Of a stretch of DNA of 32,000 nt, positions 1 through 32,000 are shown piece after piece. The notes under the pieces were generated by a model, which did no database searches, was not told where the DNA came from, and saw only the letters and a list, made by a program, of their open reading frames with translations. A program made the translations under genes and the position numbers. Where the stretch lies: NCBI GenBank assembly GCA_965247685.1, contig OZ252021.1, positions 990,001 to 1,022,000 on the forward strand, read 5' to 3'. The stretch's first letter is position 1. The number at the start of each line of letters is the position of its first letter. Origin of the DNA: Bdellovibrionales bacterium. Lineage in GTDB: Bacteria; Bdellovibrionota; Bdellovibrionia; Bdellovibrionales; UBA1609.

Positions 1-1
1 T

Positions 2-886
2 GAATACATAGGGAAAAACAATTCTCATAAAGCAGATGAAGCAGCTGTGGAGGCTATGCGGGAGGCTTTTCGTCATGCTCCTATTGATGGAACCGTTGTG
101 ATTGGAGAGGGGGAAAGAGATAAGGCCCCTATGCTTTATATTGGAGAAAAGGTGGGTCGTGGATCAGGGTGTCTAATCCAAGATATTGCTGTGGATCCTC
201 TAGAGGGGACTGGTCTTTGTGCTCGTGGAGAAGAGGGAGCTCTTTGTGTTCTCGCAGGCGCCCCTGCCCAACATCTCCTTCAAGCACCAGATGTTTATAT
301 GAATAAACTTGCCTGCAAACCTCAAGGGCTCTTACACTTAAATTATCCTCTTTCTAAAAATTTAAAACTTCTTTCAGAAGCATTGAGTAAGCCTGTATCA
401 GAACTCAAAGTAGCGGTGCTGAATCGAAAGCGTCATGAATCACTCATTCGAGAACTTCAGTCTTTTGATATTCAACTGACTTTATTTCAAGATGGAGATG
501 TTATGAAATCTTTACTGACTGCTATTTCGAATTCCAAAGATTCCATTGATTTGCTTTTGGGTTCTGGAGGAGCTCCAGAAGGGGTGCTTTCTGCAGCTGC
601 CTTAAACAATTTGAATGGAGATTTTCAAGGTCAATTGATATGGGCAAACGAGGAACAAAAAGAACGTGCAATAAGTATGGGAATTAAAGACCTTCATCGC
701 ATTTATATGCGATCCGAACTTGCAAAAGGAGATACTTTCTTTTGTGCAACAGCTGTGACTTCTAATTCTCTCATGAATGGAATTCAAGAACGAGATTCTT
801 TGATGCATCTTGAGACCTTAATTTGCAGCTCGGATTGCCCTCAGGGATACAAAATTCATACATCTCAATACCCACTACATAAATAA
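2..886 (+). CDS. glpX: Fructose-1,6-bisphosphatase class II (GlpX type), 5' end cut by window edge
   Basis: The frame is open from nt 2 (EYIGKNNSHKADEAAVEAMREAF...), upstream of the tracked Met at 47. GEGERDKAPMLYIGEKVG and DIAVDPLEGT match the GlpX N-terminal and metal-site regions as I remember them from E. coli GlpX. Confidence 0.85.
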   Translation, partial: EYIGKNNSHKADEAAVEAMREAFRHAPIDGTVVIGEGERDKAPMLYIGEKVGRGSGCLIQDIAVDPLEGTGLCARGEEGALCVLAGAPAQHLLQAPDVYMNKLACKPQGLLHLNYPLSKNLKLLSEALSKPVSELKVAVLNRKRHESLIRELQSFDIQLTLFQDGDVMKSLLTAISNSKDSIDLLLGSGGAPEGVLSAAALNNLNGDFQGQLIWANEEQKERAISMGIKDLHRIYMRSELAKGDTFFCATAVTSNSLMNGIQERDSLMHLETLICSSDCPQGYKIHTSQYPLHK

Positions 887-994
887 AGAGTAGAGCTGTT
901 TTGTAATGAGACACTTTCTGATTAGAGTTGTCACCTTTATGAGCAAAAGTGAATATTTTTCATATAGTATGGAGTCAAATCTTCCGAATAATTA

Positions 995-2557
995 ATGAGG
1001 AAATTTTCAAAAGGAAGATTCATGATTTGGGATAAAGTTTGGAATAAAAAAGGATTCACACTCATGGACGCTTTAGCGTCTATGATTGCTTTAGGTTTGA
1101 TCGCACTCACTGTACAGTCTTTAATCTTATTAACAAATCAATTTTTCCATAGAAAAAGAGCCAGTTTTGGTAGTTTGGAGAGTCGAATTCTTATCAACAA
1201 TATGATATGCAATCGGTTTTCCGAACCTGTGTTTGTTCAACTTAACCCTCAGCGCACCTTTAGTTTTGATTCAGATACTAACACTTATACGAAGTTGAGT
1301 TTGAGTGGAAATTTACAAAAAGCCTCTTTCAGTGTTCCTTTGGTAGATATGGTTGAATTGAGTGGTACTGACACCAAGGTAAAGTCAGATTATCTCGCTG
1401 GGGAATTTATAGAATCTATTTTTATTCCTGATACTGACATTACTACTCCAGGAAGCAGTAGCCCTCTAAGGGCTCACATCGATGATAAAGCATCCAATTT
1501 TAGTCTTCTCCAAAGGGATGGAAATACAGCTGTGCAGGGAAGTCGTGACTATTTATCCCAATTTTACGATCTCTATTCGGATACACATACTTTAGTGGCT
1601 TATCAAGTCGATTTTCAGGGGATAGATAGCCCTATGGGAAGTATCAATAAGGGAGTTATTTATGCTTCTCGATGTGCAATGCTGAATCCCTCTGCAGGAG
1701 TAGATAGGGAAGAGTGGTTTGGTGCAGATGAAAATTCGACACATCGGGTTCGTTCTATACAAGATAGCTCTCATGAGAACACTAGTCCTGAGAAGGTGGT
1801 GGGGAATGCCTTTCATGTATTGGAGAATCCTTGGCGTCCTTTTTATTTCCCCAGTAAAAAAGATTCCTATGCTAAAATTCAATGTTGCGATATAGAAGCA
1901 CTCGGTAGTAGTTTAACGGATGCTGACCCGACACAAGGTGATTGGGATGGAGTGGGAAATGGAAGCATTTGTAAAAGTCTGAAATGGGCTTACCCTGTTA
2001 CTTTTGCAATTAATATTGAAAGTTTGGATATCAAAGACATTGCAGCAGATGACAAGAGTATGAATGGGTTCTTTCAAAATCATACGGATGAGCTCGATCA
2101 ACTTGATAGTAATAATCAAGAATGCAACAATAGCGGTTTTAGGTTTGATTACGAAAGAACTTCCTGTCAGAATAAAGCCAGAGAGATTTATGGACAAAAG
2201 TTATTAGAATTTTTTTCCTACCCTGTGAAGTTTGCATCTATCTATGAACTTCCTATGAGTGGTATAAATAGAGCAACAGAAGATAGAAAAGCCGTTTGGG
2301 CTACAGCCTTTACTGCAGATCACATGGAAGGAGCCTCTGTTATGGGATCTTCTATTGTGAAAATGAATTTACTTTCCGTGGAAAATAAATGTCATAGTTT
2401 TTTACCGGATCACATGTGTGAACACTCGCATGGAAACGCGGAGATTGCTGGAAAAAAAATGATCGATTATTTTCAAACTAAATCTTACTCTTGTCCTTTT
2501 GTTTACAGGAATATGAGGAACTCAGGTACATCTATCCCTATGGGTACTATTCTTTAA
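995..2557 (+). CDS. Large Cys-rich protein with a prepilin-type N-terminal cleavage/methylation-like motif (pseudopilin-like), function unknown
   Basis: The N-terminus has KKG|FTLMDALASMIALGLIALTV: G-F-T-L, an acidic residue at +5 (Asp rather than the usual Glu), then a hydrophobic helix. An alternative start at ATG 1022 (MIWDKVWNKKG|F) has an AAGGAAG Shine-Dalgarno-like element 7-8 nt upstream and gives a typical short leader. The rest of the protein is not recognised. Confidence 0.6.
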   Translation: MRKFSKGRFMIWDKVWNKKGFTLMDALASMIALGLIALTVQSLILLTNQFFHRKRASFGSLESRILINNMICNRFSEPVFVQLNPQRTFSFDSDTNTYTKLSLSGNLQKASFSVPLVDMVELSGTDTKVKSDYLAGEFIESIFIPDTDITTPGSSSPLRAHIDDKASNFSLLQRDGNTAVQGSRDYLSQFYDLYSDTHTLVAYQVDFQGIDSPMGSINKGVIYASRCAMLNPSAGVDREEWFGADENSTHRVRSIQDSSHENTSPEKVVGNAFHVLENPWRPFYFPSKKDSYAKIQCCDIEALGSSLTDADPTQGDWDGVGNGSICKSLKWAYPVTFAINIESLDIKDIAADDKSMNGFFQNHTDELDQLDSNNQECNNSGFRFDYERTSCQNKAREIYGQKLLEFFSYPVKFASIYELPMSGINRATEDRKAVWATAFTADHMEGASVMGSSIVKMNLLSVENKCHSFLPDHMCEHSHGNAEIAGKKMIDYFQTKSYSCPFVYRNMRNSGTSIPMGTIL

Positions 2558-2657
2558 AAAAAATATTTTTTTATTTTTCTCAACTTTAAAGGTAAAATGG
2601 AGAAATAAGGCGAAAAAAATAATGGTAGTACAGATATTTTTTATATAAAATAATCTT

Positions 2658-4451
2658 ATGCAGCTTTTTGATATCAAATTTAAAGTTATTGTTTTTATCG
2701 TGTCTATTGCTACTGTACTCAGTTTGCTTTTTATCTCTATTCAAAAAAAACATATGCAATCGAGCTTGAGTCAAGAAGTTCGGGAAAAATTCCAGCAGCA
2801 TTTAGTAGCTCTTCCTGATCCTCCTTTTATAGAAGCTTTAGGCCACGAGCCTTCTTCAGGGGAAATTAAACTTGGGCGAATGTTATTTAACGATCCTGTT
2901 TTATCTCGCAATAACGATGTGAGTTGTGCAACTTGTCACTTATCCAACCATGGATTTGCAGATGGAAATCGCCTCAATTTTGGATCTTTAGGTCAGGGAG
3001 GTCCCACAGGCGACACAGTCGGAAAAAAGTGGGGGCATGGAGTTTTATCCACGAATCGATCTTGTGGAGATGATGGCTCTGGTTTTTCTTGTCGAGATCC
3101 CATGTTCAGAAATTCTTTATCTACAGTCAATGTAGTTTACCGAGCAGGTAAAAAATCCAAAGGAGGTTTATTATGGGATGGGCGTTTTCATGATTTAAAA
3201 TTCCAAGTTCTTCTACCTATCCATACTCCGGAAGAAATGTGCGGGACCAACCCTGTTCCATTAGATGATCATAATGTTTTTAAACCTCAAGGAATTTTAT
3301 TTGAGCAACCTGTATATGTGACTCATAGTCACTATTTCGATCCTCACACAGGAGCACAACTTTTAAAGTTCAACAGTCCTCCACAATGGGTTTCAGGGAT
3401 TCCTTCTCAACGTCCTAATGGAGGATTTTCTTTTCCTGCCCGTAATGAGTGTGTTGCTATTGCTATTGCTAAACTAAAAAAAATCAAATGGTATAAAGAG
3501 ATGTTTGAAAAAGTTTATCAAAGTGATGATATTAAGGATCAAATGATTGGAAGTGCGCTAGCTAGTTTTATCAGCACTCATGTTTCAAATCGCACTCCTT
3601 TTGACCGATTTGTTCGGGGAAAAGATTCTCTTTCCATTCAACAACTTGAAGGTTTAGCCATGTTTTTATCTCCTGTAGGTCAAAGCTTCACTTTGAATGG
3701 TAAAAAACTTAAAGGTGTGGGGTGTGTAGATTGTCATGCGCCTCCTCATTTTGGAGGAACTTCTTTTGCAGGGCTCGGTGTTAAGGGAGATATTCGCAGC
3801 TCTCTTTCTCGTCCGAATATTATTTTTGGAAAAAATACAGGGTTTTTTCCTAATGTCTTATCTAGTCATGGACCATTACCTCAATGTCATATTTTAGATG
3901 ATACAGTCATTATAGGAACGGCGGCACCCGATATTGGAAGAGCTATCTCCACATTTAGCTCCACAGACTGCTTTAGTTTTCGAGTTCCCACTTTGAGAAA
4001 TGTTATTGAAACTTATCCTTATTTTCATCATGGGACTGAGACAGGACAAAGGTTTAAAGGTAATCAGAAGAACTTCAAAGAACTCAGTTTACACTCATTA
4101 AAGAATGCTATTCAATTTCATCTCAATGGATATTACTCTCTTTATCAACATAGTCGTGCTTTTTGGGGTAAAGGGTACAGTGACTCTTCCTTTCAGCTCG
4201 ACCCACTCATTTCTTCGGAGCATGTGAGCTCTATTTTTAAATCCTATAAAAAAATAAAATTAAAACCACAATATCAAGAATCCTTATTGGATTTTGTAGC
4301 TCATGGTTTACACGATTCTTTGTCCGTTAAAAAGGGTTATTTTGGAAATAACCTCAGTCATCCTAAAAAAGTGCCTAGCGGTTTCTTACCCGCCGTCACT
4401 AGGGATGAAGGTCATCAGACGGAACTTCCTCCAAACGGAGATTTTGAATAA
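2658..4451 (+). CDS. Di-haem cytochrome c peroxidase / MauG-family protein, N-terminally membrane anchored, unusually long
   Basis: Two CxxCH haem motifs are present: CATCH within VSCATCHLSNHGFADG, and CVDCH within GVGCVDCHAPPHFGG. The F-x-D-P-x-LS context before the first motif is typical of bacterial CCP. A hydrophobic N-terminal segment (VIVFIVSIATVLSLLFI) is present. Confidence 0.8.
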   Translation: MQLFDIKFKVIVFIVSIATVLSLLFISIQKKHMQSSLSQEVREKFQQHLVALPDPPFIEALGHEPSSGEIKLGRMLFNDPVLSRNNDVSCATCHLSNHGFADGNRLNFGSLGQGGPTGDTVGKKWGHGVLSTNRSCGDDGSGFSCRDPMFRNSLSTVNVVYRAGKKSKGGLLWDGRFHDLKFQVLLPIHTPEEMCGTNPVPLDDHNVFKPQGILFEQPVYVTHSHYFDPHTGAQLLKFNSPPQWVSGIPSQRPNGGFSFPARNECVAIAIAKLKKIKWYKEMFEKVYQSDDIKDQMIGSALASFISTHVSNRTPFDRFVRGKDSLSIQQLEGLAMFLSPVGQSFTLNGKKLKGVGCVDCHAPPHFGGTSFAGLGVKGDIRSSLSRPNIIFGKNTGFFPNVLSSHGPLPQCHILDDTVIIGTAAPDIGRAISTFSSTDCFSFRVPTLRNVIETYPYFHHGTETGQRFKGNQKNFKELSLHSLKNAIQFHLNGYYSLYQHSRAFWGKGYSDSSFQLDPLISSEHVSSIFKSYKKIKLKPQYQESLLDFVAHGLHDSLSVKKGYFGNNLSHPKKVPSGFLPAVTRDEGHQTELPPNGDFE

Positions 4452-4453
4452 GT

Positions 4454-6577
4454 TTATAAAGAATTAGAGTAAACTTTCTGAATGTCCTGAGTGGAAAGCT
4501 TTATTTTTGATCCATAAGAAAGCGAACCCGCTTGAGTGGGACCCAAGTAATTGTACTGCAACTTAAGTTCTTTAAGAGTTTTTTCAAAAACACTTTGCTG
4601 ACTGGTCGAGTACACCACCTCATAAAGTCTTGTTTGAAAAGGATGCCACTCATCATTATCAATATGAACGCCCACGCCTTTCAAAGACATGCGAGCCAAT
4701 GTGTATGCTAAGCCTAAAGAATGCACCACTTGAGCATTTTGAGCTTTCTGAGACAAAATCTGTAATGAATTTATCCATTTTAATATTTGATTTGTGTTTA
4801 AGTGTCCATAAAAGCTTTTACTTGAATTTTTAAATACAGGATGAAAATTACTTTTCATAAAACATTGATGTAAATACACTAAATAAACGTGTTCATTTTC
4901 TTTAAAGTAATCTTGAGGCCATTTCGAAGAATTTTTGATTCCTATCATACCAATGTTAGCCGTAGGAGCTATATTTTTATTACTGGATTCATTATAAAAA
5001 CTTACATTTCCACTGATAATGGGAGTGGACAAAATTTTTGCTGCAGACACCATGCCATCGATTGTTGCCACAAATGAACTCATAATGTTTTCCTTTTCAG
5101 GATTGCCAAAATTAAGACAATCTGTAACAGCCAGAGGTTTAAAACCTCTGATGGATAGTTGTAAAGCAGGATAAATAATAGCGTCCTGTCCTCCCTCAAA
5201 AGCATCACATTCAAGAATAGAAGGACGCCCCCCTAAGACTAGTCCTAAAAATCTACGACTGTGAGGGAGTTGTATAATGCCTATAGGAAACTCACAGCTT
5301 TTTGCTGTTTGAGCGCCCACTGTTTGATCATACTGCTTGTAAATAAACTCTTTAGAAGCTCCATTTGCATCTTTGAGAATCTCAGTCAATGTCTGGCTAT
5401 TGACTGAATTTTGAGAAAGAGTATTTTTCACATCTTCCACCTCATAGGGAAAAGACCATTTTTTATATGCTCTTTGATACTCGGGAGCTTTATCGGTGAG
5501 AATTGAGGGATCTATAGATGTTAAAAGTTTTTTATTCCAGTAGAGATTGATGTTTTTATTCTGAGTTGTTTGACCAATAGTGCAAGCAGAGAGATTCCAT
5601 TTTTCGAATATTTTTTTAATACTTTTATAATTTTCAGGGAGGCAAATCAGAAGCATCCTTTCCTGACTTTCAGATAATAATATTTCTTCAGGCTGCATGG
5701 TTGAATCTCTTAAGGGCACTTGATCTAAATGAATGTTCATTCCTATTCCACCTTTACTTGCCATTTCAAAAGAAGAGCTGGTCAACCCTGCAGCTCCCAT
5801 ATCTTGAGCCGCTAATATTAACTTTTTCTTCATAACTTCAAGGCATCCCTCCATCAGAAGCTTTCCGTAGTAAGGATCTCCCACTTGGACTGTCGATTGT
5901 TTAGATTCTGTTTGATCACTAAAAGACTCACTCGCCATAGAAGCTCCATGAATACCGTCTTTTCCAGTGCGGGCTCCTGCATAAACAATACAGGCTCCCA
6001 CATGACTTGTTTGAGAAGTCATAATTTCATCTTTTGGTCCAAAATATCCGAGTGCTAGGGCGTTCACAATAATATTCTCATTATAACAAGAAGAAAAAAT
6101 GGTTTGGCCTGTCAGCATAGGAATACCAATACAATTTCCGTAACCACCAATACCTTGAACAACTCCCTTTAAAAGGTAAGGAGTTTTAGAATGATTTCTC
6201 TCTCCGAAACACAAATAATTTGCTAAGGCAATAGGTCGCGCGTTCATTGCGAATACATCTCTTAGAATGCCGCCGACTCCTGTCATAGCTCCATGAAATG
6301 GTTCAATATAAGAGGGGTGATTATGGCTTTCCATTTTAAAGGCGATTTTTTCTCCTTGTTTTAAATCAATCACACCTGCGTTTTCTCCAAAACCTGCTAC
6401 CACATCCGAAGATGTAATATTGGAAAATTTTTTCAAATGAATCTTAGAGCTTTTATATGAACAATGCTCACTCCACATTGCAGAAAATAAAGTCAGTTCC
6501 GTATTATTTGGTTCTCGATCTAACAGAGAAATAATCCACTGATATTCTTGTTTTGAAAAATTATTCTTCAAATCCAT
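4454..6577 (-). CDS. purL: Phosphoribosylformylglycinamidine synthase subunit II (FGAM synthase, PurL small type)
   Basis: 707 aa. The N-terminal LTLFSAMWSEHCSYKSSK motif and the overall layout are typical of split-type PurL. It lies directly downstream of purS and purQ on the same strand. Confidence 0.93.
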   Translation of the reverse strand: MDLKNNFSKQEYQWIISLLDREPNNTELTLFSAMWSEHCSYKSSKIHLKKFSNITSSDVVAGFGENAGVIDLKQGEKIAFKMESHNHPSYIEPFHGAMTGVGGILRDVFAMNARPIALANYLCFGERNHSKTPYLLKGVVQGIGGYGNCIGIPMLTGQTIFSSCYNENIIVNALALGYFGPKDEIMTSQTSHVGACIVYAGARTGKDGIHGASMASESFSDQTESKQSTVQVGDPYYGKLLMEGCLEVMKKKLILAAQDMGAAGLTSSSFEMASKGGIGMNIHLDQVPLRDSTMQPEEILLSESQERMLLICLPENYKSIKKIFEKWNLSACTIGQTTQNKNINLYWNKKLLTSIDPSILTDKAPEYQRAYKKWSFPYEVEDVKNTLSQNSVNSQTLTEILKDANGASKEFIYKQYDQTVGAQTAKSCEFPIGIIQLPHSRRFLGLVLGGRPSILECDAFEGGQDAIIYPALQLSIRGFKPLAVTDCLNFGNPEKENIMSSFVATIDGMVSAAKILSTPIISGNVSFYNESSNKNIAPTANIGMIGIKNSSKWPQDYFKENEHVYLVYLHQCFMKSNFHPVFKNSSKSFYGHLNTNQILKWINSLQILSQKAQNAQVVHSLGLAYTLARMSLKGVGVHIDNDEWHPFQTRLYEVVYSTSQQSVFEKTLKELKLQYNYLGPTQAGSLSYGSKIKLSTQDIQKVYSNSL

Positions 6578-6647
6578 ATTTTACCTTATAAAAAATCTTT
6601 TCACTATATCAGTTTCTCTCTTTTGTTTCATTCAAGATCAAGGTGAG

Positions 6648-7295
6648 TTATCCTATGTTTGTAAAAAAATGAAGTCCATCACTGGACCCCATCCAATCCT
6701 CTATTGCTCGCTCCGGATGGGGCATTAAACCTGCAATATTTTTATTCTTATTTACAACTCCTGCAATGTCCAGCATAGAGCCATTGGGATTCTGGGTATA
6801 AGTAAACCAAATTTGATCATTTTGTTGGAGTTCCTTTAAAGTTTTTTCGGAAGCAAGATAGCATCCTTCACTGTGGGCAATAGGGAGGATCGGATTAAAA
6901 TCTTTTTTTTCAGAACAAAAAGAAGAAGAAGTATAGCGTTTGATTCGAACCCATTTATTTATAAATTGAAGTTGTTGGTTTGGAGTCAAAGTACCAGGAA
7001 GCAGTTGAGCTTCACATAATATTTGAAAACCATTACAAATGCCAAGTATAGGGTATCCTCGTTTGGCTGCCTGAATCACACATTGAAGAGCAGGGGAGCG
7101 AGCAGCTAAAGCTCCTGCCCGTAAGTAATCTCCATAGCTAAAACCTCCAGGAATAATTAGTGCAGAAAATTGTTTGTAGTCAAAGTGATCTTTGTACCAT
7201 AAAAACGAACTTTTTATTTTGGCTTTCACGCAAGCTTTTTTTGTGTCTTGTTCGCATTGTGTTCCTGGAAATACAATAATACCAATAGGTTTCAT
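6648..7295 (-). CDS. purQ: Phosphoribosylformylglycinamidine synthase glutaminase subunit PurQ
   Basis: Class I glutamine amidotransferase signature GICNGFQIL (catalytic Cys) and C-terminal HPER. The purS-purQ-purL gene order is present. Confidence 0.93.
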   Translation of the reverse strand: MKPIGIIVFPGTQCEQDTKKACVKAKIKSSFLWYKDHFDYKQFSALIIPGGFSYGDYLRAGALAARSPALQCVIQAAKRGYPILGICNGFQILCEAQLLPGTLTPNQQLQFINKWVRIKRYTSSSFCSEKKDFNPILPIAHSEGCYLASEKTLKELQQNDQIWFTYTQNPNGSMLDIAGVVNKNKNIAGLMPHPERAIEDWMGSSDGLHFFTNIG

Positions 7296-7325
7296 ACTTC
7301 CTCTTTCAATAATAAAAAAAATAGT

Positions 7326-7598
7326 TCATGGTTTAAGCGGTTGTTTTTCTGGATCAGGTATCACTTCTACAGTGTAGGTTTCAGTCAGTGGATTGTAGAG
7401 AACAAAATCGGCCATTTCTTTTACTTTTTGTTTTGCTGATGAGATATCATCCGCATCAACTTCTAAATGAATGCACTTACCATATCGGCAGCTTTCAACA
7501 GGTTTTTCATTTTGTTGAAGCATTTGCATGACTGCTCGACCTTGAACATCCAAGATTTCAGGTCGGGGCAATATTTTAACTTCCACCCATACACTCAT
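7326..7598 (-). CDS. purS: Phosphoribosylformylglycinamidine synthase subunit PurS
   Basis: 90 aa, starting VEVKILPRPEILDVQGRAV, which is typical of PurS. It sits immediately upstream of purQ. An AAGAGG Shine-Dalgarno element lies about 7 nt before the ATG. Confidence 0.85.
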   Translation of the reverse strand: MSVWVEVKILPRPEILDVQGRAVMQMLQQNEKPVESCRYGKCIHLEVDADDISSAKQKVKEMADFVLYNPLTETYTVEVIPDPEKQPLKP

Positions 7599-7765
7599 GA
7601 AAACCTCTTTTCTATATTCCGATTCATTGACAATGAGTGAACTATAATAAATCTTATTTATTTTTTTGAGTAGGTATTTTTTTCTTCATTATGAATTTGT
7701 TTATTTGACGCGTATTGCTGATTAGTAGTTAAATGGCGAGATAGGTTGAGAATAAGGTGTTGGAG

Positions 7766-9058
7766 ATGATTGCAAGGTATACGAGAGAGAATATGGGGAA
7801 TGTTTGGTCGGAGCAGAATCGTTTTGAGCAGATGTTACTTGTTGAGAAGGTAGTTGCTAAGATTCAAGGGCAAAGGAAAATTATTCCACTTCAAGCTTCT
7901 CGTGCTATTCAAAAAAAAGGGAAGTTTTCTTTACTGAGTATTCACCGATTAGAACTTAAGACCAAACATGATGTGTCGGCGTTTGTAAAAAATGTTTCCT
8001 CTTATGTGGGCAACCCATGGGGAGCTTATGTTCATTATGGACTGACATCTTCGGATGTTTTAGATACAGCTTTAAGTTTACAGATTAAGCAATCTAAAAA
8101 AATTATTTCCCAAGAAATTTTATACCTTAAGAGGGTGCTTAAAAAACTTATTCATCAGCATCGAGCAACATTATGTGTGGGGCGTACTCATGGAATTCAT
8201 GCTGAACCCACAACATTTGGTTTTAAGTTACTTAATTTTTTATCTGAACTTTCTCGAGCGGAAAAGACATTCATTCAATCTGTTCAAGAAAGTGCTGTGG
8301 GTGTGGTGAGTGGTCCAGTAGGGAATTATTCTGTTTTATCGGAAAGTTTGGAAAAATCTGTTTGTCGTCATCTTGGCTTGGGAGTGGAGTCTATTTCAAC
8401 GCAAGTGGTGGCTCGAGATCGTCATGCTCGAGTGATCTTTAGCTTATCACTCATTTTATCCGCTTTAGAAAGATGGTCTGTGGAGCTGAGGCATCTACAA
8501 AGAACAGAAGTTTCAGAAGTTTGTGAAGGTTTTTCTAAAGGTCAGCAAGGTTCAAGCTCTATGCCTCATAAAAAGAATCCTATTTCTGCTGAGAATATTA
8601 CGGGTTTATCTCGATTGCTCAGATCTTATCTACAATCTTCATTAGAAAATATCATTTTATGGCACGAAAGAGATATAAGCCATTCATCTGTGGAAAGAGT
8701 GATTTTTCCTGATGCTTTTATTTTGTGTGATTATGCTTTGTTTAGAATGAGAAATATTTTGGAAAATCTTGTTATTCAAAAAGATAATATGAAGAAAAAC
8801 TTATTATCTTCTGGTGGTGTAGTTTTTTCTTCTCAGATTTTACTTCTTTTGGTGAAGAATGGAGTGAGTCGTCAAGTAGCTTATTCTTGGGTGCAAAAGG
8901 CAGCTCATACAAAAAATGTGACTTTTGAGGAGGCCTTAAAAAAGACTCCAGCCCGTCAGTACATTGGAGAAAAGAAATGGCAAGATATTTTTTCTGGAAA
9001 AAGTTGGGCGAATAGGGTTTCTGATTTGGTGCTTAAAAAATTAAAGTCCCATTTTTAG
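7766..9058 (+). CDS. purB: Adenylosuccinate lyase
   Basis: Fumarate-lyase signature GSSSMPHKKNP. The N-terminus MIARYTRENMGNVWSEQNRF aligns with the MIERYSRPEM-type start of Bacillus-type PurB, so I prefer ATG 7766 (AAGGTG 9 nt upstream) over the tracked GTG at 7757. Confidence 0.92.
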   Translation: MIARYTRENMGNVWSEQNRFEQMLLVEKVVAKIQGQRKIIPLQASRAIQKKGKFSLLSIHRLELKTKHDVSAFVKNVSSYVGNPWGAYVHYGLTSSDVLDTALSLQIKQSKKIISQEILYLKRVLKKLIHQHRATLCVGRTHGIHAEPTTFGFKLLNFLSELSRAEKTFIQSVQESAVGVVSGPVGNYSVLSESLEKSVCRHLGLGVESISTQVVARDRHARVIFSLSLILSALERWSVELRHLQRTEVSEVCEGFSKGQQGSSSMPHKKNPISAENITGLSRLLRSYLQSSLENIILWHERDISHSSVERVIFPDAFILCDYALFRMRNILENLVIQKDNMKKNLLSSGGVVFSSQILLLLVKNGVSRQVAYSWVQKAAHTKNVTFEEALKKTPARQYIGEKKWQDIFSGKSWANRVSDLVLKKLKSHF

Positions 9059-9387
9059 TAGTAATAGCCTAAACAATGATTAAGATCAGCTTGGCATAAG
9101 TATCTTGCATGATACGGATCCCAAGTAAAGATTGTTTGATTCAAACAAAGGTTGTATTGATTTCTACAAGAAATATATTGAAACTGTCCGTATATTGAAA
9201 AGTGAAAATTAATTTGAATTCCAGGATTAGCAAGGATGAAGGGACATGTGTTGATGGGATGATGGCAAAGTGATCCATTATGGTAGTGTCCGTGATATTG
9301 TCTGTATCTTTGATTTGAGTGCGCCCAAGAAAAAGATGTCACACTGAGAACTATAAAAACAAATAAAATAAATAATTTATTCAACAT
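9055..9387 (-). CDS. Small secreted His/Tyr-rich protein with six cysteines (set A, copy 1)
   Basis: Signal peptide MLNKLFILFVFIVLSVTSFSWA. A GAGGTG Shine-Dalgarno element lies ~8 nt upstream. Promoter, leader and signal peptide are duplicated at 9701..10095. The mature part has six Cys and many His/Tyr residues. Confidence 0.65.
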   Translation of the reverse strand: MLNKLFILFVFIVLSVTSFSWAHSNQRYRQYHGHYHNGSLCHHPINTCPFILANPGIQINFHFSIYGQFQYISCRNQYNLCLNQTIFTWDPYHARYLCQADLNHCLGYYY

Positions 9388-9432
9388 ATTTTCACCTCTT
9401 TATGCTCTTCTTTTAACAGAGTTAGAGTACAA

Positions 9433-9461
9433 AATCTATACAAAGGTTTAATGTGTGTAAA
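9433..9461 (-). promoter_or_regulatory. Candidate sigma70-type promoter (TTTACA-17 nt-TAGATT) for 9055..9387
   Basis: Read on the minus strand: TTTACA (9456-9461), a 17-nt spacer, then TAGATT (9433-9438). The same element occurs upstream of 9701..9988, around 10033-10062, with an 18-nt spacer. Confidence 0.35.
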
Positions 9462-9700
9462 TTTTTCATTCTTTTTTTAAGATTTTTAATTTTCTGGCAT
9501 TGCTTTCAGGCTCATACCTTCGCAGTATAGAGTTGTGATTTTATCTCTTAAATGTTGTTTTTTGCATCGATAATTTATAGAGTCGTTTCTTTTATTATAG
9601 AATATTCTTATAATAATATCTTCAGGATGTTCTAATTGATTTGTTGTGCTGTATCTTCTTCAGTTAATGGATTTTGTTCGGTGAATCATACTGGAAGATC

Positions 9701-9988
9701 TTAAGGATAAAGAGATTCACATTCTTGTTTGAGAGTTTCAAAATTTTTAGATTGCTCATCAGGTGAGGAGTCCTCTACAAACTCCCGACGAGGATTGAGA
9801 CGAGGATTGGTAAGATGGATTTGATAAGCATCATTATCATCATTGAGTTCTTCACAGTCTACTTGTAGTTCTCTTAAGTATTCGTAATATGCATCCTGTT
9901 CTTCGTCATGCGACAATGGCACAGCCCAAGAAAAAAATGTTAAGCTGAGAGCTATAAAAGCAAACGAAATAAATAATTTATTCAACAT
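9701..9988 (-). CDS. Small secreted acidic protein with two cysteines (set A, copy 2)
   Basis: Signal peptide MLNKLFISFAFIALSLTFFSWA is nearly identical to that of 9055..9387, and the 5' region is conserved. The mature part is unrelated and acidic. It carries DCEELNDDNDAY and FETLKQECESL motifs that resemble family B. Confidence 0.65.
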   Translation of the reverse strand: MLNKLFISFAFIALSLTFFSWAVPLSHDEEQDAYYEYLRELQVDCEELNDDNDAYQIHLTNPRLNPRREFVEDSSPDEQSKNFETLKQECESLYP

Positions 9989-10126
9989 ATTTCCACCTCT
10001 TCATGCTCTTTTTCTAACAGAATGAGAGTACAAAATCTATACAAAAGATTCAATGTATGTAAATTTTTCATTCTTTTTTTAAGATTTTTGATTTTTTAGA
10101 AGTTTCCCTGTGAAATGTATATAACC

Positions 10127-10792
10127 TTAGGATGATTTTGTTTTTTTAGAAGCCCTGCATTCTTCTTTAAGTGATTTATAGCTTTTTTTACTTGTCTGTG
10201 TTTTTGCCTTTGATTTACTTGTCTGTTTCTTCGAAACAGAAGATAGTTTATGTTGAGTACTTGTGACGAACCTAACGTTATCGTCATCATCTGTCCCATC
10301 AGAAGTAGCAGCAACGAGAGACTCTATTTCACAAGTTATGTTACCCTCCTTATTTACTCCTATAACTTTCATACTAAGCTCTTTTATACCAGAGGTGAAG
10401 TCTTTATCATTAGAAGTATGATTTTGAATCGTTTGTGCAAATAGTGTAGCTGTTCCATTGAAGCGATTAAATTCAGAACAAGTGATATTAGGTTTTTTCT
10501 TCGAGAGCTCTTCATCAGACAGGACTTCTTTGAGCTGAACTAATATTGTTTCATTAGAAGAGGCAATATTAACATCATAGTCTTGATCCTGAAACCAAAA
10601 AAAACTCCCCAAGAGATCAACTTCTGCTTTATAAGGTCCATCCAGACAGTGTGACTCAGCAACAACCACAGAATCTACAGAGGATCTTGTAGGAAGTTTT
10701 TCTGGTTGAGCATTCGGATCTTTTTCTTTAGGTCCACAGTGTGTAAGAGAAAGAAAACAGAAAAAAATTGAGATTAATATAAGAATTTTCAT
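10127..10792 (-). CDS. Family B secreted protein / putative lipoprotein, copy 1 (Lys-rich tail)
   Basis: Leader MKILILISIFFCFLSLTHCG. Family motifs present: C-x-DGPYKAE, YDVNIASS..ILVQLKE, C.EF, YKSLKEEC. GGAGG lies 8 nt before the ATG. Confidence 0.75.
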   Translation of the reverse strand: MKILILISIFFCFLSLTHCGPKEKDPNAQPEKLPTRSSVDSVVVAESHCLDGPYKAEVDLLGSFFWFQDQDYDVNIASSNETILVQLKEVLSDEELSKKKPNITCSEFNRFNGTATLFAQTIQNHTSNDKDFTSGIKELSMKVIGVNKEGNITCEIESLVAATSDGTDDDDNVRFVTSTQHKLSSVSKKQTSKSKAKTQTSKKSYKSLKEECRASKKTKSS

Positions 10793-10911
10793 AAATATAC
10801 CTCCAAACCTTGTGAGAAGTTTATCTTCATCGTTCGGGAAGGGTATAAGTATGAGTATTGAATGTCAATTTTTATTTGTAAAGAAAAATTAGTTTTAGAC
10901 TTTTGCAATAT

Positions 10912-10946
10912 AAAATAAAAAAAATGGAGGCCTTTCGAGCTTCCTT
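10912..10946 (-). terminator. Rho-independent terminator after family B copy 2
   Basis: Plus strand reads aaaaaaaat-GGAGGC-ctttcga-GCTTCC-ttttt (stem 10926-10931 / 10939-10944). On the minus strand the hairpin is followed by a T-run. It lies 78 nt after the stop at 11023. Confidence 0.6.
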
Positions 10947-11022
10947 TTTATTACGAGAACTAGTTTTTAAGTGACTATTCTGCGACTTACTTCTTCAATA
11001 TAACATAGGTGAATGGTAACTA

Positions 11023-11604
11023 CTAGAAGCGGTAAGCTATTGGCAGAGCATTACACTCTTGGCTCAGATCGCTGAAATTTTTAGCTCTTGCGTTTCTTCT
11101 ATAAATACGCATCTCGACATAGTCAGCCTCGAAGGCAGCCTGTAACTTCCTTGCAATACAAGATCTAGATCTAGAGCCATCTGCATTTGCACGATATACA
11201 TGTGCAAAAGAGATAGAAGTCACAATATTAATAAAACCCCTATGATTGAAATTTCCTGCTCTAATCAAAAGACTTTCACTAGATACTTGTTCACTAGATT
11301 GCCTTTCTATCGGAGGACTATTCTCTGACTCAGGTACAGCAGCACGTGCACGTGGCCTTCTAGGGTCAGAGAACTGAGTACAGAGGACATTTTCTCCTTC
11401 TCTTTCTTTAATCTGAACTAAAATCTCACTTGAAGAAGAAGCAATATTGACATCATAGGTTTGGCCAAAAGGACTGAAATTATTAAAGATAAAATCAGCA
11501 CTTCCTTGATATGCACCGTCAAGCGCATTGCAACCTACTATTCTCGATGAATCGCTATATCCAAGAAGACAGAAAAAAATTGAGATTAATATAAGAATTT
11601 TCAT
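11023..11604 (-). CDS. Family B secreted protein, copy 2
   Basis: The start is set at the internal Met (MKILILISIFFCLLGYS) by alignment with paralogs and GGAGG 8 nt upstream; the tracked extension to 11679 runs into the promoter. Motifs: CNALDGAY, YDVNIASSSSEILVQIKE, C.QF, CIA, FSDLSQECNAL. Confidence 0.8.
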   Translation of the reverse strand: MKILILISIFFCLLGYSDSSRIVGCNALDGAYQGSADFIFNNFSPFGQTYDVNIASSSSEILVQIKEREGENVLCTQFSDPRRPRARAAVPESENSPPIERQSSEQVSSESLLIRAGNFNHRGFINIVTSISFAHVYRANADGSRSRSCIARKLQAAFEADYVEMRIYRRNARAKNFSDLSQECNALPIAYRF

Positions 11605-11650
11605 AAATATACCTCCAAACCCTGAGAAGATAATCTTCATCTCTTGGGTA

Positions 11651-11679
11651 AGGATAAAAGTATGAGTATTGAGTGTCAA
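11651..11679 (-). promoter_or_regulatory. Candidate sigma70-type promoter TTGACA-17-TATCCT for family B copy 2
   Basis: Minus strand: TTGACA (11674-11679), a 17-nt spacer, then TATCCT (11651-11656). The same architecture is repeated upstream of copies 1, 3 and 4; copies 1 and 3 have TACCCT as the -10. Confidence 0.4.
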
Positions 11680-11727
11680 TTCATAATCTGTAAAGAAAAA
11701 TTAGTTTTAGATCATTGTAATATAAAA

Positions 11728-11759
11728 TAATAAAAAGGGGAGGTCTTTCGAGCTTCCTT
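11728..11759 (-). terminator. Rho-independent terminator after family B copy 3
   Basis: A GGAGGT/AGCTTCC-type hairpin (about 11739-11757) is flanked by an A-run on the plus strand, which is a T-run after the hairpin on the minus strand. Confidence 0.55.
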
Positions 11760-11808
11760 TTTTATTGTAAGAACTAGTTTTTAAGTGATTATTTTGCGGC
11801 TTACTTTT

Positions 11809-12372
11809 TCAATCATTATGAACGCGGTAAGTTGCTGTAAGAGCGTTGCACTCCTGGCTCAGATCACTGAAGCTTTTAGTTCTTGGTCCGGTTCTACGAA
11901 GCTTCCACCACCATCTCGAACCATGAGATATACCGTCGAGGTAAAATAAACCCCTTGCAATACAAAATCTAAAGCCATCTTCATTTCTTACAAAATATTC
12001 AAGTTTGATAGAATCCAGTGTGTAGGGAAATAGCTTATCATTGTAATCTCCTGATTTACTCAAAATACTACTACTAAGTATCTCCATTTCTGAACGTCTA
12101 GGATCAAAGAACTGAGTACAGGAGATATTTCTATTTCTTTCGCTTCTTTCGTCTCCTTCGTCCATTCTTTCTTTAATCTGAACTAAAATCTCACTTGAAG
12201 AAGAAGCAATATTGACATCATAGGTTTGGTCAAAAAGACCAAAAGGATTCCACCTAGAGGCAAAATCAGCCGTCCCTTCGTATGCACCGTCAAACCTATT
12301 GCACAATATTTTCGGTACATCGCCATATCCAGGAAAACAGAAAAAAATTGAGATTAATATAAGAATTTTCAT
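11809..12372 (-). CDS. Family B secreted protein, copy 3
   Basis: Leader MKILILISIFFCFPGYG. Motifs: CNRFDGAY, YDVNIASSSSEILVQIKE, C.QF, CIA, FSDLSQECNAL. The 5' region is nearly identical to that of copy 1. Confidence 0.8.
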   Translation of the reverse strand: MKILILISIFFCFPGYGDVPKILCNRFDGAYEGTADFASRWNPFGLFDQTYDVNIASSSSEILVQIKERMDEGDERSERNRNISCTQFFDPRRSEMEILSSSILSKSGDYNDKLFPYTLDSIKLEYFVRNEDGFRFCIARGLFYLDGISHGSRWWWKLRRTGPRTKSFSDLSQECNALTATYRVHND

Positions 12373-12494
12373 AAATATACCTCCAAACCTTGTGAGAAGT
12401 TTATCTTCATCGTTCGGGAAGGATATAAGTATGAGTATTGAATGTCAATTTTTATTTGTAAAGAAAAATTAGTTTTAGACTTTTGCAATATAAA

Positions 12495-12529
12495 ATAAAA
12501 AAAAAGGGGAGGCCTTTCGAGTTTCCCTT
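12495..12529 (-). terminator. Rho-independent terminator after family B copy 4
   Basis: Hairpin GGGAGGC-ctttcga-GTTTCCC (about 12507-12527), with A9 on the plus strand upstream, which is a T-run after the hairpin on the minus strand. Confidence 0.55.
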
Positions 12530-12577
12530 TTTATTGTAAGAACTAGTTTTTAAGTGACTACTTTGCGGCTTACTTCT

Positions 12578-13102
12578 TCAATTATATGAATGGAAAGTTA
12601 CAGTAAGAGCATTGCACTCCTGGCTCAGATCACTGAAGCTTTTAGTTCTTGATTCAGTTTTACGAAGCTCCCACCATTCCGGATCCTCATACTCATTGTT
12701 GAGGTAAAATAAACCCCTTGCAATACAAATTCTCAAGCCATCTTCATCTCTGAAAAAATATTGAAATCTGATAGAATCCAGTCTATAGGGAAATAGTTTA
12801 TCATTGTAAAATCCTGATTTATTCAAAATACTATTACTAAGTATACTCATGTTTGAATGTATAGGATCAAAGAACTGAGTACAGGAGATATTTCTTCCGT
12901 CTCTTTCTTTAATCTGCACTAAAATGCTATCTGAAGAAGAAGCAATATTGACATCATAGGTTTGGTCAAAAAGACTCCAACTAGAGACAAAATCAGCCTT
13001 TCCTTTATATGCACCGTCAAGCTCATTGCAACCTACTATTCTCGATATATCGCTATATCCAGAAAAACAGAAAAAAATTAAAATTAATATAAGAATTTTC
13101 AT
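12578..13102 (-). CDS. Family B secreted protein, copy 4
   Basis: The start is set at the internal Met (MKILILILIFFCFSGYS; CAT at 13100-13102) by paralog alignment and the GGAGG spacing. Motifs as in copies 2 and 3. Confidence 0.8.
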   Translation of the reverse strand: MKILILILIFFCFSGYSDISRIVGCNELDGAYKGKADFVSSWSLFDQTYDVNIASSSDSILVQIKERDGRNISCTQFFDPIHSNMSILSNSILNKSGFYNDKLFPYRLDSIRFQYFFRDEDGLRICIARGLFYLNNEYEDPEWWELRKTESRTKSFSDLSQECNALTVTFHSYN

Positions 13103-13151
13103 AAATATACCTCTAAATCCTGTGAGAAGATAATCTTCATCTCTTGGGTTA

Positions 13152-13180
13152 AGGATAAAAGTATGAGTATTGAGTGTCAA
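13152..13180 (-). promoter_or_regulatory. Candidate sigma70-type promoter TTGACA-17-TATCCT for family B copy 4
   Basis: Minus strand: TTGACA (13175-13180), a 17-nt spacer, then TATCCT (13152-13157). Confidence 0.4.
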
Positions 13181-13227
13181 TTTTTATCTGTAAAGGAAAA
13201 TTAGTTTTAGATCTTTGTAATATAAAA

Positions 13228-13258
13228 TAAAAAAAAAGGAAGTCTTTCGAGCTTCCCT
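13228..13258 (-). terminator. Rho-independent terminator after family B copy 5
   Basis: Hairpin GGAAGT-ctttcga-GCTTCC (about 13238-13256), flanked by an A-run and a T-run. Confidence 0.55.
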
Positions 13259-13296
13259 TTTTTTTATGAGAATTAGTTTTTAAGTAACTATTCTGT

Positions 13297-13908
13297 CTAG
13301 CTACTTTTTTCCTGTACCTTCTTCTTCTGAACTACTTCTTGAAGAGTATTACACTCCCGTTTAAGAACACTAAAGCTTTTAGCCTTTTCCTTGGTGGTTT
13401 TTCTAGTAAGCTTAACACTTTGACTAGTTTCACCTTCTTTTTTCACGATTAACCTATCTGCAATACAAGATTTAGAGCCATCTTTTTTCTTTGCAAGATT
13501 TGCAACTTCTTTGAAAGAGATAGAAGACACACCATCAGCAAAGTCCTTATGATTGTCTTTTCCTGCTCTAATCATAATACTTTCACTAGATATACTCGCT
13601 TCTGTCGGACTTGTTCTTTCAACGTCAGAAAATTGAGCACAGAGGACATTTTCGCCTTCTATTTCTTTAATCTGAACCAAAACATCATTTGAAGAAGAAG
13701 CAATATTAACATCATAGTCTGAGTCTGGAAACCAAAGATCAAAATCCCAGACAATATCAACATCTGCTTCATATGGACCATTAAGATCGTTGCAGCCTAT
13801 TGTTTCCAATGCTCCACTGCTTTTTCCGCTTAAATCGCTGTCTTCGCCACAGTGAACAAGAAATAATGTCACAAACGCCACAGTAATAATTCTAACTAAG
13901 TTTTTCAT
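13297..13908 (-). CDS. Family B putative lipoprotein, copy 5 (second leader type)
   Basis: Leader MKNLVRIITVAFVTLFLVHCGEDSD. Motifs: CNDLNGPYEA, YDVNIASSSNDVLVQIKE, C.QF, CIA, FSVLKRECNTL. Confidence 0.8.
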   Translation of the reverse strand: MKNLVRIITVAFVTLFLVHCGEDSDLSGKSSGALETIGCNDLNGPYEADVDIVWDFDLWFPDSDYDVNIASSSNDVLVQIKEIEGENVLCAQFSDVERTSPTEASISSESIMIRAGKDNHKDFADGVSSISFKEVANLAKKKDGSKSCIADRLIVKKEGETSQSVKLTRKTTKEKAKSFSVLKRECNTLQEVVQKKKVQEKSS

Positions 13909-13941
13909 ATTTCCTCCAAATGATTTTTAGTTACTGATGTT

Positions 13942-13971
13942 AAAAAAAAGGGAGACCTGTCGAGCTTCCTT
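13942..13971 (-). terminator. Weaker hairpin terminator after family B copy 6
   Basis: GGAGAC-ctgtcga-GCTTCC (about 13951-13969) has one mismatch and one G-U pair. It has the same A-run and T-run flanks as the other copies. Confidence 0.4.
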
Positions 13972-14012
13972 TTTTGTTATGAGAATTAGTTTTTAAGTAA
14001 CTATTCTACTGT

Positions 14013-14633
14013 CTAGTTACTACTTTTTTTTTCTGTACCTTCTTCTTTCTTAACTACTACTTGAAGAGTATCACACTCTTGTTTAAGGACACTAAAGCTT
14101 TTAACATTTCCTTTGGGTTCTCTAAGAAGCTCAGCAGTTTCTTCCTTAATAGTCCCAACTTTTATCACCTTTGTCACGATTAACTTATCTGCGCGACAAG
14201 ATTTATTAGAGAAATCTTCAAGATTTGTAGCAATCTCTTTGAAAGAGATAGAAGATATACCATCAGCAAAGTCCTCATCATTGTCTTTTCCTATTTTATT
14301 CACAATATTTTTACTAGACATGCTCGCTTCTGTCGGACTTGATCTTTTAATGTCAGAAAATTGAGCACAGAGGACATCGCCTTCTTCGCCTTTAATCTGA
14401 ACTAAAACATCACTTAAAGAAGAAGCAATATTAACTTCATAGTTGCTATCATAAGGAATACCATTCCAGAAAATATCAATATCTACTGTTTTATATACAC
14501 CATCAAGATCGTTGCAGCCTATTGCTTCCACTGCTCCAATGCCGCTTGCCTCTACAACATCGCTGTCTTCACCACAGTGAACAAGAAATAATGTCACAAA
14601 CCCCACAGCAACAATTTTAACTAAGTTTTTCAT
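14013..14633 (-). CDS. Family B putative lipoprotein, copy 6 (second leader type)
   Basis: Leader MKNLVKIVAVGFVTLFLVHCGEDSD. Motifs: CNDLDGVY, YEVNIASSLSDVLVQIK, C.QF, C.A, FSVLKQECDTL. Confidence 0.8.
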   Translation of the reverse strand: MKNLVKIVAVGFVTLFLVHCGEDSDVVEASGIGAVEAIGCNDLDGVYKTVDIDIFWNGIPYDSNYEVNIASSLSDVLVQIKGEEGDVLCAQFSDIKRSSPTEASMSSKNIVNKIGKDNDEDFADGISSISFKEIATNLEDFSNKSCRADKLIVTKVIKVGTIKEETAELLREPKGNVKSFSVLKQECDTLQVVVKKEEGTEKKSSN

Positions 14634-14919
14634 ATTTCCTCCAAATGATTCTCTAGTTACTAATGTTAAAAGAATAGTAGGGGTAATTTACGCTCAACTT
14701 TTAAAATAAAGCAAACATTTTTTAAATTTTTTTAGATTACCTTTTCTTCCAATGCCTTAAAAACAGGATTTAATTTTAATTAAGTTCTTTTAAATACCTG
14801 TAATTACTAAATATTATAATATATACATGCACGAAGATCTAGTATTTTTTTGATATGTACAAATATAAATATTTGATAAGAAGTATCAGGTTGATCAACT
14901 GAAATGTGAAAAATTTATA

Positions 14920-15777
14920 CTATATACAAGGGTGTGTTTTTCGCCATTCGGAGAAGAAGGTCTCTGGATTAGGTGGATTTTCTTGTGTCTCAAGTTCACT
15001 GCTTTTGAATCGGATTGCCTCACTAGATTGTCGCAGTTCATTAGTCAAAAATACAGTCATACTTTCTAATGTTCCTGTATCTGCCGCCGTAATGACGCGA
15101 ATTTCTTTCATAATGGTATATGCATCTTCAATAGGGTCACCTTGCTCATCCATTTGTACTAAGGATTGGGCTTTGTAAGTCGTGTGCATACTACTGCTAC
15201 TTTGGTCGTTATAGCCTCTATCTATCATTTGTTGAGAGTCAACAATAGTAAAATCGCTCAATAGTATACAAAATCCTCCAGACACTTGAGGATCATTGGA
15301 GCGCATATGGAACATTAAAATATCGGATGTAGCGCTGTATGCGACAACAATCTTTGTAGCAAGATTAGTTTTCCAGAAATCTAGCCAGCCCCAGTAGACA
15401 TCCACATTTTTTTGGTACACTCCTGTAATCTGCTCAAGCTGTTTTGCAAATGTTGCAAATGATGGAGCAACAGACATATTGTCTTGAGGCTCTTTTGGTG
15501 GAGGTGTTTGTTGAGATGGTTGACGGATTTCTGTTGGCTGTTCAGTCTCTTTCTGCTGTTTTTGGAACGGAGCTTCATTAGAAGGAGCTTCATTAGAAGG
15601 AACTACATTAGAAGGAACTACATTAGAAGGAACTACATTATCATTAGAAGGAGCTTCAGATTCTGCAGGTTTTCCCGTCTTTATCTTTTGTTTTTGAGAC
15701 GGAGTCTCAAGTCCTGGATCCGATCCTGAGCAGGAGATATAAAACAAAACCAACACAAAAGAAATTACAAATTTCAT
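14920..15777 (-). CDS. Family C lipoprotein, most divergent copy (P/S/N pentapeptide-repeat linker)
   Basis: Leader MKFVISFVLVLFYISCSGS (hydrophobic core followed by Cys). VVPSN/EAPSN repeats. The conserved C-domain runs from PSFATFAKQLEQITGVY to RFKSSE...FFSEWRKTHPCI. Confidence 0.8.
   Translation of the reverse strand: MKFVISFVLVLFYISCSGSDPGLETPSQKQKIKTGKPAESEAPSNDNVVPSNVVPSNVVPSNEAPSNEAPFQKQQKETEQPTEIRQPSQQTPPPKEPQDNMSVAPSFATFAKQLEQITGVYQKNVDVYWGWLDFWKTNLATKIVVAYSATSDILMFHMRSNDPQVSGGFCILLSDFTIVDSQQMIDRGYNDQSSSSMHTTYKAQSLVQMDEQGDPIEDAYTIMKEIRVITAADTGTLESMTVFLTNELRQSSEAIRFKSSELETQENPPNPETFFSEWRKTHPCI
15571..15655 (-). repeat. 15-nt in-frame tandem repeat (about 5-6 units) encoding EAPSN/VVPSN
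   Basis: Plus strand shows cattagaaggagctt / cattagaaggaacta repeated head to tail. The translation is NDNVVPSNVVPSNVVPSNEAPSNEAP. Confidence 0.85.
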
Positions 15778-16011
15778 AGAATTTCTCCAAAATAAAAAGT
15801 TCTCGAAGTGTATTTTTAGGTCAGATTTTAACTTTTGTCAATAAAAAAGGGCGGTCTTCAGATCAGAATGGATGTTCAAAACACTAAAATCACTTAATAA
15901 AATAGCAAAACCGTTTCCATTTATATCATAATTTAACAGTTCTAAATATTCAATAAGAAATTCAGATTGATCGTCTACGGAGATTCGATCACCTCCGAGG
16001 TTCCTCTTCTG

Positions 16012-16947
16012 TTATATAAATCTACAAGGGGATTTATTCAGCTGTTCGGAGAAAAAGGCCTCTGGATCAGACGATATTTCCTCACTACTACGTTCACTGC
16101 TTTCGAATCGGAATGGGCTCAACACCTGGGTGAATCCACCAATCAGGCGGGAAGGAATCAGAAGACATATATACAAAATCTTCCAGGCTTGCTAGCATCC
16201 ATGGAGCGCATCCAGACCATTAAAGTATCAAAGTTAGGGCTGTATGCGAATAACAATCCTTACAGAAAGATCAGCTTTCCAAAAGTCATACGGGAACCAT
16301 TCCCAGTAGACATTCATTTTTTTGTGGTACACTCCTGTAATCTGCTCAAGCTGTTTTGCAAATGATGGAGAAGCAGACGTTGGAAGCTCTTGTTGTTCAG
16401 AGTTTTGTTGAAGTTCATTTTAACAAAAACCTGAATAAAATCGACAAAGTACAGATACTTCGTGTTCAAAATAGTGAGCTCTTTTTTCAAATTCTGCAAA
16501 TTCTTGTTCAAATTCTGCAAATTCTTGTAGAAATTGTTCAAATTCTTGTTCAAATTCTTGTTCACGTGTTTCAGATAGACTGTTTTCAGGTTTTTGTTTA
16601 AATTCTGCATATTCTTGTTTTAATTGTGCATAGTCTTGTAGAAATTCTGCATATTCTTGTTTTAATTGTGCATAGTCTTGTTCAAATTGTTCATATTGTT
16701 CAAAGTCATTTTGAGGTTGTTTAGATTCTTGTAGAAGTGTTCCAGGTAGAAGTGCTTCAGTTTCTTGTTGAGGTTGTTCAGAGTTTTGTTGAAATTGTTT
16801 CATTTGTTGTTCGGTTTTTTGTTGAATTTGTTCAGTTTCTTTTCGAAGTTGTTCAATTTGTTGTTGAGACGGAGTCTCAAGTCCTGGATCCGATCCTGAG
16901 CAGGAGATATAAAACAAAACCAACACAAAAGAAATTACAAATTTCAT
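16012..16947 (-). pseudogene. Family C lipoprotein pseudogene (nonsense codon, 1-nt insertion and ~257-nt internal deletion)
   Basis: The 5' part (ORF 16420..16947) has an intact leader identical to that of the 14920 copy. An in-frame TAA lies at 16420-16422. Downstream, the same frame continues with NELQQNSEQQELPTSASPSFAKQLEQITGVYHKK.., then there is an extra A near 16250 relative to paralogs. The domain core is missing between about 16175 and its flank. The canonical end ..SPCRFI-stop is at 16012. Confidence 0.75.
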
Positions 16948-17179
16948 AGAATTTCTCCAAAATAAAAAGTTCTCGAAGTGTATTTTAGGTCAGATTTTAA
17001 CTTTTGTCAATAAAAAAGGGCGGTCTTCAGATCAGAATGGATGTTCAAAACACTAAAATCACCTAATAAAATAGCAAAATCGTTTCCATTTATTTCATAT
17101 TTAACAGTTCTAAATATTCAATGAGAAATTCAGATTGATCGTCTACGGAGATTCGATCACCTCCGAGGTTCCTCTTCTG

Positions 17180-18385
17180 TTATATAAATCTACAAGGGGA
17201 TTTATTCAGCTGTTCGGAGAAGAAGGCCTCTGGATCAGATGGTATTTCCTCACTACGTTCACTGCTTTTGAATCGGAATGGCTCAACACCTGAGTGAATC
17301 CAATCAGGCGGGGCGCTGAAGTAAGCAGACATATATAAAGTCATGCTTTCTAATTCTCCTGTATCTGTGACGAAAAGAGAAATGAATCTCGTCGTATTTT
17401 CTACATCTCCCACCTGGTCCAGACCCTCTCTTAATCCTTGAATGTAGCCATGTTCATTATTCATCTGAAGTTCCTTCACCCACTCTTTTTTTAAGGATCG
17501 GGCTTCGTAAATCGTGTGGGTACTCTCGTTGCGACCTTCATCGTCTATATAGTCTGGCTCAAAGTCAGCAATATTAAAATCGCTCAATAGTACACAAAAT
17601 CTTCCAGGCTCGCTAGCATCCATGGAGCGTATCCAGAACATTAAAGTATCGGACATAGGGCTGTATGCGAGAACAGTCTTTGTAGAAAGATCAGCTATCC
17701 AAGAGTCATACGGGAACCATGACCAGTAGACATCCACTTTTTTGTGGTACACTCCTGTAATCTGCTCAAGCTGTTTTGCAAATGATGGAGGAGCAGGAGA
17801 AGCAGACGTTGGAAGCTTTTGTTGTTTGGTTTGTTGTTGAGGCGGAGTCTCAGTTTCTTTTTGAATTTCTTCAATGTCTTCTTTAGTTTCTTGTTTAATT
17901 TCTTCAATTTGTTGTTCAGATTTTTGTTTAATTTCTTTAATTTGTTGTCCAGATTTTTGTTTAATTTCTTTAATTTGTTGTGGAGGCGGAGTCTCAGTTT
18001 CTTTTTGAATTTCTTCAATGTCTTTTTTAGTTTCTTTTTGAATTTCTTCAATGTCTTCTTTAGTTTCTTGTTTAATTTCTTCAATTTGTTGTTCAGATTT
18101 TTGTTTAATTTCTTTAATTTGTTGTCCAGATTTTTGTTTAATTTCTTTAATTTGTTGTGGAGGCGGAGTCTCAGTTTCTTTTTGAATTTCTTCAATGTCT
18201 TTTTTAGTTTCTTTTTGAATTTCTTCAATGTCTTCTGTAGTTTCTTGTTTAATTTGTTGAATTTGTTGTTCAGATTTTTGTTGAATTTGTTTAATCTGTT
18301 GTTGAGGTGGAGTCTCAAGTCCTGCATTCGATCCTGAGCAGGAGACATAAAAGAAAACCAACACAAAAGAAAATACAAATTTCAT
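17180..18385 (-). CDS. Family C lipoprotein, longest copy (401 aa)
   Basis: Leader MKFVFSFVLVFFYVSCSGS, a long QQIKEIKQKS/EDIEEIQKET repeat stalk, and a conserved C-domain ending FFSEQLNKSPCRFI. GGAGAA lies ~6 nt before the ATG. Confidence 0.85.
   Translation of the reverse strand: MKFVFSFVLVFFYVSCSGSNAGLETPPQQQIKQIQQKSEQQIQQIKQETTEDIEEIQKETKKDIEEIQKETETPPPQQIKEIKQKSGQQIKEIKQKSEQQIEEIKQETKEDIEEIQKETKKDIEEIQKETETPPPQQIKEIKQKSGQQIKEIKQKSEQQIEEIKQETKEDIEEIQKETETPPQQQTKQQKLPTSASPAPPSFAKQLEQITGVYHKKVDVYWSWFPYDSWIADLSTKTVLAYSPMSDTLMFWIRSMDASEPGRFCVLLSDFNIADFEPDYIDDEGRNESTHTIYEARSLKKEWVKELQMNNEHGYIQGLREGLDQVGDVENTTRFISLFVTDTGELESMTLYMSAYFSAPPDWIHSGVEPFRFKSSERSEEIPSDPEAFFSEQLNKSPCRFI
17805..18313 (-). 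repeat. Nested in-frame tandem repeats (177-nt units built from 33-nt and shorter sub-repeats)
   Basis: tggaggcggagtctcagtttc occurs at 17981 and again at 18158, a period of 177 nt (59 codons). A shorter third unit starts near 17836. Confidence 0.9.
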
Positions 18386-18582
18386 AGAATTTCTCCAAAA
18401 AAAAAGGTTCTCAAAGTATATTTTCGGGTCAGATTTTAACTTTTGTCAATAAAAAAGAGAGTCCGTCAGATCAAAATGGGTATTCAAAACACTAAAATCA
18501 CTTAATAAAATAGCAAAACCGTTTCCATTTATATCATAATTTAACAGTTCTAAATATTCAATAAGAAATTCAGATTGATCAC

Positions 18583-19680
18583 CTACTGAGATTTGATCGT
18601 CTGAGATACGTTGTTGATGATCGTCGTCCACTTCTTAACTGTGATCTTCACCAGAGGTTTATCTATAAATCTACAAGGGGATTTATTCAGCTGTTCGGAG
18701 AAGAAGGCCTCTGGATCAGATGGTATTTCCTCACTACGTTCACTGCTTTTGAATCGGAATGGCTCAACACCTGGGTGAATCCACCAATCAGGCGGGAAGG
18801 AATCAGAAGACATATATACAGTCATGCTTTCTAATTTTCCTGTATCTGTGACGAAAAGAGAAATGAATCTCGTCGTACTCTCTACATCTCCCACCCTGTA
18901 CAGATTCTCTTTTAATCCTTGCCTGTAGTCATCGGTACTATTATGCTGATGCTCCTCCTTCCACTCGTTTTTTAAGGATTTGGCTTCGTAAACCGTGAGG
19001 GTACTCCCGCTGCGACCTTCATAGTCTATATAGTCTGGCTCAAAGCCAGCAATATTAAAATCGCTCAATAGTACACAAAATCTTCCAGGCTCGCTAGCAT
19101 CCATGGAGCGCATCCAGACCATTAAAGTATCAAAGTTAGGGCTGTATGCGAGAACAATCTTTGTAGAAAGATCAGCTATCCAAGAGTCATACGGGTACCA
19201 AAGCCAGGTGACATCTTTTTTTTTGTGGTACACTCCTGTAATCTGCTCAAGCTGTTTCGCAAATGATGGAGGAGCAGACGTTGGAAGCTTTTGTTGTTTG
19301 ATTTGTTGTGGAGGCGGAGTCTCAGCTTCTTTTTGAATTTCTTCAATGTCTTCTGTAGTTTCTTGTTTAATTTGTTGAATTTGTTGTTCAGATTTTTGTT
19401 TAATTTCTTTAATTTGTTGTTCAGATTTTTGTTTAATTTCTTTAATTTGTTGTGGAGGCGGAGTCTCAGTTTCTTTTTGAATTTCTTCAATGTCTTTTTT
19501 AGTTTCTTTTTGAATTTCTTCAATGTCTTCTGTAGTTTCTTGTTTAATTTGTTGAATTTGTTGTTCAGATTTTTGTTGAATTTGTTTAATCTGTTGTTGA
19601 GGTGGAGTCTCAAGTCCTGCATTCGATCCTGAGCAGGAGACATAAAAGAAAACCAACACAAAAGAAAATACAAATTTCAT
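18583..19680 (-). CDS. Family C lipoprotein with C-terminal read-through extension
   Basis: The first 86 aa are identical to the 17180..18385 copy in the ORF track. The canonical ..SPCRFI end is followed by DKPLVKITVKKWTTIINNVSQTIKSQ instead of a stop. Confidence 0.8.
   Translation of the reverse strand: MKFVFSFVLVFFYVSCSGSNAGLETPPQQQIKQIQQKSEQQIQQIKQETTEDIEEIQKETKKDIEEIQKETETPPPQQIKEIKQKSEQQIKEIKQKSEQQIQQIKQETTEDIEEIQKEAETPPPQQIKQQKLPTSAPPSFAKQLEQITGVYHKKKDVTWLWYPYDSWIADLSTKIVLAYSPNFDTLMVWMRSMDASEPGRFCVLLSDFNIAGFEPDYIDYEGRSGSTLTVYEAKSLKNEWKEEHQHNSTDDYRQGLKENLYRVGDVESTTRFISLFVTDTGKLESMTVYMSSDSFPPDWWIHPGVEPFRFKSSERSEEIPSDPEAFFSEQLNKSPCRFIDKPLVKITVKKWTTIINNVSQTIKSQ
19285..19608 (-). repeat. 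Q/E/K/I-rich in-frame tandem repeats (stalk region)
   Basis: Uses the same sub-repeat vocabulary as 17805..18313 (QQIKEIKQKSEQQI, EDIEEIQKE, ETPPPQQ) but with fewer units. Confidence 0.85.
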
Positions 19681-19890
19681 AGAATTTCTCCAAAAAAAAG
19701 GTTCTCAAAGTATATTTTCGGGTCAGATTTTAACTTTTGTCAATAAAAAAGAGAGTCCGTCAGATCAAAATGGGTATTCAAAACACTAAAATCACTTAAT
19801 AAAATAGCAAAACCGTTTCCATTTATATCATAATTTAACAGTTCTAAATATTCAATGAGAAATTCAAATTGATCACCTACTGAGATTTGA

Positions 19891-20895
19891 TCACCAGAGA
19901 GATTTATCTATAAATCTACAAGGGGATTTATTCAGCTGTTCGGAGAAGAAGGCCTCTGGATCAGATGGTATTTCCTCACTACTACGTTCACTGCTTTTGA
20001 ATCGGATTGGCTCTACACCTGAATGAAACCAAGCAGGCTTGAAGATCGTCCTGAACATCATATAAGGAAACATATATACAGTCATGCTTTCTAATTCTCC
20101 TGTATCTGTGACGAAAAGAGAAATGAATCTCGTCGTACTATCTGCATCTCCCACCTGGTTCAGATCCTCTTTTAATCCTTGCCTGTAGTCATCGATACTA
20201 TTATGCTGAAGCTCCTCCTTCCACTCGCTTTTTAAGTATTTGGCTTCGTAAACCGTGAGGGTACTCCCGTTGTGACCTTCATCGTCTGTATAGTCTGGCT
20301 CAAAGCCAGCAATACTAAAATTGCTCAATAGTGTACAAAATCTTCCAGGATCGTCAGCATCCATGGAGCGTATCCAGAACATTAAAGTATCAGAGTTAGG
20401 GCTGTATGCGAGAACAATCTTTGTAGAAAGATCAGCTTTCCAAAAGTCATAAGGGTACCATAACCAGTAGACATCCACTTTTTTGTGGTACACTCCTGTA
20501 ATCTGCTCAAGCTGTTTTGCAAATGATGGAGGAGCAGGAGAAGCAGACGTTGGAAGCTCTTGCGGTTTGGTTTGTTGTTGAGACGGAGTCTTAGTTTCTT
20601 TTTGAACTTGTTCAATTTGTCGTATAGTTTCTTTTTGAATTTTTTCAATTTCTACTTTATTTTCTTGTTTAATTTGTTCAATTTCTTCTTTAGTTTCTTG
20701 TTCGGTTTGTTGTCCAGATTCTTGTTGAAGTTGTTCAATTTGTTGTTCGGTTTTTTGTTGAATTTCTTTAATTTGTTGTCCAGATTTTTGTTGAATTTCT
20801 TTAATTTGTTGTTGAGGTGGAGTCTCAAGTCCTGCATCCAATCCTGAGCAGGAGACATTAAACAAAACCAACACAAAAGAAAATAAAAATTTCAT
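19891..20895 (-). CDS. Family C lipoprotein
   Basis: Leader MKFLFSFVLVLFNVSCSG, a less regular Q/E/K/I stalk, a conserved C-domain, and the end ..SPCRFIDKSLW. Confidence 0.85.
   Translation of the reverse strand: MKFLFSFVLVLFNVSCSGLDAGLETPPQQQIKEIQQKSGQQIKEIQQKTEQQIEQLQQESGQQTEQETKEEIEQIKQENKVEIEKIQKETIRQIEQVQKETKTPSQQQTKPQELPTSASPAPPSFAKQLEQITGVYHKKVDVYWLWYPYDFWKADLSTKIVLAYSPNSDTLMFWIRSMDADDPGRFCTLLSNFSIAGFEPDYTDDEGHNGSTLTVYEAKYLKSEWKEELQHNSIDDYRQGLKEDLNQVGDADSTTRFISLFVTDTGELESMTVYMFPYMMFRTIFKPAWFHSGVEPIRFKSSERSSEEIPSDPEAFFSEQLNKSPCRFIDKSLW
20545..20823 (-). repeat. Imperfect Q/E/K/I-rich low-complexity repeats (stalk region)
   Basis: The translation QQIKEIQQKSGQQIKEIQQKTEQQIEQLQQESGQQTEQETKEEIEQIKQENKVEIEKIQKETIRQIEQVQKET is degenerate relative to the other copies. 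Confidence 0.7.
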
Positions 20896-21127
20896 AGAAT
20901 TTCTCCAAAATAAAAAGTTCTCGAAATGTATTTTTAGGTCAGATTTTAACTTTTGTCAATATAAAGAGAGTCCGTCAGATCAAAATGGGTATTCAAAACA
21001 CTAAAAGCATTTAATAAAATAACAAAACCGTTTCCATTTATTTCATACTTAACAGTTCTAAATATTCAATAAGAAATTCAGATTGATTGTCTGCTGAGAT
21101 TCGATCACCTCCGAGGTTCCTCTTCTG

Positions 21128-22165
21128 TTATATAAATCTACAAGGGGATTTATTCAGCTGTTCGGAGAAGAAGACCTCTGAATCAGATGGTATTTCCTCA
21201 CTACGTTCACTGCTTTTGAATCGGATTGGCTCAACACCTGGGTGAACCCAATCCTGCCGGAAGGTAGAGGAAGAAGACATATATAAAGTCATGCTTTCTA
21301 ATTTTCCTGTATCTGTGACGAAAAGAGAAATGAATCTCGTTATACTCTCTACATCTCCCACCCTGTGTAGTTTATCTTTTACTCCTTGATTGTAGTCATC
21401 GAGATTATTATTCTGAAGCTCCTTCACCCACTCTTTTTTTAAGGATCGGGCTTCGTAAATCGTGTGGGTACTCTCGTTGCGACCTTCATCGTCTATATAG
21501 TCTGGATAGTCTAGCTCAAAGCCAGCAATAATATTAAAATCGCTCAATAGTACACAAAATCTTCCAGGCTTGCCAACATCCATGGAGCGCATCCAGACCA
21601 TTAAAGTATCGGACATAGAGCTGTATGCGATAACAATCCTTACAGGAAGATCAGCTTTCCAAAAGTCATACGGGTACCAATTCCAGTAGACATCCACTGT
21701 TTTGTGGTACACTCCTGTAATCTGCTCAAGCTGTTTCGCAAATGATGGAGGAGCAGACGTTGGAAGCTTTTGTTGTTTGATTTGTTGTGGAGGCGGAGTC
21801 TCAGCTTCTTTTTGAATTTCTTCAATGTCTTCTGTAGTTTCTTGTTTAATTTGTTGAATTTGTTGTTCAGATTTTTGTTTAATTTCTTTAATTTGTTGTC
21901 CAGATTTTTGTTGAATTTGTTTGATTTGTTGTGGAGGCGGAGTCTCAGTTTCTTTTTGAATTTCTTCAATGTCTTCTGTAGTTTCTTGTTTAATTTGTTG
22001 AATTTGTTGTTCGGTTTTTTGTTTAATTTGTTTAATTTGTTGTCCAGATTTTTGTTTAATTTCTTTAATTTGTTTTTGTTGTTGAGATGGAGTCTCAAGT
22101 TCTGCATCCAATCCTGAGCAGGAGACATAAAACAAAATCAACACAAAAGAAAATAAAAATTTCAT
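21128..22165 (-). CDS. Family C lipoprotein (first copy in transcription order)
   Basis: Leader MKFLFSFVLILFYVSCSG, a repeat stalk, and a conserved C-domain ending ..SPCRFI. Confidence 0.85.
   Translation of the reverse strand: MKFLFSFVLILFYVSCSGLDAELETPSQQQKQIKEIKQKSGQQIKQIKQKTEQQIQQIKQETTEDIEEIQKETETPPPQQIKQIQQKSGQQIKEIKQKSEQQIQQIKQETTEDIEEIQKEAETPPPQQIKQQKLPTSAPPSFAKQLEQITGVYHKTVDVYWNWYPYDFWKADLPVRIVIAYSSMSDTLMVWMRSMDVGKPGRFCVLLSDFNIIAGFELDYPDYIDDEGRNESTHTIYEARSLKKEWVKELQNNNLDDYNQGVKDKLHRVGDVESITRFISLFVTDTGKLESMTLYMSSSSTFRQDWVHPGVEPIRFKSSERSEEIPSDSEVFFSEQLNKSPCRFI
21750..22093 (-). repeat. Q/E/K/I-rich in-frame tandem repeats (stalk region)
   Basis: QQIK[EQ]IKQK[ST][EG]QQI..IKQETTEDIEEIQKE[TA]ETPPPQQ appears twice in the translation. 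Confidence 0.85.
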
Positions 22166-22416
22166 AGAATTTCTCCAAAAAAAAGGCTCTCAAAGTATAT
22201 TTGAGGGTCAGATTTTAACTTTTGTCAATAAAAAGAGAGTCCGTCAGATCAAAATGGGTGTTCAAAATACTAAAATCACTTAATAAAATAGCAAAACCGT
22301 TGTCATTTATTTCATATTTAACATTCTTTGTGTGAATGTAAGAACAAGAAGAAAACTGACAAGTAACTTCTGAAGAAACTCTAATAAGGCTTCGTACCTT
22401 AATGTAGGATAATGAC

Positions 22417-24933
22417 TCATTCTGAGTTTAAAAGTTTTTGAGCTGGAATAAGAAGAGAAGCTTTAGTTGCTCTTTGAATAATAAATAATGTGGCAAATAA
22501 AGAGACAAGCATAAGGATAAAAGGAGTGATGGAAATTTTCCATTGAGCATCAAATATAAAAACAGAAATAACAAAAGAGACGACAAGAGAGCTGAGTAAG
22601 CCTAAAAGAGATGAAGCGAAAGCTATCAACCCGAATTGAGAGAGGAAAAGCATTTGAATATCCTTAAAAGAAGCCCCTAGAGTTTTGAAAAGCCCAATAT
22701 CCCATACACGGGTTCTCATTTGATGTGACACTATAGAATAAAGAACAGCTAGGGCTGCGAGTAGACAAAGCAGAGTCATCATTTGTAAAGCAAGGCTCAT
22801 TTGTTGAGTCAGATTCATAATCTGTCTAGTTAGTCGAGAAATATCAATAGACGAAATATTTGGAAAAAGTTCAGTTAAAGAACTCTGTATTTGATATTTT
22901 TTTTCAGGAGCAAGCTGTTTCAAGCTCGCCAAAAATGTTTTAGGTAAAGATTCTAGTGAATTAGGTTGGAATAATATGAAAAAATTAGGTTGAAAAGAGA
23001 GCCAATTGACTTGGCGGATATTTTGAACAACTCCTTCAATAGTTCTATTTTGCGATTCAAAGATCAGGCGATCATTCATTTTAAGCCCAACACGTTTGGC
23101 AAATCTTTGCTCTAAAGAAATAGCAGGAAGTTCACCGGGAAGTGTAGCTTGATTCCATATTTTTCCATCTATGATTTTTTCTGAAGGGCTGAGTTTTTCT
23201 TGATAGCTAAGATTAAAAATACGATTTCTAAATTGCATTTCACGAGATTTCTCACGGCTCCACTCTGTTTGTCCTGTCCCTTTATCAAAAGTTTTTCCAT
23301 TAATGGATGTGAGACGAGATTGAATCATAGGAATCATTTTATCTACGTCTACATTATTTTGTTTAAGATGATTTTTAAGAGGCTCGACTTGATGGTCTTG
23401 AATGTCAAATAGAAACAAAGAAGGAAGAGAAGATTTTTCAGGAGGATTAATTTCTCGATTCAAAGTTTGCTCTATTTGCGGTACAATATTTAAAAGCAAA
23501 ACTCCTAAACTTAAAGAGACAAAACAGGAAAGAGAACTAAGAGGGCGTCGGACGAGATCACGAAGAGACCATTTTAGAATAGGGTTTAAGCGGAACCGTT
23601 GAACAATAAGATGAGATAGGTAGAGTAAAACTCCTCCAATCAGCGTCAATAACAATGCTAAACCTAAGAAGCTGGCAAGAAAAATACTTCCGACTTTAAA
23701 AGAATGAGATTGCCACACTGAGAGCCCCCACAAAACAAGAATACCCAAGGAGTATAAAACCCATGTCAGAACGTCCTTTTGAAAAGGAGTTTGTTGGTGA
23801 AGAAGTGATGAGATTTTTATTTTTCGAATTTGTGCGAGTATAGGTAAGACGACCCATAAAGGGGTGATTAGCACAATAAAACTGGTCAAAGAGAAAGTAT
23901 AAAGACTCCAGTGAATTTCAAAAGGTAAAAATGAAGAGGTCACTTGTTTTAGAAATGGTAAAATAATGAGCGCTAAACCTAAAGAAGTGATGAAGCTTAT
24001 AATACTCAGAGTCACCACTTGGGTGAGGTAAAGAAGAAAAACTTGCATTCTTTTGAGTCCGAGAGAGAGAAGAATAGCAATATGATTAATTTTAGATTTA
24101 AAATAGGATCGAAATAAAAAGATTAAACCAATACAAGTCAGAAACAGAGTGCATAAAGAAGCTAGAGATAAAAAATCGTTCAAATAAGTCATCAGTCGAG
24201 TTACAGTTTCACTATTGTTTTCGTGAGTTTTGACTCGAATGGTCGGATCGTCGAATTGATTGAAAATATTTTTTTGTATTTGATTGAGTTGAAAACTATT
24301 TTGATTGTCTATTTTGTAAAAATAGGAGTAATAGGCAAGGCTTCCTCTTCCAATAAGTTTCGTGTTCTGTATATGACGATAGGAAATATAGGCAATGGGA
24401 GCTAGGTCGCTAGTTAAGGAATGGGAAGTATCTTTTTCGACCACACCTGTGACTTGAAAGGTGGACTGGCCGATATTCACATCATCTCCTATTTGCAGTT
24501 GAAGGTGAGTCATTATCTCTGGATAAAGCCATACCGTTTTTTTCGAAGAAGGTTTGTGGCTTTTAATTTTTATTTTTCCATAAAATGGAAAATTTGATTG
24601 TATGGCTTTGAGATGAGTCAGATGTGTTTTTTTTGTTCGAGTATTAGAGATCATAGAAAAGGTTGAGATGATTTGAGATTCTTTGGAGTTTTTTGGAATA
24701 TTTTTTAAAATAAGATTCTTTTCTTTTAGGTTTAAGGGTCTTCTGGCAGAGATGGACAGATCCGCCCCCATCATTTCTTTAGATTGAGATTTTACGATCT
24801 GATCAATGGAGTTTTTGAAGATGTCGAGAGTGATAAAGCCTGTCAGCCCTAAGGACGCATTCAATACAAAAAGTAAAACAAAGAGTGGGTGATTTTTGAG
24901 TTCTTTAAAGACTAATTTGAATATCAAACGCAT
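22417..24933 (-). CDS. ybbP: ABC transporter permease with two FtsX-like domains (YbbP-like)
   Basis: 838 aa. Two clusters of TM helices are separated by large soluble loops, the layout of the YbbP/FtsX-type fused permease. The start lies 1 nt after the stop of the ATPase gene. Confidence 0.8.
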   Translation of the reverse strand: MRLIFKLVFKELKNHPLFVLLFVLNASLGLTGFITLDIFKNSIDQIVKSQSKEMMGADLSISARRPLNLKEKNLILKNIPKNSKESQIISTFSMISNTRTKKTHLTHLKAIQSNFPFYGKIKIKSHKPSSKKTVWLYPEIMTHLQLQIGDDVNIGQSTFQVTGVVEKDTSHSLTSDLAPIAYISYRHIQNTKLIGRGSLAYYSYFYKIDNQNSFQLNQIQKNIFNQFDDPTIRVKTHENNSETVTRLMTYLNDFLSLASLCTLFLTCIGLIFLFRSYFKSKINHIAILLSLGLKRMQVFLLYLTQVVTLSIISFITSLGLALIILPFLKQVTSSFLPFEIHWSLYTFSLTSFIVLITPLWVVLPILAQIRKIKISSLLHQQTPFQKDVLTWVLYSLGILVLWGLSVWQSHSFKVGSIFLASFLGLALLLTLIGGVLLYLSHLIVQRFRLNPILKWSLRDLVRRPLSSLSCFVSLSLGVLLLNIVPQIEQTLNREINPPEKSSLPSLFLFDIQDHQVEPLKNHLKQNNVDVDKMIPMIQSRLTSINGKTFDKGTGQTEWSREKSREMQFRNRIFNLSYQEKLSPSEKIIDGKIWNQATLPGELPAISLEQRFAKRVGLKMNDRLIFESQNRTIEGVVQNIRQVNWLSFQPNFFILFQPNSLESLPKTFLASLKQLAPEKKYQIQSSLTELFPNISSIDISRLTRQIMNLTQQMSLALQMMTLLCLLAALAVLYSIVSHQMRTRVWDIGLFKTLGASFKDIQMLFLSQFGLIAFASSLLGLLSSLVVSFVISVFIFDAQWKISITPFILMLVSLFATLFIIQRATKASLLIPAQKLLNSE

Positions 24934-24934
24934 A

Positions 24935-25600
24935 CTAAGAAGTACCTTGAAGAGTCCCTTTTATCAGTTTCATTTGAATACGGCATCGCTGAGCTAATTC
25001 TGGATTATGAGTGACCAGTATTAATATAGTTGGAGATTCTTTGACCAAAGAAAAAAGAAGATTCATGGCCTGTTCTCCCGAATTTGCGTCTAGGTTGCCG
25101 CTGGGTTCATCTGCTAAGAGAACATGAGGTTTGATCACACTCGCTCGGGCTATGGCTGTTCGCTGACATTCTCCTCCACTCATTTGTCGAGGAAGATGAT
25201 TCAATCGATGGGATAAACCTACATAATCCAACTGTTTTTTTGCTTTTTGAGTGGCATTTTTATCTCTTGCAATCTCTAGCGGCAACATCACATTTTCTAG
25301 TGCTGTCAGATGAGGCATCAGATAGTATTGCTGAAAAATAATTCCTATATGTTTTGCTCGAAATTGAACCAATTCGGATTCGCTCATTTGTTGAAGGTTA
25401 TGGCCGTGAATTATGATGTTTCCGTGATCAGGCTGCTCTAAACCTGCAAGCAGAGAAAGAAGTGTTGTTTTACCACTGCCTGAAGGCCCTATAATAGAAA
25501 GTGTTTGAGAGGAGGAAGTTTCAAAATGAATTCCCTTGAGAACCTGAATTTTTTGGGAGGCTTGGAGAAAAGATTTTTCTAAATTTTGAACTTTAATCAT
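24935..25600 (-). CDS. ybbA: ABC transporter ATP-binding protein (YbbA/LolD-like)
   Basis: Walker A GPSGSGKTT, signature MSGGECQR, Walker B LLADEPSGNLD, H-loop VTHN. The 3' region resembles E. coli YbbA as I remember it. Confidence 0.88.
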   Translation of the reverse strand: MIKVQNLEKSFLQASQKIQVLKGIHFETSSSQTLSIIGPSGSGKTTLLSLLAGLEQPDHGNIIIHGHNLQQMSESELVQFRAKHIGIIFQQYYLMPHLTALENVMLPLEIARDKNATQKAKKQLDYVGLSHRLNHLPRQMSGGECQRTAIARASVIKPHVLLADEPSGNLDANSGEQAMNLLFSLVKESPTILILVTHNPELAQRCRIQMKLIKGTLQGTS

Positions 25601-26295
25601 GGGTAAAAACTTTTAAAGTAAGGGTAAAGGGTATTTGTTATAATACGATGTCCTTTTTCGTTAGGGTGTATACCGTCAGGGAGATTATATTCAGGAATAG
25701 TTGCGACACCTTCCAACAGAAAAGGAACATAGGCTATTTTATGTTTTTGGGCAAGATTTGTAAATACTTTTTCAAAAGGAATTCGATAATCGTCTCCATA
25801 GTTTAAAGGAAGTTTAAGTCCTACCAGAATAATTTTAATATTATTAGTTTTTGCAAGTTGAATAGTCTCCTCTAGGTTTTTTTGTATAGTGTCTATAGAG
25901 GTTCCTCTCATCCCATCATTAGATCCAAGAGCAATAAGTACAATATTCGGTTTAAAGGAAAGGTAAGTTTTTAGTCTGCTGAGGGCGGAGCTGGTTGTAG
26001 AACCGTTAATACCTGCATTTATCACTTGGGTTTGATATTGAGGAAATTCTTTATTGAGTTTTTGTTCCAAAAGATGGGGGAAGGTATCTTCTTTATTTAG
26101 GTTGTAGCCGGCAGTAAGAGAGTCTCCTAGTGCAATAAAGATAAATTTTTCTTTTTGTGGAGTTTTATCTTTTATATCTTCGATTGGCTCTGGTTTTTGC
26201 TTTGTGGTGGTGGGTCGGGAAGAAAAAAACATAAAAGAAACTCCTAAAGAGAGTATTACTGTTGATCCTACTATTATTAAATTTTTAGGAGACAT
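25597..26295 (-). CDS. tesA: SGNH/GDSL hydrolase, TesA-like (acyl-CoA thioesterase I / lysophospholipase L1 family)
   Basis: SGNH blocks are present: IALGDSLTAGY, NAGINGSTT, ALGSNDG, DGIHPN. It has an N-terminal signal/anchor. The stop overlaps the ybbA-like start by 4 nt. Confidence 0.85.
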   Translation of the reverse strand: MSPKNLIIVGSTVILSLGVSFMFFSSRPTTTKQKPEPIEDIKDKTPQKEKFIFIALGDSLTAGYNLNKEDTFPHLLEQKLNKEFPQYQTQVINAGINGSTTSSALSRLKTYLSFKPNIVLIALGSNDGMRGTSIDTIQKNLEETIQLAKTNNIKIILVGLKLPLNYGDDYRIPFEKVFTNLAQKHKIAYVPFLLEGVATIPEYNLPDGIHPNEKGHRIITNTLYPYFKSFYP

Positions 26296-26498
26296 CGAAC
26301 TGATACTAAGCTTTTTTTCATCAATCGTGCAAGCTCTTCAGACGATAGACCTTATTGGAATGTCAGGATTGCCCATTCATGTTCAATGGAATGGAGTTTG
26401 AGGAGGGGAGGGGTCTTGAGGGAAAAATTAGGAGATATTTATATAGAACCTCATTGATTATTTGGTCTGATAATTATATTCTTTCTGTTAGTTTCGAT

Positions 26499-26574
26499 GG
26501 CGGTCGTAGTTCAATGGTAGAGCGCCAGATTGTGGTTCTGGTTGTTGCGGGTTCGAATCCCGTCGATCGCCCCA
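26499..26574 (+). tRNA. tRNA-His (GTG anticodon)
   Basis: Hand-folded cloverleaf. The extra G at -1 (26499) pairs with discriminator C. Acceptor stem is GCGGTCG/CGATCGC. Anticodon stem is CCAGA/TCTGG with loop TTGTGGT. T-loop is TTCGAAT. The CCA end is encoded. Confidence 0.9.
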
Positions 26575-26649
26575 TTTCGCATTTTATTCTGATAGATCGA
26601 ATTTTATTACTCTAATCACCATGTGTATAGAGTGTAATAAGTACATAGA

Positions 26650-28083
26650 TTAGTTTTTTTTCCGTTTCCAACCAGATTCAATTAGTTTTTTAAATTTTTC
26701 TCTATTGCCAAATAACAACTCTCTTAAGACTGAAACATTTTTATATGTATTTATCATGTTTCCTCCAAAAATTTTATCCGCCAACTCTTTTTGCCCTTTT
26801 TTACCCTTGTAATCTTCAAATTTGTGGGTTTTAAAATATTCAATCAATTTATAAAATTGATCAGAAGTTCCTAAGAAAACTTTCCAGCCTAATTTCGAAA
26901 ACTCTTCCTTTGATAAAACAGCAGAGACATTCTGAAAAGCTTGTAACATTCGTCCACTGTGATACAATTTTGCATACTCAGCATAACCAATCGGACCTTT
27001 AAATTTCTCTTGAGAACCTTGAATTCTGTCTCTTTCTATTCTAAATTCCTCTGTAGATCCTTGGTAACCTTTCCAGCCTAATTTCGAAAACTCTTCCTTT
27101 GATAAAACAGCAGAGACATTCTTAAAAGCTTTAAACATTTGTCCCTTATAGTACCTCTTTGCATACTTAGCGCAACCCTTCATACCTGTAAAATCTTCTT
27201 TAGGATCCAGAATTCTACCTCTTTCTTTTCTAAACTCTTGTGTAGTTCCTTGGTAACCTTGCCATTCTAATTGCAAAAATTCTTCCTTTGATAAAACAAC
27301 TGAGACATTCTTAAAAGCTTTAGGCATATTTCCAGAATAGTACCTACCTGCATACTCAGCACAACCCTTCATACCTGTAAAATCTTCTTTAGGATCCAGA
27401 ATTCTACCTCTTTCTTTTCTAAACTCTTGTGTAGTTCCTTGATAAGCTTTCCAACCTAATTTCGAAAATTCTTCCTTTGATAAAACAACTGAGACATTCT
27501 GAAAAGCTTTAGGCATATTTCCAAAATAGTACTCGTGTGCATACCAAGCGTAGCCATCCATGTCTGTAAAATCTTCTTCAAAATCCAGAATTCTATCTCT
27601 TTCTTGTCTGAACTCCTCTGTAGTTCCTTGGTATTGTTTCCAGCCTAATTTCAAAAACTCTTCCTTTGATAAAACAGCTGAGACATTGTGATAAGATTTG
27701 TGCATATTTCCAAAAAGGTACTCGAGTGCATACTCAGCGCAACCCTTCATACCTGTAAAATCTTTTTTAGAATTCAGAATTCTATCTCTTTCTTGTCTGA
27801 ATTCTGCTGTAGTTCCTCGGTAAGCTTGCCAACCTAATTTCAAAAATTCTCCCTTTGGTAAATGATTAGATATTTTTTTAAAAACAGTATCCATTTTTAG
27901 ATATGGATACCTCTCTTCTACAAACTGTAAATATCCCTTTTGCCCTCTATACTCTTGTAGATCAGAACTACTTATAAGAATGGAGGGGTTGAGTGTTGTT
28001 ATTGCTTTTGCACAAAGGTTTGCAAAAGCAAAAGGACAGAATAAAAGAATCAATAAAAGCACAGAATAAAAATGTTGAATCAT
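26650..28083 (-). CDS. Family D secreted tandem-repeat protein (five full 63-aa repeats), function unknown
   Basis: Signal peptide MIQHFYSVLLLILLFCPFAFA. The repeat is FR.ER.RIL....DFTGMKGCAEYA..Y..GNM.KAF.NVS.VLSKEEF.KLGWK.YQGTT.E. The N- and C-termini are shared with 28173..28850. Confidence 0.8.
   Translation of the reverse strand: MIQHFYSVLLLILLFCPFAFANLCAKAITTLNPSILISSSDLQEYRGQKGYLQFVEERYPYLKMDTVFKKISNHLPKGEFLKLGWQAYRGTTAEFRQERDRILNSKKDFTGMKGCAEYALEYLFGNMHKSYHNVSAVLSKEEFLKLGWKQYQGTTEEFRQERDRILDFEEDFTDMDGYAWYAHEYYFGNMPKAFQNVSVVLSKEEFSKLGWKAYQGTTQEFRKERGRILDPKEDFTGMKGCAEYAGRYYSGNMPKAFKNVSVVLSKEEFLQLEWQGYQGTTQEFRKERGRILDPKEDFTGMKGCAKYAKRYYKGQMFKAFKNVSAVLSKEEFSKLGWKGYQGSTEEFRIERDRIQGSQEKFKGPIGYAEYAKLYHSGRMLQAFQNVSAVLSKEEFSKLGWKVFLGTSDQFYKLIEYFKTHKFEDYKGKKGQKELADKIFGGNMINTYKNVSVLRELLFGNREKFKKLIESGWKRKKN
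26857..27801 (-). repeat. 189-nt in-frame tandem repeat, 5 units
   Basis: The protein repeat of 63 aa was counted directly. Adjacent DNA units are nearly identical in places, for example the two FRKERGRILDPKEDFTGMKGCA units. Confidence 0.85.
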
Positions 28084-28172
28084 TTTTTGCGCCCCTTTTT
28101 TTAATGCAGATATATTTTTTCAACTTTTATTACTCTAATCACCGTGTGTATAGAGTGTAATAAGTACATAGA

Positions 28173-28850
28173 TTAGTCTTTTTTGAATGTCCAACCAGAT
28201 TTCATTAGGTTTTTAAATTCTTTTCTATCACCAAATAACAACTCACTTAAGACTGAAACATTTCTATAAGTATTCACTATTTGTCCTCCAAAAATTTTAT
28301 TCGCCAACTTTCTTTGCCTTTTTTTACCCTTGTAATCTTCAAATTTGTGGGTTTTAAAATATTCAATCAATTTATAAAATTGATCAGAAGTTCCTATGAA
28401 GGCTTTCCAGCCTAATTTCGAAAATTCTTCTTTTGATAAAACTGCAGAGACATTCTTAAAAGCTTTAGGCATATTTCCAAAAAGGTGCTCGAGCGCATAC
28501 TCAGCGTAACCCTTCATACCTGTAAAATCTTCTTCAGAATCCAGAATTCTGTCTCTTTCTTGTCTGAATTCTGCTGTAGTTCCATGATATGCTTTCCAAC
28601 CTAATTTAAAAAAATTTTGCTTTGATAAAGATTTAGATATTTTTAGAAAAACAGTATCCATTTTTAGATATGGATACCTCTTTTCTACAAACTTTAAATA
28701 TCCATTTTGCCCCCTATACTCTTGTAGATCAGAACTACTTATAAGAATGGAGGGGTTGAGTGTTGTTATTGCTTCTGCACAAAGGTTTGAAAAAGCAAAA
28801 GGACAAAATAAAAGAATCAATAAAAGCATAGAATAAAAGTGTTGAATCAT
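28173..28850 (-). CDS. Family D secreted repeat protein, short paralog (one full repeat)
   Basis: The start is set at the internal Met (MIQHFYSMLLLILLFCPFAFS; CAT at 28848-28850) by alignment with the long paralog. The upstream 89 nt are duplicated from 28084-28172. Confidence 0.8.
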   Translation of the reverse strand: MIQHFYSMLLLILLFCPFAFSNLCAEAITTLNPSILISSSDLQEYRGQNGYLKFVEKRYPYLKMDTVFLKISKSLSKQNFFKLGWKAYHGTTAEFRQERDRILDSEEDFTGMKGYAEYALEHLFGNMPKAFKNVSAVLSKEEFSKLGWKAFIGTSDQFYKLIEYFKTHKFEDYKGKKRQRKLANKIFGGQIVNTYRNVSVLSELLFGDRKEFKNLMKSGWTFKKD

Positions 28851-28937
28851 TTTTTGTGTCCCTGTTTTTAATGCAGATATATTTTTTTCAACTTTTACCA
28901 CTCTAATCACCGTGTGTATAGAGTGTAATAAGTACAT

Positions 28938-28970
28938 AGATTAATCTTTTTTGAATGTCCAACCAGATAT
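28938..28970 (-). pseudogene. Relic 3' end of a third family D copy (..SGWTFKKD-stop)
   Basis: ttaatcttttttgaatgtccaaccagat repeats the last ~9 codons plus the stop of 28173..28850 (ttagtcttttttgaatgtccaaccagat). It ends ~8 nt from the tRNA-Leu 3' end. Confidence 0.6.
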
Positions 28971-28978
28971 TGAAAAAG

Positions 28979-29064
28979 TGGTGCCTCGGGGGAGACTTGA
29001 ACTCCCACAACCTTACGGTCACATGATTTTGAGTCATGCGCGTCTACCATTCCGCCACCAAGGC
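28979..29064 (-). tRNA. tRNA-Leu (CAA anticodon), long variable arm
   Basis: The reverse complement folds as: acceptor GCCTTGG/CCGAGGC, D-arm GCG-GAATGGTAGA-CGC, anticodon stem CATGA/TCATG with loop CTCAAAA, a ~15-nt variable arm, T-arm GGGAG-TTCAAGT-CTCCC, and an encoded ACCA end. Confidence 0.9.
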
Positions 29065-29183
29065 TTTGCCCTAAAGATATGAGTTATAACTCGATAAATA
29101 TCAACTTTTATGAAAAAAAGATGCTTTAAATTAATGTTTTCTTGATTTTTTGTTCCTATTTTGCTAACCACGAGCCTGCAGTT

Positions 29184-29211
29184 AAGCCCCTCAAAGGGGC
29201 TTTCTTTATTT
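29184..29211 (+). promoter_or_regulatory. Leader hairpin plus U-rich tract upstream of rimP (possible attenuator/terminator)
   Basis: AAGCCCC-tcaaa-GGGGCTT (29184-29202) is followed by tctttattt. There is no plus-strand gene upstream, so it lies in the rimP-nusA-infB leader. Confidence 0.35.
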
Positions 29212-29244
29212 ATGTAGGGTTTTTTAAACAATGAGAGTTTGTAT

Positions 29245-29721
29245 ATGAATGTACAAAAAGTTAAAAGTGAAACATTAGAAGAAAAGATAGCAAAGGTTTG
29301 TGAAGAAATAGGCTGTCGACTTTATTATTTAAGACGAAATGTATCTAGCTTGCAGATTTTTATTGATAAACCAGAGAGTGTTGTCGGTTTATCTGATTGT
29401 GAAAAGGTTTCAAAGAAGCTTAAAATATTTTTACCTCAAGAAGGGTTATCGAGCTCTATAGATTTAGAAGTTTCCAGCCCAGGTGTGGAGAAGATTTTAG
29501 TTTATCCATGGCATTTTTCAGAAGTAGTGGGACAAATGATTCGACTCCAAACTGTATCAGATGAGGGTAAGAATAATTTTTGCGGTCTATTATCGAGTGC
29601 AAACGATCAAGGTGTGGTGCTAAAAAGTGAGAGTCAATCTTGTTCTTTTGCATTTAAAAATATTGAGAAAGCAAGTGTCGTTTTTCAATACTCAAAAAAT
29701 AAACAAGTTCATTCAACATAG
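29245..29721 (+). CDS. rimP: Ribosome maturation factor RimP
   Basis: It carries the LEVSSPGVEKIL motif typical of RimP and sits directly upstream of nusA. I prefer ATG 29245 (GAGAG 8 nt upstream) over the tracked TTG at 29239. Confidence 0.85.
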   Translation: MNVQKVKSETLEEKIAKVCEEIGCRLYYLRRNVSSLQIFIDKPESVVGLSDCEKVSKKLKIFLPQEGLSSSIDLEVSSPGVEKILVYPWHFSEVVGQMIRLQTVSDEGKNNFCGLLSSANDQGVVLKSESQSCSFAFKNIEKASVVFQYSKNKQVHST

Positions 29722-29733
29722 GGTGGGTAGAAA

Positions 29734-31716
29734 ATGTTGTCAGATTTAAGTCGTCTTATTGATCAAGTGAGTAAAGATAAAGGGATTGAGAAAAAAATCG
29801 TTACTGAGGCAATTGTTCAAGGTTTACTGAGCGCTGCTCGTAAAAAGTATGGAACTTATCGAGATATTGAAGCGAAATATAATGATGAAATCGGTGAACT
29901 TGAGCTTTTTGAATTTAAGACAGTCATAAAAGACGATGATTTTGTGGATGATCAAATTGAAATTAAATTATCAGATGCTTTAAAACTTGATCCTGAAGCT
30001 CAAGAAGAAGATCAGATCGGAGTTCGGCTGGAAACTAAGGATTTAGGTCGTATTGATGCACATACAGCAAGACAAATTATTTCTCAAAGTATACGAATCG
30101 CAGAACATCAAATGATTTTTAATGAATTTGAAAAGAGAAAAGGTGAAGTGGTCGGTGGTATAGTTCGTCGTGTAGAGCGGGGAGCAATCGTTGTCGATCT
30201 AGATAAAACAGAATCCTATATTCCTCGAAGAGAGCAGATTCTTGGAGAAAAGTACAAGCCAGGAGATCGTATTCAAGGTTACATTTTAGAGGTGGAGCAA
30301 ACAACAAGAGGCCCTCAAATTATTATGTCTCGGGCTCATCCTGAATATTTAATTAAGCTTTTTGAGTCTGAAGTTCCGGAGATTTATGAAGGAATAGTGA
30401 AAATTAAAAAGGCAGCCAGAGAAGCAGGTCATAGAGCAAAAATTGCAGTGTATAGTTTAGACTCTGCCGTTCATCCTGTGGGTGCTTGTGTGGGGATGAA
30501 GGGGTCTCGTGTTCAAAATATTACTCAAGAACTTAAAGGAGAGCGTATTGATGTAGTCATTTGGGATGAAAACCCTGTGCAATTTGTATGTAACGCTTTA
30601 GCTCCTGCAAAAATTGCTAAAGTTTTTGTGGATGAAGAAAATAGAGCTATGGAAGTAGTAGTTCCCGATGATCAACTCTCTTTAGCTATTGGTAAAAGAG
30701 GACAAAATGTTCGCTTAGCAGTTCAACTGACAGAGTGGAAGATCGATATTTTATCCGAACAAGGTTATGAAGAAAGAAGAAAACATTCCTTGTTTAATTT
30801 ACAGTTGATTCCTCAAGTGAGCGAATCACAAGCACAAAACATCTTTCAATCTGGTGTGCAGACTGTTCAAGAGTTACAGGCTTTAAGCGTTGAAAGAATA
30901 CAAAACATTCCGGGTTATGAATCTGAAGAAAAAGCACAAGCTTTGATTCAGGCCGCTAAAGATTTAGTGATGGAATATAAAAAGCAAAACAAAGAGTTTG
31001 AAATACCTCCGAGCACCGAAGAAGAAGTAAAGAATCAAAAACAATTAGGAGCTCAAGCGCAGGCTGATTTAAGGCTCAAAAGAGAGATGGAAAGATTAAA
31101 ATCTGATGATGAAGAATCTTCAGATGCAGAATCTAAACCTGATGAAAATGGCGAATCGGAGAATCAAAAAGAAGCGGTTTCAGCTCAAGAATCTGAAGAT
31201 ACTCCTACTCAACAAAAAGAAGCGGTCTCTGCTCAAGAATCTGAAGATGCTCCTGCTCAACAAAAAGAAGCGGTCTCTGCTCAAGAATCTGAAGATGCTT
31301 CTGCTCAAAAAGAAGCGGTTTCAGCTCAAGAGTCTGAAGATACTCCTGCTCAACAAAAAGAAACGGTCTCTGCTCAAGAGTCTGAAGATGCTCCTGCTCA
31401 AAAAGAAGCGGTTTCAGCTCAAGAGTCTGAAGATGCTCCTGCTCAAAAAGAAGCGGTCTCTGCTCAAGAATCTGAAGATGCTCCTGCTCAACAAAAAGAA
31501 GCGGTCTCTGCTCAAGAATCTGAAGATGCTTCTGCTCAAAAAGAAGCGGTTTCAGCTCAAGAATCTGAAGATACTCCTACTCAACAAAAAGAAACGGTCT
31601 CTGCTCAAGAGTCTGAAGATGCTCCTGCTCAAAAAGAAGCAAGTCATGATATTGAAGAATCCGTAGAAAATGTAGATAACAAACAAGAAGAGGATTCCTC
31701 TTCCACGGAGAAGTGA
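29734..31716 (+). CDS. nusA: Transcription termination/antitermination factor NusA with a long acidic tandem-repeat C-terminal tail
   Basis: The layout is N-terminal domain, S1, KH1 and KH2 (VGACVGMKGSRVQNI and AIGKRGQNVRLA GxxG loops), followed by one HhH-like segment and ten KEAVSAQESEDAPAQ(Q) repeats. GGTGGG lies before the ATG. Confidence 0.93.
   Translation: MLSDLSRLIDQVSKDKGIEKKIVTEAIVQGLLSAARKKYGTYRDIEAKYNDEIGELELFEFKTVIKDDDFVDDQIEIKLSDALKLDPEAQEEDQIGVRLETKDLGRIDAHTARQIISQSIRIAEHQMIFNEFEKRKGEVVGGIVRRVERGAIVVDLDKTESYIPRREQILGEKYKPGDRIQGYILEVEQTTRGPQIIMSRAHPEYLIKLFESEVPEIYEGIVKIKKAAREAGHRAKIAVYSLDSAVHPVGACVGMKGSRVQNITQELKGERIDVVIWDENPVQFVCNALAPAKIAKVFVDEENRAMEVVVPDDQLSLAIGKRGQNVRLAVQLTEWKIDILSEQGYEERRKHSLFNLQLIPQVSESQAQNIFQSGVQTVQELQALSVERIQNIPGYESEEKAQALIQAAKDLVMEYKKQNKEFEIPPSTEEEVKNQKQLGAQAQADLRLKREMERLKSDDEESSDAESKPDENGESENQKEAVSAQESEDTPTQQKEAVSAQESEDAPAQQKEAVSAQESEDASAQKEAVSAQESEDTPAQQKETVSAQESEDAPAQKEAVSAQESEDAPAQKEAVSAQESEDAPAQQKEAVSAQESEDASAQKEAVSAQESEDTPTQQKETVSAQESEDAPAQKEASHDIEESVENVDNKQEEDSSSTEK
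31166..31640 (+). repeat. 45/48-nt in-frame tandem repeat, 10 units, inside nusA
   Basis: Ten VSAQESED cores were counted in the translation. Units differ at TPT/APA/ASA and by the presence or absence of one Gln codon. Confidence 0.9.
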
Positions 31717-32000
31717 TGAAAGTATACGAGTTAGCTAAAGAATTTGGTATCAAGAGTACTGAGCTCGTTCAACGTATGAAGAAGGACTGGAAGATTCCAG
31801 TTCGTAGTTATATGGAAGTTTTGAACGAGGATATGGAAAAAACTGTCCGCCAAAAACTTCAAGCCGATCAGCAAAAAACGGAAACTGGAAAAGAAAAGAA
31901 AGTAGTTAAAAAAGTTGTTCGAAAGGCTGCTCAAAAAAAAGCTGTTCGGAAAGTTTCGCCTTCTAAGGTAGAAGCCCCAGTGAAACCTGCTGTGGAAGAA
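31716..32000 (+). CDS. infB: Translation initiation factor IF-2, N-terminal part (3' end beyond window)
   Basis: ATG at 31716 overlaps the nusA TGA stop (TGATG). My translation MKVYELAKEFGIKSTELVQRMKKDWKIPVRSYMEVLNEDMEK matches the IF2 N-terminal domain. The frame is open to nt 32000. It is absent from the ORF track only because no stop codon lies in the window. Confidence 0.88.
   Translation, partial: MKVYELAKEFGIKSTELVQRMKKDWKIPVRSYMEVLNEDMEKTVRQKLQADQQKTETGKEKKVVKKVVRKAAQKKAVRKVSPSKVEAPVKPAVEE

Follow-up and report, generated by a model that had tools for sequence, protein, structure and literature searches.

Six neighbouring paralogs on the minus strand of a Bdellovibrionales genome raise the question of what kind of protein family they encode, how the copies are expressed, and how they came to differ. 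They were analysed within a 32,000-nucleotide stretch of DNA, hereafter called the window. A first-pass annotation had described a six-copy minus-strand family with a common scaffold, and the open reading frames and a full-length alignment bear this out. The products are 174-221 amino acids long with pairwise identities of 30-71% over their full length (copy 3 versus copy 4, 71%; copy 5 versus copy 6, 60%). Columns invariant across all six include G..Y, Y.VNIASS, LVQ.K, C..F, the third Cys and K...L..EC. The genes are as follows, copy 6 being the first family gene in transcription order:

10127-10792, minus strand: copy 1, 221 aa, type II subfamily, lipobox-like LSLTHCG
11023-11604, minus strand: copy 2, 193 aa counted from ATG, type I, without lipobox, mosaic
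11809-12372, minus strand: copy 3, 187 aa, type I, without lipobox
12578-13102, minus strand: copy 4, 174 aa counted from ATG, type I, without lipobox
13297-13908, minus strand: copy 5, 203 aa, type I, lipobox-like leader LFLVHCGEDSD, target of the structure model
14013-14633, minus strand: copy 6, 206 aa, type I, leader LFLVHCGEDSD

Longer, TTG-started reading frames exist for copies 2 and 4 (218 and 200 aa, respectively). Since these TTG codons are the start of the -35 box TTGACA (11679 and 13180), the ATG after GGAGG or AGAGG is the credible start. The public protein P0002 is the 200-aa TTG-started version of copy 4.

The family had gone unrecognised in the first-pass annotation, and profile searches against curated libraries and the PDB gave nothing characterised: no match was found in Pfam, NCBIfam, PADLOC, PHROGs or PDB sequences. 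When 5.8 billion proteins were searched by word index, the six proteins of the source genome itself were the only ones returned. Exhaustive HMMER searching of 1.84 billion representatives gave 32 matches, 28 of them foreign, with E-values from 1e-26 to 1e-3. In nearly all of the approximately 28 distant clusters, the leader is lipobox-like (L-[ST]-H-C-G) and the Cys number exactly five. When related genomes were searched for family size, as had been suggested, three related contigs (1.2-2.1 Mb) were found to have arrays of 5-7 copies, and these have the same genes next to them (tesA-ybbA-ybbP-like genes, purB, rimP-nusA). Contig L033 has seven copies, with type I and type II alternating, between GDSL-ABC-FtsX and purB; L028 has five adjoining ABC-FtsX; and L031 has six between rimP-nusA and purB, where the tesA-ybbA-ybbP trio is absent. 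The same arrangement recurs in small-genome bacteria, for which the closest genome with a name is that of a Bdellovibrionales MAG (NusA 75% identical); a pattern scan of this MAG found no family member. Judged from these sequence comparisons, the family appears so far to be uncatalogued and clade-restricted. The array lies in a syntenic, fast-evolving "exported-protein island", with a tesA-ybbA-ybbP-like or rimP-nusA side and a purB-purSQL side. This larger island was overlooked in the first-pass annotation, as was the older subfamily to which copy 1 belongs. Two further genes flank the array:

9701-9988, minus strand: 95-aa secreted protein, directly downstream of copy 1, with the family C-terminal motif at its end (KNFETLKQECESL)
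14920-15777, minus strand: 285-aa lipoprotein ("type III") at the head of the locus, with orthologs preceding the arrays in L033, L031 and L028

The 95-aa protein aligned to the family with hhalign at E 2.6e-4 over 18 columns. The type III gene has a leader and C-terminus common to five more genes at 16420-22165. When a few hundred ORFs were searched locally, the A2 profile matched the type III protein at E 4e-5, and hhalign of A2 versus A3 gave E 1e-3 with a probability of 20%; a very distant relationship of this protein to the family is possible.

The neighbourhood bears on one alternative, in which the copies would be orphan immunity proteins (periplasmic or lipoprotein) against secreted antibacterial effectors, set in tandem as beside T6SS or polymorphic-toxin loci. 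Although the proteins are small, periplasm-directed, Cys-containing, tandem and fast-diverging, and a GDSL lipase is encoded 11 kb away, the neighbours in the locus are housekeeping genes or other exported paralogs, with no adjacent effector. No toxin, Rhs, T6SS, T7SS or CDI component was found at the locus in the window, L028, L031 or L033; PADLOC gave no meaningful match and Pfam none; and the lipase belongs to the conserved tesA-ybbAP arrangement. An immunity role is regarded as highly improbable.

The structure of copy 5 was predicted with AlphaFold (AF2; pLDDT 83.2, pTM 0.77) and contains nine β-strands and a C-terminal helix. As with sequence profiles, structure-based searching gave no confident match to a characterised domain: Foldseek found no significant neighbour in the PDB (best match E 0.075, TM ≤0.37), and a BFVD structure search gave no match. 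Most of the top Foldseek matches, which are weak, come from barrels of the calycin type (VtrC with bile salts, nitrophorin 4, FABPs, bile-acid-binding proteins, nitrobindin). Topology is the one ground on which the model may be read as a binding barrel. These matches, together with the order of nine antiparallel strands and then a helix, would suit lipocalin/calycin-like carriers, that is, lipoprotein β-barrels that shuttle lipids, sterols or bile-salt-like ligands, each paralog tuned to its ligand. So would the putative lipoprotein-type anchor and disulfides, and the GDSL lipase and MacB/FtsX-type ABC transporter that adjoin the locus. However, no structural match reaches significance (E ≥0.075, TM ≤0.37), no Lipocalin, Lipocalin_2, FABP or YceI match was found by Pfam on 34 members at E ≤1 or by PDB sequence-profile search, and tesA-ybbA-ybbP is a widely conserved housekeeping cluster, L031 having an array without the trio. 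Carriers of this type seem quite unlikely.

In its probable ancestral form, of lipoprotein type, the family has an MK start and a hydrophobic leader running to L-[ST]-[HSY]-C-G. A short linker then leads to a compact domain rich in β-structure, with nine predicted antiparallel strands, a C-terminal helix and four invariant Cys that may act as braces. A hydrophobic N-terminal leader is present in all six copies. The two leader types described earlier were both seen, and copy 1 is a hybrid of them, with MKILILISIFFCF followed by the lipobox-like LSLTHCG. In copies 1, 5 and 6, a stretch of 14-17 hydrophobic residues lies between MK and L-[TV]-H-C-G. In Lgt/LspA substrates, a leader with a lipobox of the PROSITE PS51257 type comprises a positively charged n-region, a hydrophobic h-region and [LVI]-[ASTVI]-[GAS]-C, all in roughly the first 35 residues. 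Copies 1, 5 and 6 agree with it at positions -3, -2 and +1; lipidation is uncertain because their His at -1 falls outside [GAS] and breaks the canonical rule. Across the family H, S or Y occupies this position, next to an invariant Cys. Most relatives carry L-[ST]-H-C-G; the lipobox is kept in copies 1, 5 and 6 and missing in copies 2-4 (IFFC only there). On this distribution a lipoprotein-type leader would be the ancestral state, and proteins that bear it may be lipidated. The products had been described as secreted, which fits the hydrophobic leaders of all copies and is too simple otherwise, the lipoprotein-type leader being ancestral and lost in copies 2-4. There, a short leader with a GY[SG]/D signal-peptidase-I-like site appears in place of the lipobox (MKILILISIFFCLLGYS/D in copy 2), and these three proteins would probably be freed into the periplasm or medium and not anchored to the membrane.

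Every "HC" leader in approximately 130 kb sampled belongs to a member of the copies 1-6 family. A bolder reading, to which we give little credence, would see in the family the first example of a new β-barrel fold stapled by disulfides, serving as a natural binding repertoire in an uncultivated, probably host-associated, small-genome, Bdellovibrionota-like lineage and diversified through gene conversion among expressed paralogs. The family-specific His(-1) "HCG" lipobox would then be a dedicated signal for processing or sorting, and its replacement in copies 2-4 would turn anchored proteins into released ones.

Four mature-domain Cys are kept in nearly all of approximately 45 relatives, for a total of five Cys per protein, which fits the earlier proposal of export with stabilisation by (predicted) disulfides. 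Copy 1 has six Cys: besides four in the mature domain, the first of them in an "SHCLDG" context, it has that of the lipobox and another at leader position 12. Cys1 and Cys3 are jointly missing in two relatives, the only ones to lack any of the four, and because they are lost together, the predicted pairing of Cys1-Cys3 and Cys2-Cys4 is likely. A relative's protein, P0033, is without the C-terminal Cys.

Expression of the array was considered from the following promoter-like sites and hairpins:

10840-10868 (approx.), minus strand: promoter-like TTGACA-17-TACCCT of copy 1, in register with the copy 3 site at an offset of 1580 nt
11651-11679, minus strand: promoter-like TTGACA-17-TATCCT 5' of copy 2, from a promoter scan
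12420-12448, minus strand: promoter-like TTGACA-17-TATCCT 5' of copy 3, from the scan
13152-13180, minus strand: promoter-like TTGACA-17-TATCCT 5' of copy 4, from the scan
10926-10944, no strand assigned: hairpin 3' of copy 2 with A- and T-run flanks; sense -8.6 kcal/mol (z -0.6), antisense -10.4
11740-11758, no strand assigned: hairpin 3' of copy 3; sense -8.1 kcal/mol (z -1.45), antisense -20.3 (z -4.9)
12509-12527, no strand assigned: hairpin 3' of copy 4; sense -7.5 kcal/mol (z +0.2), antisense -13.8
13238-13256, no strand assigned: hairpin 3' of copy 5; sense -17.7 kcal/mol (z -5.6), the only one strong on the sense strand
13951-13969, no strand assigned: hairpin between copies 6 and 5; sense -7.9 kcal/mol (z -2.2), weak, with no room for a promoter after it

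The TACCCT box of copy 1 puts its site under the threshold of the scan, and the site was seen by reading the sequence. The pattern TTGACA-17-TA[TC]CCT thus stands for copies 1-4, while the accompanying GGAGG, said to lie 8 nt before the ATG, needed correction: the gap is 7 nt, and copy 4 has AGAGG. The 5' regions were near-identical in two alternating variants, as had been noted. Over 135 nt of upstream sequence and the first 45 nt of coding sequence, identity is 99-100% between copies 1 and 3; between copies 2 and 4 it is 94% upstream, and between the two variants 86-89%. Copies 5 and 6 are 95% identical across 92 nt around the start. Only about 40 nt separate the hairpin T-run from the ribosome binding site of copy 5, with no promoter-like site there. 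The independent transcription proposed for the copies can apply at best to copies 1-4, each with its own box, and does not extend to copy 5, whose lack of its own promoter makes co-transcription with copy 6 more likely.

A repeated hairpin element does follow copies 2-6, with none 3' of copy 1; it belongs to a 93-nt repeat family, 68-89% identical to a reference copy (ungapped). The idea that each hairpin serves as the terminator of its own copy needs correction. The GGAGGC/GCTTCC hairpin reads as plus strand, and the minus-strand (sense) RNA has A·C mismatches in four of the five. Folds on the sense strand are weak in four (-7.5 to -8.6 kcal/mol, z +0.2 to -2.2), the antisense fold is stronger in four (-10.4 to -20.3 kcal/mol), and a consensus terminator scan found two, both on the plus strand. 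Among the relatives, some copies come with a perfect TTGACA-17-TATAAT promoter and a clean terminator on the sense strand. Copies 4, 3, 2 and 1 would each use a σ70-like promoter and SD sequence as putative transcription units, and copy 5 would most likely be expressed by transcription that starts ahead of copy 6 and reads through a leaky hairpin.

In a neighbour-joining tree, copy 1 grouped with P0014-16, P0020 and L033 g2/g4/g7 (type II), and copies 2-6 formed a genome-specific clade. By this phylogeny copy 1 is an old type II paralog and copies 2-6 are a genome-specific expansion. A single type I gene and a single type II gene probably made up the ancestral unit; in this genome copy 1 represents type II, and type I has grown into copies 2-6. 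Copy 2 is a mosaic, with ends like copies 3 and 4 and a middle like copy 5: sliding-window nucleotide identity is 0.83-0.98 to copies 3 and 4 in the first third and 0.72-0.88 to copy 5 in columns 84-156. The 99-100% identity of the copy 1 promoter and leader to those of copy 3 points to gene conversion, by which a copy 3-type segment would have overwritten this part of copy 1. Tandem duplication, segmental conversion between copies and rapid amino-acid replacement would be the sources of diversity, with duplication and conversion apparently behind much of the divergence pattern. Replacements cluster in loops and in that part of the sheet nearest the C-terminus, while the Cys/YDVNIASS/LVQIK scaffold is kept.

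Strong divergence between the anchors had been reported and was evident, with pairwise dN/dS of 0.93-1.30 among copies 2-6 (0.49-1.21 among L033 paralogs) and lower mean pairwise identity in predicted loops than in strands (0.39 versus 0.56, p=0.003). Diversifying pressure, which the first-pass annotation had invoked, was not demonstrated by these values: a gene-wide dN/dS near 1 equally fits a mix of constrained and neutral sites, is no proof of positive selection, and does not separate it from relaxed constraint. Surplus paralogs might then simply drift under relaxed constraint, the array being a by-product of repeated unequal crossing-over at a locus prone to recombination and the high replacement rate a sign of lost function in the surplus copies, as the dN/dS near 1, the lipobox lost in three copies, the decayed sense-strand terminators and the Cys missing from P0033 would allow. 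Yet all six ORFs are intact at dS of 0.2-0.7, five Cys and the YDVNIASS/LVQIK/EC anchors are held over approximately 45 sequences, conservation is significantly higher in secondary-structure elements than in loops, arrays of 5-7 copies sit at the same place in four genomes, and promoters and ribosome binding sites stay nearly identical. Drift is considered unlikely. The reading we favour, at a probability of roughly 60%, is that the array encodes clade-restricted small exported proteins (about 175-220 aa) of lipoprotein ancestry that duplicate and gene-convert and may form a surface repertoire. Their role might be envelope or surface-exposed binding or shielding against a changing external partner, such as a host, prey or phage.

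Comparison with known systems places the array among familiar ones. Blc and other calycins resemble it in a lipoprotein-type leader, a length of about 160-180 aa, an antiparallel β meander with C-terminal helix and stabilising disulfides (the last three predicted here), whereas Blc is a single-copy gene and not a diversifying array, and the lipocalin G-x-W signature is absent here. Borrelia has paralogous lipoprotein arrays, for example the PFam54/CspA cluster on lp54, Erp/OspE-F and Mlp. These share lineage-specific tandem expansion of small surface lipoproteins (putative ones here), gene conversion, elevated dN/dS and copy number that varies between related genomes at a syntenic locus. They are, however, plasmid-borne and the present array chromosomal; PFam54 is helical and Borrelia lipoproteins are usually without disulfides, in contrast to the predicted β-rich domain with two disulfides here; and no sequence or Pfam match to the Borrelia families was found. 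The Mycoplasma Vsp (M. bovis), Vlp (M. hyorhinis) and Vsa (M. pulmonis) systems are tandem lipoprotein clusters in small genomes with repeat-built mature parts. Here the predicted Cys-stapled β domain is globular and not made of in-frame tandem repeats (TRF found none within 10127-14640), the sequences are dissimilar, and no sign of an ON/OFF switch was found, whether inverted repeats around the promoters, a recombinase in the window or a homopolymer tract in the promoter spacers. The likeness to these systems lies in tandem genes (here for putative lipoproteins) in a small genome, chimeras formed by recombination between copies, diverged mature parts, and a conserved 5' region and signal peptide, the shared expression region being 86-100% identical among copies 1-4 (135 nt plus 45 nt of coding sequence). 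In these respects the array resembles known families of variable cell-surface proteins more than it does any new kind of system.

Six paralogous genes lie on the minus strand of a chromosomal region, numbered so that copy 6 is transcribed first and copy 1 last.

10127-10792, minus strand, copy 1 (ORF listing)
11023-11679, minus strand, copy 2 as listed; real ATG at 11604
11809-12372, minus strand, copy 3 (ORF listing)
12578-13180, minus strand, copy 4 as listed; real ATG at 13102
13297-13908, minus strand, copy 5 (ORF listing)
14013-14633, minus strand, copy 6 (ORF listing)

The long TTG-started frames of copies 2 and 4 were rejected because the TTG in each opens a TTGACA -35 hexamer, which leaves the ATGs at 11604 and 13102, with GGAGG or AGAGG 7 nt upstream, as the real starts. 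GGAGG had been placed 8 nt before the start codons by the first-pass annotation; the motif is present, but the spacing is 7 nt and AGAGG also occurs. The paralogy described in that annotation was borne out: the products (174-221 aa) align end to end, and the anchors it listed (G.Y, Y.VNIASS, LVQ.K, C..F, the third cysteine and K.[FY]..L..EC) are all invariant. Protein identity is 71% between copies 3 and 4, 60% between copies 5 and 6, 55% between copy 2 and either copy 3 or copy 4, and 30-36% between copy 1 and every other copy.

The near-identical 5' regions of copies 1-4 do fall into two variants, as had been noted, with 94-100% upstream identity within and 86-89% upstream identity between them. 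Copies 1 and 3 share 99-100% DNA identity over 135 nt upstream plus the initial 45 nt of coding sequence; the corresponding values for copies 2 and 4 are 94% upstream and 89% in the coding part. In copy 1, promoter and leader are a copy 3-type segment joined to an otherwise unrelated gene of a second subfamily (type II). Promoter-like boxes are present as first noted, TTGACA-17-TATCCT at copies 4, 3 and 2 and TTGACA-17-TACCCT at copy 1. The proposal that all copies are independently transcribed holds at best for these four and not for copy 5, whose ribosome-binding site lies about 40 nt from the hairpin T-run, with no promoter-like site in between; copy 5 is probably expressed by read-through from copy 6. 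A conserved upstream element, ATGAAGAT[AT]A[AT]CTTCTCA.., was also observed 38 nt before the ATG of copies 1-4 (about 10830, 11642, 12410 and 13140, minus strand). It looks like a degenerate version of the gene's own 5' end and forms a 13-codon upstream reading frame. In copies 1, 3 and 4 the TGA of this frame overlaps the true ATG (as ATGA); in copy 2 the frame is that of the gene itself, and public protein P0005 (205 aa) is annotated from this start.

As first reported, a small hairpin with A and T runs, part of a 93-nt element, lies downstream of copies 2-6 and is missing after copy 1.

Predicted folding of the hairpin element after each copy (sense free energy with z-score; antisense free energy)
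after copy 2: sense -8.6 kcal/mol (z -0.6); antisense -10.4
after copy 3: sense -8.1 kcal/mol (z -1.45); antisense -20.3
after copy 4: sense -7.5 kcal/mol (z +0.2); antisense -13.8
after copy 5: sense -17.7 kcal/mol (z -5.6); antisense -13.5
after copy 6: sense -7.9 kcal/mol (z -2.2); antisense -11.4

The hairpin generally folds better as plus-strand RNA, antisense to the genes (four of five hairpins, 10926-13969), because G·U pairs of the plus-strand RNA correspond to A·C mismatches in sense RNA. A consensus terminator scan reported just two of the five elements, both on the plus strand. The longer T-run (8-9 T) is on the sense strand, which makes leaky termination plausible. The claim that each of copies 2-6 has its own terminator is therefore retained for the presence of the element and its sense T-run, but the sense fold is weak in four of five. 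In related genomes some copies show perfect TTGACA-17-TATAAT promoters and, on the sense strand, clean terminators, which lends support to a modular mode of expression. The gene purB, on the plus strand, converges on the array with its antisense-favouring hairpins.

The family had not been recognized at first pass, and profile and structure searches matched no characterized domain. None of the six proteins matched Pfam, NCBIfam, PADLOC or PHROGs, none of 34 aligned members matched Pfam, and a sequence-profile search of the PDB returned lipoprotein signal-peptide noise only. Among 5.8 billion proteins, a word-indexed search recovered only the source genome's own six (from a 1,280,446-bp contig); exhaustive HMMER against 1.84 billion cluster representatives gave 32 matches, 28 of them foreign (E 1e-26 to 9e-4). 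Pattern scans of genome and metagenome contigs were designed on alignment A1, the family-wide alignment A2 being too divergent for pattern design, and recovered no relatives; GTDB's representatives do not include the source genome. A search for contigs encoding the public protein P0006 came back empty. The proteins form a family of roughly 45 sequences so far, absent from every curated library.

The array lies among other exported paralogs in an island of about 20 kb between purB and a tRNA followed by rimP-nusA.

up to 9058, left part of the window, in order: glpX, cytochrome c peroxidase, purL/purQ/purS, purB
9055-9988, minus strand, two small proteins with an MLNKLFI leader
14920-22165, minus strand, six lipoproteins with an MKF..SFVL..SCSG leader
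22417-26295, minus strand, tesA-ybbA-ybbP-like trio (GDSL lipase, ABC ATPase, 838-aa FtsX permease)
26650-28937, minus strand, two paralogs with an MIQHFYS leader

Several of these neighbours have features of their own. The small secreted pair (9055-9387 and 9701-9988, minus strand) shares the leader MLNKLFI..SWA and 127-nt upstream regions that are 87% identical; the first product is His/Cys/Tyr-rich, with an ortholog in the same place on related contig L031 (12845-13234), and the second ends in the C-terminal motif of the six-gene family, KNFETLKQEC. The lipoproteins at 14920-22165 form a second tandem family (leader MKF[VL][IF]SFVL..[YN][IV]SCSG) with the C-terminus ..FFSE....PC... in five of six; four have long Q/K/E-rich helical linkers of 33-nt (11-aa) in-frame tandem repeats, and the gene at 14920-15777 has a 15-nt repeat in 4.3 copies. 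Orthologs of the first gene head the arrays on related contigs L033, L031 and L028, and a very remote relationship of this gene to the six-gene family is possible (hhalign E 1e-3, probability 20%). The order of the double-FtsX permease, ABC ATPase and GDSL lipase genes is that of E. coli ybbP-ybbA-tesA. The MIQHFYS paralogs (26650-28083 and 28173-28937, minus strand; 477 and 254 aa) share the leader MIQHFYS.LLLILLFCPFAF and the C-terminus ELLFG.R..FK.L..SGW, have no Pfam match and are flanked by tRNA genes at 26500-26571 (plus strand) and 28982-29064 (minus strand), the only two hits of an Rfam gathering scan, both outside the six-gene region.

A search of related genomes for family size yielded three long ENA contigs with the family at the same place in 5-7 copies.

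L033, 1.16 Mb: GDSL-ABC-FtsX, 242-aa lipoprotein, seven family genes, then purB-purSQL
L031, 1.37 Mb: rimP-nusA, 241-aa lipoprotein, six family genes, His/Cys-rich small protein orthologous to 9055-9387, then purB
L028, 2.07 Mb: ABC-FtsX, five family genes and a 303-aa lipoprotein, then dprA

The GDSL-ABC-FtsX trio adjoins the array in L033, and the ABC and FtsX pair does so in L028 and L029. In a neighbour-joining tree, type II, with its first cysteine in the context HC.DG, comprises copy 1, the public proteins P0014-16, the last L031 gene (P0020) and four L033 genes; type I forms genome-specific clades (copies 2-6; L033 genes 1, 3 and 5; five genes in L031). The two types alternate in L033, which indicates duplication of a two-gene unit. 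The subfamily tree and the synteny of the arrays mark the locus as ancestral, with expansions lineage-specific or homogenized within each genome. NusA is 75% identical to that of the "Bdellovibrionales bacterium" MAG RHO3_bin_17, other matches being about 40%; Bdellovibrionota MAGs have been found in Rhopaloeides and other sponges, in a paper whose main text does not name this bin (Robbins et al. 2021, PMC8163846). Literature searches found nothing specific on the lineage or on a lipobox with His at -1.

Such a histidine characterizes the leaders. Almost all relatives start with MK, a hydrophobic stretch and [LF]-[STVIN]-[HSY]-C-[GS...], and the lipobox-like site L-[ST]-H-C-G, seen family-wide and in copies 1, 5 and 6, fits the canonical rule at three of four positions, His(-1) being the exception. 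Within about 130 kb of the source and related genomes, HC leaders are confined to the family; other lipoprotein-like leaders there have S or A at that position. Lipidation would be the natural reading of these motifs. Copies 2-4 lack a lipobox, and their leader, MKILILISIFFC[LF].GY[SG]|D, resembles a substrate of signal peptidase I; if so cleaved, they would be soluble. Of the two leader types originally distinguished, copy 1 proved a hybrid, with a MKILILISIFFCF leader and the site LSLTHCG. Exactly five cysteines, one in the leader and four in the mature domain, occur in about 42 of 46 aligned sequences. Only the sister taxa P0019 and P0023 lack mature cysteines, Cys1 and Cys3 being missing together, a joint loss that suggests Cys1-Cys3 and Cys2-Cys4 disulfides, though it may be a single evolutionary event.

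A first AlphaFold model from six sequences was discarded (pLDDT 55.6). The copy 5 model from a 34-sequence alignment (pLDDT 83.2, pTM 0.77) has a disordered linker, a nine-strand β meander (residues 44-48, 65-71, 75-82, 88-94, 105-107, 110-115, 126-135, 147-156 and 163-169) and a C-terminal helix (179-187) that carries Cys4. The finding defines an uncatalogued family with a confident predicted fold. Lipocalin-like ligand carriers are a doubtful alternative: Foldseek searches of the model against solved and viral structures (PDB and BFVD) gave nothing significant, and the locus is not demonstrably lipocalin.

Pairwise Nei-Gojobori dN/dS over the mature region was 0.93-1.30 for every pair among copies 2-6 (dS 0.2-0.6); dS was saturated between copy 1 and the others. 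Younger L033 paralogs gave 0.49-1.21, one pair having seven nonsynonymous and no synonymous differences (not significant). Noncoding flanks are conserved as much as or more than coding sequence. In sliding windows copy 2 is a mosaic, closest to copies 3 and 4 in its first third (0.83-0.98), to copy 5 in the middle (0.72-0.88) and to copies 3 and 4 again at the end. The genes have duplicated, exchanged segments by gene conversion and replaced residues fast on a fixed cysteine scaffold. Of the diversifying pressure first proposed, fast replacement at dN/dS near 1 is confirmed; positive selection is not inferred, since a gene-wide ω near 1 is equally expected from a mixture of constrained and neutral sites. 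That value would also suit redundant copies in neutral drift, but mapped on the model, mean pairwise identity is 0.56 in secondary-structure elements against 0.39 in loops (Mann-Whitney p=0.003), which counts against drift, an unlikely reading if somewhat less so than the lipocalin-like one. Variation is concentrated in loops 49-64, 136-146 and 157-162 and in strand 163-169.

On the most probable reading, the array encodes a repertoire of small proteins of the envelope or cell surface, ancestrally lipid-anchored, disulfide-braced within an oxidizing compartment and β-rich with variable loops. Expression would come mostly from separate σ70-type promoters with leaky terminators, and the proteins would presumably bind a changing external partner or shield against it. 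Fast-evolving exported families are usually found at a host, prey or phage interface. A toxin-immunity array was rejected, as no effector is present at any of the four loci, and on the same evidence orphan immunity genes are highly improbable. Also rejected were a phase-variation switch (no inverted repeats bracketing promoters, no recombinase) and repeat-based size variation (no repeats inside the six genes). The locus is a chromosomal hot spot of hypervariability in a small-genome lineage about which little is known, and family members are first candidates when the lineage's lifestyle is studied. His(-1), together with lipobox loss in three copies, poses a small testable question on lipoprotein processing and sorting. 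The finding is useful for annotating the lineage and not surprising in principle; nothing in it overturns current understanding, and it is a well-behaved case of a familiar evolutionary pattern.

The closest parallels are the Mycoplasma Vsp/Vlp clusters and the paralogous lipoprotein arrays of Borrelia. In these, as here, 5' regions and leaders are conserved and mature parts vary, copies undergo conversion, and copy number is specific to the lineage. The present locus differs from both in having no repeats, no switch, no sequence match and a cysteine-stapled β fold, and is a member of neither. It is classed among the variable multigene families of exported proteins or lipoproteins, here with an uncatalogued domain.

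Follow-up and report, generated by a model that had tools for sequence, protein, structure and literature searches.

The window, by which we mean the whole stretch of 32,000 nucleotides analysed here, raises the question of how a single gene becomes a row of diverged copies and what such copies might do for the cell. Positions 14920-22416, on the minus strand, hold a head-to-tail array of genes whose products consist of a leader, a repetitive stalk and a C-terminal head, an architecture already proposed in the initial annotation and supported here. The organism is an uncultured low-G+C relative of the Bdellovibrionales and appears to belong to the Bdellovibrionota, which are bacteria with two membranes. 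We read the locus as a lineage-specific tandem expansion that took an envelope protein gene, confined to one clade and evolving very fast, from one copy to six, and we put the probability of this reading at about 0.55. A multicopy array of fast-evolving lipoproteins is an already known kind of phenomenon. What is new is an unnamed protein family, possibly a new variant of a beta-fold, that occurs on five contigs among ~15 billion predicted proteins. The locus also offers a clean natural example of a single-copy envelope gene turned into a diversified repertoire: within 7.5 kb it holds an ancestral-type copy, five derived copies (one of them decayed), loop insertions, a new stalk type and conversion tracts.

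Number and arrangement of units

Three independent counts all give six units. The 23-nt promoter core TTGACAAAAGTTAAAATCTGACC occurs perfectly six times, versus 0 occurrences expected by chance, and there are six matches to the signal peptide and six to the C-terminal domain, one of the latter fragmented. The array first described is therefore real, but the seven units claimed for it (six intact and one decayed) reduce to five intact ORFs and one decayed copy. The intact ORFs, all on the minus strand, are copy A (14920..15777, 285 aa), copy C (17180..18385, 401 aa), copy D (18583..19680, 365 aa), copy E (19891..20895, 334 aa) and copy F (21128..22165, 345 aa). These sizes agree with those annotated, as does the start-to-start spacing of 1170-1438 nt (1170, 1438, 1295, 1215 and 1270 nt). 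ORFs of 285-401 codons in DNA of 35% G+C are far beyond chance. Additional ORFs within the stalks, read in alternative frames or from the plus strand (17695-18378 and 17819-18337 are examples), are presumably open because the repeats contain no stop codons.

The copies are in different states of preservation. Copy B (16012..16947, minus strand) is a pseudogene, interrupted by an in-frame stop after codon 175 and by frameshifts; an internal deletion has removed the middle, and most, of the head. The stop codon after CRFI has been lost in copies D and E, which read on for 26 and 5 residues respectively, in copy D from the spacer. Copy A is the most orthologue-like; it is without both loop insertions and adjoins a second array, of small lipoproteins.

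Repeat-rich loci can be assembled wrongly, and the near-identical tracts (278 nt shared by copies C and D, 200 nt by D and F) and internal repeats seen here are of the kind that can mislead assemblers into an inflated or chimeric copy number. However, the heads differ by ~10-12%, the stalks and spacers are distinct, the unit boundaries are regular with each unit complete, and the source contig, at 1.28 Mb, suggests a long-read assembly. We consider the chance that the copy number is an artefact to be slight in the extreme.

The intergenic DNA is conserved too, as the initial annotation stated. Six spacers of ~200-250 nt each (22166-22416, 20896-21127, 19681-19890, 18386-18582, 16948-17179 and 15778-16011, minus strand) carry the 23-nt core at 22206-22228, 20937-20959, 19721-19743, 18427-18449, 16988-17010 and 15819-15841, identical in all six. 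The core supplies a -35 hexamer, a -10-like xAAAAT follows 17-18 nt downstream, and GGAG then precedes the ATG. Judged by this sequence pattern, every unit stands alone, with a sigma-70-like promoter and a ribosome-binding site of its own.

Leader and putative membrane anchor

The annotated leader, MKF[VL][FI]SFVL..F[YN][VI]SCSG, is common to all copies of the window, with the cysteine at residue 16, and a leader cysteine is conserved at residue 16-17 in ten of ten sequences. In substrates of signal peptidase II a positively charged N-region precedes a hydrophobic core of 7-22 residues; here MK is followed by 12-13 uncharged hydrophobic residues in each of the six window copies and each of the four orthologues. 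The lipobox was judged by [LVI][ASTVI][GAS]C (the PROSITE PS00013 and G+LPPv2 patterns). In the window copies Ser at -1 and Val or Ile at -2 fit, and Tyr or Asn at -3 leaves both patterns unmatched. Three of the four orthologues (P0008, P0009 and P0010) pass PS00013, and P0008 and P0009 pass G+LPPv2 as well. The leader is of the Sec type and ends in an invariant cysteine, which would be lipidated and would in that way anchor the protein to a membrane; the leaders of the window copies may instead be cleaved by signal peptidase I.

Stalk

The stalks differ in length between copies and are built from tandem repeats, as had been noticed at the outset. On the minus strand, the repeats of copy C span 17852..18302 (33-nt base unit; 177-nt higher-order unit, 2.5 copies, 97% match), those of copy D 19297-19612 (144 nt, 2.2 copies), copy E 20591-20812 (33 nt), copy F 21773-22074 (144 nt, 2.1 copies), copy B 16486-16697 (21 nt, 9.8 copies) and copy A 15576-15640 (15 nt, 4.3 copies). 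All periods are multiples of three and the repeats are therefore in-frame. Copy A has pentapeptide repeats, VVPSN or EAPSN. The stalks of the young copies consist of 11-residue xxIxxIxxxxx units, with Ile at positions 3 and 6 and a hydrophobicity period of 3.69 residues, grouped in modules bounded by ETPPP. Copy C has the longest stalk, three proline-bounded modules of 11-aa repeats, and copy F has two 48-aa modules between leader and head. Stalks of this kind would hold the head ~15-25 nm off the membrane.

Matches to Pfam and PADLOC were confined to the stalk, involved helical-repeat and coiled-coil proteins, and were all well under threshold. The apolipoprotein A1/A4/E family, PF01442 (E = 8e-8, 32.6 bits against a 90-bit cut-off), was rejected. 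The 11-residue periodicity and proline-punctuated helical modules do recall its 11/22-residue helical repeats, but each 11-mer of the stalk has only two hydrophobic residues, so that the stripe they form is narrow, and the likeness lies in composition and periodicity rather than in homology.

Head domain

The C-terminal domain, 170-200 aa long, aligns across copies; in it the four young copies are 78-81% identical to one another and ~50% identical to the 285-aa copy A. The initial annotation did not recognise it, and neither did our searches: Pfam, NCBIfam, PDB sequences and profile searches gave no match, and Foldseek gave no significant one. An AF2 model of the head (pLDDT 81.4, pTM 0.79) predicts eight long antiparallel strands between an N-terminal and a C-terminal helix. 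Seventeen head positions are invariant among nine sequences from five genomes, among them Cys69 and Cys183 (nine of nine). The two cysteines would form a disulfide, which would place the folding of the head outside the cytoplasm.

Foldseek against the PDB found no structural neighbour of the head with TM > 0.38 and none with E < 0.01, so it is topology that suggests a binding module, one whose target would vary and might be the surface of a prey or host, or some other external ligand. The weak matches (E >= 0.03) are mostly lipocalins, LolA, LolA3, LprG and MucB, the lipocalins scoring E 0.03-0.5 and TM 0.25-0.38. Several features of the predicted head resemble the lipocalin/calycin fold, namely the short N-terminal helix, eight up-and-down antiparallel strands and C-terminal helix, a Gly-x-aromatic motif that opens strand 1, and a cysteine in strand 4 with another near the C-terminus. 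A disulfide of that placement is typical of lipocalins. The putative lipid-anchor signal is a further likeness, shared with lipocalins and LolA/LprG-type proteins (Blc, LprG). In contrast to lipocalins, the motif is G-[VY]-[YF], with Tyr or Phe in place of the Trp of G-x-W, and in contrast to lipocalins, LolA and LprG alike, the head strands are unusually long (11-19 residues) and there is a long repetitive stalk without counterpart in those proteins. Pfam lipocalin models matched none of nine family members at E <= 1. Nor is membership of the LolA-, LprG- or LppX-like lipid-binding lipoproteins supported, with no match in Pfam or NCBIfam and with Foldseek scores to LolA3, LolA and LprG of E 0.1-0.5 and TM 0.22-0.31.

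Relatives and genomic context

The proposal in the initial annotation that the family diversified by duplication is borne out by synteny. Searches over ~15 billion proteins placed the family on four contigs besides that of the window. Each of these relatives has one copy, in a syntenic position after which the small-lipoprotein array and purB invariably come, against six copies here. Proteins of the flanks are 75-88% identical to those of the window, versus 27-36% for orthologues of the head.

Upstream of the array, at 22417..26295 on the minus strand, lie genes for a GDSL hydrolase, an ABC ATPase and an 838-aa FtsX-type permease that resemble TesA-YbbA-YbbP. They adjoin the array in three of the five genomes (the window, L001 and L004), whereas in L002 and L003 the head gene stands beside rimP-nusA and no ABC cluster is nearby. 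YbbAP-TesA of E. coli is a type VII ABC system that pulls hydrophobic compounds from the inner membrane (PMC12646458). The proteins of the array could be periplasm-facing lipoproteins that carry hydrophobic ligands much as LolA, LprG or lipocalins do, and that work with the adjoining type VII system. This alternative gains from the predominance of lipocalins, LolA, LolA3, LprG and MucB among the weak structural matches and from the position of the array, directly downstream of the GDSL-ABC-FtsX genes on the same strand in the three genomes. It gains too from the fact that most lipoproteins of two-membrane bacteria face the periplasm by default. We nonetheless think it unlikely. The cluster is absent beside the head gene in L002 and L003, each unit has its own promoter, and all of the structural matches have E >= 0.03 and TM <= 0.38. 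Moreover, the gap between orthologues (27-36%) and flanks (75-88%), with dN/dS above 1, would be unusual for a housekeeping carrier. If the proteins do face the periplasm, the significance of the family is more modest; the cell surface is the putative, and most likely, location.

Recombination and probable selection

Diversification of the expanded family has followed three routes: stalk repeats were gained and lost, segments passed from copy to copy, and the head shows an excess of substitutions that change the amino acid. The gene conversion proposed in the initial annotation finds support in incongruent site patterns that occur in blocks, and in exact shared runs that reach 278 nt between copies C and D and 200 nt between D and F, in units that are elsewhere ~89% identical. 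Copies C and D have exactly 86 identical N-terminal residues, as annotated. The only grouping supported in the promoter-plus-leader region is CD|EF, while within the head 12 consecutive CF|DE sites are followed by CE|DF sites.

Pairwise dN/dS among copies C-F is 1.4-2.25. Changes at 101 of the 116 variable head sites are nonsynonymous, versus a neutral expectation of 71-79% (binomial P 0.016 to 5e-5); these values depend on only 15 synonymous sites, the codon background is ambiguous at 31 sites, and gene conversion breaks what the test assumes. The enrichment of variable sites in predicted loops is slight and falls short of significance (42% vs 28%, P = 0.13).

Relaxed constraint also yields dN/dS near or above 1, and since copy B, one of six, has already become a pseudogene, some relaxation is real. 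Together with the loss of the original stop codon in copies D and E, this could describe the neutral birth and death of a dispensable orphan gene whose copies drift and have no diversified function. Such drift is difficult to reconcile with five ORFs of 285-401 codons still open in 35% G+C DNA, 17 invariant head positions that include both cysteines, perfectly conserved promoter cores and ribosome-binding sites, and a nonsynonymous fraction above the neutral expectation. The gene and its position are also kept in five genomes whose housekeeping proteins have diverged by 12-25%. We judge neutral drift very unlikely.

Comparison with variable surface proteins

The array has much in common with the Vlp, Vsa and Vsp loci of Mycoplasma: clustered paralogous genes for (here, predicted) lipoproteins, a promoter-plus-leader region nearly identical across copies, in-frame tandem repeats of changing length in the mature regions, exchange of sequence between copies, and a sizeable locus in a small, low-G+C genome. 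Homology to Vlp, Vsa or LppA was rejected; the sole NCBIfam match, to LppA, scored 18.8 bits where the cut-off is 325.5, and covered leader and stalk only. Unlike the Mycoplasma proteins, the conserved part here is a predicted folded head of 170-200 aa, and the organism appears to be a bacterium with two membranes. The array might serve antigenic or phase variation of the same type, with one or a few copies on at a time and with switching and repeat-length change evading a host, phage or predator. The conserved promoters and leaders ahead of variable, repeat-bearing mature regions, and the segments exchanged between copies, are what such a system would show. A switch of the Mycoplasma kind, promoter homopolymer or invertase, was not found at the array: the six promoter cores are all identical, the -35/-10 spacer has no homopolymer or short-repeat tract, no inverted repeats able to flank an invertible element are present, and no recombinase gene was found in the window. 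The T8-T9 runs that do occur lie past the promoter, within the leader region. Phase variation is, in our estimate, distinctly improbable.

The family has the look of a variable cell-envelope protein with a binding role. Surface lipoproteins of the Neisseria type (fHbp, TbpB) and of Borrelia combine a lipidated cysteine, a flexible low-complexity tether and beta-rich binding domains, and vary rapidly in sequence under selection. The family described here would resemble them in its putative anchor-tether-domain plan and its fast variation, but has no detectable sequence or structural similarity to them; an export partner such as Slam was not identified, and surface exposure is putative here. Within the same phylum, the MAT fibre proteins of Bdellovibrio are a multigene set of elongated proteins, with stalk and tip, for which recognition of diverse prey surfaces has been proposed; they form trimeric fibres with variable C-terminal tips and are neither lipoproteins nor arranged in tandem (PMC10769870). 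Both families are multigene repertoires with stalk and tip. In the present one, by contrast, the most variable part is the stalk, the head keeps to a single conserved fold, and no homology to MAT proteins was found.

Duplication followed by diversification would broaden or shift target specificity. A more speculative extension, which we consider doubtful, is that the head is an undescribed binding fold and that both arrays, possibly of shared ancestry, form the surface recognition repertoire of this uncultured lineage related to the Bdellovibrionales, in an arms race with the envelopes of prey or host. Such a repertoire would diversify through duplication, gene conversion, loop insertion and change of stalk length. 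If the heads do bind prey or host surfaces, they would open a way to study how an uncultured branch of the predatory Bdellovibrionota recognises its targets, and would supply a natural set of variants for mapping specificity.

The second array (10127..14633, minus strand) encodes six putative lipoproteins of ~190-220 aa with four conserved cysteines. In every relative it likewise lies beside the head gene, and it may be distantly related to the first half of the head domain. A gene for a 110-aa Cys/His-rich secreted protein (9055..9387, minus strand) closes the island at its purB end in all five genomes.

Organization of the array

Between positions 14920 and 22416 the minus strand carries six head-to-tail units, each composed of a leader, a low-complexity repeat stalk and a C-terminal head domain. 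Five are intact open reading frames: copy A (14920-15777, 285 aa), copy C (17180-18385, 401 aa), copy D (18583-19680, 365 aa), copy E (19891-20895, 334 aa) and copy F (21128-22165, 345 aa). Copy B (16012-16947) is a pseudogene whose frame stops after codon 175; its head survives as three frame-shifted pieces, with the middle of the domain deleted. Start-to-start spacings are 1170, 1438, 1295, 1215 and 1270 nt. The array reported in the initial annotation is real, but its seven units become six: three independent counts, of leader-peptide matches (n = 6), head matches (n = 6) and a 23-nt promoter core (six perfect copies versus none expected by chance), agree and rule out a seventh. The repeat units are free of stop codons, which accounts for the further open reading frames seen inside the stalks on the plus strand and in alternative frames. 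It is unlikely that the array is an artefact of assembly, since the units are distinct and lie on a 1.28-Mb contig. In copies D and E the ancestral stop after CRFI has been lost (ATATAA to ATAGATAAA), extending D by 26 codons (18583-18663) and E by 5 (19891-19908) into the spacer.

The spacers, about 200-250 nt long, are conserved between units. They end in TTGACAAAAGTTAAAATCTGACC, followed by a -10-like xAAAAT hexamer at 17-18 nt spacing and by GGAG immediately 5' of the ATG. These signals occur at all units, and therefore each unit, pseudogene B included, has expression signals of its own. We found no intrinsic terminators between units on the coding strand, and Rfam matched two tRNAs elsewhere in the window but nothing within the array itself. 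A phase-variation system like Vlp would fit poorly with an array that lacks any visible switch; neither an invertible promoter nor another phase-variation device was found there. Each spacer (for example 18449-18634, 15841-16011, 19743-19907 and 22218-22427) can be read as ...EFLIEYLELLNYDINGNGFAILLSDFSVLN..., resembling the head motif GRFCVLLSDFNI. The reading NGNGFAILLSDFSVL may be a relic of that motif, left by a gene fragment; three of the six spacers interrupt its frame, and the similarity to the motif is weak (E 0.06-1.2 per spacer, the spacers being mutually non-independent).

Leader and stalk

The leader, MKF[VL][FI]SFVL..F[YN][VI]SC, has its Cys at residue 16 and is compatible with a lipoprotein signal in its charged start, hydrophobic core, Ser at -1 and Val or Ile at -2. 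The window copies have Tyr or Asn at -3 and so fail both PS00013 and G+LPPv2; three of the four orthologues described below pass PS00013. We therefore regard lipidation of the window copies at the leader Cys as probable.

Repeat periods in the stalks are multiples of three in every copy. The stalk of copy A consists of 4.3 copies of a 15-nt unit (VVPSN) and that of copy B of 9.8 copies of a 21-nt unit. Copies C to F share a 33-nt unit, which is grouped into a 177-nt higher-order repeat in C (2.5 copies, 97% match) and a 144-nt one in D and F (about 2 copies, 87-95% match), ETPPP bounding the modules of grouped units. The corresponding 11-residue units (QQIKEIKQKSE, EDIEEIQKETK) have Ile at positions 3 and 6, and stalk hydrophobicity in C to F has a period of 3.69 residues, or 11/3. 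The pattern looks like that of a straight amphipathic helix or an 11-residue-repeat coiled coil. The sole Pfam and PADLOC matches were sub-threshold, compositional ones to helical-repeat and coiled-coil proteins, and were confined to the stalk. If helical, stalks of 102-179 residues would span roughly 15-25 nm.

Predicted fold of the head

Over the C-terminal 170-200 residues, which align in all copies, C to F are 78-81% identical to one another and about 50% identical to A. The head was initially described as belonging to no recognised family, and this description held: searches with single sequences and a profile against Pfam, NCBIfam, PADLOC and PDB sequences returned no match. An AlphaFold2 model of the copy A head, built from nine sequences, is fairly confident (pLDDT 81.4, pTM 0.79); in it, eight long antiparallel strands (8-19 residues each) lie between an N-terminal and a C-terminal helix. 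The copy C model is less confident (pLDDT 68.8), with residues 101-131 and 157-168 scoring under 50; these stretches largely match two insertions missing from A and the orthologues. All nine sequences share two invariant Cys, which lie where strand 4 begins and beside the C-terminus. We infer that a disulfide joins them, as would be consistent with maturation of the fold outside the cytoplasm.

Foldseek comparison of the two models with the PDB gave nothing at E < 0.01 or TM > 0.38, and one model compared with viral structures gave nothing at E < 0.01. The weak matches were mostly lipocalins (L-PGDS, beta-lactoglobulin, C8-gamma, nitrophorin), GID4, LolA, LolA3, LprG and MucB. Taken with the helix and eight strands of the model, these matches suggest a lipocalin-like or calycin-like topology; membership in that family is not established, and the lipocalin signature G-x-W reads G-x-Y/F in the head. 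The topology also led us to consider a PagP/OmpX-type outer-membrane beta-barrel, which has a helix and eight long strands, but we set this aside: no such structure was among the Foldseek matches, the protein ends in a Cys-bearing helix and not in a terminal aromatic signal, and the leader is of the lipoprotein type.

Distribution and genomic context

The head family has no name and is very narrowly distributed. Six clusters were recovered when 1.84 billion cluster representatives (about 15 billion proteins) were searched exhaustively with an HMM, two from the window and four consisting of orthologues on related contigs (P0007-P0010, E 3e-22 to 7e-12). Word-indexed searches added no further members, the family profile found none in GTDB species genomes, and a scan of JGI metagenomes found nothing. 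Loci of Bdellovibrionota representatives fetched by purB had neither the head nor the small-lipoprotein family described below near that gene. All five intact window proteins are singletons, encoded on a contig of 1,280,446 bp. The orthologues are proteins of 240-264 aa with a Cys-containing leader, an acidic, Pro- and Thr-rich linker and a head ending P/S-C-x. Each of the four loci has one family member versus six in the window, which bears out the earlier proposal of diversification by duplication.

On the coding strand, the window order is GDSL hydrolase, ABC ATPase, 838-aa FtsX permease, copies F, E, D, C, B and A, six small putative lipoproteins, a 110-aa Cys/His-rich secreted protein, and a convergent purB. 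The loci of two orthologues (L001 and L004) have this order with a single head gene; in the other two (L002 and L003) rimP-nusA replaces the ABC cluster. Flanking housekeeping proteins are 75-88% identical to those of the window, versus 27-36% for the head orthologues and 30-34% for the small lipoproteins. The best purB matches in GTDB species genomes are Bdellovibrionales and Pseudobdellovibrionaceae MAGs (48-56%). In a neighbour-joining tree of purB, the single gene on which placement rests, the five genomes form a clade nested in a 29-member group that is otherwise almost wholly of Bdellovibrionota records.

By analogy with multicopy variable lipoproteins and with stalk-and-tip adhesins, the head is probably surface-exposed and may bind a variable external target. 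The genes directly upstream of the array (22417-26295, minus strand), for the GDSL hydrolase, ABC ATPase and FtsX-type permease, constitute a type VII ABC cluster resembling TesA-YbbA-YbbP. In the main rival reading, the head would carry hydrophobic ligands in the periplasm in association with this TesA-YbbAP-like system (PMC12646458), as the flavour of the weak structural matches would favour; against it, two of the five genomes have no ABC cluster beside the head gene, the units have separate promoters, and evolution of the family is very rapid.

Diversification of the copies

The best-supported reading of the array is a lineage-specific expansion, from one copy to six, of a fast-evolving envelope lipoprotein. 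Copy A adjoins the small-lipoprotein array, is without the two insertions and is the most orthologue-like copy (28-43%), so it represents the ancestral type. Copies B to F are a derived subfamily marked by the two insertions and, in C to F, by the stalk of 11-residue units.

Among C, D, E and F the site patterns form a mosaic. In the promoter and leader, CD|EF is the only grouping supported; inside the head, 12 consecutive CF|DE sites give way to CE|DF sites. Exact runs of 278 nt (C-D), 200 nt (D-F) and 123 nt (A-B) are shared by units whose identity is otherwise about 89%, and the reported identity of the first 86 residues of C and D is exact. Mosaic sites and shared runs together are what gene conversion or unequal crossing-over leaves behind, in agreement with the gene conversion first suggested.

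Pairwise dN/dS for the head is 1.4-2.25 among C to F and 1.1-1.3 against A. In C to F, 101 of 116 variable nucleotide sites in the head are nonsynonymous (87%, versus a neutral expectation of 71-79%), a binomial P of 0.016 to 5e-5 across mutation biases; these estimates draw on few synonymous sites, with ambiguous codon backgrounds at 31 sites and recombination that violates the assumptions of the test. Enrichment of variable sites in predicted loops was not significant. The notion that the copies are simply decaying neutrally is contradicted by the five long open frames, the invariant core residues, the perfectly conserved promoters and a position kept in five diverged genomes. Under the expansion reading, a repeat stalk that varies in length would hold a disulfide-braced beta head off the membrane, and copies would diversify through repeat dynamics, gene conversion and positive selection. 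Multicopy, recombining, fast-evolving lipoprotein arrays are a kind of system with well-known analogues; this one would be of greater interest if the fold proves new or the heads recognise prey or host surfaces.

The adjoining small putative lipoproteins

A second tandem array, at 10127-14633 on the minus strand with a fragment at 9704-10000, encodes six proteins, each about 190-220 aa long, that are putative lipoproteins and share four conserved Cys. The same slot in the four related contigs holds 3-7 copies, and the family is lineage-restricted to the same degree as the head family. Several members have their own TTGACA-N17-TATCCT promoter-like sites. Most leaders end in L-[TVI]-H-C (14574-14633, 13849-13908 and 10733-10792 in the window, and the leaders at L002-L004), placing His at the lipobox-like -1 position, canonically Gly, Ala or Ser; this recurs in four genomes.

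It is plausible that this family and the first half of the head share ancestry. Both have, in order, the motifs G-x-Y ... D..W, I-A-S/Y-S, D-x-L-V/M and C-x-x-F-x-D, and then a Cys near the C-terminus. Profile-profile alignment with hhalign gave E = 1.3e-4 and 53% probability over 63 columns, a score reached by one of 200 column-shuffled controls, and the best match of the head HMM in the window outside its own family is a small lipoprotein (E = 0.027). If the common ancestry is true, the entire 12-kb island (10127-22165) is one superfamily. A lone member of the small family (P0016, 239 aa) lies near ligA, gatCAB and secA at 10001-10720 of L085, a locus unrelated to the island on another contig from the sample of L004; in this case, at least, the small family extends beyond the island.

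Other genes in the window

All five genomes have the 110-aa Cys/His-rich secreted protein (9055-9387, minus strand; HGHYHNG...C..P..TCP...C...C...C...C..YYY) on the purB side of the island. With 43-58% identity, it is better conserved than the adjoining lipoproteins. Three other open reading frames have no Pfam or NCBIfam match: 995-2557 on the plus strand (520 aa), and 26650-28083 (477 aa) and 28173-28937 (254 aa) on the minus strand. The 520-aa frame adjoins a di-haem cytochrome c peroxidase gene, as does a gene of about 500 aa without a Pfam match at L002 and L003, a likeness of position.

What the first reader, a model, noticed from the sequence alone, without database searches (positions are those of the whole stretch)
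26590..28975. tRNA-bracketed mini-array of a secreted 63-aa-repeat protein family with 5-versus-1 repeat copy number
The two minus-strand paralogs share almost identical signal peptides and N-terminal ~70 aa (MIQHFYS.LLLILLFCPFAF.NLCA.AITTLNPSILISSSDLQEYRGQ.GYL.FVE.RYPYLKMDTVF). They also share a C-terminal ~70 aa (..GTSDQFYKLIEYFKTHKFEDYKGKK..).

They differ by five versus one copy of a 189-nt unit. The unit encodes FR.ER.RIL....DFTGMKG[CY]AEYA..Y..GNM.KAF.NVS.VLSKEEF.KLGWK.YQGTT.E. The N- and C-terminal parts themselves look like degenerate copies of this unit.

The array fills the space between tRNA-His (plus strand) and tRNA-Leu (minus strand). I do not recognise the repeat. Its regular basic/aromatic pattern suggests a solenoid-type binding module.
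Basis: partly seen in the sequence, partly recalled or inferred. Interest (0 to 1): 0.7.

Follow-up and report, generated by a model that had tools for sequence, protein, structure and literature searches.

The report
Secreted helical-repeat gene pair in tRNA hotspot
Two neighbouring genes in an uncultured Bdellovibrio-like bacterium encode exported rod-shaped proteins built from one or five copies of a previously undescribed 63-residue helical unit, and they sit in a slot between two tRNA genes that holds different genes in related genomes; their function is unknown but is most likely binding of a prey, host or envelope component.

Summary
Gene A (26650-28083, minus strand, 477 aa) and gene B (28173-28850, minus strand, 225 aa) share a signal peptide, an N-terminal cap and a C-terminal cap. 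They differ by five versus one copy of a 189-nt/63-aa unit. Together they fill the space between tRNA-His and tRNA-Leu.

- **Family:** a real, unannotated family with 449 cluster representatives. It was found almost only in MAGs labelled Bdellovibrionales, Bacteriovoracaceae or Oligoflexia. The usual unit is 67 aa, with 1 to about 10 units per protein and up to about 15 paralogs per genome.
- **Known relatives:** none in Pfam, NCBIfam or PDB sequences, and no Foldseek match in PDB or BFVD.
- **Structure:** AlphaFold2 models are confident (pLDDT 91-93, pTM 0.73-0.80). They show a continuous all-alpha array of four-helix units.
- **Conserved N-terminus:** a lone Cys-x3-Phe motif follows the signal peptide and is not a lipobox.
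- **Locus:** DNA homology to relatives stops exactly at the two tRNA 3' ends. The closest relative carries a zeta-toxin gene in the same slot. A 28-nt remnant of a third gene copy abuts tRNA-Leu.

Most likely these are Sec-exported alpha-solenoid binding proteins that evolve fast by gene and unit duplication, placed in a recombination hotspot. Function is inferred, not shown. Interest is moderate.

The parts
26500..26574 (+). tRNA-His (gtg). Its 3' end is the left boundary of the variable cargo.
   Evidence: ARAGORN; Rfam 64.4 bits. blastn homology to L021 covers 26454-26572 and stops there.
26592..26649 (-). Partial (about 48-nt) copy of the inter-gene spacer, downstream of gene A.
   Evidence: Repeat family D3, copy 26592-26677 at 86%; sequence comparison.
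26650..28083 (-). Gene A, 477 aa: signal peptide, Cys24, N-cap, five 63-aa units, C-cap.
   Evidence: ORF; register; identical to database protein P0001; AF2 pLDDT 93.0, pTM 0.73.
26860..27804 (-). Five tandem 189-nt units of gene A (residues 94-408).
   Evidence: TRF; register; pairwise DNA identity 72-88%.
26650..26859 (-). C-terminal cap of gene A (residues 409-477), a divergent unit conserved across the family.
   Evidence: Alignments A1 and A5; 89% DNA identity to gene B's cap.
27805..28020 (-). N-terminal cap of gene A (residues 22-93), with the conserved Cys24-x3 motif and a degenerate unit.
   Evidence: The Cys is at least 90% conserved in alignments A2 and A4.
28021..28083 (-). Predicted Sec signal peptide of gene A (residues 1-21, cleavage AFA|NL).
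   Evidence: Hydropathy 3.0 over 12 aa. It forms a separate, lower-confidence helix in the AF2 model. Inference: no SignalP run.
28084..28172 (-). 89-nt spacer between B and A: a shared downstream part plus a shared upstream/RBS part.
   Evidence: family D3.
28173..28850 (-). Gene B, 225 aa: signal peptide, Cys24, N-cap, one unit (28383-28571), C-cap. The database call (P0167) uses an upstream start at 28937, giving 254 aa.
   Evidence: AF2 pLDDT 91.5, pTM 0.80.
28851..28940 (-). Third copy of the spacer, upstream of gene B.
   Evidence: D3 copy 28883-28968, 97%.
28941..28968 (-). 28-nt remnant of the 3' end of a third family gene (..SGWTFKKD, stop).
   Evidence: Read directly; repeat family D3.
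28979..29064 (-). tRNA-Leu (caa). Its 3' end is the right boundary of the cargo. It lies divergent from rimP and is conserved in relatives.
   Evidence: blastn homology to L019, L020 and L021 starts at 28969-28979.
29239..31716 (+). rimP-nusA, the conserved flank used to find relatives. Not part of the feature itself.

Best explanation
Genes A and B encode Sec-exported, basic, rigid all-alpha tandem-repeat (solenoid-like) proteins. They belong to a so far unannotated family confined to uncultured, small-genome Bdellovibrionota.

**Architecture.** Each mature protein has:
- an N-terminal cap carrying one conserved cysteine (C-x3-F);
- n four-helix units of 63-73 residues;
- a C-terminal cap.

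**Proposed function.** The unit array most likely forms an extended binding surface for a repetitive or large ligand. Candidates are a prey, host or own envelope polymer, or a protein. Unit number sets the length and valency of that surface. The lone cysteine may tether or dimerise the rod.

**Evolution.** The family evolves by tandem gene duplication and by gain or loss of units through recombination between units. This is consistent with recognition-type proteins under relaxed or diversifying selection.

**This locus.** The pair, formerly at least a triplet, is the cargo of a recombination hotspot bounded by the 3' ends of tRNA-His and tRNA-Leu, upstream of rimP-nusA-infB. The slot holds other genes in relatives.

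**What is shown and what is inferred.**
- Shown: anatomy, family distribution, lack of known relatives, predicted fold class, hotspot boundaries.
- Inferred: export, binding function, role of the cysteine, the kind of selection.
For: **Anatomy**
- Gene structure, units and caps.

**Family**
- 91 hits in the first protein search and 449 cluster representatives at E<=1e-3, of which 201 at E<=1e-30.
- About 700 units were detected. The modal unit length is 67 aa, with invariant or near-invariant G25-Y-A, M38, N44-V-S-A-V-L and W59.
- Complete one-unit members also occur in other genomes.

**Taxonomy**
- Record titles read 'Bdellovibrionales', 'Bacteriovoracaceae' or 'Oligoflexia' MAG.

**Leader**
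- 73 of 92 proteins have a hydrophobic N-terminal segment.
- 75 of 91 have a C-x2-[AVS..]-[FIV] motif shortly after it. Only 2 of these are lipobox-like.

**Fold**
- AF2 gives pLDDT 91.5 / pTM 0.80 for B and 93.0 / 0.73 for A. Both are all-alpha, with the same four-helix pattern in every unit.
- A high pTM for a 477-residue array argues for fixed geometry between units.

**No known relatives**
-.

**Composition and rate**
- pI is 9.4-9.6; the family median is 9.06.
- dN/dS between A and B is 0.82 overall, and 1.4-1.5 in the mature N-cap and the C-cap.

**Arrays elsewhere**
- Six paralogs lie in tandem in L022, against one at the same menF-menD site in L002.
- By shared contig length, up to about 15 paralogs fall on one 2.59-Mb chromosome.

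**Hotspot**
- tRNA-Leu divergent from rimP is conserved in L019, L020 and L021.
- L021 has the same tRNA-His...tRNA-Leu bracket, filled with a zeta-toxin gene.
- Homology to relatives breaks exactly at the tRNA 3' ends.
- No family member was found in those three loci.
- A remnant of a third gene copy is present.
Against: - No experimental or annotation-based functional evidence exists for any member.
- No ligand is indicated by gene neighbourhood. The contexts are unrelated to each other.
- Export rests on sequence features only.
- One strong family member (P0185) lacks a signal peptide and is fused to two OmpR-type DNA-binding domains. The repeat is therefore not exclusively extracytoplasmic.
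- dN/dS near 1, measured on about 225 codons, cannot separate diversifying selection from relaxed constraint.
- Model coordinates could not be inspected, so 'rod' or 'superhelix' rests on pTM and secondary structure only.
Confidence: 0.55

Rival explanations
1. The repeat is a modular nucleic-acid-binding solenoid, analogous in logic to TALE, PPR, PUF or mTERF. It would be delivered to prey or host, or used in the periplasm, with each unit contacting a fixed number of nucleotides.
For: - The proteins are basic (pI about 9).
- The helical array is predicted to be rigid.
- Unit number is variable.
- One member is fused to two OmpR-type winged-helix DNA-binding domains.
Against: - The unit is 63-73 aa, not 30-38 aa.
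- A two-half-unit substructure is not statistically supported (hhalign E=0.15).
- No one or two hypervariable 'code' positions stand out in the unit profile.
- There is no Pfam or Foldseek similarity to TALE, PPR, PUF or mTERF.
- A Sec leader delivers to the periplasm, where nucleic acid is not an obvious ligand.
- My impression that P0111 has mTERF-like flanks was not confirmed by Pfam.
Confidence: 0.08
2. The proteins are structural components of the bacterium's own envelope. Examples would be periplasmic spacers or rulers, or proteins anchored or dimerised through the conserved cysteine, with rod length set by unit number. In this reading they are not prey or host recognition factors.
For: - They have an ordinary Sec leader with no recognisable effector-secretion signal.
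- A single cysteine near the mature N-terminus is conserved in more than 80% of members.
- The predicted geometry is rigid.
Against: - The closest relatives of this genome appear to lack the family.
- Copy number ranges from 2 to about 15 per genome, and evolution is fast (dN/dS about 0.8-1.5). This is atypical for core envelope architecture.
- The genes sit in a replaceable hotspot.
Confidence: 0.2
3. Gene B is a decaying, non-functional leftover of unequal recombination, and the array is neutral debris in a hotspot. Gene A could be the same.
For: - dN/dS between A and B is close to 1.
- A truncated third copy shows that copies are being lost.
- B's single unit is an A1/A5 chimera, as expected from a deletion between units.
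Against: - Both ORFs are intact, with leader, caps and all family-invariant residues.
- Complete one-unit members occur independently in other genomes: P0149, P0155, P0169, P0175, P0182.
- Both genes give AF2 models with pLDDT above 91.
- The upstream spacer, with its putative RBS, is conserved.
Confidence: 0.12
4. The 5-versus-1 difference in unit number is an assembly artefact, from collapse or expansion of a repeat.
For: None positive. Tandem repeats are generally a risk for assemblers, and read data could not be checked.
Against: - The units differ from one another by 12-28% at the DNA level, so they are not easily collapsed.
- The two genes have diverged by about 10% throughout.
- The gene lies on a 1.28-Mb contig. 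Sister records are chromosome-level assemblies with long-read-style contig names.
- The family shows every unit number from 1 to about 10.
Confidence: 0.04

Closest known systems
Sel1-like repeat (SLR) and TPR proteins of host-associated bacteria (e.g. Helicobacter Hcp proteins, Legionella LpnE/EnhC). From my own knowledge.
   Same: - Sec-exported, all-alpha tandem-repeat proteins.
- Multi-paralog families with variable repeat number, used as binding scaffolds.
- Related genomes carry a secreted protein with a sub-threshold Sel1 hit in the very same slot (L020, 28.0 bits against a cut-off of 30.7).
   Different: - The unit is 63-73 aa with four helices, not a 34-44-aa helical hairpin.
- No Sel1 or TPR Pfam hit for genes A and B or for the family members scanned.
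- Foldseek matches to TPR/SLR structures are not significant (E>0.1, TM<0.2).
- The disulfide pairs typical of SLR proteins are absent. There is only one conserved cysteine per protein.
Capped alpha-solenoid repeat architecture in general (ankyrin, HEAT/ARM, designed helical repeat proteins). From my own knowledge.
   Same: - Divergent N- and C-terminal capping units flank near-identical internal units.
- Geometry between units is predicted to be rigid.
   Different: - There is no sequence or fold match.
- The unit is longer.
- The family is confined to one bacterial phylum.
tRNA-associated genomic islets and variable hotspots
   Same: - The cargo is delimited exactly by tRNA 3' ends and differs between relatives: repeat-protein genes here, a zeta-toxin gene in L021.
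   Different: - There is no integrase.
- There is no duplicated tRNA 3' segment (att repeat).
- The slot lies between two converging tRNA genes rather than next to one.
- The cargo is only 2.4 kb.
Contingency and variable surface-protein gene arrays with intragenic repeat-number variation (e.g. staphylococcal/streptococcal repeat adhesins, Mycoplasma Vlp/Vsa). From my own knowledge.
   Same: - Tandem paralogs.
- In-frame gain and loss of units.
- Elevated dN/dS.
   Different: - The units are diverged (72-88% identical), not near-identical, so rapid slippage is unlikely.
- No phase-variation switch was seen.
- The proteins are helical rather than beta-rich or disordered.

Membership tests
Unnamed Bdellovibrionota 63-73-aa helical-repeat family (this family) | Internal units with the conserved G-Y-A...M-x-K-A-F-x-N-V-S-A-V-L...L-G-W-Q...G pattern. 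| tested here: met
   Genes A and B carry it in every unit. Column profile of 172 units of 67 aa. Hits reach E down to 1e-242.
Unnamed Bdellovibrionota 63-73-aa helical-repeat family (this family) | Hydrophobic N-terminal leader followed by a single conserved C-x3-F motif and a degenerate N-cap unit. | tested here: met
   C24 is at least 90% conserved in alignments A2 and A4. In this window the residue at +4 is I (CAKAI / CAEAI), as in 9 of 75 members.
Unnamed Bdellovibrionota 63-73-aa helical-repeat family (this family) | Conserved C-terminal cap (W-x-F-x-G-T-x2-Q-F...G-x2-G-Q...A-x2-I-F...Y-x-N-V-S-x-L...W). | tested here: met
   Alignment A1: invariant W58, G63, F75, Y105, S109, W130.
Sel1-like / TPR repeats | Match to the Pfam Sel1/TPR models at or near the gathering score. 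| tested here: not met
   No such hit at E<=1 for A or B, nor for the 10 family members scanned.
Sel1-like / TPR repeats | 34-44-residue two-helix unit. | tested here: not met
   The period is 63-73 aa. The two halves of the unit are not significantly similar (hhalign E=0.15 over 7 columns).
Sel1-like / TPR repeats | Structural superposition on solved TPR/SLR solenoids. | tested here: inconclusive
TALE / PPR / PUF / mTERF-type modular nucleic-acid-binding repeats | 30-38-residue unit with one or two specificity-determining hypervariable positions. | tested here: not met
   The unit is 63-73 aa. Variability is spread over many positions. There are no Pfam hits.
TALE / PPR / PUF / mTERF-type modular nucleic-acid-binding repeats | Binding of DNA or RNA. 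| not testable with these tools
   Only indirect hints: pI about 9 and a wHTH fusion in P0185.
Bacterial lipoproteins | Lipobox [LVI][ASTVI][GAS]C at the end of the signal peptide. | tested here: not met
   The sequence before Cys24 in genes A and B is ANL / SNL. Only 2 of 75 family members are lipobox-like.
tRNA-targeted integrative island | Integrase or recombinase gene within the island. | tested here: not met
   Only the two family genes lie between the tRNAs. They have no Pfam hit.
tRNA-targeted integrative island | Direct repeat of the tRNA 3' end at the far border (attL/attR). | tested here: not met
   The 24-nt tRNA-Leu 3' end occurs once in the window, allowing up to 3 mismatches. No such repeat appears.
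tRNA-targeted integrative island | Presence or absence, or replacement, of the cargo between relatives, with breakpoints at the tRNA. | tested here: met
   Homology breaks at 26572 and 28978/28979. L021 carries a zeta-toxin gene instead.

The most novel reading that the evidence does not exclude
The 63-73-aa unit is a new protein fold. It would form a programmable, length-tunable solenoid that reads a repetitive polymer (nucleic acid, peptidoglycan/glycan strand or lipopolysaccharide) one unit per ligand repeat. Small-genome Bdellovibrionota would deploy it as their main prey or host recognition or manipulation toolkit. The conserved N-terminal cysteine would covalently anchor or dimerise the rods.
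Probability: 0.08. Interest if true: 0.8.

Novelty: new variant of a known kind. Interest (0 to 1): 0.42.

Why it matters
- **A marker for an uncultured lineage.** If the family mediates prey or host recognition, it would be a lineage-specific molecular handle on the lifestyle of uncultured small-genome (1.1-2.8 Mb) Bdellovibrionota. Nothing functional is known about these organisms.
- **Possible new fold.** The unit gives very confident structure predictions yet has no detectable relative in Pfam or the PDB. It is a candidate new helical repeat fold and a potential scaffold for protein design.
- **Clean hotspot example.** The locus is a small, integrase-free replacement hotspot bounded by two tRNA 3' ends.
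- **Limit.** None of this overturns current understanding; it adds a new family to a familiar category.

Tried and rejected
- **Family libraries.** Pfam, NCBIfam, PHROGs and PADLOC scans gave only sub-threshold artefacts in which no single stretch passes. These come from summing weak matches over repeats.
- **PDB sequence searches.** Single sequence and profile: nothing below E=0.1.
- **Foldseek.** Both models against PDB, and model B against BFVD: no match at E<=0.001.
- **Internal duplication.** The idea that the unit is two 32-aa half-units was rejected for lack of support (hhalign E=0.15).
- **mTERF-like flanks in P0111.** Not supported by Pfam.
- **Lipoprotein reading of the conserved Cys.** Rejected.
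- **Classical integrative island.** Rejected: no integrase and no att repeat.
- **tRNA adjacency as a family trait.** Rejected: most other loci have no nearby tRNA.
- **Close relatives for repeat-number typing.** None were found.
  - The exact-protein look-up for gene A's product failed.
  - Single-protein scans of genome and metagenome contigs found nothing.
  - The profile scan of JGI metagenomes gave two short contigs.
  - The best RimP relative is only 66% identical.
- **Third protein search.** Run with a single-unit profile, it returned four unnamed fragments.
- **Literature.** Full-text searches for the motif strings found nothing relevant.
- **Promoter and terminator scans.** No more sites than in shuffled sequence for promoters. 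The terminator-like hairpins lie inside the coding sequence.
Full report
**1. The observation**

The window contains two minus-strand ORFs at 26650-28083 (477 aa, gene A) and 28173-28937. For the second, the start that matches gene A (MIQHFYS...) is at 28850, giving 225 aa (gene B). The public gene call uses the upstream ATG and gives 254 aa (P0167).

ARAGORN and Rfam place tRNA-His(gtg) at 26500-26574(+) and tRNA-Leu(caa) at 28979-29064(-). Tandem Repeats Finder reports a 189-nt period with 5.3 copies, 83% matches and score 1169 at 26866-27862.

In a 63-residue register, gene A has five units (residues 94-408) and gene B has one.
- Units are 72-88% identical to each other at the DNA level.
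- The shared N-terminal 93 codons are 91% identical between the two genes. The C-terminal 70 codons are 89% identical.
- The N-terminal (about residues 45-93) and C-terminal (409-472) parts align as divergent units.

**2. Extra anatomy**

- The 89-nt spacer between B and A recurs upstream of B. Its first 48 nt or so also recur downstream of A.
- Directly against the 3' end of tRNA-Leu lies a 28-nt remnant of the 3' end of a third gene copy (...SGWTFKKD-stop, 28941-28968). The array therefore once had at least three genes.
- B's single unit resembles unit A1 over its first 108 nt and unit A5 over its last 27 nt. This is what unit loss or gain by recombination between units would leave.
- Nei-Gojobori dN/dS between A and B is 0.82 overall: 0.22 in the signal peptide and 1.4-1.5 in the mature N-cap and the C-cap. 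The sample is small, so this cannot separate relaxed from diversifying selection.

**3. The family**

A word-indexed search found 91 unnamed homologues (E down to 1e-242). An exhaustive profile search of 1.84 billion cluster representatives found 449 at E<=1e-3, of which 201 at E<=1e-30.

A unit HMM finds about 700 units in the 91 proteins.
- The modal unit length is 67 aa, with a range of 62-73. The 63-aa unit of this window lacks four loop residues.
- The most conserved positions are F2, R6, L10, G14, Y20, G22, G25-Y26-A27, A30, M38, N44-V-S-A-V-L49, L57, W59-Q60 and G64.
- Proteins hold from 1 canonical unit (P0149, P0155, P0169, P0175, P0182) to about 10.

Judged by shared contig length, single chromosomes carry up to about 15 paralogs. 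One locus has six in tandem (L022).

Record titles of the GTDB-representative genomes that hold the family read 'MAG: Bdellovibrionales bacterium', 'Bacteriovoracaceae bacterium' or 'Oligoflexia bacterium'. Several are complete 1.4-2.8-Mb chromosomes. One bin labelled Burkholderiales is the exception. JGI metagenomes yielded only two short contigs.

**4. Export signal and conserved cysteine**

Genes A and B have an N-terminal segment with a 12-residue Kyte-Doolittle mean of 2.9-3.0, against at most 1.1 elsewhere in the protein. It ends in AFA|N or AFS|N. Of the 92 sequences checked, 73 have such a segment. Most of the rest are N-terminally truncated gene calls or fragments; a few fall just under the cut-off.

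In 75 of 91 proteins, a cysteine in the context C-x2-[AVS]-[FIV] follows within about 3-30 residues. Only 2 of these look like a lipobox. Most mature proteins contain exactly one cysteine.

Export by the Sec pathway with signal peptidase I is therefore the best reading, but it is inference. One strong member (P0185, E=1e-61) has no leader and instead carries two OmpR-type winged-helix domains. The repeat can therefore also work in the cytoplasm, apparently as the non-DNA-binding partner domain.

**5. Structure**

With a 74-sequence alignment, AlphaFold2 gives the following.

| Gene | pLDDT | pTM |
|---|---|---|
| B | 91.5 | 0.80 |
| A | 93.0 | 0.73 |

Both models are entirely alpha-helical. 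Each unit repeats the same pattern: helices of about 13, 12, 11 and 7 residues, sometimes with a short extra turn. Single bridge residues link successive loops. The signal peptide forms a separate helix of lower confidence.

A pTM of 0.73 for a 477-residue repeat array implies a defined geometry between units, that is a continuous solenoid-like rod rather than beads on a string. I could not inspect the coordinates.

**6. Comparison with what is known**

- Pfam, NCBIfam, PHROGs and PADLOC give nothing above threshold.
- PDB sequences give nothing, either by single sequence or by profile.
- Foldseek of both models against the PDB, and of B against BFVD, gives no match at E<=0.001. The best matches have TM<=0.2.
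- A two-half-unit substructure, which would have linked the unit to 30-40-aa hairpin repeats, is not supported (hhalign E=0.15).
- Full-text searches for the motif strings found nothing relevant.

The family is thus unannotated and, as far as these tools can see, unrelated to known repeat families. In kind it resembles capped alpha-solenoid binding proteins such as Sel1-like or TPR proteins.

**7. The locus**

RimP homologues identify the nearest available relatives: 66%, 61% and 56% identity. NusA is 82-88% identical in these genomes.
- All three keep tRNA-Leu(caa) divergent from rimP.
- L021 also keeps purL-purQ-purB, a lipoprotein-like paralog array and a tRNA-His...tRNA-Leu bracket. Its 2.2-kb cargo is a zeta-toxin gene plus a 53-codon ORF.
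- L019 and L020 have tRNA-Gly...tRNA-Leu. Their cargo is a set of different secreted helical-repeat proteins: one with an 83-aa unit, one with a sub-threshold Sel1 hit. These nevertheless share the 'signal peptide + C-x3-F' leader.

blastn homology between the window and these loci begins at 28969-28979, at or within about 10 nt of the tRNA-Leu 3' end. For L021 it ends at 26572, the tRNA-His 3' end. None of the three loci contains a family member. No protein in the hit list lies on a contig of the lengths of those genomes.

There is no integrase and no att-like duplication of the tRNA end. The slot is therefore an integrase-free replacement hotspot.

A distant genome (NusA 56% identical) also has a family member next to rimP (L001). 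Most other family loci are unrelated to tRNAs or to rimP.

**8. Interpretation**

The best-supported reading (confidence about 0.55) is that A and B are Sec-exported, basic (pI 9.4-9.6), rigid alpha-solenoid proteins. Their unit array would provide an extended binding surface, with length set by unit number. The family would diversify by tandem gene duplication and unit gain and loss, and this copy would sit in a tRNA-bounded hotspot.

What is shown:
- the anatomy;
- the distribution of the family;
- the lack of known relatives;
- the predicted fold class;
- the hotspot boundaries.

What is inferred:
- export;
- ligand binding, and the nature of the ligand;
- the role of the cysteine (dimerisation or tethering);
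- the kind of selection.

Rivals:
- an own-envelope structural role (0.2);
- decay of gene B as a non-functional leftover (0.12), weakened by the independent one-unit members in other genomes;
- a nucleic-acid-binding code-like repeat (0.08);
- an assembly artefact (0.04).

**9. Verdict**

- It is a new sequence family, and possibly a new fold, within a familiar category: secreted helical tandem-repeat proteins in a variable locus.
- Interest is moderate. It would rise sharply if the unit proved to read a polymer in a modular way, or if the family were shown to be the prey or host recognition toolkit of these uncultured predators or parasites.

Noticed in passing
window 31165-31639 (within nusA, 29734-31716 +): NusA carries a C-terminal acidic tail of about 10 tandem 48-nt (16-aa, QKEAVSAQESEDAPAQ-like) repeats (TRF). 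NusA is 660 aa here, against 512-567 aa in the three closest relatives.
   Followed up: partly
window 10127-14633 and 14920-22165 (minus strand): Two arrays of lineage-specific lipoprotein-like paralogs with leaders ending in C-G or C-S-G. One array has six genes of about 190-220 aa. The other has six genes whose N-terminal halves are Q/K/E/I-rich tandem repeats with periods of 33-177 nt. L021 has five related paralogs after purL-purQ-purB.
   Followed up: partly
window 28941-28968: A 28-nt remnant of the 3' end of a third family gene (..SGWTFKKD-stop) plus a third copy of the 89-nt spacer, abutting the tRNA-Leu 3' end.
   Followed up: yes
window 27886-27911 and 28653-28678: A 9-bp-stem inverted repeat (GGTATCCAT...ATGGATACT) followed by a T-run lies inside the N-cap coding region of both genes (codons for RYPYLKMDTVF). 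It scores as terminator-like on both strands. It is probably just part of the duplicated coding sequence.
   Followed up: no
L019 7238-9652 and L020 8295-9665: The slot upstream of tRNA-Leu/rimP in the two closest relatives holds different secreted helical-repeat proteins: an 804-aa protein with about 83-aa units, and a 456-aa protein with a sub-threshold Sel1 hit. Both begin with the same 'signal peptide + C-x3-F' leader as the family studied here. This may be a shared sorting or anchoring signal.
   Followed up: partly
L021 8318-9262: A zeta-toxin-domain gene (314 aa), with no obvious epsilon-type antitoxin called next to it, occupies the tRNA-His/tRNA-Leu slot in the relative with the closest NusA.
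   Followed up: no
L002 12468-14393: Next to family member P0005 lie a DarT-Macro fusion gene and a gene with a weak DOT1 (eukaryote-type histone methyltransferase) hit. This hints at a host-associated or conflict-rich lifestyle for these small-genome Bdellovibrionota.
   Followed up: no
L022 8118-19010 and L002 10001-12457: At the same site, downstream of menF-menD, one genome has six family paralogs in tandem and another has a single 818-aa member. Gene-number variation at a fixed site therefore also occurs elsewhere.
   Followed up: partly
protein P0185 (no locus fetched): This family member has no signal peptide and carries two N-terminal OmpR-type winged-helix DNA-binding domains ahead of the repeats.
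   Followed up: partly
L003 157-4674: A cas9-cas1-cas2 cluster, with an uncalled stretch after it, lies about 3 kb upstream of family member P0010. It is probably unrelated.
   Followed up: no
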